Assembly: GCA_032718475.1 (NCBI GenBank)
Contig: JAUCBJ010006993.1
Location: 1 to 59,939 of the forward strand
Direction: 5' to 3'
DNA from: Nemertoderma westbladi
Lineage: Eukaryota > Animalia > Xenacoelomorpha
DNA length: 59,939 nucleotides
Part shown: in pieces, positions 1-59,939 of the stretch
Layout of the letters: each line of letters opens with the position of its first letter
Numbering within the stretch: position 1 is the stretch's first letter
Notes under the pieces: model-generated
Told to the model about the DNA's origin: nothing
The model's database searches: none
The model's input: the letters and a program-made list of their open reading frames with translations, nothing else
Made by a program: the position numbers and the translations under genes

Positions 1-2
1 AA

Positions 3-482
3 CAAGAATCAAAGGTTTCCATTGATCGGACTAAACCTGCTTTCATCTCAAATGAACACCATCCTGAAAATTTTGAAAGATATGAAACTGATTTGATCCC
101 AATAAGAACTAAACAAAGAAATGAAGACCTTTCAAACAAGACACTAACTGAACTTGATAATAAAATACAAGATGTAAGAAGTAAATTAAAGCCAGGATGC
201 ATTGTAATGGTTAAGCAACCTGGTTCGTCAACATGGCCTGGGATTATAGAAACGAATATAGATCTTGATTTTGACACTGTTTTAATACGTTTTTATGGAA
301 ATGATAGAAGAGTAATGATTCCTCTAGGACATATTGAATTATTTAATCCAAATAAACTTTACGGGGAAAGAACAAACACTCGAGCATTTGGTAAGGCTAT
401 CGAGTTAGCTACGAGACAATATTATAAGACAAACTCTTTAAATCGAAAAAAATCTGTGAGATTTAATTTAATTCCAAAATAG
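3..482 (+). CDS. 3' end of a Ty3/Gypsy-type pol (integrase C-terminus) fused to a PWWP-like domain; 5'-partial
   Basis: The frame is open from base 3 and reads QESKVSIDRTKPAF, resembling the VSIDRLKPA motif at the end of Gypsy integrases. It continues LKPGCIVMVKQPGSSTWPGII...VLIRFYG...AFGKAIELA (PWWP pattern) and ends RKKSVRF. A purine tract and TG follow. Confidence 0.7.
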   Translation, partial: QESKVSIDRTKPAFISNEHHPENFERYETDLIPIRTKQRNEDLSNKTLTELDNKIQDVRSKLKPGCIVMVKQPGSSTWPGIIETNIDLDFDTVLIRFYGNDRRVMIPLGHIELFNPNKLYGERTNTRAFGKAIELATRQYYKTNSLNRKKSVRFNLIPK

Positions 483-517
483 AAAACTTATCGAGTAAAT
501 GAAGTTCCACTTCTCAT

Positions 518-525
518 AAGGGGGG
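518..525 (+). other. Polypurine tract of the Gypsy-type element
   Basis: AAGGGGGG lies 36 bp after the pol stop and 3 nt before TGTTAGG at 529. Confidence 0.6.
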
Positions 526-528
526 TTA

Positions 529-2571
529 TGTTAGGACCTAAGAGACTCAACAATATTCCTTACCGGTACCAGAACAAAAAGTCTGAAACCTAGATTATTA
601 TTATTATTAAGCACTGTCTGACTGTGTACTGTCTAATATAAAAAGTGAAGAATTTATATTTTATGTAAAAAGTTAATTCAGTATTTCATACTTATTAAAT
701 AATTCAGATCTATTTGATTCATTATTTTATTATCTAATAAGGATAATAGGGTAGTAGCGATGTCGGGATTCGCAATGTAAATCCGCGTTCGCTTCCCAAG
801 CTCGGATATATCGCAGTGTGATCATCTCGTCTACGCTTTCTAAATCGCGATTAAAGGGACAATTGTAACTTTCATGTCCTTTAAGTTGACAGTAGTGACA
901 TTGAGTCATAAATTGTGGGCAGACGGCAAAAATATGAGAGTTATTAAGTCTGCAATAAGCACAATATATTTCCATCATCGGTTGTTCGAGGAAATAGGAG
1001 CAAGGTACGCTCGAGTCTAGAGGGGTGAAGTGGTCTCTCGATGCGCATAATCGACAACGTTTTCGAGAAACGTAGTTGGCGTGTCGATAATCGTACGCTG
1101 TGAGACGTTGTGGACCTTGATACCACTCTATGACATAATCATTGTCACTGCTCCGGGAAGCTGTAGGCTGAATCGCTTCTGATTCCAAGCATACTGGTTC
1201 ATCCTCCAGCTGTATAGACGAAGTGGGTGCATCTGTCTCAGTAAGTGAACCCACTGTCTGTATTTCCACGACGGAATAACCTGTAGGTATTCAGGGTCTT
1301 TGTATAACAGATGAATGTAAGTTCTGTATACAAACGTCTTGAAAAACGGCAAATCCAGCGCTACTCAGTTTCTCCGCAGCTGAGTCTCTCAGACTGAGTT
1401 TGGTCAGCGCGCGGTCCTTGAACTGACTATCGACGTTACGGAACGGAGTCAGAAAGCGTCGGAAACATTCGAAACGTATAAACTTATTGTGTTCGTCTAA
1501 CTTGGCGAGTTTAGTTCCAAGTATTAATGGGTGAGCGCGTATGGTACGACTGCACACATCGGCTAGCCAACCGGCAAGTGCTGCATTTTCAAAGATCGTG
1601 TATATAGCTAAGGAAGGACGAAGTGGAACACTCATAAAGCTATATACGGCACCAGGCGCAGTTAATGGTCCATCGAAATATAAACGAGAGTAATGATCTC
1701 CATATACTTGCTGGTAATTGATAGGATTTCCAACTTTGAAATTCCATCCATATTCTTGAAAGGCAAGATGTCCGATGGATGTCCGTTGTACTTTAGTAAT
1801 GCCGCTGGGTGTATTGGCATACATAGTGCGAAAGAAACCTCGGCACTCGGCCCAAGGAGCAATCAGCTGAGTATCAACGAAAGGGTATGGAATGTTCTCC
1901 ATATTCCTGTTGTATGCTTAATATGTTCTCCGACAGCGATGGTAGAGCAGAGGAAAAACTATTTCGCATTCTGAAATATTCAGAAATACGATCTCAGTAG
2001 GAGGATTGTAACATTCGAGGACTATCTCCAACTGAATTTATCCCCAGTGCGATGAGGGAACAACCAGTTCAATGCCTCAGTTGTTCTACATAAGATTATA
2101 AGATTTATATCTCCAATCATTGAGGGAGGTGGACAACCAGATTTATGACACACAATGGTACCAGTTGTTCACAGATTAGCCGCGTATCTTTTCAGTCCTT
2201 GAATCACGGTCGTGGACTTGAGGAAATTAGGAAGTGGTTGATTTTCTAATCAAATCAACAACAATGGTGAAAGTTGATATCATAAATATCAACAGAATGG
2301 TACAGGGACAGGAGGTGCGGACACCAATATTAGCATCCAGATGAACAGTAAGGGGTGGGGAGATTTATTAGGATGCGGTATGATCCATACCACGATACCA
2401 CTATGATTGGTCGATCGATGAAGGGAGTAAAGAGGAGGAAGGATATAGGGTAGTATCCATAAGACACCACAATGGACAAGTTTTCCATTACGTCATCATT
2501 CATTCTTGTCTTTTAATTGTGACACTGATCACAATAATTACAGGAAAACGATGAAGGAAGAGAAATTTACA
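529..2571. mobile_element. Putative long LTR (TGTTAG...TTTACA), probably the 3' LTR of the Gypsy-type element
   Basis: Begins with TG right after the PPT and ends TTTACA close to where homology to the Bel element starts. No second copy is in the window, so the right boundary is inferred. Confidence 0.35.
730..1902 (-). CDS. About 390-codon reading frame with three C-terminal CCHC zinc knuckles, interrupted by one in-frame TGA (1291-1293)
   Basis: ORFs 1291..1902 and 730..1269 share a frame and join as QRP*IPTGYSVVEIQ. Motifs: CRLCASRDH-x9-C, CAYCRLNNSH-x4-C, CHYCQLKGH-x4-C. AATAAA overlaps the stop region on the minus strand. Confidence 0.5.
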
Positions 2572-2684
2572 GCCTCCCGAAGGAGACCGCCCACGAGCAC
2601 CCGTGCCCCGGGGAAAACTATTCACATTATGGACCCTGGACATTAACACACGTCTCTTCTCCAGTGGTTCGCCTATATTTGTCT

Positions 2685-3083
2685 TTACAAGCCTTCTTCC
2701 ACGTTCTTTCTTTCGAGCTGATTTCGAATAGAGTTCTCGTGTTCTATTCTTGATTTATCGTTTCGACTTCGCTGGGTATGATATTTAAATAAAACCATTT
2801 CCCTTTCGGTGTCTACATCGTCCGTATCGTGTAAATCGATAGGGTGACCAGTAGTCAAGAAGTCCATATACGTACCATTACGATGCGTATAGCGAGCCGT
2901 GAACTTTCTACAGTCCAATTCACGCGTAAGTTGCTCCTGGGACATTGGCGGTTCGATATAACGACCATCGTCCTCCGTAGTAGTTGGATCAGCGTCGCCG
3001 CGTATCAAGCTATCGACAAACGCTTGTAAAGGTAGAGTATATCTCTCCCTGATACCAAGATCATCTTCTATTAATTCAGTCAT
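2685..3083 (-). CDS. Accessory ORF of unknown function in the 3' region of Bel copy A (132 aa)
   Basis: ATG-initiated ORF. A disrupted homologue lies at about 29015-29438 in copy B. Confidence 0.5.
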   Translation of the reverse strand: MTELIEDDLGIRERYTLPLQAFVDSLIRGDADPTTTEDDGRYIEPPMSQEQLTRELDCRKFTARYTHRNGTYMDFLTTGHPIDLHDTDDVDTEREMVLFKYHTQRSRNDKSRIEHENSIRNQLERKNVEEGL

Positions 3084-4733
3084 ATCTGCTATACGAGTTC
3101 ACCAATATTATAATGAGTTTATATATTGTTAGGCGAGCGGGCGTCGCTGCCTATTTCTCCCTTGCCCCCGGACAGTGTGAGATTCTCAGCGCCGATGTAC
3201 CGCTGTAGCTGTACTTTCGCCAACGACGTAGCTGTACAACGACAACGATAACCGGCACAAGTCACTCCACTGTCCGTCCCAAAGGCTTAGATGTACTTCA
3301 GGTTTTCCTTGGAGAGTTAGGTTACTTTCACGATTGCGACTAGCTACTGTAAACACACTTTAGCAGTAACATTCACCTATAAACTCACAAATACCACACA
3401 ACTTGTCACAACTACGCACATTAGGGCCATTTGTCCGTTAGTCAATGCCTTCCAGAATGTCACTGTATTATTATGTATCCTTGGATACTAGCAGTGCGCT
3501 ATTTATTCCCTATGCTATTCAATGGGACAAGCTTTCTATTGTTTTTTTTAACTCAATTCTAATTCTAGCGTGGTTGTTGCTATGGTGACATTATGTAAAG
3601 CTAGCGGTAGAATTAGGGTAATTCCAATGCATACAGATCTGGGATGTTATTTAATAGTAATTCTTTAATAGTCAATGTCCTGTTTTATACATGACTTTAT
3701 GAATTTTATCGGCTATTGACTATGTTTGGGAGACTTTCATACACGCATACGCATAATAATATAAATCTCCGCTCCCTTGATCTATTAATTAATGGAATTT
3801 TGGGAATGTTATAAATTGCGTAAAAGGGCAATTTATTAAATTCATTAAAAGACATGAATTTAAATTTATTCCCTGAAATTTTATTATTTGATAATTAAAT
3901 TGACATATTTCGACTCTAGAACATGTCTGGGGACACAAGATCCTTAACTCTATGAAAATTGTCCTTTTAAGAATATCGGTAAATGCTACGATACCTTAAT
4001 TGACTAGAATTGTTGAAGGATCTGAATTTTACAGATTTTGACTTATTAGATTTGCAAATATTAAATAATTAATATTTGAGATGGGCACCGATTTATTCCA
4101 GAACTTGTCTGGGGATGTTAACCACTGATTCTATAATTTGTCTTTCAAGTATATCGGTGGGTGCCACGATATCTTAATCGACTAGAATTACAGATGGTCA
4201 AAGGGTTTAACAGATTTATTTTGCGTTATACGCTACTGTTAAAGGGACATCACGCTACTATATGTATTATTTAATATATGGTATGAGAGCAATATCGCAC
4301 GAAGCAATGTCAGTGTGAAGAGGCAAGTCGTTTCCAAGGTCTACCCAGAGCTTGGTTTAGCTGAGACACGAGGATCTGAACTTTGCATTCCTAATACTCT
4401 GCCTACCAATAATACTTTAATATAGTAGTGGCTTTATTGTACTTTAATAAGTACAGACATTTCATCTTACTGTAGTTACGTATTTATAATATAATATGGG
4501 CAGTAAGGAAAGAGGAAAAGAATTATTTCTTGCCGTCGCACTAAATATAATATAAGTAATTACGTACGTAATAAACACGAATATATTGCACTATTCTACT
4601 AGATAATCGCTAAATAATATTCTACTAAATTAAATAAAACGATTATAATAAAATTACATAGTAATACATACATAAATATAAAAATAATAAAATAATATAA
4701 AATAATAGAGTCACACACCCACTCCATATGTTG

Positions 4734-7700
4734 TTACGTTATGGAGTCCCTAGATGTTTGAAGGATTAGGGAGGTGGTCGTGGGAAGAGAATCTTGCCTT
4801 CCACAGTTTCCGGAGAGTCCTCCATTCCCTTCCGGTAAACACAAACGACCGACTGGGTGATTGAGTCGCTGCATCCCGAATACAATTCCAGGTTTCCTCT
4901 TCGTCCTGGAATAGTGACGATAGAAACATCGCTCAAAGTATATGACGGCGTTACAAAGCCGATTCCAGGAGCTATAGTGGTCCGTCGCTCCCTGCAGGAG
5001 AGGTAAGAGTCCCTGCGAGACGTCTGATGTTCCAGAGCTCCAATCGCTCCCTCTGATCTTCATGAAGGATCCACTCGCGGTGGGGAGGTCCAGATCCACG
5101 GCGTCGTCCCTGGCAATATGTAATACCGACAGATCTATCCCGGGTTCAAATAACTCCGATCCACCCGTCCGGGTTTTAGGTTTGACTTTCTCCGCTCCCT
5201 TGGCTTGTCTAATCTCAGCCGGAGTAAGATGGGGAGGCCATTCATCCTCCTTACTCAGGAAGTCGGGTTCACCTAGCCGGTCTGGAGTATCTGTCAGTTC
5301 TTGAGGAGTTGCTCCTCTGGAAGCGATGTCGGCTATATTCATCGTCTTGGGGCAATATCTCCATTGATCTACATTGGAGTTAAGATTGTCATTATCTGAG
5401 GAGTGTGGTGTTCCCTCAGTTGGGTCATCTCCCTCACTAGTATCATCTTCCCATTCACTCACCTGGCAGACGCGATCTTGAAGCAGTCTTTCCCTGAGCG
5501 TTCTACGGGAAGGTCCAGTAAGGTACCAACCTACTCTAGTTCTTACCGCATAGGTCTGAAGTGGTTGCGGTTGAGTAGGTCGTTTCTCTAATGTCTCCAG
5601 CGCCTCATGCGCGTTTTGACCGATTAATATTTGTACTCCAGGATAATCGGTGTCGAATCTAGGGATGTTAAGTTGTTGGACATGATCATCTTCGTCCCAA
5701 TTATAAGGTTCCACTTGGGTGGTAGCGAAGTTCTTTATTGCCACCATTTTTACTGACCTTATACTGTATTCTCCTAGTTTATCCTGTGGAGTGGACAACT
5801 CACCTATATAATAGTCGGCAGCTACAGTAGAATTCCAAACCTTCATGATCCCTGACATGTTTAGCTTGGTTCGGAACTTGGGTTGTCCAGCAAAGATGAC
5901 TTCGGCTAGTTCTTTATCGATGAATGTTCCTGTGCTACCGGAGTCCAGGAGGGCGTTCACTATATAGCTCTTCTGAGGTCCGTGGACCCGTAACTGGACT
6001 ACAGGAAATTCTCGGATTCCTATATTGGAAGTTGGCGCTTTCCAAGATGGTTGTTGATCAGAAGTAGTTAAGGTAAGGTCGCTGTCTGTGTCTTTCTCAT
6101 GCATGAGTGCTCGATACACTGCGGTGGTGTTTATTAGGTAACAGGATTCGTTTTGGTCGGAGAATTCGTCCGTATAGAATCCTTCCATTTCAGAACTTTG
6201 GTCGGAGAATTCGTCCGTATAGAATCCTTCCATCTCAGAACTTTGGTCAGTGTCGTTCACATCACTGAATTGGACATGTAGTTCGGACTCACTTACCTGA
6301 CTCGAGCTGTTTCGTTCGAATTCAGTGTGCAACAAGATATGATGTTTTGCGCCGCACTTTGCACACCTTGCGTCGGAGTAACAGGTTCGCCGTTGGTGTC
6401 CTCGTCTGAGGCAATTATAACACAACCGCTTATCCCACATGACTTCACGTCTATCCTCGAGTGATTTCCTCAGGAATTCATCACACACATTCAAACGGTG
6501 GGGCCCGTCGCACAGCACACATTTCGGCTTGATGTTACTTACTTTAACCTGTGCTATGTGGTGCACACTTGTTCTTTCCTCGGGCTTTCTCACCTGAATT
6601 TTTTTAGGAGACGTAGGAGGGGTTTTTTGTACCGGTTCCCTTCTGTCATTGGGTCGAGACTTGGATTTACTTACCTGATCTTTAGGCATTTTATTGACAT
6701 AATAAGATCTGTCAGTGTCTTTCCCGCTGTCCTCTCCTTGAGAAGTTTGGCTTTCACTGTCGTCGGTATAACATACTGGTGTTACCCTTCTCCTAGAAAC
6801 GGGTTTCTCACTTACCTTACTTTCCGCTGTCTTCTCTCTGGACTGCTTTATGAGCTGTAATTTCACCTCGCTATCCAAGAATGACATGAGATCAGCCATG
6901 GTAGGGTCTCGTTGTTGTTGTTCCATCATATATAACACCTTCTTGTCCCAGCGTGTACCTACTCCACCCTTGGGCAAAGTAGATGCTAAGGCTCCTACAA
7001 CCATAGAATTCTGGTATTCATGAGACTTACCTAACCAATCTAGTTGTCTACAGATCTCCTGAATCTCATCGGAAAACTCTATAATCCCGCTGCTAAGAAA
7101 CTTTCGGGGCGCCATTAATTTCGCATATAAATACCTAGCTATGTTAGTCCTATTACCATACCTGATGTTTAGTGTATCCCAAACTTGTCTTAATCCATCT
7201 GGATGTCCAATAAATTTTAACGCCATTGACTTGGGAGGTCCTTCCAAACATTCGATGAGGAATCTAAGTTTCTCTCCGTTAGATAGTACAGAGTTCTGTA
7301 TGTTATCTTTGTAATATTCATTAAAAGGTAACCATTTCATCTCATCTCCATTGAACTTGACGATCTCTCCAACCTTTACCGCTTGTCGGGCTTCGGTTCT
7401 AGCCATTTGGCGTGTAAAACTTTCTTGAGCCATCATATTATTGAATAGAGAATTATCGGTATATAAGTTTCTCGGATTATTATCAAGTCTAGATGAGATA
7501 TCATTATCAACAGGTTTATAATTACCCTTAATAGGGTTTACTATAGGAGTTTCTACTTCGCTAGCAATATATATGCGTGTAGGCTCCACACCTTGCGCAT
7601 GAGATACTTCAGACCTAACAGGCTGACACATTGTTACCGAGGGTGGTGGTATACCCTTTTGTGTATTTACTAATTTATCGCGTTCGAGCGCGATACTTTG

Positions 7701-9767
7701 CTGCACTTCTTGCAACTCTAGTCTACTTTCCCTTACTGTGCCCTTGAATTGCTGAACAGTCTCCTGCATCTGCCCGAGCAGGAGATCCATCCCACGCCGT
7801 CTCTCGTCCACCCATTCGACCGCAGAAGCGGGAGTCGCCAACGTTGTAGCGGGCGGACGAGGGACAACGGGCGACAAATCATGAATATTTCGCTCGGGGT
7901 CCAGGACTTGAACTGTTTCCTGGGCAGCTCTACTGGGCACAGGTAGCTTAGTGCTGTGCAGAGGGAATTTAGAGGTAACTTCAGGGAGCACAGGTGTGTC
8001 TATCACCGAAGGGGTGATTTCAAGAACAGGCCTAATTATCTCAGGCTCATCTACTATAGTAGGGAGTCTTTCTATTTTAATTATTTGGTCTGTGGGTTCT
8101 GTACTACCTAAGTTGGTGCTATTTAGTTGCCTTCTAACAGCTGGAGGCAAATCAGGCAATTTCTGACGGTGGAATGTTCTTTTACGTCTGCTTAGACGAG
8201 ATCTATTTCCTTTGCCTTCAGTATCGGTGGTATCGCCTTCTTCAGATGATGTATATCCCTGTCTTTTGGGAGTAGATCGATTCATCATCTGCATATTACT
8301 AGCTGTTAACTGTTTATTTATGCAGTCTTGATTCTCTTGAAGATTTTCCAACTCCAGTTGGGTGATCTCTTCAGCCGCTCTCCGTTCTGCTTCCGCCACC
8401 GCTGCCGCTTTTGCCTCTGCCGCTGCCGCTTTTGCCTCTGCCGCTGCTTCTGCTGCTGACGCTTTTGCCCTTGCCTCGGCTTCTGCTGCTGCCGCTTTTT
8501 CCCTTGCCTCGGCTTCTGCTGCTGCCGCTTTTGCCTCTGCCGCTGCTTCTGCCAAGGTCGCTTTTCTTTCTGCCTCTGCCACTGCTGCTATCTTTCTGTC
8601 TTCTATACGTTTTTTCCTTACTTGTTCTTCCTTTTCTCTAGCGATGCGGAGTTGTTCATCGAATTTAGCTTGGTTCGCCGCTAACCTATCTACATCTATT
8701 GCATCCAACACATGCTGGGCTCCTTCACTATTAGGGCTAAGTCCATCTAGCCTTCTCCTCAACTCTTCATCACCTAAGAAACGTTGATAGTCTGACAAAT
8801 AGATGTCAATGGCATCCTTCTTATGCGGTTTCTCTGCCATCGCTTCACTTTCCACTTGGGAAAAAGTAGCGTCCGTTGATTCTCCATGGGTTGAGCGCTC
8901 CTCCAACTGAGCTTTCCACTGAGCTGCTCCTTGAACCTGGCGACTCACCCGTTGAAACCAAGTCTTTACGGCAACTTGCAACGACGTGTCTTGTCTTCTT
9001 TTAGAAGCCTCCTCAAAGGCTGATAAGATTAGCCTAATTCGCAGAATTCTTTCTCTAACTTGATAAAGCAGTTGTCCCTGCTCTTGAGGTCCTTGAGGTT
9101 GTTTAAACAGTTGTTTTTCTACTCGCTCCATAGAGCTGAAGAATCCTTGTGCGTATCCGGCTGCGGACCTCTTCCATACAGCTGGATCGATGGTTTCTTT
9201 GGCTACTCCCATCCGGTGTATGTCTTCCCAGGCAGCTTCTGATAAATCAAACGGGAGTCCGGGTCCGGGGAAGTTCCATTGCGACTCGACAATAGACTTC
9301 AGTTCTTCCCTCGTGTATCCCGCATAACTATCTCTAGTTGATCGCTGACTTCTCGCCCAATCGATCTGGTGTTCTTCCACCGCAATCAATAACCTAGTGA
9401 GTACGGCTGCAGGAAGGATGAGAAGGGGATCCGAATAAACCGCATCCGTCATCTCTGCTCCGCGCTCGGGTGTCAGCTCTACAGTATCCTCACTACTGGA
9501 GCTGTTGGGCCGCTGAGAAATAAGTTCTTGGCTCGCGGGTTGTTGCTGTTCTGCTGCTTCTTGGTCCCGCTTGACCTGAGCTCGAGTGCCTATGATAGAC
9601 CTACGATGTTGGACCAGCCTAGGTTCTGTTATTACTACTGGAGGGATGACCTTCCTCACAGTGGGAGGTGAACTGAACTTACGACTAGACGGTTCTATAT
9701 CTCTATCTGAGTCGCAGATAGTTACATCTAATAAACTGTCTGACAGGTTCTGCTTAGTATCAGACAT
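4734..9767 (-). CDS. Bel/Pao Gag-aspartic protease polyprotein with an RNase H C-terminal remnant; RT and integrase cores absent
   Basis: Bel Gag core (KFNGDEMKWLPF...LSNGEKLRFLIECLEG), triple Cys/His knuckles (CVLCDGPHRLNVC, CYNCLRRGHQRRTC, CAKCGAKHHILLH), protease ALLDSGS, then QWRYCPKTMNIADIASRG and YSSWNRL remnants. No YxDD or DDE core seen. Confidence 0.9.
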   Translation of the reverse strand: MSDTKQNLSDSLLDVTICDSDRDIEPSSRKFSSPPTVRKVIPPVVITEPRLVQHRRSIIGTRAQVKRDQEAAEQQQPASQELISQRPNSSSSEDTVELTPERGAEMTDAVYSDPLLILPAAVLTRLLIAVEEHQIDWARSQRSTRDSYAGYTREELKSIVESQWNFPGPGLPFDLSEAAWEDIHRMGVAKETIDPAVWKRSAAGYAQGFFSSMERVEKQLFKQPQGPQEQGQLLYQVRERILRIRLILSAFEEASKRRQDTSLQVAVKTWFQRVSRQVQGAAQWKAQLEERSTHGESTDATFSQVESEAMAEKPHKKDAIDIYLSDYQRFLGDEELRRRLDGLSPNSEGAQHVLDAIDVDRLAANQAKFDEQLRIAREKEEQVRKKRIEDRKIAAVAEAERKATLAEAAAEAKAAAAEAEAREKAAAAEAEARAKASAAEAAAEAKAAAAEAKAAAVAEAERRAAEEITQLELENLQENQDCINKQLTASNMQMMNRSTPKRQGYTSSEEGDTTDTEGKGNRSRLSRRKRTFHRQKLPDLPPAVRRQLNSTNLGSTEPTDQIIKIERLPTIVDEPEIIRPVLEITPSVIDTPVLPEVTSKFPLHSTKLPVPSRAAQETVQVLDPERNIHDLSPVVPRPPATTLATPASAVEWVDERRRGMDLLLGQMQETVQQFKGTVRESRLELQEVQQSIALERDKLVNTQKGIPPPSVTMCQPVRSEVSHAQGVEPTRIYIASEVETPIVNPIKGNYKPVDNDISSRLDNNPRNLYTDNSLFNNMMAQESFTRQMARTEARQAVKVGEIVKFNGDEMKWLPFNEYYKDNIQNSVLSNGEKLRFLIECLEGPPKSMALKFIGHPDGLRQVWDTLNIRYGNRTNIARYLYAKLMAPRKFLSSGIIEFSDEIQEICRQLDWLGKSHEYQNSMVVGALASTLPKGGVGTRWDKKVLYMMEQQQRDPTMADLMSFLDSEVKLQLIKQSREKTAESKVSEKPVSRRRVTPVCYTDDSESQTSQGEDSGKDTDRSYYVNKMPKDQVSKSKSRPNDRREPVQKTPPTSPKKIQVRKPEERTSVHHIAQVKVSNIKPKCVLCDGPHRLNVCDEFLRKSLEDRREVMWDKRLCYNCLRRGHQRRTCYSDARCAKCGAKHHILLHTEFERNSSSQVSESELHVQFSDVNDTDQSSEMEGFYTDEFSDQSSEMEGFYTDEFSDQNESCYLINTTAVYRALMHEKDTDSDLTLTTSDQQPSWKAPTSNIGIREFPVVQLRVHGPQKSYIVNALLDSGSTGTFIDKELAEVIFAGQPKFRTKLNMSGIMKVWNSTVAADYYIGELSTPQDKLGEYSIRSVKMVAIKNFATTQVEPYNWDEDDHVQQLNIPRFDTDYPGVQILIGQNAHEALETLEKRPTQPQPLQTYAVRTRVGWYLTGPSRRTLRERLLQDRVCQVSEWEDDTSEGDDPTEGTPHSSDNDNLNSNVDQWRYCPKTMNIADIASRGATPQELTDTPDRLGEPDFLSKEDEWPPHLTPAEIRQAKGAEKVKPKTRTGGSELFEPGIDLSVLHIARDDAVDLDLPTASGSFMKIRGSDWSSGTSDVSQGLLPLLQGATDHYSSWNRLCNAVIYFERCFYRHYSRTKRKPGIVFGMQRLNHPVGRLCLPEGNGGLSGNCGRQDSLPTTTSLILQTSRDSIT

Positions 9768-11076
9768 GTTTGTGTGTACAGTTGAATGTCTACTGCTATA
9801 TTACAGTCTGAGCAAGTCTAGTAATTCAGTATTAACTGCTAGCCTAGTAATTAATTACCGATACTGCTACTCAGTGCAGCGTGATATATATAATATATTA
9901 GAATACCGGTATGCTTATAGTATATATAACTATATAAGTTTTATTACAGACTAGGTTTATCACAGAATACCGGTATAATTTTAGCACAAATATATATAAA
10001 TATATAATAGGCCTATCGGGAATACCGGTATACAGCTTACAGTTTGTAGTATATATAATTCTGGACTAGAATTAATTACAAGTACCGGTATAATTTCAGC
10101 CTAAATTTACAGAAATAAAGATAATAGGCCTATCGTAAATACCGGTATATCAATTATTTTAAATTATTGAATTTCTGAATTTTAGGGTTACTTGGTTACT
10201 TTACTTACTTTATTACCGTTATTTGAGCAGTAGTCCAACTGATATTGAGACCTAATGGTTGTATGGTAGGCCTACTATTTATAAATCGTTAGATTTGATT
10301 TATATTTATATATACCCGTTTTAATGGGTTTTATCAATGTTTGAAATAAATGTTATTATTTCTGGGGGGTAATCACTACACAAAGCGGTACGCTTTCAGT
10401 GAAGTGTTACTTATAGGACACTAAAACAAATAATTCTAATTTACCTAAGTTACTTAATACTACAAATTACGTACAATTCAGGTGAGATTACAATCTCTAA
10501 ATAAACACAAAAATTTACAAAACACAAAATACGAATTTTTAGGGTAATTTTACAAGAAGTCTACAAACCAGCCTAACAAAGGGTTAGAAATCTGGTTATT
10601 ACAACGGACAGGGTTCTACGGTATTTGAAAATAATAAGTAGTAGTAAATACACTGCGTTGTCCAGATAGGAAAATACCACCGCCTGACGACCTATAGCCG
10701 TATCGCTATAGGTTCTACGTTATGTATCACGGAGTGTTCCTACCTAGAAGTTAATAGAGCTAATCGAACGTGCCTATCAACCACTTTACAACACAAATAT
10801 AATGCCTACACTAATTACTTTCGGAAAGCACTGTACACTAAACCCTAAATTAGGTACGAGTACTTGTACAACAGATAATCAGTAGTTAAATATACTTGAA
10901 CAGTTAAAAGAACCACGGCATCTGCTGGAGTAACCGGTGCACAAAATCACCAGTCTTTACCTACGCCAAGCAGCCCGTGTAGTACCGGGGTTAATTTAAC
11001 TATAACGGTATGTATAACAAACACAATTACTGTAGGAACAAACTTGGGGAATGAATGTTGCGAATAATCGCATAAA

Positions 11077-11655
11077 CTCTGAATAATAAATATTACGCTA
11101 CGCGTACAAACTACTCAAACAAAATGCAGACCAAATACCGACAGACTACTATCAAGCCTAAACAAACTACGGTATATGCAGACTCCGAAATGATTAGGTA
11201 GTATGCGTTCTAACTCAGTAGTACGACTTATTCTTTAGATGGGGGTTTACCTTACAGCATTGGCTGCCCCTACTTCCTAACCGTTCTTTGTCGGACAAGG
11301 GCTCTACACACACTACAATCCGTTCAGACCTAATAACAGCCAGACAACTATCCAGCCTACAAATTATCTAAATAAATATTATACGCTACCTGTACAGACT
11401 ACACAAACAAAGTACAGACTAAACGATGGCAGACTACTCTCAAGCCTAAATAAACTACAGGACATGCAGACTCCGAAATGATTAGGTAGTATGCGTTCTA
11501 ACCCAGTAGTACGACTTATTCTTTAGATGGGGGTTTACCTTACAGCATTGGCTGCCCCTACTTCCTAACCGTTCTTTATCGGACAGGTGCTCTACACACA
11601 CTGTAATCCGTTCAGACTTAACAACAATCAGACAACAGCTCAGCCTACAAATTGT
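11077..11655 (-). repeat. About 290-bp tandem duplication in the leader of Bel copy A
   Basis: Two near-identical blocks (tgcagactccgaaatgattaggtagtatgcg...tacttcctaaccgttc) at about 11177 and 11465. Confidence 0.85.
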
Positions 11656-12008
11656 CTGTACAAACTGATCAGACTTACACGCCTTCTGTTCAATACTGGC
11701 CTACAAATAAATAAAACTGACAGAAATAAGTAAGCTCCAAAAGAAACAAGGGGTGTACAGTCCCTAATCTCTTAAACAGCCTACCGGTATACAACAATCA
11801 AGTCGAATAATACTAATGTACTTATACGGAAGTACCGGTTAGGACAGTTAGGCCTACGGACCTACAGAAGTACCGGTTCTGGCAGTTGGACCTACGGACC
11901 TACGGCAGTACCGGTTCTGGCAGTTGGGCCTACTGACCTACAGATGTACCGTTCAGGTTTACCGGTTGACCGGTACTTTCAACTTTATTGCTTACTGCAA
12001 TAAAGAAG

Positions 12009-12021
12009 ATATATCCGTTAT
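12009..12021 (-). promoter_or_regulatory. Non-tRNA primer-binding site of copy A (ATAACGGATATAT in element sense)
   Basis: Abuts the LTR end, lacks TGG, and is the exact reverse complement of LTR positions 12789-12801. Confidence 0.7.
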
Positions 12022-13235
12022 TGTTCGCGCTTTCAGACCTTTGGCAGTTTAACCCGCCAAATTAGGATGTCTTCTATATAATAAATCACTTTTAGCCTAT
12101 GACAAGTATTTGATTCACTACACTAGTCGAAACCAATCTGTGCGCGATCATTCACCCGCTGGATATACCCGGGAGATTGGGTTCGACGGCTTAATCTTAT
12201 TGCTATGTAAGCCTAATGTATTATTCGACTGACAGTATTATATAATCTCTGACAATATTATTCACCTTCGGGGAATATTAACAGTTCCTTTAGGACGTGG
12301 CGCTCTATCTATATAAACAGAGTTATGACTTAAACTACTCACAACGATATGGCTTAGTTATAATTCATATATATGGCGCATTCTTTAGGAATTGCTTCTT
12401 TAACAGACTCACTCATACACAATGCTGCACAATACTGCACACTGATCTGCCGATCTTCACTGATTTTAGTTATATATAAAAGGAACACGGACCGACTCAT
12501 GTAGGGTCTATCAAATAACATTAGATTCACTTCAAACCACTTTAACATAAGTCACAATCGTTATATGTAACCCTTCTCTCTTACCTTCGGTATATCAAGA
12601 ATATTGGGTTTCGGGGTTATTTATCGTTATTCCAAATATAATAATTCATCAACCATATTATGAAGAACTGACAGTAAATAGCAGTATAACAATATAAAAG
12701 TATGCACAGGTATGTTTGATTAGGTATGTTGCATTGCATGAGTTTTGACAATCAGTTTTGGTTGTATTGAGTTGTTGGGATTGTTAAGATAACGGATATA
12801 TGTCCTTATAATTAAGCCTACTAGTGTAAGGCTAAAACAGAAAGCACAAAAATATTCCAAAGCCGCTCTCTCCTGGCTTAGGACAGAATGATAACACACT
12901 GAACACTGATAAGAATAACCTTATTTACAAAGGCTTCCACCCACCACAGAGAATGAGCATACAGATAGGAAAATTCAGTTCAGTAGATCTGTGATAGGTC
13001 GAAATCAAAACCAACTCAAATCCTATTGGCAGGTACAGAAAGCAGGGCTGCGGAGTAACCTTCCCAAGCTGGTTGGACGATCAAACATAGCCCAGATCCT
13101 TTCACACAGCAAATCAGCCAATCAGCCGGTAGCTTGCGCTATTCGAGTTATAGATCCCTTTTTAGAGTATTCCAGCGCATGGGGGGAACTGGTTAGCAAG
13201 GGAAACGAATCAGTTATCCCACAAAAGCTTTTACA
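12022..13235 (-). repeat. 5' LTR of Bel copy A (1214 bp)
   Basis: Element-sense termini TGTAAAAGCTTTTG...AAAGCGCGAACA match the copy B LTR termini. The downstream ~700 bp align with the copy B LTR; the upstream (U3) part does not align by eye. Confidence 0.8.
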
Positions 13236-14900
13236 GGCGCTGATTCCGAAAATGGCAAAATATTTGCACATTTATGGGTGTTTGATGGTAATTTTTGGTG
13301 TCAAATGTGGTGCTGCACCAAAATTTAAAAATTTGAAATTTTGGGTGAAAATTACAAAAGTTGCCATAACTCGAGAACAAAATACCTTATCGAAAAAGTG
13401 ATATCAGATTCGGAATTACCATAAAATTTCACATCGGAAAACACATAAAAAAAAAAAATGATGAAAAAAAGACTGGGGGTTAACCCCCCCTTAATCAAAT
13501 TTGGCCTTGTCGGTTCTGTCTGTATGCCTGTCAGTCTGTCTGTCAAAATATAACCGACAGTCTGACAGCCAAACAGACAATTTGGAAGTCATCAAAGGTT
13601 AAAATTGACACTCTAAATGAATTCTGCGACCAGGAAAACCCATATAGCTATACTTTTAGCTCAATGCTGTGCCTTTTTCTAATATTTGACAGACAGATAA
13701 GTCGGATGGTCAGAAAGACCGACAGACTGACATACAGACAAACTAGATTTCATTAAAATTGAAAACTGACCTCAGAAATGAAATAAGCGACCAGGAAAAC
13801 CCCCGTAGCATGTTTGATGCTTTCTTGTTGATAGATATATATTGACAGACTTTCTCACATATTAAAAGAAAATTTTTGCGCGGGAAGGTACAAATTTTAA
13901 AGCCAATTAATTTTCGAAATTTTGCTTCGAGATATCGAAATAGCATACATCTTTGATGCGATTTGAAAAATTAGAAATAAAAATACTCAAGATTGAATCT
14001 GCTGAAGGTTTTTGGATTTTTGTCCAAAAATTTGTCAATATTTTTCCAAATTTTTGAAAAATTCGAATTTTTTATTTTTATTCATAATTACAAATCTTCC
14101 ATTGACCTTCATACAAAGTTATGGTCGTTTCTGACAATGAGAAGTTGCTCTAACAAGGCAATATAAAAATTATGTCCATGTAGCGCTACCGGGGCCTTAA
14201 GTGGCGGTCATAAGATCCACCAGGCAGCATCATATGGTTGAAGTGATGGACCGCATTGTCAGTGCTTTAAGAGTTAGTTTTATTTTACCATAACAGTATT
14301 TATCACATTGTCAGTCAACATTGTCAATTGTCGCCAGCCAATGTCTGGAAGGCCAAAGTCTCCAAACGTAAATTTGAAAATTTTTGACCTCCCCTAGCGG
14401 CTGGCGGCGGAATTGAGAAATGAACTAAAAACACTATAGTAGCTCAATCTTGGTCCAAATTTCTTGAAACTTTTTTGGATTCAGCACGATGGACTCTACA
14501 AAATTTATCTTATATAGAAATTTTAATTAGCTAATTTTAATTAAATTAATTAATTGTAATTATTTTGATTAAAATAAGCTATTACATGAAATATAAAGAT
14601 TTTTTCGAAATTCTATAAGATACATTTTAAAGAACTGCCGAAACCCTTTCGAATGAGCCTAAAATCATGAAATTTGGTTGAAAAATGGCGGAGGAGTAGT
14701 GTTTTAAAAATGAAAAATGTCATTCTGAGATAATTGCCTAGGTCTGAGATAGGGGGGGGGGGGGGGGGGGGGGGGTGGAGGGGGGTAGGGGTCCCCCCCT
14801 TCCCCCATCCCCAAGTGAAATCTTATACTGAAATAACAGTGAGCTTATAAATCGATAAAGTGGACTGAAAATTGGACGTGCGAGTGTTTCTCCATAGGTG
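13236..14900. repeat. Degenerate interspersed repeat remnants (DNA-transposon-like)
   Basis: GTCT/AGAC-rich tracts, repeated gcgaccaggaaaacc (about 13626 and 13788) and a poly-G run. 14680-14735 resembles 59607-59660. Confidence 0.35.
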
Positions 14901-15209
14901 TCCCACTTTACTTATCCTGCCACTTTGAGGTTACTAGATTAAGAATCTATTGTTTTCAATGCTAACTGCTCAACTGCTAAATGCTAACTAATGCTTTCGG
15001 CTAAGAAGAAATGTAGATTAATTAATCATTATTACATTTTATTCTTATAGAATTTCGAGATTGAATCGATAGTTACAAACCCTCGACAGTGACGTTAAAT
15101 CTTCCCGAAGCTAAAAATGATTAATGTAAAAAATAAACAATTAAAAGTTACAAAAAAAACCAACAATAATTGCACTGCAAATGTGAGTTTGGCCACAGAA
15201 TGTCTGGGA

Positions 15210-16556
15210 TTAATCCCAAGTCTCACACACCATCCCCAAGTGGTGTTCAGTCACGTGGTTTACATCAACTAGTACATTATCAACGTCCACAGAACCATCC
15301 TCAACATCTTCGTCGTCACCAGAAGACGAATATTGAGGAAGAACAATGTGTTGTTTATCTGTATCCATGGTTACAGTTAGACTGGATGACAAAATATTTC
15401 GCAGCTGAGTGACGTCATCACACAACTCTTTCAGTAACTGACTGCGATTCCAAATATCTGAAATACCAATGACGTCATAGTCAAGGTTAACGTCCTCCCA
15501 TTGGTTATCTTTATTATTTCTAGAAAGATCGAAGGCCGTAGCTAATACTTCGTTACACACCCGGGTGTTCAACTCGAGAGGTCCGGGGTATTTAATGATC
15601 TCGACCAAGTCGTAAGGCAGAGAATCTGCGTGAATGTCTCGCTGATCCTGAGTGTTTGTGTCTCGAGTGAATATAGCAATCTGTGAGCAGTACCCTAGGT
15701 GTGAGTGCTGCTGGGGTGCTTCACCAACACCGTCATACATTACGGTGTAACCGTAAGTAACAGCCACACCAGCGCACCAGCGGTCGAACTCATCTCTCGT
15801 CCACTCAAACTTGTGGTCCCAATGCCTAAACCCGTCACCAAGAGACGGGAACAACACGTTAAACTCCCTATTGGGTGTCGTTATGACAACGACTTTGGGT
15901 CGCAGTTTGCCGAATACAGCTCGAGGGAACTCTACAAGTACCTCTGGTTCTAAATGTTCGATTAGTTCTATACAAGTAACCGCTTCCACATGCCTCAGTC
16001 TATAATCCGTGTCCGTAACACTGCCTGTATACAAACTTATATCCAACGCAACCTCCCTGACGTCGCGTGTAAGATAATCGTATGTCCCTGGTCGCAGACA
16101 CGCTACGTTGTTTGAAAGTAAACTAGAATCGATATCTACTCCCATAATGGCTCCAATGTAGGGTTCCGCTTTCAGACGGAATATAAACTTACATTCCGCA
16201 CAGCCAAAGTCGACAACAGTCTGCGGACGGAACCGTTTCAAAGTCGATATAACAAACATGTAACGTTGAATGTAAACGGGTGGATCGAATGAAAACCCTG
16301 GGATGTCCCCGATATCGCCGGTTGCATCGGGGTCAGCTGTTACACTCGGGTTCGATGAGTCCTCTGTTCCAGCAGCTATTAGTAAATCCTCTACGGTGTC
16401 CACCTCAGCGCTATTGAAGCTGTCCTCGGCGCTATTTGCGCTGTCCTCGGCGCTATTTAAGCTGTCCTCGGCGCTATTTAAGCTGTCCTCGGCGCTATTT
16501 AAGCTGTCTTCCACGCTATTCAGATTGTCCCCGGAGCAGGTTGCACCGGTAGACAT
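15210..16556 (-). CDS. HENMT1: Small RNA (piRNA) 3'-terminal 2'-O-methyltransferase HEN1, single ORF
   Basis: FDPPVYIQRY (FxPP motif), VVDFGCAEC (SAM motif I), IELIEHL, TPNREFN, FRHWDHKFEWTRDEF. First in-frame ATG is at 16556; an in-frame stop lies at 16623-16625. Confidence 0.95.
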   Translation of the reverse strand: MSTGATCSGDNLNSVEDSLNSAEDSLNSAEDSLNSAEDSANSAEDSFNSAEVDTVEDLLIAAGTEDSSNPSVTADPDATGDIGDIPGFSFDPPVYIQRYMFVISTLKRFRPQTVVDFGCAECKFIFRLKAEPYIGAIMGVDIDSSLLSNNVACLRPGTYDYLTRDVREVALDISLYTGSVTDTDYRLRHVEAVTCIELIEHLEPEVLVEFPRAVFGKLRPKVVVITTPNREFNVLFPSLGDGFRHWDHKFEWTRDEFDRWCAGVAVTYGYTVMYDGVGEAPQQHSHLGYCSQIAIFTRDTNTQDQRDIHADSLPYDLVEIIKYPGPLELNTRVCNEVLATAFDLSRNNKDNQWEDVNLDYDVIGISDIWNRSQLLKELCDDVTQLRNILSSSLTVTMDTDKQHIVLPQYSSSGDDEDVEDGSVDVDNVLVDVNHVTEHHLGMVCETWD

Positions 16557-16833
16557 ACTCTCTGCTCCTAAATATCCGTTTACCAACGGGATATTCGTAA
16601 ACTCATCCTCGTCCCTACTGTACTAAGAGGTCTGACAGCTGACTCAAGTACTAATCAATGTCTGAATGTACAGTATCCACTGTTCTTGACGTTGGTAAAT
16701 TCTATATGCTATTAACTAAAACTAGAGAACTAATTAAGTGCAGCAAAACTGCATAAAATACTATGAATGAAATAGGTACCGACCGGTACGTTATGGAGCG
16801 GGATGGTTTAGTTCAGATTTAAGGGCAGTAGTT

Positions 16834-17534
16834 TATGGCATACATTTAGTTTCAATATTCAATAATTTAATACGAGTGATATTATTGATCATTGTAAATG
16901 ATTTTTGCCATGCTGAATTATTTCGATTGATATTATTGGTTGTTTTAAATAAAGTTTTTCAACTTAATTATTTCGCTTGATATTATTGGTTGATTTAAAA
17001 CATTTTTGTCTGTTGAATTATTTTGCTTGATATTATTGCTCGATTTAAATAACTGTTGACTTATTTCAACCGATAATTATAGGTAGTTTTAAATGAGACA
17101 GTGAATTATTTCCACCTATAATTATTGGTCGTATTAAATGTAGCTATTAAAAGCAGCTGATCTCGTGATGATTAACTTCTCTGCTTATATACCATGCTTC
17201 ACTACCGTACCGGTACCACTGTGCACTATACAGCTGTACCAGAACTGCAGTATCTGAGTCAGCTGATCACATTTAAATCGACATATAATTATCGGTTGAA
17301 ATAAGTCAACTGTTATTTAAATCGAGCAATAATATCAAGCAAAATAATTCAACAGACAAAATGTTTTATTTAAATCAACCTATAATATTAAGCAAAATAA
17401 TGCAGTTTTGAAACATTATTTAAATTGAGCAATAATATCAATCGAAATAATTCAGCATGGCAAAAATCATTTAAAACGATCAATAATATCACTCGTATTA
17501 AATTATTGAATATTGATACCAAATGTATGCCATA
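16834..17534. mobile_element. Foldback/MITE-like element with long, internally repetitive inverted arms and a 6-bp TSD
   Basis: Termini TATGGCATACATTT...AAATGTATGCCATA, with GTAGTT at 16828-16833 and 17535-17540. Arms of about 260 bp are built of ~50-bp subrepeats. Confidence 0.85.
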
Positions 17535-17723
17535 GTAGTTGTGTGCAGCTATTCACTACTGCTTCAGCAGCCTAAACATAATACAGTATTACAAATAGGC
17601 CAAACTGCGATTTATTACATGATTGATTATTATGATTTCAATTGAATTTCCCGCTCATTGCCTCCACTGTTCAGAGATCCAACCAATAAATAATCTGACT
17701 AATACAGCAAACAGTACATTCTA

Positions 17724-19914
17724 TTAGGTCCGCTTAGAGAGACTAGTAGTAAGTAGTAACCACTCAGTTTGTTAGGTTCGCATAGCGAGACCTCTAGTAA
17801 GTAGTAACCACTCAGTTTGTTAGGTTCGCATAGCGAGACCTCTAGTAAGTAGTAACCACTCAGTTTGTTAGGTCCGCATAGCGAGACCTGTAGTATAGTA
17901 AGCAGTAACCACTCAGTTTGCTAGGTCAGCATAGCGAGACCTCTAGTAAGTAGTAACCACTCAGTTTGTTAGGTTCGCATAGCGAGACCTCTAGTAAGTA
18001 GTAACCACTCAGTTTGTTAGGTTCGCATAGCGAGACCTGTAGTATAGTAAGCAGTAACCACTCAGTTTGCTAGGTCAGCATAGCGAGACCTCTAGTAAGT
18101 AGTAACCACTCAGTTTGTTAGGTCCGCATAGCGAGACCTCTAGTAAGTAGTAACCACTCAGTTTGTTAGGTCCGCATAGCGAGACCTCTAGTAAGTAGTA
18201 ACCACTCAGTTTGTTAGGTTCGCATAGCGAGACCTCTAGTAAGTAGTAACCACTCAGTTTGTTAGGTTCGCATAGCGAGACCTCTAGTAAGTAGTAACCA
18301 CTCAGTTTGTTAGGTTCGCATAGCGAGACCTCTAGTAAGTAGTAACCACTCAGTTTGTTAGGTTCGCATAGCGAGACCTCTAGTAAGTAGTAACCACTCA
18401 GTTTGTTAGGTCCGCATAGCGAGACCTGTAGTATAGTAAGCAGTAACCACTCAGTTTGCTAGGTCAGCATAGCGAGACCTCTAGTAAGTAGTAACCACTC
18501 AGTTTGTTAGGTTCGCATAGCGAGACCTCTAGTAAGTAGTAACCACTCAGTTTGTTAGGTCCGCATAGCGAGACCTGTAGTATAGTAAGCAGTAACCACT
18601 CAGTTTGCTAGGTCAGCATAGCGAGACCTCTAGTAAGTAGTAACCACTCAGTTTGTTAGGTCCGCATAGCGAGACCTCTAGTAAGTAGTAACCACTCAGT
18701 TTGTTAGGTCCGCATAGCGAGACCTGTAGTAAGTAGTAACCACTCAGTTTGTTTGGTCCGCATAGCGAGACCTCTAGTAAGTAGTAACCACTCAGTTTGT
18801 TAGGTCCGCTTAGAGAGACCTCTACTAAGTAGTAACCACTCAGTTTGTTAGGTTTGCATAGCGAGACCTCTAGTAAGTAGTAACCACTCAGTTTGTTAGG
18901 TCCGCATAGCGAGACCTCTACTAAGTAGTAACCACTCAGTTTGTTAGGTTCGCATAGCGAGACCTCTAGTAAGTAGTAACCACTCAGTTTGTTAGGTTCG
19001 CATAGCGAGACCTCTAGTAAGTAGTAACCACTCAGTTTGTTAGGTCCGCACAGCGAGATCTCTAGTAAGTAGTAACCACTCAGTTTGTTAGGTCCGCATA
19101 GCGAGATCTCTAGTAAGTAGTAACCACTCAGTTTGTTAGGTCCGCATAGCGAGACCTCTAGTAAGTAGTAACCACTCAGTTTGTTAGGTCCGCATAGCGA
19201 GACCTGTAGTATAGTAAGCAGTAACCACTCAGTTTGCTAGGTCCGCATAGCGAGACCTCTAGTAAGTAGTAACCACTCAGTTTGTTAGGTTCGCATAGCG
19301 AGACCTCTAGTAAGTAGTAACCACTCAGTTTGTTAGGTCAGCATAGCGAGACCTCTAGTAAGTAGTAACCACTCAGTTTGTTAGGTCCGCATAGCGAGAC
19401 TTCTAGTAAGTAGTAACCACTCAGTTTGTTAGGTCCACATAGCGAGACCTGTAGTAAGTAGTAACCACTCAGTTTGTTATGTCCGCATAGCGAGACCTCT
19501 AGTAAGTAGTAACCACTCAGTTTGTTAGGTTTGCATAGCGAGACCTCTAGTAAGTAGTAACCACTCAGTTTGTTAGGTCCGCATAGCGAGACCTCTAGTA
19601 AGTAGTAACCACTCAGTTTGTTAGGTCCGCATAGCGAGACCTGTAGTAAGTAGTAACCACTCAGTTTGTTAGGTCCGCATAGCGAGATCTCTAGTAAGTA
19701 GTAACCACTCAGTTTGTTAGGTCCGCATAGCGAGACCTCTAGTAAGTAGTAACCACTCAGTTTGTTAGGTCCGCATAGCGAGACCTGTAGTAAGTAGTAA
19801 CCACTCAGTTTGTTTGGTCCGCATAGCGAGACCTCTAGTAAGTAGTAACCACTCAGTTTGTTAGGTCAGCATAGCGAGACCTCTAGTAAGTAGTAACCAC
19901 TCAGTTTGTTAGGT
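17724..19914. repeat. 48-bp minisatellite, about 45 units, with 53-bp variant units
   Basis: Unit GTTAGGT(C/T)CGCATAGCGAGACCTCTAGTAAGTAGTAACCACTCAGTTT; the variant carries CCTGTAGTATAGTAAGCAG. No unique spacers. Confidence 0.97.
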
Positions 19915-19922
19915 ATAGTTAC

Positions 19923-21097
19923 TGTAAAGGCTTTTGCGTAATTAGCCGGTTATTTTCCCCGTGAAGTACTCTGTAGTTGGTTTACCAGGCATAAAAGGGC
20001 CGTGTCCTTACTGTACTGGTGTTTTAGAGGACATAAAAGTAATTTCTTCTGTATGTGTACTTTAGCGGACATAATCCGCAATTCCATGACGCAAAAGCCG
20101 AAATACTCTTGGAACAGTGTAGTTACTAAGACGACAGCTAATAGCTGAGCTGTACACGTGGAGCCTCTGCACGGAGCCTTGGTTCTTTGTTCTGCTCAGC
20201 TCAAATGACGACATCTATCAGCTGTGTCCACGTCAGTTCGACCAATCAGAGATTTTCCCTTTGTGTAAAAGCTGTACAGCAGAATCCCATGATTCAGTAC
20301 TGACGTTTCCCCCACGCCTAGAACACCGGCCGGGGAATGTTTTCTGACATTAGAGCGTCTTTAATTATAAGATCATCAAACTGTTATCTTGGTCAACTTG
20401 GTTAAGTACACTTGCATTATTTACTGCTATTTACTGTGTTGTTAATTGTATCGTTCGTTTACATATTATTATTGGGAAGAATATTGATAACGATCCGAAA
20501 CCCCAATCTTCTTGATACACTAAGGTTAGAGAGACAGGTTACATATAACAATTTGCGACATACATTATCGTGGTTTGTAATGAGTTCAATGCTACTTAAT
20601 AGGCCCTACAAATGTCGGTTGTTATTCTCTTTATATATGATTAAAATCAGTGAATATCGGCAATTCAGTGTGCAATTGTGTGCAATAGTCTGTGTGTGCT
20701 TGACCGAGTAACAAAGCATTTCCTAAAGAATGCACTTTGGTGATCTATAAGACATACTGTTGTGTATAGTGTAAGTCATAGCTCTGTTTAAATAGATAGA
20801 GCGCCACGTCCTAAAGGAACTGCTAATATTTCCCGAAAGTGAATAATATTCGTCAGAGATTATATATTAACGATCAATCGAATAGTGCGGTAGGCCTGCA
20901 CCGCAATCAAATTAAAGCATCCAAATCCAGTCTCCCGGGTATATCCAGCGGGTGAATGGTCGCGCACAGACTGGCTTTGGCTAATGTTAGAATTATTATA
21001 GGTGTTCAATACTTGTCATAGGCTGGAGTAGATTTATAACCTAGAAGACATATAGATTTGGCGGGTTAAACTGCCAAAGGTCTTAAAAGCGCGAACA
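19923..21097 (+). repeat. 5' LTR of copy B
   Basis: TGTAAAGG...GCGCGAACA. Differences seen from the 3' LTR: 20277 C vs 30732 T and 21029 T vs 31484 C. CCAAT at about 20242 and TTAATTATAA at 20361. Confidence 0.97.
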
Positions 21098-21108
21098 ATA
21101 ACAGTTTG
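21098..21108 (+). promoter_or_regulatory. Non-tRNA primer-binding site of copy B (ATAACAGTTTG)
   Basis: Abuts the LTR end and is the exact reverse complement of CAAACTGTTAT at 20377-20387. Confidence 0.7.
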
Positions 21109-21449
21109 TTAAATTCTTGATTGCAGTGTAGGCAATAAATACAGTTTAATATTGTTCTGGTAAGAACAATAACAGTTTGTAGGATCTTGATTGCGGCGTA
21201 AGCGATCAAGACTAAGGTACCGGTCGACCGGTGACCAGTAGGCCTGACTGCCTGATCACCCGGACCGGTACTTACAACAGTACAGGTACAGCAGTACTAT
21301 TTCGATTGTGATATTGTATATTGTAGGCTGCTAGGGGATTAGGGATTGATCACCCCTCATTCCTTTGTATAGTTTATTTATATCTGTCAGTTTTATTTGC
21401 CTGTAAGTTAATATTGAGTAGAAGGCCGTGTAAGTCTGCTCAGATTGTT

Positions 21450-22028
21450 CAGATAATTGTAGGCTGGACTGTTGTCGGACTGTTGTTGGGTCTGAACGGA
21501 TTGCAGTGTGTGTAGAGTCTGTCCGATAAAGTGCCAGTTAGTAAGTTGGGGCATCCAGAGCTGTAAGGTCAACCCCCTCCTAAAGAATAAGTCGTACTAC
21601 CGTGTTAGAACGCATACTAACTAACCATTTCGGAATCTGCATATACTGTAGTTTATTTGGGCTTGATAGTAGTCTGCCAGCGTTTTAGCCTGTGTTTGTT
21701 TGTGTGGTCTGTTCAGGTACCGTAATTGTTATTACTCAGATATTTTGTAGGCTGGATTGTTGTCTAGCTATTATTAGGTCTGAAGAGATTGCTGCGTGTG
21801 TAGAGTTTGTCTGATAAAGTGCCAGTTAGTAAGTTGGGGCATCCAGAGCTGTAAGGTCAACCCCCTCCTAAAGAATAAGTCGTACTACCGTGTTAGAACG
21901 CATACTAACTAACCATTTTGGAATCTGCACATACTGTAGTTTATTTAGGCTTGATGGTAGTCTGCCAGCGTTTGGTTTGTATTTTGTTTGAGTATTCTGT
22001 ACGGGTAGCGTAATATTTATTATTCAGA
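21450..22028 (+). repeat. About 290-bp tandem duplication in the leader of copy B
   Basis: ttgtaggctgga...gataaagtgccagttagtaagttggggcatcc... occurs at about 21457 and 21745. Confidence 0.85.
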
Positions 22029-23344
22029 GTTTATGCGATTATTCGCAACATTCATGTCCCCAAGTTTATTCCTACAGTAATTGTGCTTGTTACACATACC
22101 GTTATAGTTAAATTAACCCCGGTACTACACGGGCTGCTTGGCGTAGGTAAAGACTGGTGACTTTGTGCTCCGGTCACTCCAGCAGATGCCGTGGTTCTTT
22201 TAACTGTTCAAGTATATTTAACTGCTGGTTATCTGTTTTTAATAAGTACTTGTACCTAATTTAGGGTTTGGTGTACAGTGCTTTCCGAAAGTAATTAGTG
22301 TGTAGGCAGTATATTTGTGTTGTAAAGTGGTTAATAGGCACGTTGGTTCTGGTAGACCGCGGTAATTAACTTCTAGGTAGGGACACTCCGTCATACATAA
22401 CGTAGTACCTATAGCGATACGGCTATAGGTCGTCAGACGGTGGTATTTTCCTATCTGGACAACACAGTGTATTTACTACTACTTATTATTTTCAAATACC
22501 GTAGTATCCTGTCCGTTGTAATAACCAGAAAATCTAACACTCTGTTAGACTGGTTTGTAGTTCCCTGTAAAATTACCCTAAAATTTCGTACGTAATATTT
22601 TGTTGTGTTTAGTTAGAGAATTAATCTCACCCGTATCGTAAGTAATTCGTAGATAAGTAACTTAGGAAGTAGAATTATTTGTTTTAGTGTCCAATAAGTA
22701 GCACTTCACTGAGAGCACACAGCTTTTGTGTAGTGATTAATTCCCAGAAATAATAACATCTATTTCAATATTGTAACAAAACCCCTCATACGGGTACATA
22801 TAAATCCACTAAATCTATTAATAAAATAGTAGGCCTGTTATACAACACTTAGGTCTTAATATCAGTTGGACTGCTGCTTAAATAACGGTAATAAAGTAAG
22901 TAAAGTAACCAAGTAACCCCTAACATTCAGAAATTCAATTATTTTAAAATAATTGACATACCGGTATTTACAATAAGCTTATTATATTTATTCTATAAAT
23001 TTAGGCTGAAATCATACTGGTATTCTGTAATTAATTCTAGTCTGTAATAATTATACTTATATATACTATAAGTGTCAGCTGTATACCGGTATTCACGATA
23101 GGCCTATTATATATTTATATATATTTGTGCTAAAATTATATACCGGTACTCTGTGACAAATCTAGTCTGTAATAATACTTATATATATACTATAAGCATA
23201 CCGGTATTCTAATATATTATATATATATCACGCTACACTGAGTAGCAGTATCGGTAATTAATTATTAGGCTAACAGTGATACTGAATTACTAGACTTGCT
23301 TTAACTGTATTTATAGCCGTAGGCATTCAACTGTGTAAACAAAC

Positions 23345-26300
23345 ATGTCAGACACAACCCAATCACTGTCGGATAGTCTCTTAGAAAGTGTTAGAATGAC
23401 TGTTAGACAGTGTCTTAAAAGGATCAGTGACCCAGATCCAAGTATAGAACATCCTAGATCCAAGTCTAAGTCACCTACTATTGTAAGAAAGGCCATCCCT
23501 ACAGTAGTAGTGTCAGACCCTAGGCTAGTAGAACACCGTAGGTCTATCATCGGCACTCGGGCCCAAGTCAAGTGGGATCAAGAAGCAGCTGTCAAACAGC
23601 AGCAACATCCTAGCCAAGAACCTAGTTTTCAGCGGCCCGATAGCTCCAGTAGTTCGGATACTGTTGAGCGGACGCCCGAACTCGGAGCGAAGATGGCGGA
23701 TACGGTTTATGATGAACGGCTAACCTATGAAGAATCAACCGACGCCACTTCTTCTCAAGTGGAAAGCGAAGTGGAAAGCGAAGTGGAAAGCGAATTAACA
23801 GCAGCAGAGAAGCCGCGAACTAGAGACGCCATTGACATCTATCTGTCAGACTATCAGCGATTCCTAGGAGACGAAGAGTTGAGGAGACGACTGTCTGGAC
23901 TTCGCCCTAATAGTGAAGGAACCAAGCTTGTGTTGGACGCAATCGATGCGGAAATGTTAGCTGCAAACCAAGCTAAATTTGATGAAAAACTCCGCCTCGC
24001 TAGAGTCCAAGAAGAACAAGTAAAGAAAAAACGGATAGAGGACCGAAAGGCAGCAGCAGTAGCAGTGGCAGTGGCAGAACTGAGAGCGTCTGAGGAGACT
24101 ACCCAACTGGAGTTGGAAAATCTGCAAGAGACGCAAGACTGCATAAATAAACAGTTAACTGCTAGTCAAATGCAGATGATGAGTCGATCTACTCCCAAAC
24201 GCCAAGGATACACATCATCGGAGGAAGGCAAGACCACCGATCCTGAAGGCGGAGGAAATAGATCTCGTCTAAGCAGGCGTAGAAAAACATCTCACCGTCA
24301 CAAATTGCCTGATTTGCCCCCAGCAGTTAGAAGACAACTAGCTAGCACAGACTTAGGTAGTACAGAACCCACAGACCAAATTATTAAGGTCAAAAGACTC
24401 CCTACTATAGTTGATGAGCCTGAAATAATTAGGCCTGTCGTTCCCAAAGCCACTCCTGTGCTAGAGACCCCTGTACTTCCAGAGCTTAACTCTAAATTCC
24501 CTTTACACAGTACTACACTGCCTGTACCCGGTAGAACAGTCCATGAGAAAATCCCTGTCCTGGACGCTGAGAGAGAAATCAAAGATTTGTCTCCCGTCGT
24601 CCCGCGTCGGCCCGCTACAATGTTGGCGACTCCCGCTTCGGCGGTCGAGTGGGTAGAGGAGGGACGGCGGGGGATGAATCTCCTGCTCGGACAGATGCAG
24701 GAGACTGTCCACCAACTCAAGGGAACATTAAGGGAAAGTAGGGTAGAATTGCAAGAAGTGCAGCCAAGCATCGCGCTAGAACGCGACAAATTAGTCAATA
24801 TACAAAAGGGTATACCAATACCCCCTGTAACTGTGTGTCAACCTGTTAGGTCTGAAGTATTACATGCGCAAGGTGTGGAGCCTACACGCATCTATACTGC
24901 TAGTGAAGTAGAAACTCCTATAGCAAACCCTATTAAGGGTGATTATAAACCTGTTGTTGATGATATTCCCTATAGACCTGATAATAATCCGGGAAATTTA
25001 TATACCGATAATTCGATATTAAATAACACGATGGCCCAAGAAAGCTTTACGCGTCAGATGGCTAGAACAGAAGCCCGCCAAGCGGTCAAAGTGGGAGAAA
25101 TCGTCAAATTCAATGGAGATGAGATGAAATGGTTACCTTTCAATGAATATTACAAAGATAGCATACTAGTACTATCTAATGGAGAGAAACTTAGATTCCT
25201 CATCAAGTGCTTGGAAGGACCTCCCAAGTTAATGGCGTTAAAGTTTATTGGACATCCAGATGGATTAAGACAAGTTTGGGATACATTAAACATCAGGTAT
25301 GGTAACAAGGATAACATAGCTAAGTATTTGTATGCAAAATTAGTAGCCCCCCGAAAGTTCCTTAGTAGCGGGATTATAGAGTTTTCCGATGAGATTCAGG
25401 AGATCTGTAGACAATTGGATTGGTTAGGTAAGTCTCAGGAATATCAGAGTTCCATGGTTATTGGAGCCGTAGTCTCTACTTTACCAAAGGGTGGAGTATG
25501 TACACGCTGGGACAAGAAAGTGTTGTATATGAATGAACAACAACAACGAGACCCTACCATGGCTGATCTCATGTCCTTCTTAGATAGTGAAGTAAAATTA
25601 CAACTCATAAAGCAGTCCAGAGAGAAAACATCGGAAAATAAGGTAAGTGAGAAACCCGTTTCTAGGAGAAGGGTAACACCAGTGTGTTATACTGACGACG
25701 GCGAAAGCCAAGCTTCTCAAGAAGAGGACAGCGGGAAAGACACAGTAAAATCTTACTATGACAACAAGACCTATAAAGACGTAAGTAAATATAAGTCTCG
25801 AACCAGTGACAGGAGAGAACAGGTAACAACAACTCCTCCTACGTCTCCTAAGAGAATTCACGGAAGAAAGCCCGAAGAAAGAACGAGAGTGCATAACGTT
25901 ACCCAAGGTAAAGTGAGTAACATCAAACCAAAATGTGCGCTGTGCGACGGGCCCCACCGTTTGAGTGTGTGTGCTGAATTCCTAAAGAAATCCCTGGTAG
26001 ACAGACGTGAAGTCATGTGGGATAAGCGGTTATGCTATAATTGCCTCAGACAAGGACACCAACGGCGAACCTGTTACTCTGATGTAAAGTGTGCAAATTG
26101 CGGTGCGAAACATCACATCTTGTTACACAGTGAATTCGAACGAAACAACCCGAGTCAGGTAAGTGAGCCTGAACTACATGTCCCATTCAGTGATATAAAT
26201 GACACTGATCAAGAATCTGAGATGGAAGGATTCTATACGGACGAATTCTCCGACGCCAACGAATCCTGTTACCTAATAAATACTGCAGTGTATCAAGCAC

Positions 26301-27364
26301 TTACGTATGAAAAGGACACCGACAATGAGTTCCCCCCAACTACCTTTGACAGACAACCATCTTGGAAACCTCCAACTTCCAACGTAGGAATCAGAGAATT
26401 TCCTGTGGTGCAGGTAAGAGTTCACGGTCCTAACAAAAGTTACATAGTGAACGCCCTCCTTGACTCCGGCAGCACAGGAACATTCATCGATCAAGAACTA
26501 GCCGAAGACATCTTTGCTGGACAACCCAAATTCCGAACTAAGTTGAATATGTCAGGAATTATGCAGGTGAAATCTACCATAACGGCAGATTACTATGTAG
26601 GTGTGTTGTCCACCCCCCAGGATAAATTAGGAGAACAAAGTATAAGGTCAGTAAAAATGGTGGCTATAAAGAACTTCGCTACTACCCAAGTAGAACCTTA
26701 TAACTGGGACGAGGACGAGAGCATCCAGCCACTTAAGATACCTCGATTCCACACAGATTATCCTGGAGTGCAAATACTCATCGGCCAAAACGCGCATGAG
26801 GCGCTAGAGACATTGGAGAAACGGCCTGCTCAACCACAGCCACTACAAACCTATGCAGTAAGAACTAGAGTAGGTTGGTACTTCACTGGCCCTTCCCGTA
26901 GAACTCTCAAAGAGAGATTACCTCAACAACAGGTATACCAAGTAAAGGAATGGGAAGTGGAGAGCAGTGAGGTGGACGAACTAACTGAGGGAACACCATA
27001 CTCCTCAGATAATGACGATATTAACTCCAATGTAGATCAATGGAGACATTGCCTTGGGACGATTAATCCAGCCGACATCGCTTCCAGAGGAGCAACTCCT
27101 CAAGAACTGATAGATACTCCAGGCTGGTTAGGTGGATCCGACTTCTTAAGTAAAGAAGAAGAAGAATGGCCTCCTCATCTTACCACGGCGGAGATTAGAC
27201 AGGCCAAGGGAGCGGAGAAAGTAACACAACAACTCAATCGCCCAGCTGGTCGTTTATGTTTACTGGAAAGAGATCGAAAACTGTCCGGAAACTATGGAAG
27301 GCAAGATACTCTTCCTACGACCACTTCCCTAATCCGACAAATATCTAGGGACTCCATAACGTAA
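23345..27364 (+). CDS. Bel/Pao Gag-aspartic protease polyprotein with an RNase H remnant; RT and integrase cores absent
   Basis: Paralogue of 4734..9767 with the triple zinc knuckle, ALLDSGS and QWRHCLGTINPADIASRGATPQELIDTPGWLGGSDFL. Confidence 0.92.
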   Translation: MSDTTQSLSDSLLESVRMTVRQCLKRISDPDPSIEHPRSKSKSPTIVRKAIPTVVVSDPRLVEHRRSIIGTRAQVKWDQEAAVKQQQHPSQEPSFQRPDSSSSSDTVERTPELGAKMADTVYDERLTYEESTDATSSQVESEVESEVESELTAAEKPRTRDAIDIYLSDYQRFLGDEELRRRLSGLRPNSEGTKLVLDAIDAEMLAANQAKFDEKLRLARVQEEQVKKKRIEDRKAAAVAVAVAELRASEETTQLELENLQETQDCINKQLTASQMQMMSRSTPKRQGYTSSEEGKTTDPEGGGNRSRLSRRRKTSHRHKLPDLPPAVRRQLASTDLGSTEPTDQIIKVKRLPTIVDEPEIIRPVVPKATPVLETPVLPELNSKFPLHSTTLPVPGRTVHEKIPVLDAEREIKDLSPVVPRRPATMLATPASAVEWVEEGRRGMNLLLGQMQETVHQLKGTLRESRVELQEVQPSIALERDKLVNIQKGIPIPPVTVCQPVRSEVLHAQGVEPTRIYTASEVETPIANPIKGDYKPVVDDIPYRPDNNPGNLYTDNSILNNTMAQESFTRQMARTEARQAVKVGEIVKFNGDEMKWLPFNEYYKDSILVLSNGEKLRFLIKCLEGPPKLMALKFIGHPDGLRQVWDTLNIRYGNKDNIAKYLYAKLVAPRKFLSSGIIEFSDEIQEICRQLDWLGKSQEYQSSMVIGAVVSTLPKGGVCTRWDKKVLYMNEQQQRDPTMADLMSFLDSEVKLQLIKQSREKTSENKVSEKPVSRRRVTPVCYTDDGESQASQEEDSGKDTVKSYYDNKTYKDVSKYKSRTSDRREQVTTTPPTSPKRIHGRKPEERTRVHNVTQGKVSNIKPKCALCDGPHRLSVCAEFLKKSLVDRREVMWDKRLCYNCLRQGHQRRTCYSDVKCANCGAKHHILLHSEFERNNPSQVSEPELHVPFSDINDTDQESEMEGFYTDEFSDANESCYLINTAVYQALTYEKDTDNEFPPTTFDRQPSWKPPTSNVGIREFPVVQVRVHGPNKSYIVNALLDSGSTGTFIDQELAEDIFAGQPKFRTKLNMSGIMQVKSTITADYYVGVLSTPQDKLGEQSIRSVKMVAIKNFATTQVEPYNWDEDESIQPLKIPRFHTDYPGVQILIGQNAHEALETLEKRPAQPQPLQTYAVRTRVGWYFTGPSRRTLKERLPQQQVYQVKEWEVESSEVDELTEGTPYSSDNDDINSNVDQWRHCLGTINPADIASRGATPQELIDTPGWLGGSDFLSKEEEEWPPHLTTAEIRQAKGAEKVTQQLNRPAGRLCLLERDRKLSGNYGRQDTLPTTTSLIRQISRDSIT

Positions 27365-27884
27365 TAACATAAGGAGTGGGCGTGTGACTATATCATTTTA
27401 TATTTGTTTTTATTTTATATTTATGTATGTATTATTATGTAATTTTATTATAATCGTTTTCTTTAATTTTATTCAGTATAATGTTATTTTAGTGATTATT
27501 TAGTAGATTAGTGCAATATATTAGTGTTTATTACGTACGTAATTACTTATAATATATATTTAGTGCGACGGCGAGAAATAATTATTTTTTCTCTTTCCTT
27601 ACTGTCCGTATCATATTATAAATACGTGACTACAGTAAGATGAAATGTCCGTACTTATTAAAGTACAATAAAGCCACTACTATATTCAAGTATTATTGGT
27701 AGGCAGAGTATTAGGAATGCAAAGTTCAGATCCTCGTGTCTCGGCTAAACCAAGCTCTGGGTAGACCTTGGAAACGACTTGCCTCTTCACACTGACATTG
27801 CTTCGTGCGATATTGCTCTCATACCATATATAATAATACATATAGTAGCGTGATGTCCCTCTAACAGTAGCGTGAAACGCAAAT

Positions 27885-28200
27885 AAATCTGTTAAACCTT
27901 TTGACCATCTGTAATTCTAGTCGATTAAGATATCGCGGCACCCACCGATATACTTGAAAGACAAATTCTAGAATCAGTGGTTAACGTCCCCAGACAAGTT
28001 CTGGAATAAATTGGTGCCCATCTCAAATATTAATTATTTAATATTTACAAATCTATAAATCAAAATCTGTAAAATTCAGATCCTTTAACAATTCTAGTCG
28101 ATTAAGATATCGTAGCACTTACCGATACTCTTAAAAGACAATTTTCATAGAATTAAGGATCCTATGTCCCCAGACCTGCTCTGGAATCAAATTGTGTCAA
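27885..28200 (+). repeat. About 180-bp imperfect direct repeat in the element 3' region (also in copy A at about 3900-4220)
   Basis: aaatctgt...aattctagtcgattaagatatcg...gtccccagac...ctggaat occurs twice. Confidence 0.75.
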
Positions 28201-29014
28201 TTGTACTATCAAATAATAAAATTTCAGGGAATAAATTTAAATTCATATTTTAATGAATTTAATAAATTGTCATTCTGTGCAATTTATAACATTCCCAAAA
28301 TCCCATTAATTAATAGATCACGGGAGCGGAGATTCATCCTATTAAGTGTGTTAGAGTGTGAGAATCTCCCATGTATGAGTCAATAGCCGATAAAATTTAT
28401 AAAATCATATATAAACGAGATATTGGACCATTAAAGAATTACTATTAAATAGCATCCCAGATCTGTATGCATTGGAATTACCCTAATTCTACCGCTAGCT
28501 TTCCATAATGTCACCATAGTAACACCCACACTAGAATTAGAAACAAGTTAAAAAGAACAATAGAAAGCTTACCCCATTGCATAGTAAGAAATAAATAGCG
28601 CACTGCTAGTATCCAAGGATACATAATAATAACGTGGCATTCTGGAAGGCACTGACTAACGGACAAATGGCCCGAGTGTGTGTAATTTGTGACAGTTGTG
28701 TGTGTGGAATTTGTGAGTTTATAGGCGAATGTTACTACTAAGGTGTGTTTACAGTAGCGAGTCGCAATTGTGAAAGTAACCCTAACCCTCCAGTAAGAAC
28801 CTGAAGTGTATCTAAGCCTTTGGGACGGACAGTGGAGTGACTCGTGCTAGTGTCGTTGTCGTTGTGTAGCTACACGTTGGCGGAAAACACAGCGGCGACG
28901 ATACATTTGCGCTGAGGCTCTTACACTGTCCGGGGGCTGATTGGGGTAGGCAGCGACGCTCGCTAGCCTAATTATAAGCTCATTATAATATTAATAAACT
29001 CATATATAGCAGAT

Positions 29015-29438
29015 ATAACTGAGTTGATAGAAGATGGTCTTGGTATCGGGGAGCGATATACTCTACCTTTACAAGTGTTTGTTGATAGCTTGATACGCTG
29101 CGACGCTAGTCCAATTACTACGAAGGACGATGGTCGTTATATCGAACCGACGATTTCCTAGAAGCAACTTACGCGTGAATTGGACTATGGAAAATTCACC
29201 GCTCGCTACACGCATCGTAATAGTACGTATATGGATTTCTTAACCATTGGCCATTCTATCGATTCACACGATACGGACTATGTCGAACATATATCCTACC
29301 CAGCGGAGTCGGAATGATAAACTGAAATTCGAATGCGAAAATTCTATTCGAAATCGACTCAAAAGAAAAGACATTAGAGAGACAAATGGACGCGGTAACT
29401 CTAACGTATATTTGGAATTCTTGATAGAAGCATTGTAA
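29015..29438 (+). pseudogene. Disrupted homologue of the copy A accessory ORF
   Basis: ATA replaces the ATG, then TELIEDGLGIGERYTLPLQVFVDSLIR. There is a TAG at 29159-29161 and a later frameshift into TQRSRNDK...ENSIRNRL. Confidence 0.75.
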
Positions 29439-30369
29439 CAACAAATAAATATCATCCGCGTTTCCCCTACCAGACGTGCGTCTTTGGTATTATTACGATA
29501 AATGCCCTAGACCCAACCAATAAACAGAAAGACATAAACATCCACGGAAACCGAAACTTGTTCGACATATCACCTACGCTCGCTCGACTCAGACGATCCT
29601 TGAGTAAACCTACGATCATAGTTCCGGAATACTCGGTCAGACCACCTCGTTCCTTGATTAGACCTCAGACTTTCGATTCTGATGGTATCCCGGATCCTCA
29701 CGAGCTGTATTCACTGTTCAAAGATCTAGTGCTACCCTAACAATTAATCGGTAACACTCCGGCAGCGAGCTCTAGCTAGCCGCCCATCTTACCTAGCCGT
29801 ATTGGGACGCGGACACCTAATATCACCATTCAACCGTTTGGTCGTCCCAGTTTAACGCGATACAACCCTTCATCAAGGTGAAGGAGAGCGTTGTACGAAA
29901 CGAGTTAAACGCTATTCTACAAAGATCAGAAAGGAAACCTGCGTTTGTTCAGATAAATGTAAGTTATAACAGCAAGTCCAAGCGGTAAACGAATTGGCTT
30001 ATCTCAGTTCGATTGGGAAATCTTGAATCTCTAAGAAGATATCGAGCTTAGACAACCCTATTCTCTGCGAGAGTTTTGGACGAGCGTGTCCAATGACAAG
30101 CGGAGGAAAATCAGCTCGAGGAGAAGCAGATCGAAATGGACGAGACACTGACCGTAACCCTAAACCTTCTGATGCAATGGTATTGCACCCTTCACCCAGG
30201 AGTTACAGCCCTCCTAGTAAAGTGGCTCGCCCTAAAGAGAAAAGGACTCTTGCTAGCCTCAAAAAGCTGCGTAAACGACGTCCGCGTAAGAAAGACTAAC
30301 TGTTTAGAGTATTTTTATATTTTAGAAACTGTGATTTGTTATATTTTATAGACTTAAATCCCATTTTCT

Positions 30370-30377
30370 GGGAGCGG
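30370..30377 (+). other. Short polypurine tract of copy B
   Basis: GGGAGCGG immediately precedes the TG of the 3' LTR. Confidence 0.6.
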
Positions 30378-31552
30378 TGTAAAGGCTTTTGCGTAATTAG
30401 CCGGTTATTTTCCCCGTGAAGTACTCTGTAGTTGGTTTACCAGGCATAAAAGGGCCGTGTCCTTACTGTACTGGTGTTTTAGAGGACATAAAAGTAATTT
30501 CTTCTGTATGTGTACTTTAGCGGACATAATCCGCAATTCCATGACGCAAAAGCCGAAATACTCTTGGAACAGTGTAGTTACTAAGACGACAGCTAATAGC
30601 TGAGCTGTACACGTGGAGCCTCTGCACGGAGCCTTGGTTCTTTGTTCTGCTCAGCTCAAATGACGACATCTATCAGCTGTGTCCACGTCAGTTCGACCAA
30701 TCAGAGATTTTCCCTTTGTGTAAAAGCTGTATAGCAGAATCCCATGATTCAGTACTGACGTTTCCCCCACGCCTAGAACACCGGCCGGGGAATGTTTTCT
30801 GACATTAGAGCGTCTTTAATTATAAGATCATCAAACTGTTATCTTGGTCAACTTGGTTAAGTACACTTGCATTATTTACTGCTATTTACTGTGTTGTTAA
30901 TTGTATCGTTCGTTTACATATTATTATTGGGAAGAATATTGATAACGATCCGAAACCCCAATCTTCTTGATACACTAAGGTTAGAGAGACAGGTTACATA
31001 TAACAATTTGCGACATACATTATCGTGGTTTGTAATGAGTTCAATGCTACTTAATAGGCCCTACAAATGTCGGTTGTTATTCTCTTTATATATGATTAAA
31101 ATCAGTGAATATCGGCAATTCAGTGTGCAATTGTGTGCAATAGTCTGTGTGTGCTTGACCGAGTAACAAAGCATTTCCTAAAGAATGCACTTTGGTGATC
31201 TATAAGACATACTGTTGTGTATAGTGTAAGTCATAGCTCTGTTTAAATAGATAGAGCGCCACGTCCTAAAGGAACTGCTAATATTTCCCGAAAGTGAATA
31301 ATATTCGTCAGAGATTATATATTAACGATCAATCGAATAGTGCGGTAGGCCTGCACCGCAATCAAATTAAAGCATCCAAATCCAGTCTCCCGGGTATATC
31401 CAGCGGGTGAATGGTCGCGCACAGACTGGCTTTGGCTAATGTTAGAATTATTATAGGTGTTCAATACTTGTCATAGGCTGGAGCAGATTTATAACCTAGA
31501 AGACATATAGATTTGGCGGGTTAAACTGCCAAAGGTCTTAAAAGCGCGAACA
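30378..31552 (+). repeat. 3' LTR of copy B
   Basis: Direct repeat of 19923..21097 at offset 10455. Confidence 0.97.
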
Positions 31553-31954
31553 GTTACTTTGCTGACGTGGTACAATATGGCACTTTTGCTCACTTAAAGG
31601 GCGTTATGACTCGAAATTCACCTCTGGGGTTCCCTGTCCACGCCTTATTAATGGTAAATACTAGGGATGTCCCGGAATTCCGTTCCGGCCGGAATTCCGG
31701 TGGTTTTTGCCCGATTCCGGTTCCGGCCGGAATTGCCGGAATGGGGTCAATTCCGGCCGGAATTTTACCGGAATTACCAGGTTCCTAACTAGTTTGATAG
31801 TTGCAATTAGTTGTTAAAATATTATCAACATTTATAAATTTTTTAAACATTATTACCAATTATTTTAAGATACTTTTCAACACGTGTAAAAAAAGAATTT
31901 AAATAAAGTGTTCTTCGACCGTTAGAGCTAATATTTAAAGATGCAAGACATCGA

Positions 31955-32082
31955 TGCCCCCTGGTTAGCCCCTTCAAACCATTCGTGCGAAAGCAGCCTT
32001 GGCCCACCTACCTGCAGGGATCGAAGCCACGACCTCCAGATAGATTGGAAATCAATGCAACCGCTACACCAAGGTGGAACCT
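31955..32082 (-). mobile_element. Possible degenerate tRNA-derived SINE head inside the hAT element
   Basis: The minus strand has TGGTGTAGCGG (A-box-like) and GGCTTCGATCCC (B-box-like) at tRNA-like spacing. Confidence 0.4.
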
Positions 32083-32322
32083 AACTAACCTATGTAACGA
32101 GGGAAAATTCACAGCCACCCCTTTTATTACAGTGAATTCAGTCTTGGATGGGTATGTAACACATTTCCAAAAAAATTTCTCCTGGTAATCAAACTAAAAT
32201 GGTCCCACCATATGTTACACCACTTATAGTATTCATATACAATTCACAATAACCCTCTTAATTTACATGAACTAATTAAACCCTTTTTTCCTTCTGAATA
32301 TATTTTAAGAAATGCATCATTA

Positions 32323-32688
32323 GGCCCGTGCTCCACTGGTAAGTTGTACTTACGTCGTTTTAAGATTTTGTCTTAGTCAGAATATCAAAATGAATGCCTC
32401 CTTGCTCCATTGGTAACAGAAGTCATAAGTCACTTGATAAAAAAAATTTGGTGCGTCTCACATTTACTGCATATTTATTATACCCAAAGTAACCAATCAC
32501 AGACCTCTTGCCGGATATATCACATGAGTCATATGTCAAAAGATGGAACATGGGACATAATCACTTTCGACTCATAGGTCGTACACTTAACGATTTACCA
32601 GCGGAGACGCTCCCATTGAAACCAATGTGTTCCATGATTTATTCTGACTAAAACTACATAAGACTTACTTACCAGTGGAGCACGGGCC
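32323..32688. mobile_element. PIF/Harbinger-type MITE nested in the hAT element
   Basis: TIR GGCCCGTGCTCCACTGGTAAGT / ACTTACCAGTGGAGCACGGGCC, with TTA on both sides. Confidence 0.9.
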
Positions 32689-33949
32689 TTAACGAGTTGT
32701 TTTTACAATTTGCTTATTTTAATTTGCTTATAAAATGGCGTTTTTAGATTGATCTTACAAAATTTTACATTGATTTTAAATTATTTTACATTGATTTTAT
32801 ATTATTTTACATTGATTTTATATTATTTTACTTTGATGATAGGCCTAATATTATGATTGGTATTGTCCAACGTAACATATAGGATTACCCCTAAAGATTT
32901 CCAGCTTATTTTCATGGGAGTCCTTTATGTTACTTGGTTTTTGGTTACAAATACAATATTACACAATACAATATTTCTTACCATAAATCTATTTATTCTC
33001 AGCAATAATTAAACTGTAACATGTACTATTGGCCTCGAGTATTGTTTTGGTTCGAATAACATGTCTCTGTAACATGCTCATTTCCCTTAAAGACACCAGG
33101 ATATTGCAACGTCCGTTTTTAGGTATGAGTCTAAATGCTAAAAACCTAACCGTTGGCCAAAGTTATAGATTTTAGAAAAAATATAAATAATATAAGATAT
33201 TTACGAAAAAAAAATATATTTAATTCCCTGTCGTTTAAGTGTCCCCATAATAGGCCATAACGGGCCAGGCAGGCCATTCTCCCTTCCACCCACCTTAATT
33301 CTCCCAAGGTTCTGATTCATCTCATTATCAAACTTAGCTTTAGAAATTCAAAAAAATAATTTCTTTCACAAAAAAATATAATAAAGTTTCATGGGTCATT
33401 TAGTATATTTCACTAATTATAGAAAATTCCGGTTCCGGCCGGAATTCCGGCCGGAATATTCCGGCATGTTGAATTCCGGTTCCGGTTCCGGTTCCGGCCG
33501 GAATCAAAATATCGATTCCGGGACATCCCTAGTAAATACAGAGACAGGGACCTTAAAGTTGCATCCTGTCCACGTTCACTACACAGATACTAACGTTTAG
33601 CGCACCGGCTATCAATAATAATTGAAAGTAAATTTAGGTAAAGAAAATCACTTTTAGTAAAAGCATCCTAGACAATAAAGAGAACGGCAACGGCACTTGA
33701 GGGAGTTGGTCAGTCTCTGATACCTATATGATTGGATGAATGTAGCCCCCGAAACAAGTTATTCAACACTTTTATACTCCACTCAATAATCTTTTGATAT
33801 AATTTTTCATACAGTTTTTAGAACAAACAAACCGCGTTATATAATGTTCAGGGTTAATTATCAGTTCTATTAGAGCCACGAAAACGAAAATTATCGACAT
33901 TTGGATTATTAGTTATATTATCCAGAATATTGCATTAATAGAGTTATAG

Positions 33950-34624
33950 CTAGCCAACCATTGTACGTTTTCTTCCCCTATGTCTCACATCATTGAGTCT
34001 CTTCATTATCTGTTTACCTTTATTGCATTCAACCTGGTAGGCATCGAGTATTAGTTGTACGAGATCGCCAGACCCGGGATGACTACTGGTGAAGCCGCGT
34101 TCTAGAACATATAAATCCACCGCGAAGTCCTCCACACTTTCAGTACCCTGACTCAGGCCGAAATCCACCAACACAAACTCTTTATCTGCCTCCGAAGATG
34201 TTCTCAGCATCATATTGGAGGTTGTTAAATCGCCATGGATTAGTTTGTGGTTATGCAGATTAGCTACAACTCTCCCTATGTTCCTCATAACTTCTTGAAC
34301 CTCAACTAAATTATGTTTGTCGTTGTCATTCAGGTAATCCTTAACTGTTTTAGCGTTTTCTATAAATTCCATGTATATTTTGTGGTTTCTGTTATCGACG
34401 TGGTACAGATTTGGCGCGGCTATTCCGATTTCTTTACATTTCCGCAACGCTTTAACCTCCTGGTTGGTTCGTCTCTTGGTTAACCGTTTGTCCAGCAACG
34501 GGTGTCGGTATTTCTTGGAGAATCTTTCTTTGATTACAGCGGGATTTCCACGGAAACAACACCTGTAAACCCGAGCCTCGGCGCCTTGTTTGAGTAGAAT
34601 GACGTCAGAGGTATCGCTGTCCAT
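33950..34624 (-). CDS. TP53RK: EKC/KEOPS complex kinase TP53RK (PRPK/Bud32), single ORF
   Basis: KQGAEARVY, KERFSKKYRHPLLD, HGDLTTSN, DFGL, VDLYVLER and C-terminal RGRKRTMVG. First ATG is at 34624. Confidence 0.96.
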   Translation of the reverse strand: MDSDTSDVILLKQGAEARVYRCCFRGNPAVIKERFSKKYRHPLLDKRLTKRRTNQEVKALRKCKEIGIAAPNLYHVDNRNHKIYMEFIENAKTVKDYLNDNDKHNLVEVQEVMRNIGRVVANLHNHKLIHGDLTTSNMMLRTSSEADKEFVLVDFGLSQGTESVEDFAVDLYVLERGFTSSHPGSGDLVQLILDAYQVECNKGKQIMKRLNDVRHRGRKRTMVG

Positions 34625-35241
34625 AGCAACAGAGGTAGTAACGAAATAATAGCTAATAATAGATGCCACGAGAATTAATTATATAAACCAGCCGAAATAA
34701 TATAAAATTAATTAATCCTACAATTAATCAATAAAAGTAACGGTACGCAACATTTTACGCAACAAATAAATTATTTTATTCTTAAATTGTTACTTTTTTA
34801 CTCGAATTTACCCCAAAATCGGAAGAAAAAGGGACACTTTTTCAGAAAGGGAAATAAAACAAAAAAGACAATAAAATATTTTTGATGGAATTTCTTAAAT
34901 GTTATCACATATGTTGAAAGAGCATCGAAGTAGAAAAGGTTTCCTTTCCATTTACGCACTCAAAAGTTATTCCAACTTTAGTGTGGCAAACTCCTAAACG
35001 GAACTCAATATCCAATATTGGCTTTATGTAGTTAAGCGGCTCTCTAGTTACGTAATAAATATTCGAGAACACTAAATTATTTTAACATTGAGTAAGGAAG
35101 CATCAGGAGTTGAAGAGTTCAGTAAATGGAATCGCAGTAACTATGTAAGCAATATAGTAAAATACTGCAGTTCAATATATTTTGTAACACAATTTCGTTC
35201 TATCGTTTATTAAAGAATTGAGAAACAAAAAAGTAGTCAAT

Positions 35242-36068
35242 TAGTGTGGCCTGGGGCCCCATTTTTGGAAAATTTATGGCATAATATGTTGTTAATTTGA
35301 ATGTATAATATCAAGGAGACTTGTTCTAGTCTAGAACATTGTAAATACAAAAAAATACAAAAATATGTTAAATATATATGAAATAAATAAATATATAATA
35401 TATATAATATATATTTGTATTTAATTATTATTATTATTATTTTTTATTATTTATATTTTTTTATTATTTATATACACCATGAACCGTATAGTGTCGTTTT
35501 CTGATGACACGAAATTCAGATAATGTTACATATTTGGAATCCTTGCAACGCAAGCTTTCTAATGATTTGAAAAATTACGACTAAAGTGAAGAATGGCAAC
35601 GACACGGAGGGTACGATTTCGCAAAAAGACTCATTTTTATAACGCTCATTAAATAAATTTAAAGGTGAAATCGAAAATTCCGGCTTGATGGTAACAACCA
35701 CGGTGAGTTGAACTAGTTGTGTTTCAAATTTCAGACAATATGATAAAGATTTGAAGAACAATTTGGGGGGGGGGGGGGGGGGGGTCCGTGTCATCGGAAA
35801 ACGACACTATATTACGGGTCATGGTGTATATATAAATAATAAAAAAATATAAATAATAAAAAATAATAATAATTAAATATAAATAATATATATATTTTTG
35901 TATATATATTATATATTTATTTATTTCATATATATTTAACATGTTTTTGTATTTTTTTGTATTTACAATGTTCTAGACTAGAACAAGTCTCCTTGATATT
36001 ATACATTCAAATTAACAACAAAATATGATGCCATAAATTTTCCAAAAATGGGGCCCCAGGCCACACTA
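35242..36068. mobile_element. MITE-like element with about 270-bp inverted arms
   Basis: TAGTGTGGCCTGGGGCCCC...GGGGCCCCAGGCCACACTA, with arms at about 35242-35511 and 35787-36068. The terminal TA may be the TSD; superfamily unresolved. Confidence 0.8.
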
Positions 36069-36572
36069 ACGCCCAGTTACGTTGGATTCCATTAACCGCT
36101 ATGGATTAACCCACCTAAATAATATTCAGCAAGTAAGTTAGGAAATCTAAGTTATTAGTTAGATAAGTAATGACATATATAATTTATGTAAAGTTAATAT
36201 GGCTCAGTCCTAGCGTTTATATACCCACGACAGGATACAGCCAAATATATATATAACAGATTTAAAGAATTTCAATTTGTTAATACCAAGGAAAACAATC
36301 CATTGTATAACTATACATCTCAGAACGTTTGATTGCATAACCATTGATTGATTACATTTAGTTCAGTATAAATTGTTCGAATATCACATTAACATTGAGC
36401 AGAGATTACAGGATATTACCAATGTTCTTATAAATATTAGAATACAATAAATAATTAGGGACCAAATAACCCCCAAGGCTAAATGAACCTAAGTTTGGGG
36501 CTGTAAATGACAATTAAAACTTGAAATGGAAACTTAAGTTCAATAAAAAAACAGAATACAGTTACAGTAACA

Positions 36573-38027
36573 TCAAGAATTCGATTTCGTTAATATCAAT
36601 AATTTCGGGGTGTTTGTGACTTGGAAGTATGGGAAAGAGGGACCAAGTTGGAAGTGGTTGAACCCATTGATCGTAGCAATGATCTTGGGGAACATAGTCG
36701 AGTAAAGTCTACCAACATCAGGTTCGATAATAACGTGAGAGAAATCGTTTAGTCTGGAATCGGTGGCGCTTAAATCCTCCTTGTTGTAGGTTACATTGGG
36801 GTTGAGTTCCCAGAATCTGGAGACACCAGTCTGGGCAGCGAGATTGCAGACATTCACGGACACATTGTCACTACGGGTTACTGGGCCGAGTGACAAATGA
36901 AAGACTCGCATTGCGTCACCACCGACGTAATTCAGAGATGAGACGTACAACAAGACTGATGTCATCAATAAGTTAGCTATTAAACCGCTTATAACACCTG
37001 AATATGCGAGTTTGTGGTAAATAGACTTCCTATAAGTCGAAACTATATACTGACACATTCGCGCCCCGACCAAATCGAACAGAGGGATAGTATAGATAAT
37101 AAATCTGAGTTCTTTGTGAGGGAGGAAGGATAACAGACAGATAAATATCCACGGAGGAATTATTAAATATTTCATTTTGGGATCGACGTAATAGGCAAAC
37201 GGTATTAGCAGGATAGCCACACCCAGAGAGCGAGGGAGAGCTGAGTAAAAGTACCATAGAAAAGGGAGGGAACCCCAATCGGAGCTGCGGTTAAGGAAGG
37301 TGTTAAAGTAGAAAACCTCAAACTCCGGCCATAGCAACCTGTTCCAGAATATACTGTCTATGCAGATAGTCATTAGGATACTGGAAACACCAGCTGGGAT
37401 AATAGTAAGGAGATGATAGAAAGAGACAACTCCCTTTAGGGAACTAGTTAGAAGAAGAATACCGAAGAATATGCAAAGTTCCGAGCGGAAAATTACGATG
37501 GCCCAGCCTGCTGTGTAGATAAACGGTTTGATATCGTTGACGAGCCAATGACTGAGGGAGTAAAGGGTTAGAACTAAGGCGAATGTGTTTGGAAGAGGTC
37601 GGCTAGCGTAGAAAGCGAAATGGAACTGAGTAGAAAGTAGAATGATGAGGTATTTACCTACTGTGTTACCGTATTGGCGAGACACCGCCTCCCTAAACCT
37701 CTTAAGACTAACCCAAACAGCCAGACTTAGTATAGCTCGAACTACAAACTGCATGTATATTTTAGGTAATTCGAGGTACCTCACTGCGTTAGCGACTGGT
37801 GTAGCGAATACAGACAGAGCTAACGGACCAATGAAGGTTCGAGGAACCACCCCGGGATAGAGTTTGTGGTCGTATTGATGGATATCCCGTCCGTGGTACA
37901 GGATATCGTGACTCGCCTGCAGTTGGAAGCTTTCCTCTACTTTGCAATACGGAGCTGCTATAAGATGTACCGTTATCGCAGTGATGATTACAATGTCGAA
38001 TCGATCAATTATTGTTATTCGAAACAT
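36573..38027 (-). CDS. ALG12: Dol-P-Man alpha-1,6-mannosyltransferase ALG12 (GT22), single ORF
   Basis: PYCKVEESFQLQASHDILYH, YDH..YPGVVPRTFIG, FYASRPLPNTFAL, LPHKELRFI and many hydrophobic segments. First ATG is at 38027. Confidence 0.94.
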   Translation of the reverse strand: MFRITIIDRFDIVIITAITVHLIAAPYCKVEESFQLQASHDILYHGRDIHQYDHKLYPGVVPRTFIGPLALSVFATPVANAVRYLELPKIYMQFVVRAILSLAVWVSLKRFREAVSRQYGNTVGKYLIILLSTQFHFAFYASRPLPNTFALVLTLYSLSHWLVNDIKPFIYTAGWAIVIFRSELCIFFGILLLTSSLKGVVSFYHLLTIIPAGVSSILMTICIDSIFWNRLLWPEFEVFYFNTFLNRSSDWGSLPFLWYFYSALPRSLGVAILLIPFAYYVDPKMKYLIIPPWIFICLLSFLPHKELRFIIYTIPLFDLVGARMCQYIVSTYRKSIYHKLAYSGVISGLIANLLMTSVLLYVSSLNYVGGDAMRVFHLSLGPVTRSDNVSVNVCNLAAQTGVSRFWELNPNVTYNKEDLSATDSRLNDFSHVIIEPDVGRLYSTMFPKIIATINGFNHFQLGPSFPYFQVTNTPKLLILTKSNS

Positions 38028-38325
38028 TGTCAAATTGCAGATTGCAGGATTGTTGTAACCGTTGGATTGTAGGATGCATTACAGCATTATCAGATTACAG
38101 GAATATCATAACAGCATAAGCCAATCAGCCTATAGCTGTATAGGCCTACCGCTACCGGTAATCATCAGATCATTAGGCTAATAAAGTACCCTGGCAGCCT
38201 GGTATGTTGTAAGTACATAGGCCTACAGTATGTCTAAATAAGAAAAGGGAGTTATTTTGCGGTACCGCGTACCGGTACCTATTTTTTTTAGTAATTTCAC
38301 CTATATTTTTTTGAAATTACTTTTT

Positions 38326-39996
38326 GGGTATAACTTTTGCGTAGAGGTATAGCCTACATAGAGGCTACATGTAGGTATGTGTAGCCTACATGTAGATGCA
38401 CGTGTAGGGTGAATGTAGGTAGGTGTAGGTAGGTCTTTAAAAACAACAATGATGAATGAATAGGCCTACACGGGGTGCCCGGACCCGAACTTCCTCGATG
38501 AGATGCGAATGCGGCGAACGGGGGTGGTAGCCTACCCGGAACAACCACGAAGAGATGCGCATATGGCGGGCGGTGGTACCCGAAACAACCAGGAGGAGAT
38601 GCGAATACGTCGAATGGGGGTCCCCTGAATACCCACGAGACGGAGCCTATCAATTCTACAGTACTGACAAAGGAAAAAACGACTGAACGATATACCGATA
38701 CATACTGTAGATCTTATGATCCTGCGGGTTCAGGCATGGAGGCTAATGACTTTGTATGGGCCGAACGGCCCGAACCTGATGTTTCCAGTCAAGGAGGAAT
38801 CGACTAACGGTTAGGGTTAGAGCTCGTCGTCAGTGTCCATGAGGGTCTGAGGATGAGTGGGTAATTCAACAAAACGCTAACAATGATACCGGACTGATTG
38901 ATTGAACCAGAGTGGCGATGGTAGTCGCTGATGTATATATATTATATATATCATGTATTGATTGTTATAGTAGATATTTTTTTATAGTATTTGTTTATTA
39001 TATTGTCTTCAATGTCTATATTGATAATATTGTGTGCTGTGCTGATTTTACTTATTTTTCATTTTATAAATCTTGCTGTGGCCGTTTTATTTTAATCTAC
39101 TAAACTGCCGTATCAATTTCATGATATTTTAATGGATATGCAATTTAACTTCTTCTTTCTATTAACTTTCAATGCAATCAAATATAACTGTAAAGCTATT
39201 GACTTTCGTGTTATTGTTTTGCTGTTACATTCGAGATGGGATTTGAATCCCATCGGATTACTGATTAATTCCCATCATCGAGATGGGAATACTTTATAAT
39301 GAAACAGTGTGGTGGTCCGCGGGATAGTGGGAAGGGATGGGACTGTTGCTGGTTGGTGGAATGTGACTGCCTGAAAAATTAAAACAAACAAAACTTCCAG
39401 ACTTCTATATTTTTACTTTCAAAACAAAACGTCCAAAACATTTCAATGCTGAAGTACTGTTCAAGTCCCATGGATGTATGGTTGATAAACAGATAAAGAG
39501 GGGCAGATGGGGGTCAGGGTTTCTGGTAGACTATAGTCCCCGCGATGATGGCTGTTCTTGTTTAGGTTACTCTTACTTAATAAACATATAAATCAGAACG
39601 AGTTAATCTAATGGAACGATGCCTTTCGTGGCGTTAGCATACTCAAATTTATTAGGGCATAATATTTATGACGAGTAAGGGACTTTAGTATAATCAGAAC
39701 GCGATGTTTGATATTTATACAGTACTGCTGTATGCAGTAAAACCTGTTGTCTGACAGCAGACAGGTCTGCAGGTTGATGTACCGTATTGTACCGTGGAGA
39801 TCAGAGATTATTGCCATACATCCTGATTGACGACCGTGTATCACGTTACTGCAAGTTGACATAAATTACATTAATATCTATCAGTCTATGGGACTACACC
39901 TACCTACATTGACCCTACACGTGCATCTACATGTAGGCTACACATACCTACATGAAGCCTCTATGTAGGCTATACCTCTACGCAAAAGATGTACCC
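38326..39996. mobile_element. Non-autonomous Mutator-like (MULE) element
   Basis: TIRs of about 105 bp starting GGGTA and a 9-bp TSD TTACTTTTT (38317-38325 and 39997-40005). Confidence 0.88.
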
Positions 39997-40348
39997 TTAC
40001 TTTTTACTTAAATTGCTCTTTTTTACCTATAAATATTATGACATACCGGTACAGTACAGATTGTCAGTATGTCAACTGGAGACAGATCGAGAAAACATTA
40101 ATGGCAGTGATTTTTTATGTCCTTTTATTTGACTTTTTTGTCCTCCTTTTTTTACGAATTGTGCATAATGACTTTTGTTGTCCTTTTAATGACTTTTGTT
40201 GTCCTTTTAATAACTTTTTACGTATGTATTTCTTCAAACTGTCAGACTGCTGATTTCTGGACTGTCAGACAGTTGATTTCAACATGCCTATGCCAAAACA
40301 TTCAAAATTTGTTGATTTCTGGTCTGTCCAACAGTTGGTTTCACTATG

Positions 40349-43300
40349 TAGTGGGGTCGCTTAAGGTGAAAATCGTTAATTGCCGGACAAAAGCATGAAA
40401 ATGTGACTATATATGTAAAAAAATGTGTAGATTAATCTGAGCCTGTGTACCAAAAAAATTGACTACTTCCCTAGCAACAGGGTGACTTTTTCATAGCAAC
40501 CGGGTAAAATTGGTCATTTCTGTTATTGAAACTCACCATATACAAAAATTACAATTATATAACTGGGTTAGTTTATAATATAAGTCTGTACACGTTTCCA
40601 TAGCAACAAGGAGACCTTTACCTAGCAACCGCTGTATATTTAATGAAATTATGATTGAAACTTGGGATAATCAACCTGGCTAGCAATAGAAGATTGTTAG
40701 TAATAACATTGGCGCTGATACACATGTCCATAGCAACAAGGTGACCTTTCCCTAGGAACTGCCTGAAATTTAGTGTAAATCACATCAATATTGTCAAATG
40801 CTCCAGTTGTAAATAATCCATTACGTAAATTGATAGGGCAAAACAATATCATAAATTTGTGCTCGTTCAGCAAGGGTACATGCAATAGAGTTTTCTATTT
40901 GCAATATCCGATCATATGATAAACATATCCCAAGTGAATGTATTTGGTCTATCAATACTTTGCTCCGGGTGGTGCTATGAATTTGTAATCCAATATATTG
41001 GGGTAATGCTGGTTTCCTCTTTGTACAATGCCGAACATGGAGACCTCCAACTGACTGTGTCCTAGATTGTTTATAAAGAAGTTGGAGGTAACGAGGAGAT
41101 CCATATATTTGGCATGAATCGGAAAAGGTGCCAGAAAATGATGGAACTTCATGTTGCAATAAATGATATCGACATAGATTTGCAGCTTTTGACAATATGG
41201 ATAGATCAGCATCAAAATCACTACTGCAAATGCCGCCATGGTCATTTCTTTCATCGATTCTGGAAACACCAAAATTACATTTTTCCCATCAGAAACAAAC
41301 TGAACATTATATTGTTTGAAATGTTGAATAATGTCATCCGTTAGGTGAGTTTTATTCACTGAGACATAGTATCCCAGTTCTTCTAATCGATCTGACAATA
41401 TTTTATGTAGCTCTGCTAGCTTAAACACACTTGTTCCACTCCCCACTGACTCTTCAATATGATTAACAAGATCATTGAATGCTCTAGATCGTGTTATTAT
41501 TGATTCCTCAACAATTATTGATTTGCCTTTGTTTGTCCTGTCGCGAAGAAATGATCTATGCATATTTCTGTATTTTGTAAGGATTTCTATATGATATTTT
41601 GCACCACTCGCTACAAAGTCGCCACCACCCTTACGTAACATTTGAAAATCATTCGTATCATTTGCCATGTTTGTCAAATTTTGCTGTGCATTTAGCGTGG
41701 AATAGTCATGTAAGTCGCCAGAGTCACAAAAGATACAAGCTTTATTATTATGTAACTGGGTTCTTTTCTGCCGCTTAACATCATCATATATATTATTATC
41801 GTTTGAACTCGCTATACTTCGTGAAGGACGCTGCAAGGTGTCCTTGAATGGTGCCACTTGGCAACATTTCTGAGCAGATAAAATGCCTTGGTTTCTGCAC
41901 TGAAACTTAATTCGATTGGTAACATTCCAATGTCTCTAAATTGATTGACATTGTCAAGAAAACGCTCATATGTTCCGATGATTTCTTCAGAAGCTGGTGT
42001 ATTGCATGGGTTATTAAGTTTTTTCTGCGGAAGTTTTCTGACATATAATTCATGTACTAAAGTCTAGAAGGGTCTCCATTGATTTACAAACTCGAGGTTT
42101 TAGGTTCAACTACTAGTAAACTATTCTCACAAAATTTATAGTATCATGTTTGTAGGTAAATGATAATGAATGTTAAGACAAGACATTGATTGGTAGTAGT
42201 GTAGCCCGTTTCAATATTATTCTGCTATTTTTAAAAGCTGTTTTAAAGCTAATACCTTTTGGAGGTATTACGTGACCTTTTTTGAAATTATAAAAATTTT
42301 TATGTTATTTTATAGATTATTATAATAATAGGCTATATAACAATAATTTTATAGCTATAATGAAAAACAGACTAGCGACAATCGAAAACATTAGCTACCA
42401 CAAAAATTAAACGTGTAATGAGTTCACACTATGTTCCAGAACAACAGAATAAATTTGTACAGGGTAATTATTTCCCATTAATAAATAGGAACTACATACT
42501 TCGCCCTCTCGACACCCCCTGCGATTTTTTCAGCAGTCCTTTTTAGAGTTTTTTAATGCTTTTTTGGTATTGGTGAAAAAAGAATTTCTAGAACATTTAG
42601 TAGATATAAATATTGATGATATTATAACAGTTTATAGTTTATATTAAACATCGTTTGAGATTATTTGAACATCGGTACAGTTTTCTGAGTCTACATTCAG
42701 CAAAGTGTCGCTGGAAAGAATAATAAAATAAAACCCATAAAAAATATAGGCTTGTTTACCAACCAATCACACCTATAAATAACGTAACATTAAAAAAATC
42801 AGTTTTAAACATCTTAAATACTTACTATTACTAGCTACTACTGTAGTAAAAAACCCACTACCTTAAAAAAAAAAACGCTAGCTAATTAATAATGTTAACA
42901 AATTTTTTTTTTTATTTTCAAAAAATGCTAGCTAGTAAAAAAACGCTAGCTGCTATTAAAAAAATATCTACTTAAGGTTCTAGAACATTCACCATTATCA
43001 AAAAAAACTTTGAAAAACACAAAAAAATTCATGGTTAAAAAAATTGACAAAGGCTGTCGACAGGGCGAAGTAGTGCCAATAAATATATACAAACCAAAAC
43101 AAAAGTTACATAATGTTAATTTCGAGGGAATAAGCAATAACCAGCTCACTAGTACCATGATGTACTATTCTGTATCATAATTATAATTCTAGAATCGCAA
43201 AATGACTGTGACTATTATATTACACTCTGATTATTGACCATTTTTCTACACGAATAAAATACAAGAACAGCTACCGGTAGTATTGGTATTATATTTATCT

Positions 43301-44355
43301 ATGTTTGTTTTCATTATATGCGAAACATTCTAGAACGATTTAAGTTATTGCCAAGGATATCTTGTTCCTCTGGCCTCCTTTCAGAGCATGAAGATGTTCT
43401 AAAACCGTATTACATCTGGGCCTGGCAAGTGAAATAGTGAAAAAATTGTTGAAGTTGGAAGTACAGTAGTTCTTACAGATTTTTTAGAGAAATATATCCA
43501 TATTGTATTATTATATTATTATTATTATGGGGTCAGCTCCGCCCGTGGCTACATTTTTGGATTTTTAACTGTACTTTTACACTGTAGTTTTATAAACACA
43601 CATTATTCCCATAAAGTTAAATATTTTTATGGAAACGTGTATCAATCAACTCTAATATAACTACTAATAATCTTATATTCGCCCATGCCGCACGTGAAGA
43701 ATACCAGGATTTCCGCCCATGTGAAGAATACCAGGATTTCACTTTTCGGTCGACTTTTTATTGGAATTTTATATATGAAGATTTTTTATTTTATTTTTTT
43801 AAATTTATCTTTTTTAAGTGTTTTATAGCGCTTATTTCTGTCTTATAACCTTTACATATACTAATTCGTTTATTGTTTTGGTTAGATTCAGCCCTTCAAC
43901 ATGATCCCAAGTTTCAATCATAATTGCAGGCAGTTGCTAGGGAAAGGTCACCTTGTTGCTAAGGAAACGTGTATCAGCGCCGATGTCACTAATAACCATC
44001 TTCTATTGCTAGCCAGGTTATTTATCCCAAGTTTCAATCATAATTACATTAAATATACAACGGTTGCTAGGGAAAGGTCACCTTGTTGCTATGGGAACGT
44101 GTACTCGACTTCTATTTTTAAACCAACCCAGTAATATAATCGTAATTTTTCTATATGGCGAGTTTCAATAACAGATACGACCAAAAGTATCCGGTTGCTA
44201 TGAAAAAGTCACCCTGTTGCTAGGAAAGTAGTCAATTTTTTTGGTACACAGGCTCAGATTAATCTACACATTTTTTTACATATATAGTCACATTTTCATG
44301 CTTTTGTCCGGCAATTAACGATTTTGCTATATTTCAGCCTTAAGCGACCCCACTA
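40349..44355 (-). mobile_element. Academ-type DNA transposon, internally deleted
   Basis: Termini TAGTGGGGTCGCTTAAGG / CCTTAAGCGACCCCACTA, TIRs of about 400 bp, and a 3-bp TSD ATG supported by an empty-site paralogue at 47080-47082. Confidence 0.85.
40781..42053 (-). pseudogene. Frameshifted, truncated Academ-like transposase
   Basis: Fragments in several frames: CIFCDSGDL...GDFVASGAKYH, LPQYIGLQIHSTTRSKVLIDQIHSLGICLSYDRI and PINLRNGLFTTGAFDNID, cut off at the TIR. Family assignment is from remembered motifs. Confidence 0.75.
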
Positions 44356-44388
44356 ATGCCTGAGCCAAAACATTCCATGATTCCATGT

Positions 44389-45580
44389 TTGTGTCCCATA
44401 TAGGGTGTTTGTGTCCCAAATAGCGTGTGACTTTCTCAAAATGAGTTTAAATAGTTTCTAAATGTCATGGAATGCTCAAAAGAATATAGAATTCACTACC
44501 ATAGCCTTAATTTCAATTTGTCCCAAATTGGTTGTTTTTGTCCTGTATAGGGTGTTTGTGTCCCGTATAGGGTGTAAATTGCTTATAATGATTTAAAATA
44601 GTTTGTAAATGTAATGGAATACTCAAAAGAATACATAATTCATTATCATAGCTTTAATTTAAATTTGTCCCAAATAAGTTGTTTATGTCCCATATAGGGT
44701 ACGTTTGTGTCCCATATAGGGTGATGGTGTCCCAAATAGCGTGTGACTTTCTCAGAATGATTTTACATAGTTTATAAATATAATGGAATACTAAAAAAAA
44801 TAGAATTCATTATCATAGCTTTAATTTAAATTTGTCCCAAATAAGTTGTTTATTTCCCATATAGGGTGTATGTGTCCCATATAGGGTGATGGTGTCCCAA
44901 ATATCGTGTGACTTTCTCAAAATGATTTTACATAGTTTATAAATATAATAGAATACTCAAAAGAATATAGAATTCATTATCATAGCTTTTAATTTAAATT
45001 TGTCCTAAATAGGTTGTTTGTGTCCCATATAGGGTGTTTGTGTCGCAAATAACGCGTGACTTTCTCAAAATGATTTTAAACCGTTTCTAAATGTAATGGA
45101 ATACTCAAAAGAATATAGAATTCACTACCATAGCTTTAATTTAAATTTGTCCCAAATAGGTTGTTTCTGTCCCATATAGGGTGTTTGTGTCTTGAATGTG
45201 ACGGGATCCCCAAGTTGGCGAGGGAATCCAGACTAGTGTGTTTTCTTTTGGATTGTACGCGTCGCCGCGTCCACTGGCTGCTGAGAGGCTTCCATTACAT
45301 TTAGAAACTATGTAAAATCATTTTGAGAAAGTCACACACTATTTTGGACACAAACACCCTATATGGGACAAAAACACCCTATATGTGACATAAAAAACCT
45401 ATGTGGGACAAATTGGAATTAAAGGTATGATTATGAAGTAGATATTATTTTCAGTATTCCTTTACATTTATAAACTATTTGAAATAATTTTGATAAAGCC
45501 ACAGGCTATTTTGGACTCAATCAACCTATATGGCACACAAACACCCTATATGGGACATTAACAACCTATTTGAGGCAAAT
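44389..45580. repeat. About 180-bp tandem repeat (about 4.5 units, 44389-45190) facing inverted units (about 45290-45580)
   Basis: gtcccatatagggtg...aatggaatactcaaaagaat...tttgtcccaaat recurs; the reverse complement caccctatatgggac appears at about 45355 and 45544. Confidence 0.85.
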
Positions 45581-46959
45581 TTAAGACTTTTTAAGGAATA
45601 TTTGGGATGAAGTTGAGTCTGGGGGAGGAGGGTGCGATATTACTAATTTGATTGTCATTTAATTATTATTATACGAATGTATTTAGATTTATTATAAATC
45701 AATAAATTGCACCACATGAATAAATTGCACAACATGAATAAATTGCACAGCAATAATAAATTGTACAACATGAAATGAAATAATGTGACTATGATGACAC
45801 TATAGCATATAATGCATCACAGTCTTACAGGCCATTTGCAAGGCACCCACAGTATATATTTAACCATAACTAGGGAACATGTAGTCCAAATGCCACTGTA
45901 CATATACCTCAACGAGCTCTTGGCACAAATACGTTGCTTTGTCCAGTGTAGGTTGTTATAATGAGCCCCGGATTCGTACTGTAGTTGACACTTGGATTAT
46001 ATATCAGTGGAATTTCCCATTCACCTTTACATTATATAGCCAATAAGAAGATGCCTAACTTTAGGAATGTTGGTATTGATTGGTCCGATGACGAGGAGTT
46101 GACTCATATGATTATTTGATTGGATGCCCCTACATTGGACAGGTTGGAAATCATTACACAACGTATTTGGGACAGTTAGGAATAATATAAAGCCCCATAG
46201 AAGTGAAGGGAAACACCCTATTCTGGACAATAACGGCGGTTCACGTTCACCAGTTCAAGTGCTCATGGCCGGCGCCCATGGGGTGCAAGTTTGTTCCAAA
46301 AAGTTTGAAAAGGTCCGCAATTTGACGAATATATTTTCAATGTGGATGGACTGATACAAAATTTTGTTTAATTCTACTTAAACCAAAAGAACACACTGTC
46401 ACTTGAATCCGAATCTAATCACATTTCTGTCCATTTACTATTCGTTTTATTCATTCCAGCCAATATTTCGGTAGCAGTAATCAACCATTTCTTCAAGCAA
46501 ATTTAAGTTTAGGTTGTTTTATTGTTTATTTAAAAATATGGTGGCCCTGAGCGGCCAATTTTTGTAATCTTTTTTTAGTTCTCCCGACTTTTGAAACTTG
46601 TTCGAACGACTTTACAAAACTCGGGGAAACAAACTTGATTGGCTGAAGTGGTTTCTATACCAACAAACACAAAATCAAGTTTGTTTCCCCGACTTTTGCA
46701 AACTCTACAAAACTCGGGAAAACAAAAGTTTGTTATTTGTAATCTTGGGACGGTCTGCATCACGTAAATGCGCAAGATAGTGTCAAGACCCAACGTGTAG
46801 AGTAACAGAGTGACAGACTTAAAAATCTTTAGAAATCTTTGTGCTAAAATTAATTAATACTGTGGAGAGGTTACAATGAAAGCAGCGGTCCAGCCAGGTG
46901 AATGCTTCTTAGTTAAAGTGTACAGTTGACTTCGACTGTAGAACTTGACTCCAGCTCCA

Positions 46960-47111
46960 GTATTTCTTCAAACTGTCAGACTGCTAATTTCTGGACTGTC
47001 AGACAGTTGATTTCAACATGCCTAAACCAAAACATTCAAAATTTGTTGATTTCTGGTCTGTCGGACAGTTGGTTTCACTATGTCCGTGCCAAAACATTCC
47101 ATGATTCCATG
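46960..47111. repeat. Short interspersed repeat; intact paralogue of the sequence split by the Academ insertion (40226-40348 plus 44359-44387)
   Basis: Near-identical gtatttcttcaaactgtcagactgct...ggtttcactATG...gccaaaacattccatgattccatg. Confidence 0.9.
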
Positions 47112-47274
47112 ATTTATAGACTATGAGATAGAATTCCATATGCGCCTGTGGTAAAAAGACTCTAAATTTAATAGTTTGTGGTTGTTGTCGATAATCGATT
47201 ACCACATGACGTAGCAAAACACTCATTTTATAGCCAAAAAAAATTTATCATTTATTATCATTTATCATCGATCA

Positions 47275-47725
47275 TTTAACTAATTGAGGGAAAGGGGCAG
47301 GTTACAGAGGCGGGATTTTCTAACCAAAACAATAAACGATCATTTAACTAATTGAGGGAAAGGAGCAGGTTACAGAGACGGGATTTTCTAACCAAAACAA
47401 TAAACGATAACATTACCAATTGAGAGAAAGTAGCAGGTTACAGAGGCGGGATTTTCTAACCAAAACAATAAACAGTCACTTTACCAAATCAGAGAAAGGA
47501 GCAGGTTACAGAGACGGAATTTTCTAACCAAAACAATAAACGATAACATTACCAATTGAGAGAAAGGAGCAGGTTACAGAGGCGGGATTTCCTAACCAAA
47601 ACAATAAACAGTAGTCACTTTACAAAATGAAGGAAAGGAGCAGGTTACAGAGGCGGCCCTTTCTAACCAAAACAATAAACGGTCACTTTACCAAATCAGG
47701 AAAAGGAGCAGGTTACAGAGGCGGT
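47275..47725. repeat. About 68-bp tandem repeat, 6-7 units
   Basis: gaaaggagcaggttacagaggcgggattttctaaccaaaacaataaac recurs. Confidence 0.9.
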
Positions 47726-47872
47726 CAGCCGGTAGGCCTACCAGTACCGTATTTAAATGGTAGGCTACACAGTAGGCCTACAGCAGTACCGGTGCCGGTA
47801 CTAAAATACCTAAAATACCTGCTTTATACCTACATCTGTACATGCAATACTGCAAAATAGTGCTCTATATAA

Positions 47873-48070
47873 TAATACCGGTACTGATAGCCTGAGAGAA
47901 CAGCAGTATAGAGAAACCGGTAGCATGGAACCTAACGGTAAATTTCTGGAGGACATAAAAAGTAAAAAAAACTAATACCGGTACTGATAGCCTGAGAGAA
48001 CAACAGTAGAGAAACCGGTAGCATGGAACCTAACGGTAGATTTCTGGAGGACATAAAAAGTAAAAAAAAA
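47873..48070. repeat. About 100-bp direct duplication
   Basis: taataccggtactgatagcctgagagaaca...ggacataaaaagtaaaaaaaa occurs twice. Confidence 0.9.
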
Positions 48071-48135
48071 AGGACAAAAAAAGGATTTAAACGGACAATA
48101 AAAATTATTGCATTAAATATGTGAGAAGTGTGTAA

Positions 48136-49220
48136 GGGGCCGTCCAAGTATGACGTCTGCAGTTTTCCCCAAAATGTTGACCCCCTCCCTCCCCTAAATC
48201 AGATGTCATCAGACTGTCAGATAGGCGTTGACCCCCCCCCCCCCCCCCCCCCTCCCCTAAATCAGATTTAAAAAAAATTGTAATAAATTATAATATTATG
48301 AAGATTATTTATAATCACTTTGTCGAATCACAAATTAAATTAGTTAAGTGTATGCCTAGAAAGAATAAATTATCAAATATTGCAAAAGAATAATAAAACT
48401 TTTCAGCAGGATAAAGGAGGTATTACATATATTGCATTGGAGGGGGCGGGCAAGGGCAGACGGGCTGACGGGGGCTGGCTGTAGTTACATAGGAAGGTAT
48501 AGAGTTGTAGTAGGGTAGCCTATCGTTTACATACTTGTACCTGATGCGACAGCAGTTTATGAATGATAATAAACAAACATAAGCTAATAATAGGCCTACA
48601 GTATATGAACCGGTAGAGGTACCGGTACTGCAGTCTCTAACAATCATTAGCTTAGGATTAATGTTTCATTTTCAGGCGAACCCCAGTACCGCAGTACCCC
48701 AGTAGAACGCCAGAACGCGTCCTAATCACTGAAACATGATGACTGGTAACTGAAACAGAAGGTCGTGCTACGGGCCTTTCGGGGGCTTCGAACAATTAAA
48801 ATAGGCAAGCTAATTACTCTTCTGCTATATCTCTTCTAGCACCTATAAATGAACATGCTGACGTCAGATTTTGGAGTTATAGTTCATATGCGTACCTCTG
48901 GTATTTTCGTATTGCAAAAATAAGAAGTACCGTATTGCTAAAATAAGCCTATGTTATTGAGATATTGTTTATTGTTTTGGTTAGAAAAGCCCACCACTGT
49001 AACCTACTCCTTTCCGTTAATTAAGTAATGGAGATTAGTTTATTGTTTTGGTTAGAAAACACCACCACTGTAACCTGCTTCTTTTGCCAGAGGTACCGGT
49101 ACGCATATGAACGATAACCGATTTTGGCTGACCCCCTCCCCTCCCCTCATCAGCACGTCATCAGATTTTCCCACCCCCCCCCCCCCCCTTAAAGTGCTGA
49201 CGTCATACTTGGACGGCCCC
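48136..49220. mobile_element. PIF/Harbinger-type non-autonomous element
   Basis: 22-bp TIR GGGGCCGTCCAAGTATGACGTC, with TAA on both sides (48133-48135 and 49221-49223). Confidence 0.88.
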
Positions 49221-51364
49221 TAAGGTGTAACAGATTTGTCATACAGTCATAAAGTAAAACGCCGCCCCCATAGGAGAGAACTGTCAAGTTTCAACTTAAG
49301 CGGCATGATTGCAAATAACGACATTTCGAGAAAATATTTACTGTCAGAAATTTCGCTCTCTAGCGTTAAACTGGGGAACTGTAGACGACTCTGCCACCCT
49401 ATATCTGTATATGCCATAGTCTGATAGTCACCAAGTTTCAGTCTAAATGGATTGTAAATAACAAAGTTGGAGAAGATGTTCACTTTCAAACATTTCGCTC
49501 TCCAGCGGTAGACTGGGGAACTGTAGACGACTCTGCCACTATTAGACTATTTAAAGATGAATGTACCGACATACTGATACTGTGCAGTGCATATGTTGTA
49601 TCTAGGGAGCCCATTTCCCTTCCCGGGTTCCATATGTACCACTTTTTAACTCTTTTATTTAATTCATTTAAGAGATCTAATCTAATATAGCGCCGGGGCG
49701 TATCCCGGATTTTAAATTAAATTAAAATTAAAGATACAGCCTATGCTGCAGTACAGCAGTAGTAGGTAGCTTATTCGTAGCTACCAAGTTTCAGCTCAAA
49801 AGCATTAAAAACAACCAAACGACTGAACGAGATCAGGTTTTCACTATCGGGCAATTCGCCCTCAAGCAGCAGACGGCGTATTTTAATTTCGTTTCAATTT
49901 TTTTAAAATTAATATGGTGACGGTGCCACAGTAGGCCTATAAGACGTTTTGTATTCTTTTGTGTTTAATTAATTGTCCTGATTTATAATTTGTGGTTGTT
50001 TGTATACCGGCAACCGGTACCGGTCGCCGGTACGCTTCTATGACAGTGGTGTCTCCACAAATAGACCTAACTGCCTAATACTGTAATATAATATAATAAT
50101 ATAATATGTAATACTGTAATATATACCAGTAAGCAGTAATATAACGAAACTTTCAGTAACGGCAGTAGGCCTATTGCAGTATTGTAATTTGTTGTGAAAC
50201 ACATTTTTGTACATTTTATTATATTGTGTAAGCCTAGGCCTATCTGCCTATCTATAGATAGATGACTAAGTGTAGGATTGTAGGAACGTCCATTCCATAG
50301 TCTAGTCTAATTACACCTATTTCATTTACAACTCAAGCAAAAGGTGTGGATTTTGGTGCCAATTTAAAGGTAGTAAAATTTGGTCAATTTTAGTCCGAGT
50401 GGCACTCTCGAAAATATATATTTTGTTTTCATGGGAACGAAAAGAGCCGACACCGACACGGTGACATGGATAAAAAACCCAAGTCAGCAAGTGAAGCCAC
50501 TTAAAATTTAAATTTTACAAATCGGTAGGCCAGTAGGCCTATATTTGACATTGACAGGAGAGAGTGATAAATTCTGGTTACCTATATTGTGTCCAATGTT
50601 ATTTAAAAATACAGAAATATCGAAGCAATTTAGATAAAATTAGCAGCAATATTTGGAAAACCATGGACGTATTTTCTTATGTGTAAGTCATAAGTTCCTT
50701 TCTCCTTGGCAAGGAACATCCGAGTCCAGATCCAGGAGTCCAATCTAATGAAATTTGGTAGGCCTGCAGGAAGACAGGTTGTTCAGTTTGGTCTAATTTT
50801 TTCTATGTTAAGTTAAAACCCTTTTTGACTTGAGGACTTACTGACTTATTTCTACCGTCCAGGCAGCCAGCAGGCCAGGGTCCAGCGCTCCAGCCTTAAA
50901 ATTTAGCCAGCCGTTATACTGTTATACTTGTTCCACTAAATTTAAAGCAAAATTATATTGATCACACAACTTTATACAACTTTTTTTGTGGCGGTACCCC
51001 TACCCCTACCGGTACCGGTACTTTTTTTGCATTATTTTGTTGCTGAAATGCTGAACAGAGTTGAATACTTGAATATCAAAAAAATTTTGGGCCACCATTA
51101 TAGGTTCATTCTTGTTCATATCATACTGTCATGATTAGAATAACGGTTGTTGACGTCAGTGTAGCGTTTACCTTTACACTCATGCAGTACAGCAGTAATG
51201 TATAATTGTATAACAGTAATAAAAACAATCAGTTAGGCCTAGGCCTTGAACACTCTGCTAGGTCTTTTATTTCAAACTTTATACTCACGTTGTTTTGTCT
51301 AAATGACTTTGAATATTTATATAGGCCTATTTTATAATTATGACAATTTATTGGCGAAGCTACT

Positions 51365-54300
51365 ATGAGCCGGGTTTCTCCATCCAAAGCATCCAATGAC
51401 ATGGCCGAATTACGCAGTCTCACCAACCGGATGTCCCTCACTGGGACGGACAAACCATCCCATCGAATGTCCCTGGTCGGGACAGCCGTGGTTGGCTCCG
51501 GTGCGACGCTGGGTATGTCAGCGTCCACCTCCTCCAAGGAACGCCACTGGATCCAAACTAACATGAGTAAACGCATCTGCATTCAATTCACCCCTAAAAA
51601 ACACGAATCTATTGTTTGTAAATGCGGTTATGAGCAGGAGGCCCATGACCCCCGGGCGTTAAGGCGGTCGGTTGCTCCGGAAACCAACTGGAGTATAGAA
51701 TCCAACACCGCGCCTGAGCGCACTGATGCTTTCGGCGAGATCGAGTTTGTTGGTTACAGCGGGAAAAAGGCGAAATTCGTACGAGTTGATTCGGAGACAA
51801 ACCCCAAAAAAATATATCATCTTTTTGATAAATTCTGGAATTTAAAACGCCCAAAAATGTTGATTTCAGTGACCGGAGGTGCTAAAGATTTTGTTATGAA
51901 GCCTCGACTTCGGAAAATGTTCCAATCTGGGTTGATGAAGGTTGCCAGTAGCACCAGGGCTTGGGTGGTTACTGGGGGCACCAACGCCGGTGTAATGAAG
52001 CTAGTCGGGGAGGCGGTGCACCAACACCAGTTAACGCATGCTGGTGAGGCCGCCGTGGTGACCATAGGGATAGCAACCTACGGGGTACTGAACGCCCGAC
52101 CGCTGTTGGTGAGCCCGAGGGGTATGTACCCGGCGATGTACCGAGTAGCCGAGGCCGAGTCTTCTGGGGGGGCCACGCTGGACCAGAACCACAACCACTT
52201 CGTACTGGTTGACGACGGCACCAACGGGGTCTTTGGACGGGAGACCACCTTGTGGGGCAAGTTGGTGGCCGAGATATCGGATGCGGGAACCACGGAGGGA
52301 ACCGTGGGCAATGTGAAGGTTCCGGTGGTCATCGTGGTTCTGGAAGGCGGCCCGGGGACCCTGAGCACCGTGTACAACGCCCTGAAGAACGACACCCCCG
52401 CGGTTATAGTAGAAGGTTCGGGACGTGCTGCCGATATATTGGCCTGGGCCTACCACAAGTCTAAAGTAGCCAAGGACGATAGCGGCGATAGGAAGAGCGT
52501 TAAACGGGTTAAATTCGATTCTAAGTTGGAAGCGGCGGTTCGGGAGCGAATCGGGACGGAATGGGGCGGAAAGAAAGTCGGGGATATATGGGGGAGTAAA
52601 GTCTACCAATGGGCCGAGGAGGTTAAACAATGCATCCTCAAGAAACATCTAATAACTATATTCGATATGGATAGCCAGACGGAGGGAGCGAGAGATATCG
52701 ACATGGCGATACTAACGGCGTTACTCAACGCCAACAGGGACCAGGTTCTACAGCAGGTGAAGTTGGCGCTCGCGTGGGATCGCGTTGATATAGCCAGATC
52801 GGATATATTTGTGAGCGGCACCAAGTGGCCTCGCGGCTCTTTGGATGACGTCATGTCGCAGGCCATTATCGAGAACAAACTCTCCTTTATCGATGTGTTC
52901 CTCGAGTCCGGCGTCAGTCTCAAGGAGTTCCTCACCGTGCGTCGTCTTGTCGACTTGTACAACAACATCCCGTCGGTCGGGTTGCTGCGGCAGCTGTTGG
53001 ACCGCGAGCGCAGTAAAACCAACGACGGCTCCTACAACCTCGTACACATCGGCCATCTAATCAAGAGTCTCATGGGCGACAACTTCAACTACCGGCCTCT
53101 TTACCTCGAGGATCAACGATACAACCAGAAAGCCAAAAGCGTCGAGGAAACCTTCGACCAGCCGGAGCGCGAGTTGTTCATCTACGCGGTTCTCCTCCAG
53201 CGGATGGACATGGCACGGCGGTTCTGGGAGGATGGCCGGGTTGCCACCGCCGCTGCGTTGTTCGCCAGTAAGATACTCAAGTCGATGGCTCACACGAGTT
53301 TCGTGTTCGATGTCGATGTCCAGGATACGCTGCAGATGTATTCGCAGGTATTCGAGGATATGGCGGTGGATTCGGTTAACGAATGCTACAGAGACGACGA
53401 ATTGAAGACACAGCAGGTCCTAGTGCGCGATATGAAACTGTTCGGACGCACGACCTGCATCGACATCGCCGTTGCGGCTGATAACAAACGGTTTATCGCG
53501 CAGAGTGGCTGTCAGAGTTTGTTGACGAGCATCTGGATGGGTAAGATGGTACCGGAGACGAAGTTGTGGAAGTTGATCGTCTGCATGGTTTTCCCACCTT
53601 TAGTTTATCCTTTGATCTACTTCAGAGAAGATATCCCCGACGAGAACAAAGCTTTTGCTGAACACGATGACGAAATACTAGATGAGGATTTACAGGGGAA
53701 TGGGCCTGGAGCTTCGTATAAGAAAATGGAGGTAGATGAATCGATTCCCATGGATAACATATCTACCCGTCCGCTCACCCCATTGAAGCAACAGAGTGGT
53801 ATCCCCAACGCGGATATAACCGAGATGATGAATGAGCTCACCGATGTCAGCACGCTGTACGTCGGGAGTTCCGGCAAACAATTAGGAGTTATTAAGCGGC
53901 TCCTTCTATTCCTCAACTCCGCTATCGTCACCTTCTGCTACAACGTCATCGCCTATATCCTCTTCCTGGTGCTTTTCTCCTACATTGTGATGTGCAACTT
54001 CTACCTAGGAGAAATCTCGTGGTTCGAGTGGCTTCTTATCGGGTGGATCGCCACTCTGTTTCTTGAGGAAGTCCGTCAGATCGCCATCGAGGATACCCCC
54101 ACAGTCGTGATGAAACTCTACAGATGGATCAGCGATCTATGGAACATAGCTGATCTCTTCGCTCTTATGTTCTTTGTCATCGGGTTAGCATTACGTTTAG
54201 CATCGTGGAGTTACGCCAACACCATCCCTGGCGGCCGAGCCCAAATCGCGATCGCGTTGCCCCGGGGTTCCATCCACTACAGAGAGTGGTACTGGTCTCA

Positions 54301-56161
54301 TGTCTTCTACTGTTTCAGTCTCCTCATCTTCATCATCCGTTTCTTGCACATCTGCTCGGCCCATCGGATGCTCGGCCCCAAACTCATTATGATCGCGAGG
54401 ATGGTTAAGGATCTAACCTTCTTCATCTTTATTCTCGCGATCTTCCTGATAGGGTACGGTATCACCAGCTCCGCCCTCCTCTACCCCAACGAGACCCGCC
54501 CCTTCGTCGTCCTTAAGAACATCTTCTACCACCCCTACTGGCAGCTTTACGGCGAACTCTTTCTGGAACGCATTGACTACAACCCGAATCAAGCCGGCGA
54601 CTTTAATTGCTCCGACGACCCGGCTGACATCGCCAACGGAGTAGACCGCTGCCCCGAAACCGACGAGAAAATCCCTTCCATCCTCATGGCCCTGTACATG
54701 CTCTTCTCCAACATTCTGCTTCTCAACCTTCTCATCGCGATGTTCAGCTACACGTTCGAGAGGATCCAGGAGAACACTGACATATTCTGGAAGTTCCAGC
54801 GTTACGCTTTGATCCGCGAGTACCACGAACGGCCTCCCTTCCCCCCGCCCCTCATCATTATTCCCCACGTCTATCTGTTCTTCAAGTACTTTTACAAACG
54901 TCTGAGGGACTGCTGCAACCCCAACAAGGATTTCGGTCACGTGTTTAAGATGACGATGTCCGCAACGATGGAAGAGCATCTTATTCTATGGGAGGATCGC
55001 TGCACTCTGCATTGCGTGCTTAAATCGCATCGATTCGAAAAGGAGCAAGTTGACGAGCGAGTCAAGAACACAGAGCAGAAAGTGGACCACATATGTTACT
55101 CTTTGGACGACATGCAAAGTCTCGATGTTGGTAAAGATGTGTTGAAGCGAGTCGCCTATCTAGAGAAGCACGTTGAGCGGACGACGGTTGCGTTGGATTG
55201 GATTATAAAGCGGCTTTCTGAGAAGCCGGGCGGCAAATCGATAGCGGCGCCGGACCTTCCGGCGCTGGTGGACCGCTCGGATTCCGAGTCCGAGTCCGAC
55301 GCCGATACGAAACCCCCGGAGGCGGTTAACCGGATCGAGGACCTCGGATTGATGCTGCACATAAAGTCCCGGAGTAGTCCCTACCCCGGGACCAAGATCT
55401 CCCGGTTCATTGTCCCTAACAACAAGGTCTCCTGGCTCGAGTTGTTCCCGGAGTACCAGCCCGTCAGTTACACCGCGCCGACGGTTCTCGCCAAACCCGT
55501 CTGGGCCGACAAAGCCGACCTAATCGCGATGGACCCCGAGGATCGGCCCTTCCTCGCCTTCAATCAACTAGACGAGGAGAATAAAGTCGATCGTCGTTGC
55601 CATGTTAAGGAGTACTACGACGTAATCGATAGGTTGCCTAGGAACCCGCAGGGTCGGACGGGTATGATTGGACGCGGGTTGCTAGGGAGATGGGGGCCCA
55701 ACCACGCGGCTGACCCCATCGTTACTAGATGGAGGAGAGGCGGCGAGGGGGAGCGGAAGGAGTTGGAGTTTATCGCGATACAGAGGAAGGATAACCGGGA
55801 GTGGGGTATCCCAGGGGGGATGGTGGATCCCGGGGAGCGAGTGGGGCAGACGTTGAGACGGGAGTTCAGTGAGGAGGCGATGGGGGGCGCTGTAAAGGCT
55901 AAGGTGGACCAGCTGTTCGCCAAGGGGGTCGAGATATTCTCGGGTTACGTCGATGACCCGAGGAATACGGACAACTCGTGGATGGAGACCGTCGCCATGA
56001 ATTTCCACGATGAGGACGGCGATGTGTTCGACTTCGAGCTAAAGGCGGGAGATGACGCGAACGCCGTGAGGTGGCAACGGGTCACCGACAGAGTCGCCTT
56101 GTTCGCGAGTCATCAGGCCATCCTAAAGAAAGTAGCTGAGATGCATGGAGCTACGTTCTAA
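51365..56161 (+). CDS. TRPM2: TRPM2-type cation channel with a C-terminal NUDT9-homology domain, single 4.8-kb ORF
   Basis: MHR motifs TDAFGEIEF, ISVTGGAK, TGGTNAGVMKLVGEAV and LDQNHNHFVLVDDG; six-TM region; pore YWQLYGELF; TRP box WKFQRY; NUDT9-H RNPQGRTGMIGRGLLGRWGPNHAAD and GMVDPGE-x7-REFSEE. Confidence 0.96.
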   Translation: MSRVSPSKASNDMAELRSLTNRMSLTGTDKPSHRMSLVGTAVVGSGATLGMSASTSSKERHWIQTNMSKRICIQFTPKKHESIVCKCGYEQEAHDPRALRRSVAPETNWSIESNTAPERTDAFGEIEFVGYSGKKAKFVRVDSETNPKKIYHLFDKFWNLKRPKMLISVTGGAKDFVMKPRLRKMFQSGLMKVASSTRAWVVTGGTNAGVMKLVGEAVHQHQLTHAGEAAVVTIGIATYGVLNARPLLVSPRGMYPAMYRVAEAESSGGATLDQNHNHFVLVDDGTNGVFGRETTLWGKLVAEISDAGTTEGTVGNVKVPVVIVVLEGGPGTLSTVYNALKNDTPAVIVEGSGRAADILAWAYHKSKVAKDDSGDRKSVKRVKFDSKLEAAVRERIGTEWGGKKVGDIWGSKVYQWAEEVKQCILKKHLITIFDMDSQTEGARDIDMAILTALLNANRDQVLQQVKLALAWDRVDIARSDIFVSGTKWPRGSLDDVMSQAIIENKLSFIDVFLESGVSLKEFLTVRRLVDLYNNIPSVGLLRQLLDRERSKTNDGSYNLVHIGHLIKSLMGDNFNYRPLYLEDQRYNQKAKSVEETFDQPERELFIYAVLLQRMDMARRFWEDGRVATAAALFASKILKSMAHTSFVFDVDVQDTLQMYSQVFEDMAVDSVNECYRDDELKTQQVLVRDMKLFGRTTCIDIAVAADNKRFIAQSGCQSLLTSIWMGKMVPETKLWKLIVCMVFPPLVYPLIYFREDIPDENKAFAEHDDEILDEDLQGNGPGASYKKMEVDESIPMDNISTRPLTPLKQQSGIPNADITEMMNELTDVSTLYVGSSGKQLGVIKRLLLFLNSAIVTFCYNVIAYILFLVLFSYIVMCNFYLGEISWFEWLLIGWIATLFLEEVRQIAIEDTPTVVMKLYRWISDLWNIADLFALMFFVIGLALRLASWSYANTIPGGRAQIAIALPRGSIHYREWYWSHVFYCFSLLIFIIRFLHICSAHRMLGPKLIMIARMVKDLTFFIFILAIFLIGYGITSSALLYPNETRPFVVLKNIFYHPYWQLYGELFLERIDYNPNQAGDFNCSDDPADIANGVDRCPETDEKIPSILMALYMLFSNILLLNLLIAMFSYTFERIQENTDIFWKFQRYALIREYHERPPFPPPLIIIPHVYLFFKYFYKRLRDCCNPNKDFGHVFKMTMSATMEEHLILWEDRCTLHCVLKSHRFEKEQVDERVKNTEQKVDHICYSLDDMQSLDVGKDVLKRVAYLEKHVERTTVALDWIIKRLSEKPGGKSIAAPDLPALVDRSDSESESDADTKPPEAVNRIEDLGLMLHIKSRSSPYPGTKISRFIVPNNKVSWLELFPEYQPVSYTAPTVLAKPVWADKADLIAMDPEDRPFLAFNQLDEENKVDRRCHVKEYYDVIDRLPRNPQGRTGMIGRGLLGRWGPNHAADPIVTRWRRGGEGERKELEFIAIQRKDNREWGIPGGMVDPGERVGQTLRREFSEEAMGGAVKAKVDQLFAKGVEIFSGYVDDPRNTDNSWMETVAMNFHDEDGDVFDFELKAGDDANAVRWQRVTDRVALFASHQAILKKVAEMHGATF

Positions 56162-56756
56162 TTGTACGGATTCGTGTTCTAATTGCACGAATCCGTGTTC
56201 TAATTGCACGGATCCGTGTTCTAATTGCACGTATCCGTGTTCTAATTGCACGGATCCGTGTTCTAATTGCACGAATCCGTGTTCTAATTGCACGTATCGG
56301 TGTTCTAATTGCACGGATCCGTGTTCTAATTCCACGTATCCGTGTTCTAATTGCACGTATCCGTGTTAATTGAACGGATCCGTGTCCTAATTGCACGAAT
56401 TCGTGTTCTAATTGCACGGATCCGTGTTCTAATTGCACGTATCCGTGTTAATTGAACGGATCCGTGTCCTAATTGCACGAATTCGTGTTCTAATTGCACG
56501 GATCCGTGTTCTAATTGCACGAATCCGTGTTCTAATTGCACGTATCGGTGTTCTAATTGTACGGATCCGTGTTCTAATTCCACGTATCCGTGTTCTAATT
56601 GCACGTATCCGTGTTAATTGAACGGATCCGTGTCCTAATTGCACGGATTCGTGTTCTAATTGCACGGATCCGTGTTCTAATTGCACGGATCCGTGTTCTA
56701 ATTGCACGGATCCGTGTTCTAATTGCACGGATCCGTGTTTTAATTGCACGGATCCG
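56155..56756. repeat. 21-bp minisatellite, about 29 units, starting at the TRPM2 stop codon
   Basis: Unit GTTCTAATTGCACG(G/A/T)ATCCGT with 19- and 20-bp variants. Confidence 0.96.
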
Positions 56757-57364
56757 GGGTGTCTTTTATTACCAATCTGGATGACATAATATAATAAATA
56801 ATATATTCAGTTATTTTTTGTAAATTACTCGTTTAATTTTTTGCTTCAAACTCAATTTATATTTTTAGTTGTAACTTTTCACACAATATTAATATTGAGT
56901 ATTTTATATTAAGTAAATTGTTTATTAATTAAATGATTGTTTATTTAGTTGTATAATAATTAGGTGCTTGTACTTTCATTCCATTAGTATATTTGACTCG
57001 CGATATTATCCATTCCTCTAGATCTAGATAAGTGTCGGGTTGAAATTATTTTTTTTCCACAAATTTTAATTTTAAATTATTTATATCCGACATTTTAGAA
57101 ATAACAAATGGACTTTATTCCTACAAATCCGATGGAAGTGAAATAAAGTCAACTTATTTAACGCTGTATACCTGCTATCCTATCAGCAGTTCCCAACCGC
57201 AATTGGTTGAATTTCTGGTATTAAGGCGTACCGGTACTATCAGACATGTTACTCCCCCCTCAGCGGCGGCGGGGACAACTTCTGGTTCTACGTGGAAGCG
57301 GAGTGTCAATGAATCTGGGGCCACGCCGTGGTACTCTACAAGTACCGTGGTCTACGCGAACAAT

Positions 57365-57597
57365 GGGATGTGGGAGCTCAGTTGGTTGAGCGCCGGCCTG
57401 CAATCTATTAGTTGTAGGTTCGAGCCCTGCCAGGGTCCACTCAGCCTTTCACCCATTGTGGTCGATAATATAAGTACCCAGTTGAGTTGCGGGAGCAAAA
57501 CAAGAGATAGGAGTAGCGCCCCCTACCCTCGGGTAGCAGCTATGGAAAGAGGAGCCTTCGGGTCGCCTCCGACTTCGGCCGACTGTTTGCTTTGCTT
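57365..57597 (+). mobile_element. tRNA-derived SINE with a MetaSINE-like central domain
   Basis: A box AGCTCAGTTGG, B box GGTTCGAGCCC, central CCACTCAGCCTTTCACCC...GGTCGATAA...AGTACC, and a short TTTGC tail. The family name is from memory of the consensus. Confidence 0.8.
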
Positions 57598-58680
57598 GAT
57601 TACAATAAAAACAATTGCGTTTCCCTTATATACATTACCTATATATATATTATATATATATTCCCTTATATACGTTTCCTATATATACATTCCGGGATCA
57701 GCATGTATAAAATGATCAGCTGTATAAAATAGGGAAATTGTTGAAATTGCCTAAATTTATAATCATTTTAGAGGAGCTATTTTTAGAAATATAAAGCAAT
57801 TATTGGTAGGTCTGTTAAGGTTAGATCATCTCAGGGTTCGTCAGAGTGCATCTCTGCCTTACTTTGTGATTATAATCCCCGTCAAATGGCTGAAGAAAAC
57901 TTGGTGCTTTATTTTTTTACTATTAATTTGCCTTTATTTTACAGTTGACGTGACGTTTAAATATAAATTCTTTATATGACGGTCGTTTTGTTTAATACGT
58001 TTACTTTTAATTTAAATTGTATTTAAATCAGTAAAATTTGGTTAAAATACAATGATTTGTTTTTCTGTATTTAATATTTTCTGCGGTAGATTTGCATTTG
58101 TTTAAATATTATTTATATGTAATTAAGTCTATTTAATTGATTTAGTATATCATGTTCTCCCTGTAGCAGCAGCCAATAGCTAAATATATTTATTAGGTTG
58201 AATATATTATATATTTTATTTAACATGTAAGCGCTTGGGTTTATCTTATATTATTGGACGCTGTAACTTTTATTACAATCCATATTATGTCCATTTTAAT
58301 ATTATTTATAAGTTTGTATTTGTCGCACAATAAGTAACCACATTCATAAATAAATTTACTGGTACTTAATTGATAGGCAACATATTTAAGCTAGTCGCTA
58401 ATGAGTTTAACATTAAACCGGGTAATATTGAGGCAGAAGAAATGACAATCATTTAGAGAAATTAAAAAATAATAATTTTTTTAAATTTTAATTCGTGCAT
58501 TTGTATTGTATACCTTTCTATCTATATAATTTTACATTTTGGTTTTAAATCCCACCTCATACTGAATAGGTTTTGTTTACAAAAACCCAACATATTGCGT
58601 TGGTATTTTTATATTTTATTTATACAATGTTCTAGTAATGGTGATTGATAAATGTGATTGACCGGTGGGGTTGATGGGTT

Positions 58681-59277
58681 GGGGGACTTTATATCTCGGG
58701 GGACTTTATATCTCGGGGGACTTTATATCCCGTGGGACTTAATATCCCAGGGAATTTATATCCCGTGGTACTTTAGATCCCTGTGGACTTTATACACGGT
58801 GGACTTTATACCCCGAGGGTCTTTATTTCCCGGGGCTTTATATCCTGTGGGACTTTAGATTTCGGGGAACTTTATATTGCGGGGGTCTTTGTATCGCGGG
58901 GGACTTTGTATCCCGGGGGACTTTATATCCGGAATGACATTATATCCCGGAGACTTTATATCCCATAGGAACTTAGATCCCGGTGACATTATATCCTGGG
59001 GACTTTATATCCCGTAGGAACTTAGATCCCGGTGACATTATATCCTGGGGACTTTATATCCCGTAGTAACTTAGATCCCGGTGACATTATATCCTGGGGA
59101 CTTTATATCCCGTAGTAACTTAGATCCCGGTGACATTATATCCTGGGGACTTTATATCCCGTAGTAACTTAGATCCCGGTGACATTATATTCCGTGGGAC
59201 TTTAGATTCCGCGGGACTTTGGATTCCATGGGACTTTAGATTCCGTGGGACTTTAGATTCCATGGGACTTTAGATAC
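58681..59277. repeat. 18-21-bp minisatellite with a higher-order unit of about 58 bp
   Basis: GGGACTTTATATCCC variants; cggtgacattatatcctggggactttatatcccgtag.aacttagatcc is repeated 3-4 times at about 58970-59190. Confidence 0.92.
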
Positions 59278-59339
59278 CTACTAACTACTACTATAATCGG
59301 CCTGCAGCGTTGAAGCTGCACATTGCGATGCTATGCTAC

Positions 59340-59939
59340 CTTAACAAAAACATTCTTGCCACCACCATGCAATGCAATTTTCGAAATTTGGAATATAAGT
59401 TCAGAAGAACCCTGCATCCAATTCTTCTGAACAAATTTTGCCTCAAATGCGCTGGAGCTTTTTTAGAACAAAAAGGCCCCAAAATAGGGCTTTTTGGGCC
59501 TTGATATAAAAAGGCTCCAGAAAAAGGGCATTTCCAACCAAATTTGTTCAGAAGTATAGAGAAAGGTATTCTTAACAAGTCTACCAAATTTCAACTTACT
59601 TCAGTTAAAATTGGCGGAGATATAGCCTTTTTCTTGAAAAAACGTCATTCTGAGATATGGGTGTTTAAAGTTTAAGGAACAATTCAAACTTTCCAGCTAT
59701 TTTAGATAATACCATTTTTATATGTTCAACAATAACTTTGTCAAAAATGAATGAAATTCAAAGACATTTTTCATTCTTCCTAAAGATATAACTAATAAAA
59801 CAACTTTTTAGCAATTTTATTCATATCTGTACCGTGAGAGCCTTTTTTATGAAAAGGGCCCCGTACAATTGTAAAGTATAGTGCTGCTCGAACGCTTGAG
59901 AAGGTTTGAGAAAAGATATGAGAAAACTGCTTACAGATT
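59340..59939. repeat. Probable DNA-transposon-derived repeat, related to 14680-14735
   Basis: Shares aaaa(a/t)tggcggag...gtcattctgagata and has an internal inverted pair ctggagctttttt / aaaaaggctccag. Confidence 0.35.

Follow-up and report, generated by a model that had tools for sequence, protein, structure and literature searches.

Two retrotransposon copies of one family, here named A and B, lie in the window (the whole stretch of 59,939 nucleotides that was analysed), and each carries, directly behind its 5' LTR, a short sequence that is perfectly complementary to a site inside the same LTR. Both are non-autonomous Bel/Pao (Belpaoviridae) elements without reverse transcriptase (RT), RNase H, and integrase. 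Judged from its sequence, the family likely primes minus-strand DNA with its own RNA by means of a primer internal to that RNA, a reading held with moderate confidence; that priming is self-derived in one version or another is put forward with considerably more assurance. The matched changes between the two copies, the absence of TGG, the variable post-LTR sequences, and the same signature in autonomous Bel/Pao elements all speak for the self-priming proposed in an earlier, sequence-only reading of this DNA, but the Tf1-like RNA start that went with that proposal is not supported.

The two copies and their paired sequences

Copy B occupies 19923-31552 on the plus strand and is flanked on both sides by GTTAC, a 5-bp target duplication. 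The elements are laid out as follows.

19918-19922: left target-site duplication of copy B, GTTAC; the same 5-mer stands at 31553-31557
19923-21097, plus strand: 5' LTR of copy B, 1175 bp, TG..CA
23339-27364, plus strand: Gag-protease ORF of copy B, 1341 aa from stop to stop
30370-30377, plus strand: short purine-rich tract ahead of the 3' LTR of copy B, as read from the sequence
30378-31552, plus strand: 3' LTR of copy B
13235-12022, minus strand: 5' LTR of copy A, 1214 bp, TG..CA; the 3' LTR lies outside the window
4734-9800, minus strand: Gag-protease ORF of copy A, 1688 aa from stop to stop

The two LTRs of copy B are mismatched at only 2 of 1175 positions (99.8% identical), and this near-identity, the TG..CA ends, and the GTTAC duplication mark it as a recent insertion. 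An array of 48-bp units (17600-19914) stops at its left target duplication and is not resumed on the right. The internal regions of A and B are ~80-87% alike over most of their length, and the leader of both contains a 288-bp tandem duplication (21457-21973, plus strand; 11094-11664, minus strand). Downstream of the shared region of A, 730-1917 on the minus strand holds two in-frame ORFs of 208 and 186 aa with one stop between them and Cys-His knuckle-like motifs at their ends; they have no Pfam match and are absent from B.

Both Gag-protease ORFs encode a DUF1759 Gag above the curated cut-off, Cys-His knuckles of the Bel/Pao type, and an aspartic protease. Homology searching with the window proteins returned 45 matches, most of them with the Bel/Pao domains PF05380 and/or PF03564. 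When the ORFs were aligned with 77 long Bel/Pao proteins, the alignments skipped from about residue 650 to about residue 1190-1260 of the full-length relatives, a gap that spans the end of the protease to a motif past RNase H and represents the same loss in both copies; the end of the copy B ORF is a remnant of the Bel/Pao region that normally comes after RNase H. No integrase was matched anywhere in the window by the 77 Bel/Pao queries. The Pol with RT, RNase H, and integrase that characterises an autonomous Bel/Pao element is thus missing from A and B. In this they differ from canonical Belpaoviridae (Semotivirus), with which they share the DUF1759 Gag, the three-knuckle nucleocapsid region, the protease, TG..CA LTRs of 1.2 kb, and the 5-bp target duplication. 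The searches found neither a close protein relative nor an autonomous partner of the family, the best match reaching ~26% over aligned columns, and a 23-nt LTR motif had no match among the metagenome contigs. Contigs from four public sequencing runs stack deeply on the LTR, with a very high summed depth in two of them (X1 and X3), which is consistent with a high-copy family, although contig depth is no copy number.

The sequences at issue are five.

20377-20387, plus strand: predicted self-primer site of copy B, complementary to the post-LTR 11-mer; the 3' LTR carries its copy at 30832-30842
21098-21108, plus strand: predicted primer-binding site of copy B, without TGG
12801-12789, minus strand: predicted self-primer site of copy A, 13 nt
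12021-12009, minus strand: predicted primer-binding site of copy A, without TGG
20361-20371, plus strand: TTAATTATAAG, the same in A and B, immediately 5' of the predicted primer site and an alternative TATA candidate

In copy B, ATAACAGTTTG (21098-21108) is exactly complementary to 20377-20387; in copy A, on the minus strand, ATAACGGATATAT (12021-12009) is exactly complementary to 12801-12789. Pairing starts in both at offset 0, the first base after the CA, with no extension across the LTR end, and in both the primer site ends 21 nt past the first T of TATAAG, with CTT next. Over the first 11 bases behind the LTR, A and B differ at positions 6, 8, 10, and 11, the LTR primer sites differ exactly at the partner positions (4/4 differences matched), and the final 12 nt of the LTR are the same in both copies. 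No TGG occurs from 20 nt before to ~40 nt after the LTR end of either copy, and neither possesses the canonical Bel/Pao priming site, which comprises 18 nt, matches a tRNA 3' end, and includes TGG. On all these points (the exact complements, their change in step, the missing tRNA site, the halt at the LTR boundary, and the common frame of upstream sequence and CTT) the sequence-only reading was borne out. Its placing of the site where homology between the copies begins proved loose, since continuous A/B homology begins only at 20422 and 12686, ~35 and 100 nt downstream of the primer site, though the position of the site does match.

Complements of such length are rare in shuffled sequence: upon dinucleotide shuffling, the LTR of B attained 11 nt in 21 of 20,000 trials and that of A attained 13 nt in 1 of 20,000. 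Contigs of run X5, possibly an RNA run, yielded two further post-LTR 13-mers, one of them three positions off that of A and the other sharing the first 8 nt of B, with the LTR end and the start of the A-type hairpin (described below) retained. At least four different post-LTR sequences thus occur in the family; the X5 variants are known from the post-LTR side alone, so that within-family co-variation rests on the two copies A and B.

Predicted RNA start and folding

In the sequence-only reading, the RNA was expected to start at about 20377 as in Tf1, with the site marking the U3/R border. The LTRs support neither. The consensus motifs TATAWAWR (one mismatch allowed) and TCAKT were sought 27-33 nt apart from the LTR start to 60 nt past the start of the site, and one pair of a TATA-like motif with TCAGT was found per copy, within an otherwise diverged U3.

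20264-20298, plus strand: predicted core promoter of B, TGTAAAAG and TTCAGT, start at 20296; 47 of 2000 shuffles hold such a pair
12929-12898, minus strand: predicted core promoter of A, TGTAAATA and TTCAGT, start at 12900; 59 of 2000 shuffles hold such a pair
20640-20645, plus strand: ATTAAA, putative polyadenylation signal ahead of a GT-rich stretch; the aligned sequence in A is ACTAAA (12470-12465), and AATAAA is absent from both LTRs

These counts concern a pattern spotted by eye before counting, and the TATA of both copies has one mismatch. The predicted starts would put the primer site at +82 in B and +100 in A, and because the start is thus predicted 81-99 nt upstream of the site in both copies, the primer is probably internal to the RNA. 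Among eight autonomous relatives (introduced below) that were scanned likewise, a clean pair was found only in L062, where a perfect TATATAAA with CCAGT lies 93 nt upstream of the site; the other seven gave none.

Should the family follow Tf1 exactly, the RNA would begin at the first base of the site (~20375-20377), and an 11-13-nt 5' fragment would serve as primer. The perfect pairing that stops after 11-13 nt fits this, Tf1 having a duplex of 11 nt (PMC7175516, in excerpt), as does a segment able to form a duplex with the LTR end next to the site, resembling the U5 duplex of the Tf1 'pretzel'. Yet no TATA-like motif is present 20-60 nt upstream of the primer site in A or B, TATAAG stands only 9-11 nt ahead of it, the better promoter pattern lies 81-99 nt upstream, and in the relatives L004 and L062 the site falls more than 100 nt past a TATATAA; the exact Tf1 mode is accordingly judged unlikely.

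The structural elements around the predicted primer-binding site are given below.

12005-11983, minus strand: 9-bp hairpin directly 3' of the predicted primer-binding site of A, z -3.5
21120-21136, plus strand: weak hairpin past the first predicted primer-binding site of B, z 0.1, not above chance on its own
21164-21211, plus strand: duplicate unit of B, consisting of GAACA, a second identical 11-mer (21169-21179), and a 10-bp hairpin (21185-21211)
20957-20965, plus strand, in B, and 12150-12142, minus strand, in A: segment that could form a U5-IR-like duplex with the 9 nt at the LTR end

The weak hairpin of B has strong homologues in A and in the duplicate unit of B, the latter with a z of -4.7 and with bases that have changed yet are still paired. 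The second copy of the LTR end and 11-mer in B (21164-21179) had gone unmentioned in the earlier reading; the duplicate matches the first unit over its first 17/17 nt, with hairpins that have diverged from each other. Contig joints show that one of the two units of B is skipped in other members of the family. An Rfam search of 19900-23400 gave no match.

The U5-IR-like segment is conserved and lies ~130 nt upstream of the LTR end; an equally stable duplex arose in 16 of 300 shuffles for B and 5 of 300 for A, and the duplex is present in the full-length fold of A and absent from that of B. Folded from its predicted start, A forms the primer duplex with a probability of ~0.86. The corresponding probability in B is 0 in unconstrained folds, and forcing the duplex costs 5-10 kcal/mol; full-length folds comprise 850-940 nt and are unreliable at such length. 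As modelled, the result for B would speak against a spontaneous primer duplex in that copy.

A further alternative takes TATAAG itself as the TATA box, so that the RNA would start ~8 nt past the site (20395) and the primer would come from the site copy in the 3' LTR of the same or a co-packaged RNA. TATAAG is identical in both copies and correctly spaced, 28-29 nt from a CA, but the match to an initiator is weak. A further short helix that extends into TAAG and would lengthen the pairing is marginal for the B duplicate unit (40/1000 shuffles) and not significant for A (189/1000) or the first unit of B (360/1000), where it is also outcompeted by the local hairpin; it was rejected as a longer pairing, and it is not needed for the conserved CTT, which is explained by the hairpin. 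A cut at the 3' LTR copy would moreover sever the 3' R from that RNA, and we know of no precedent for a primer taken from the 3' LTR copy. This route is considered improbable, slightly more so than the exact Tf1 mode.

Autonomous relatives

A profile built from 16 Bel/Pao polyproteins was run over a quarter of the metagenome collection, and the best 80 of 573 confirmed loci were taken. Among viral contigs, the window protein found no locus and the Bel/Pao profile one partial locus. A direct repeat flanks the ORF on both sides in 23 of 81 loci, and eight loci had an apparent LTR 3' end. One of them, L066, has a repeat that ends at TGA with a TGG-type site beyond it, and was therefore removed and labelled TGG-type; among the remaining seven, the ends of L071 and L008 were placed at CA by hand. 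Five of these seven relatives carry a self-complement of 10-15 nt that starts 0-3 nt past the LTR, without TGG, and the other two have TGG and no complement. The complement is contiguous in L003 and L062 (11 nt each) and arises only across a GT-AG junction within the LTR in L004 (15 nt), L071 (12 nt), and L008 (10 nt). Each was reached in 0-3 of 1000 shuffles, and the best partner of each self-type post-LTR sequence was its own LTR. L003 is the weakest case, its LTRs being only 74% alike and ending in TA. Six of 16 loci with an open LTR end gave a match of at least 11 nt, five of which were accepted; L065, L007, and a second match in L042 were judged to be chance, the junction scan being able to yield false matches.

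Labels were set before a tree of RT-integrase was built (FastTree, midpoint root; 63 rows, 47 of them unlabelled). On this tree, the ten self-type and six TGG-type loci lie on opposite sides of one branch and need a single state change, which no shuffle out of 500 achieved. When 18 unlabelled loci were scanned later, 15 of which belong to the self-type clade, five matches emerged (L056, L068, L080, L023, and L007), among which L023 is a duplicate of L022 and L007 is probably chance; none of nine other loci gave a match in that scan, and many contigs in both sets have no LTR. On Gag-protease trees, a long branch next to the self-type clade leads to the window proteins, and a placement on the TGG side was not rejected (p-AU of 0.485); the A/B family and the self-type clade may have a shared origin or may have converged.

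It is against this background that chance, or a functionless one-off inversion or template-switch copy, has to be weighed. Pseudo-boundaries in the real window attained 11 nt in 175 of 16,782 cases (1%), a rate inflated by the inverted repeats of this repeat-rich window, and the junction scan can mislead, as with L007 and L065. Coincidence would nevertheless have to account for two copies with the same position and four matched changes, and for a signature that recurs in distant relatives clustering on the tree; it is regarded as highly improbable.

The pairing might instead be a structural or circularising contact, the true primer being a host tRNA fragment or another small RNA. Ty1 is known to contain 5'-3' cyclisation sequences, and the primer duplex of B is unfavoured in its fold. 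Half-tRNA primers exist in Copia lineages (PMC6317226, in excerpt). Such a scheme would demand a separate host primer for each of at least four post-LTR sequences in the A/B family and for one more per relative; the complement starts within 0-3 nt of the LTR end, the very place at which a primer has to stop, and the TGG-type relatives are without it. We consider this reading unlikely, to about the same degree as the exact Tf1 mode, and self-priming from an internal site is preferred.

The form in which the primer is assembled across a splice junction is not applicable to copies A and B, as joining GT-AG junctions inside the two window LTRs gives no complement as long as 10 nt. Both LTRs retain a donor-like AAG|GT (20525, plus strand; 12584, minus strand), and an invariant 17-nt stretch ends in TCATAG (in B, with the donor at 20525, the putative acceptor lies at 21020-21021, plus strand). 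An intron of ~500 nt between the two would place the primer site ~210 nt from the LTR end, the distance in the relatives being 110-175 nt; the acceptor scored below threshold, and no such joint is among those listed from the run contigs.

Several minor observations concern the relatives. The post-LTR sequence begins with GT in L008, L042, L056, L062, L068, L070, and L080, such that the predicted primer would end in AC, and with ATAAC in the window copies and L071. The upstream LTR copy of L062 (1-326) has a splice-acceptor-like TTTCAG at the junction, and its downstream copy (6696-7103) shows the joined form, an apparent intron loss via reverse transcription or else a chimeric contig.

Proposed mechanism and comparison with known systems

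Under self-priming from an internal site, the RNA would begin at 20296 in B and 12900 in A, ~80-100 nt upstream of the site, and the LTR site would fold onto the predicted primer-binding site. A nuclease would then cut immediately 3' of the duplex, ahead of CTT; the cutter could, as in Tf1, be the RNase H of an RT, here provided by an autonomous partner. The 3' end so created, carried by a capped fragment of ~90-110 nt, would be extended into U5, and the remaining R would be left for strand transfer (~280 nt in B, provided that ATTAAA at 20640 is the polyadenylation signal). In retroelements generally, the primer-binding site is copied anew from the primer during plus-strand synthesis. In the A/B family, this step would couple both sequences: a change in the LTR site would pass to the binding site, so that matched changes are to be expected under self-priming and need not reflect four independent selective events. 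A broader and more tentative proposal is that a large Bel/Pao branch has swapped tRNA priming for an internal self-primer ~100 nt inside the RNA, many members needing an LTR intron to be spliced and A/B representing the intron-free form.

The closest parallel is Tf1, whose primer is the first 11 nt of its own RNA, released by an RNase H cut between bases 11 and 12 (PMC7175516, in excerpt), and in whose 'pretzel' a U5 duplex flanks the primer site (bioRxiv 2022.12.06.519325, in excerpt). Like A and B, the elements Tf1 and Tf2 of Schizosaccharomyces pombe, Tj1, Tosmo, and the Tf1/sushi group have no tRNA site (excerpts of PMC7175516 and PMC4600332), and in that group, too, the element's own LTR pairs with the ~11 nt that follow the 5' LTR, and a flanking U5 duplex is possible (excerpt of bioRxiv 2022.12.06.519325). 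The post-LTR sequences of A and B share the perfect complementarity to the own LTR that typifies Tf1. The Tf1 group nonetheless consists of Ty3/gypsy chromoviruses, and A and B, whose proteins are of the Bel/Pao type and do not include a chromovirus Pol, belong to another superfamily. The predicted primer lies 81-99 nt inside the RNA in A/B instead of at its first 11 nt; the central duplex is common to both systems, and the binding site is followed by a third long-range duplex in Tf1 and by a local hairpin in A/B. Bel/Pao relatives of A/B (L004, L071, and L008) further depart from Tf1 in having a primer built across a splice junction.

Self-priming has also been predicted for the TAR lineage of plant Ty1/copia elements (Houba, Osr-1) and the Tcn1 clade from a complement of at least 10 nt located 0-5 nt past the LTR (PMC6317226, in excerpt), a feature that both window copies share; TAR and Tcn1 are plant Copia or Gypsy rather than Bel/Pao, and the mode is a prediction only. 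Fungal GalEa, with a conserved hairpin, and Dictyostelium Skipper, with a polypyrimidine tract, have conserved structure in place of a tRNA site, and no LTR complement is reported in the excerpted portions of PMC5445492 and PMC5006619, in contrast to the perfect and co-varying complement of A/B. According to the ICTV profile, Belpaoviridae are tRNA-primed through an 18-nt site for tRNA-Arg or tRNA-Gly, and their replication is poorly understood (PMC8742986); A and B have no such site.

Within the excerpted sources, self-priming is described for Tf1/sushi elements and predicted for Tcn1 and plant Copia TAR (PMC6317226, PMC7175516, PMC4600332, PMC2864245, PMC3601003). Only in Tf1 has it been demonstrated; for related Gypsy elements and a single lineage of plant Copia it is a prediction. 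No account of self-priming in Bel/Pao was found in the full-text literature searched, and an older note on Suzu- or Sinbad-like elements is possible; the available parts of four Bel/Pao-related papers (PMC3118150, PMC554778, PMC6238403, and PMC2774666) contain no passage on a primer-binding site, tRNA, or priming. If the present reading is true, Bel/Pao would become the third superfamily with self-priming, and a primer made internally or by splicing would represent a novel route to a priming end. A splice-dependent primer would tie replication to host splicing, and the scheme would account for the failure of tRNA-based annotation to find the primer site in these elements.

No tRNA gene was found in the window, whose remainder holds several intronless host genes: a TRPM2-like channel with a NUDIX domain (51344-56161, plus strand, 1605 aa), ALG12 (36573-38078, minus strand), only 41-48% identical to its best matches across many animal groups, a methyltransferase (15210-16622, minus strand), and a small atypical kinase (33950-34678, minus strand). 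The intronless genes and the ALG12 identity point to an intron-poor animal host without a close relative in the database. Long inverted-repeat pairs at 16834-17534, 35241-36069, and 40349-44355 (265-434 bp, 90-92% alike) are probably non-autonomous DNA transposons.
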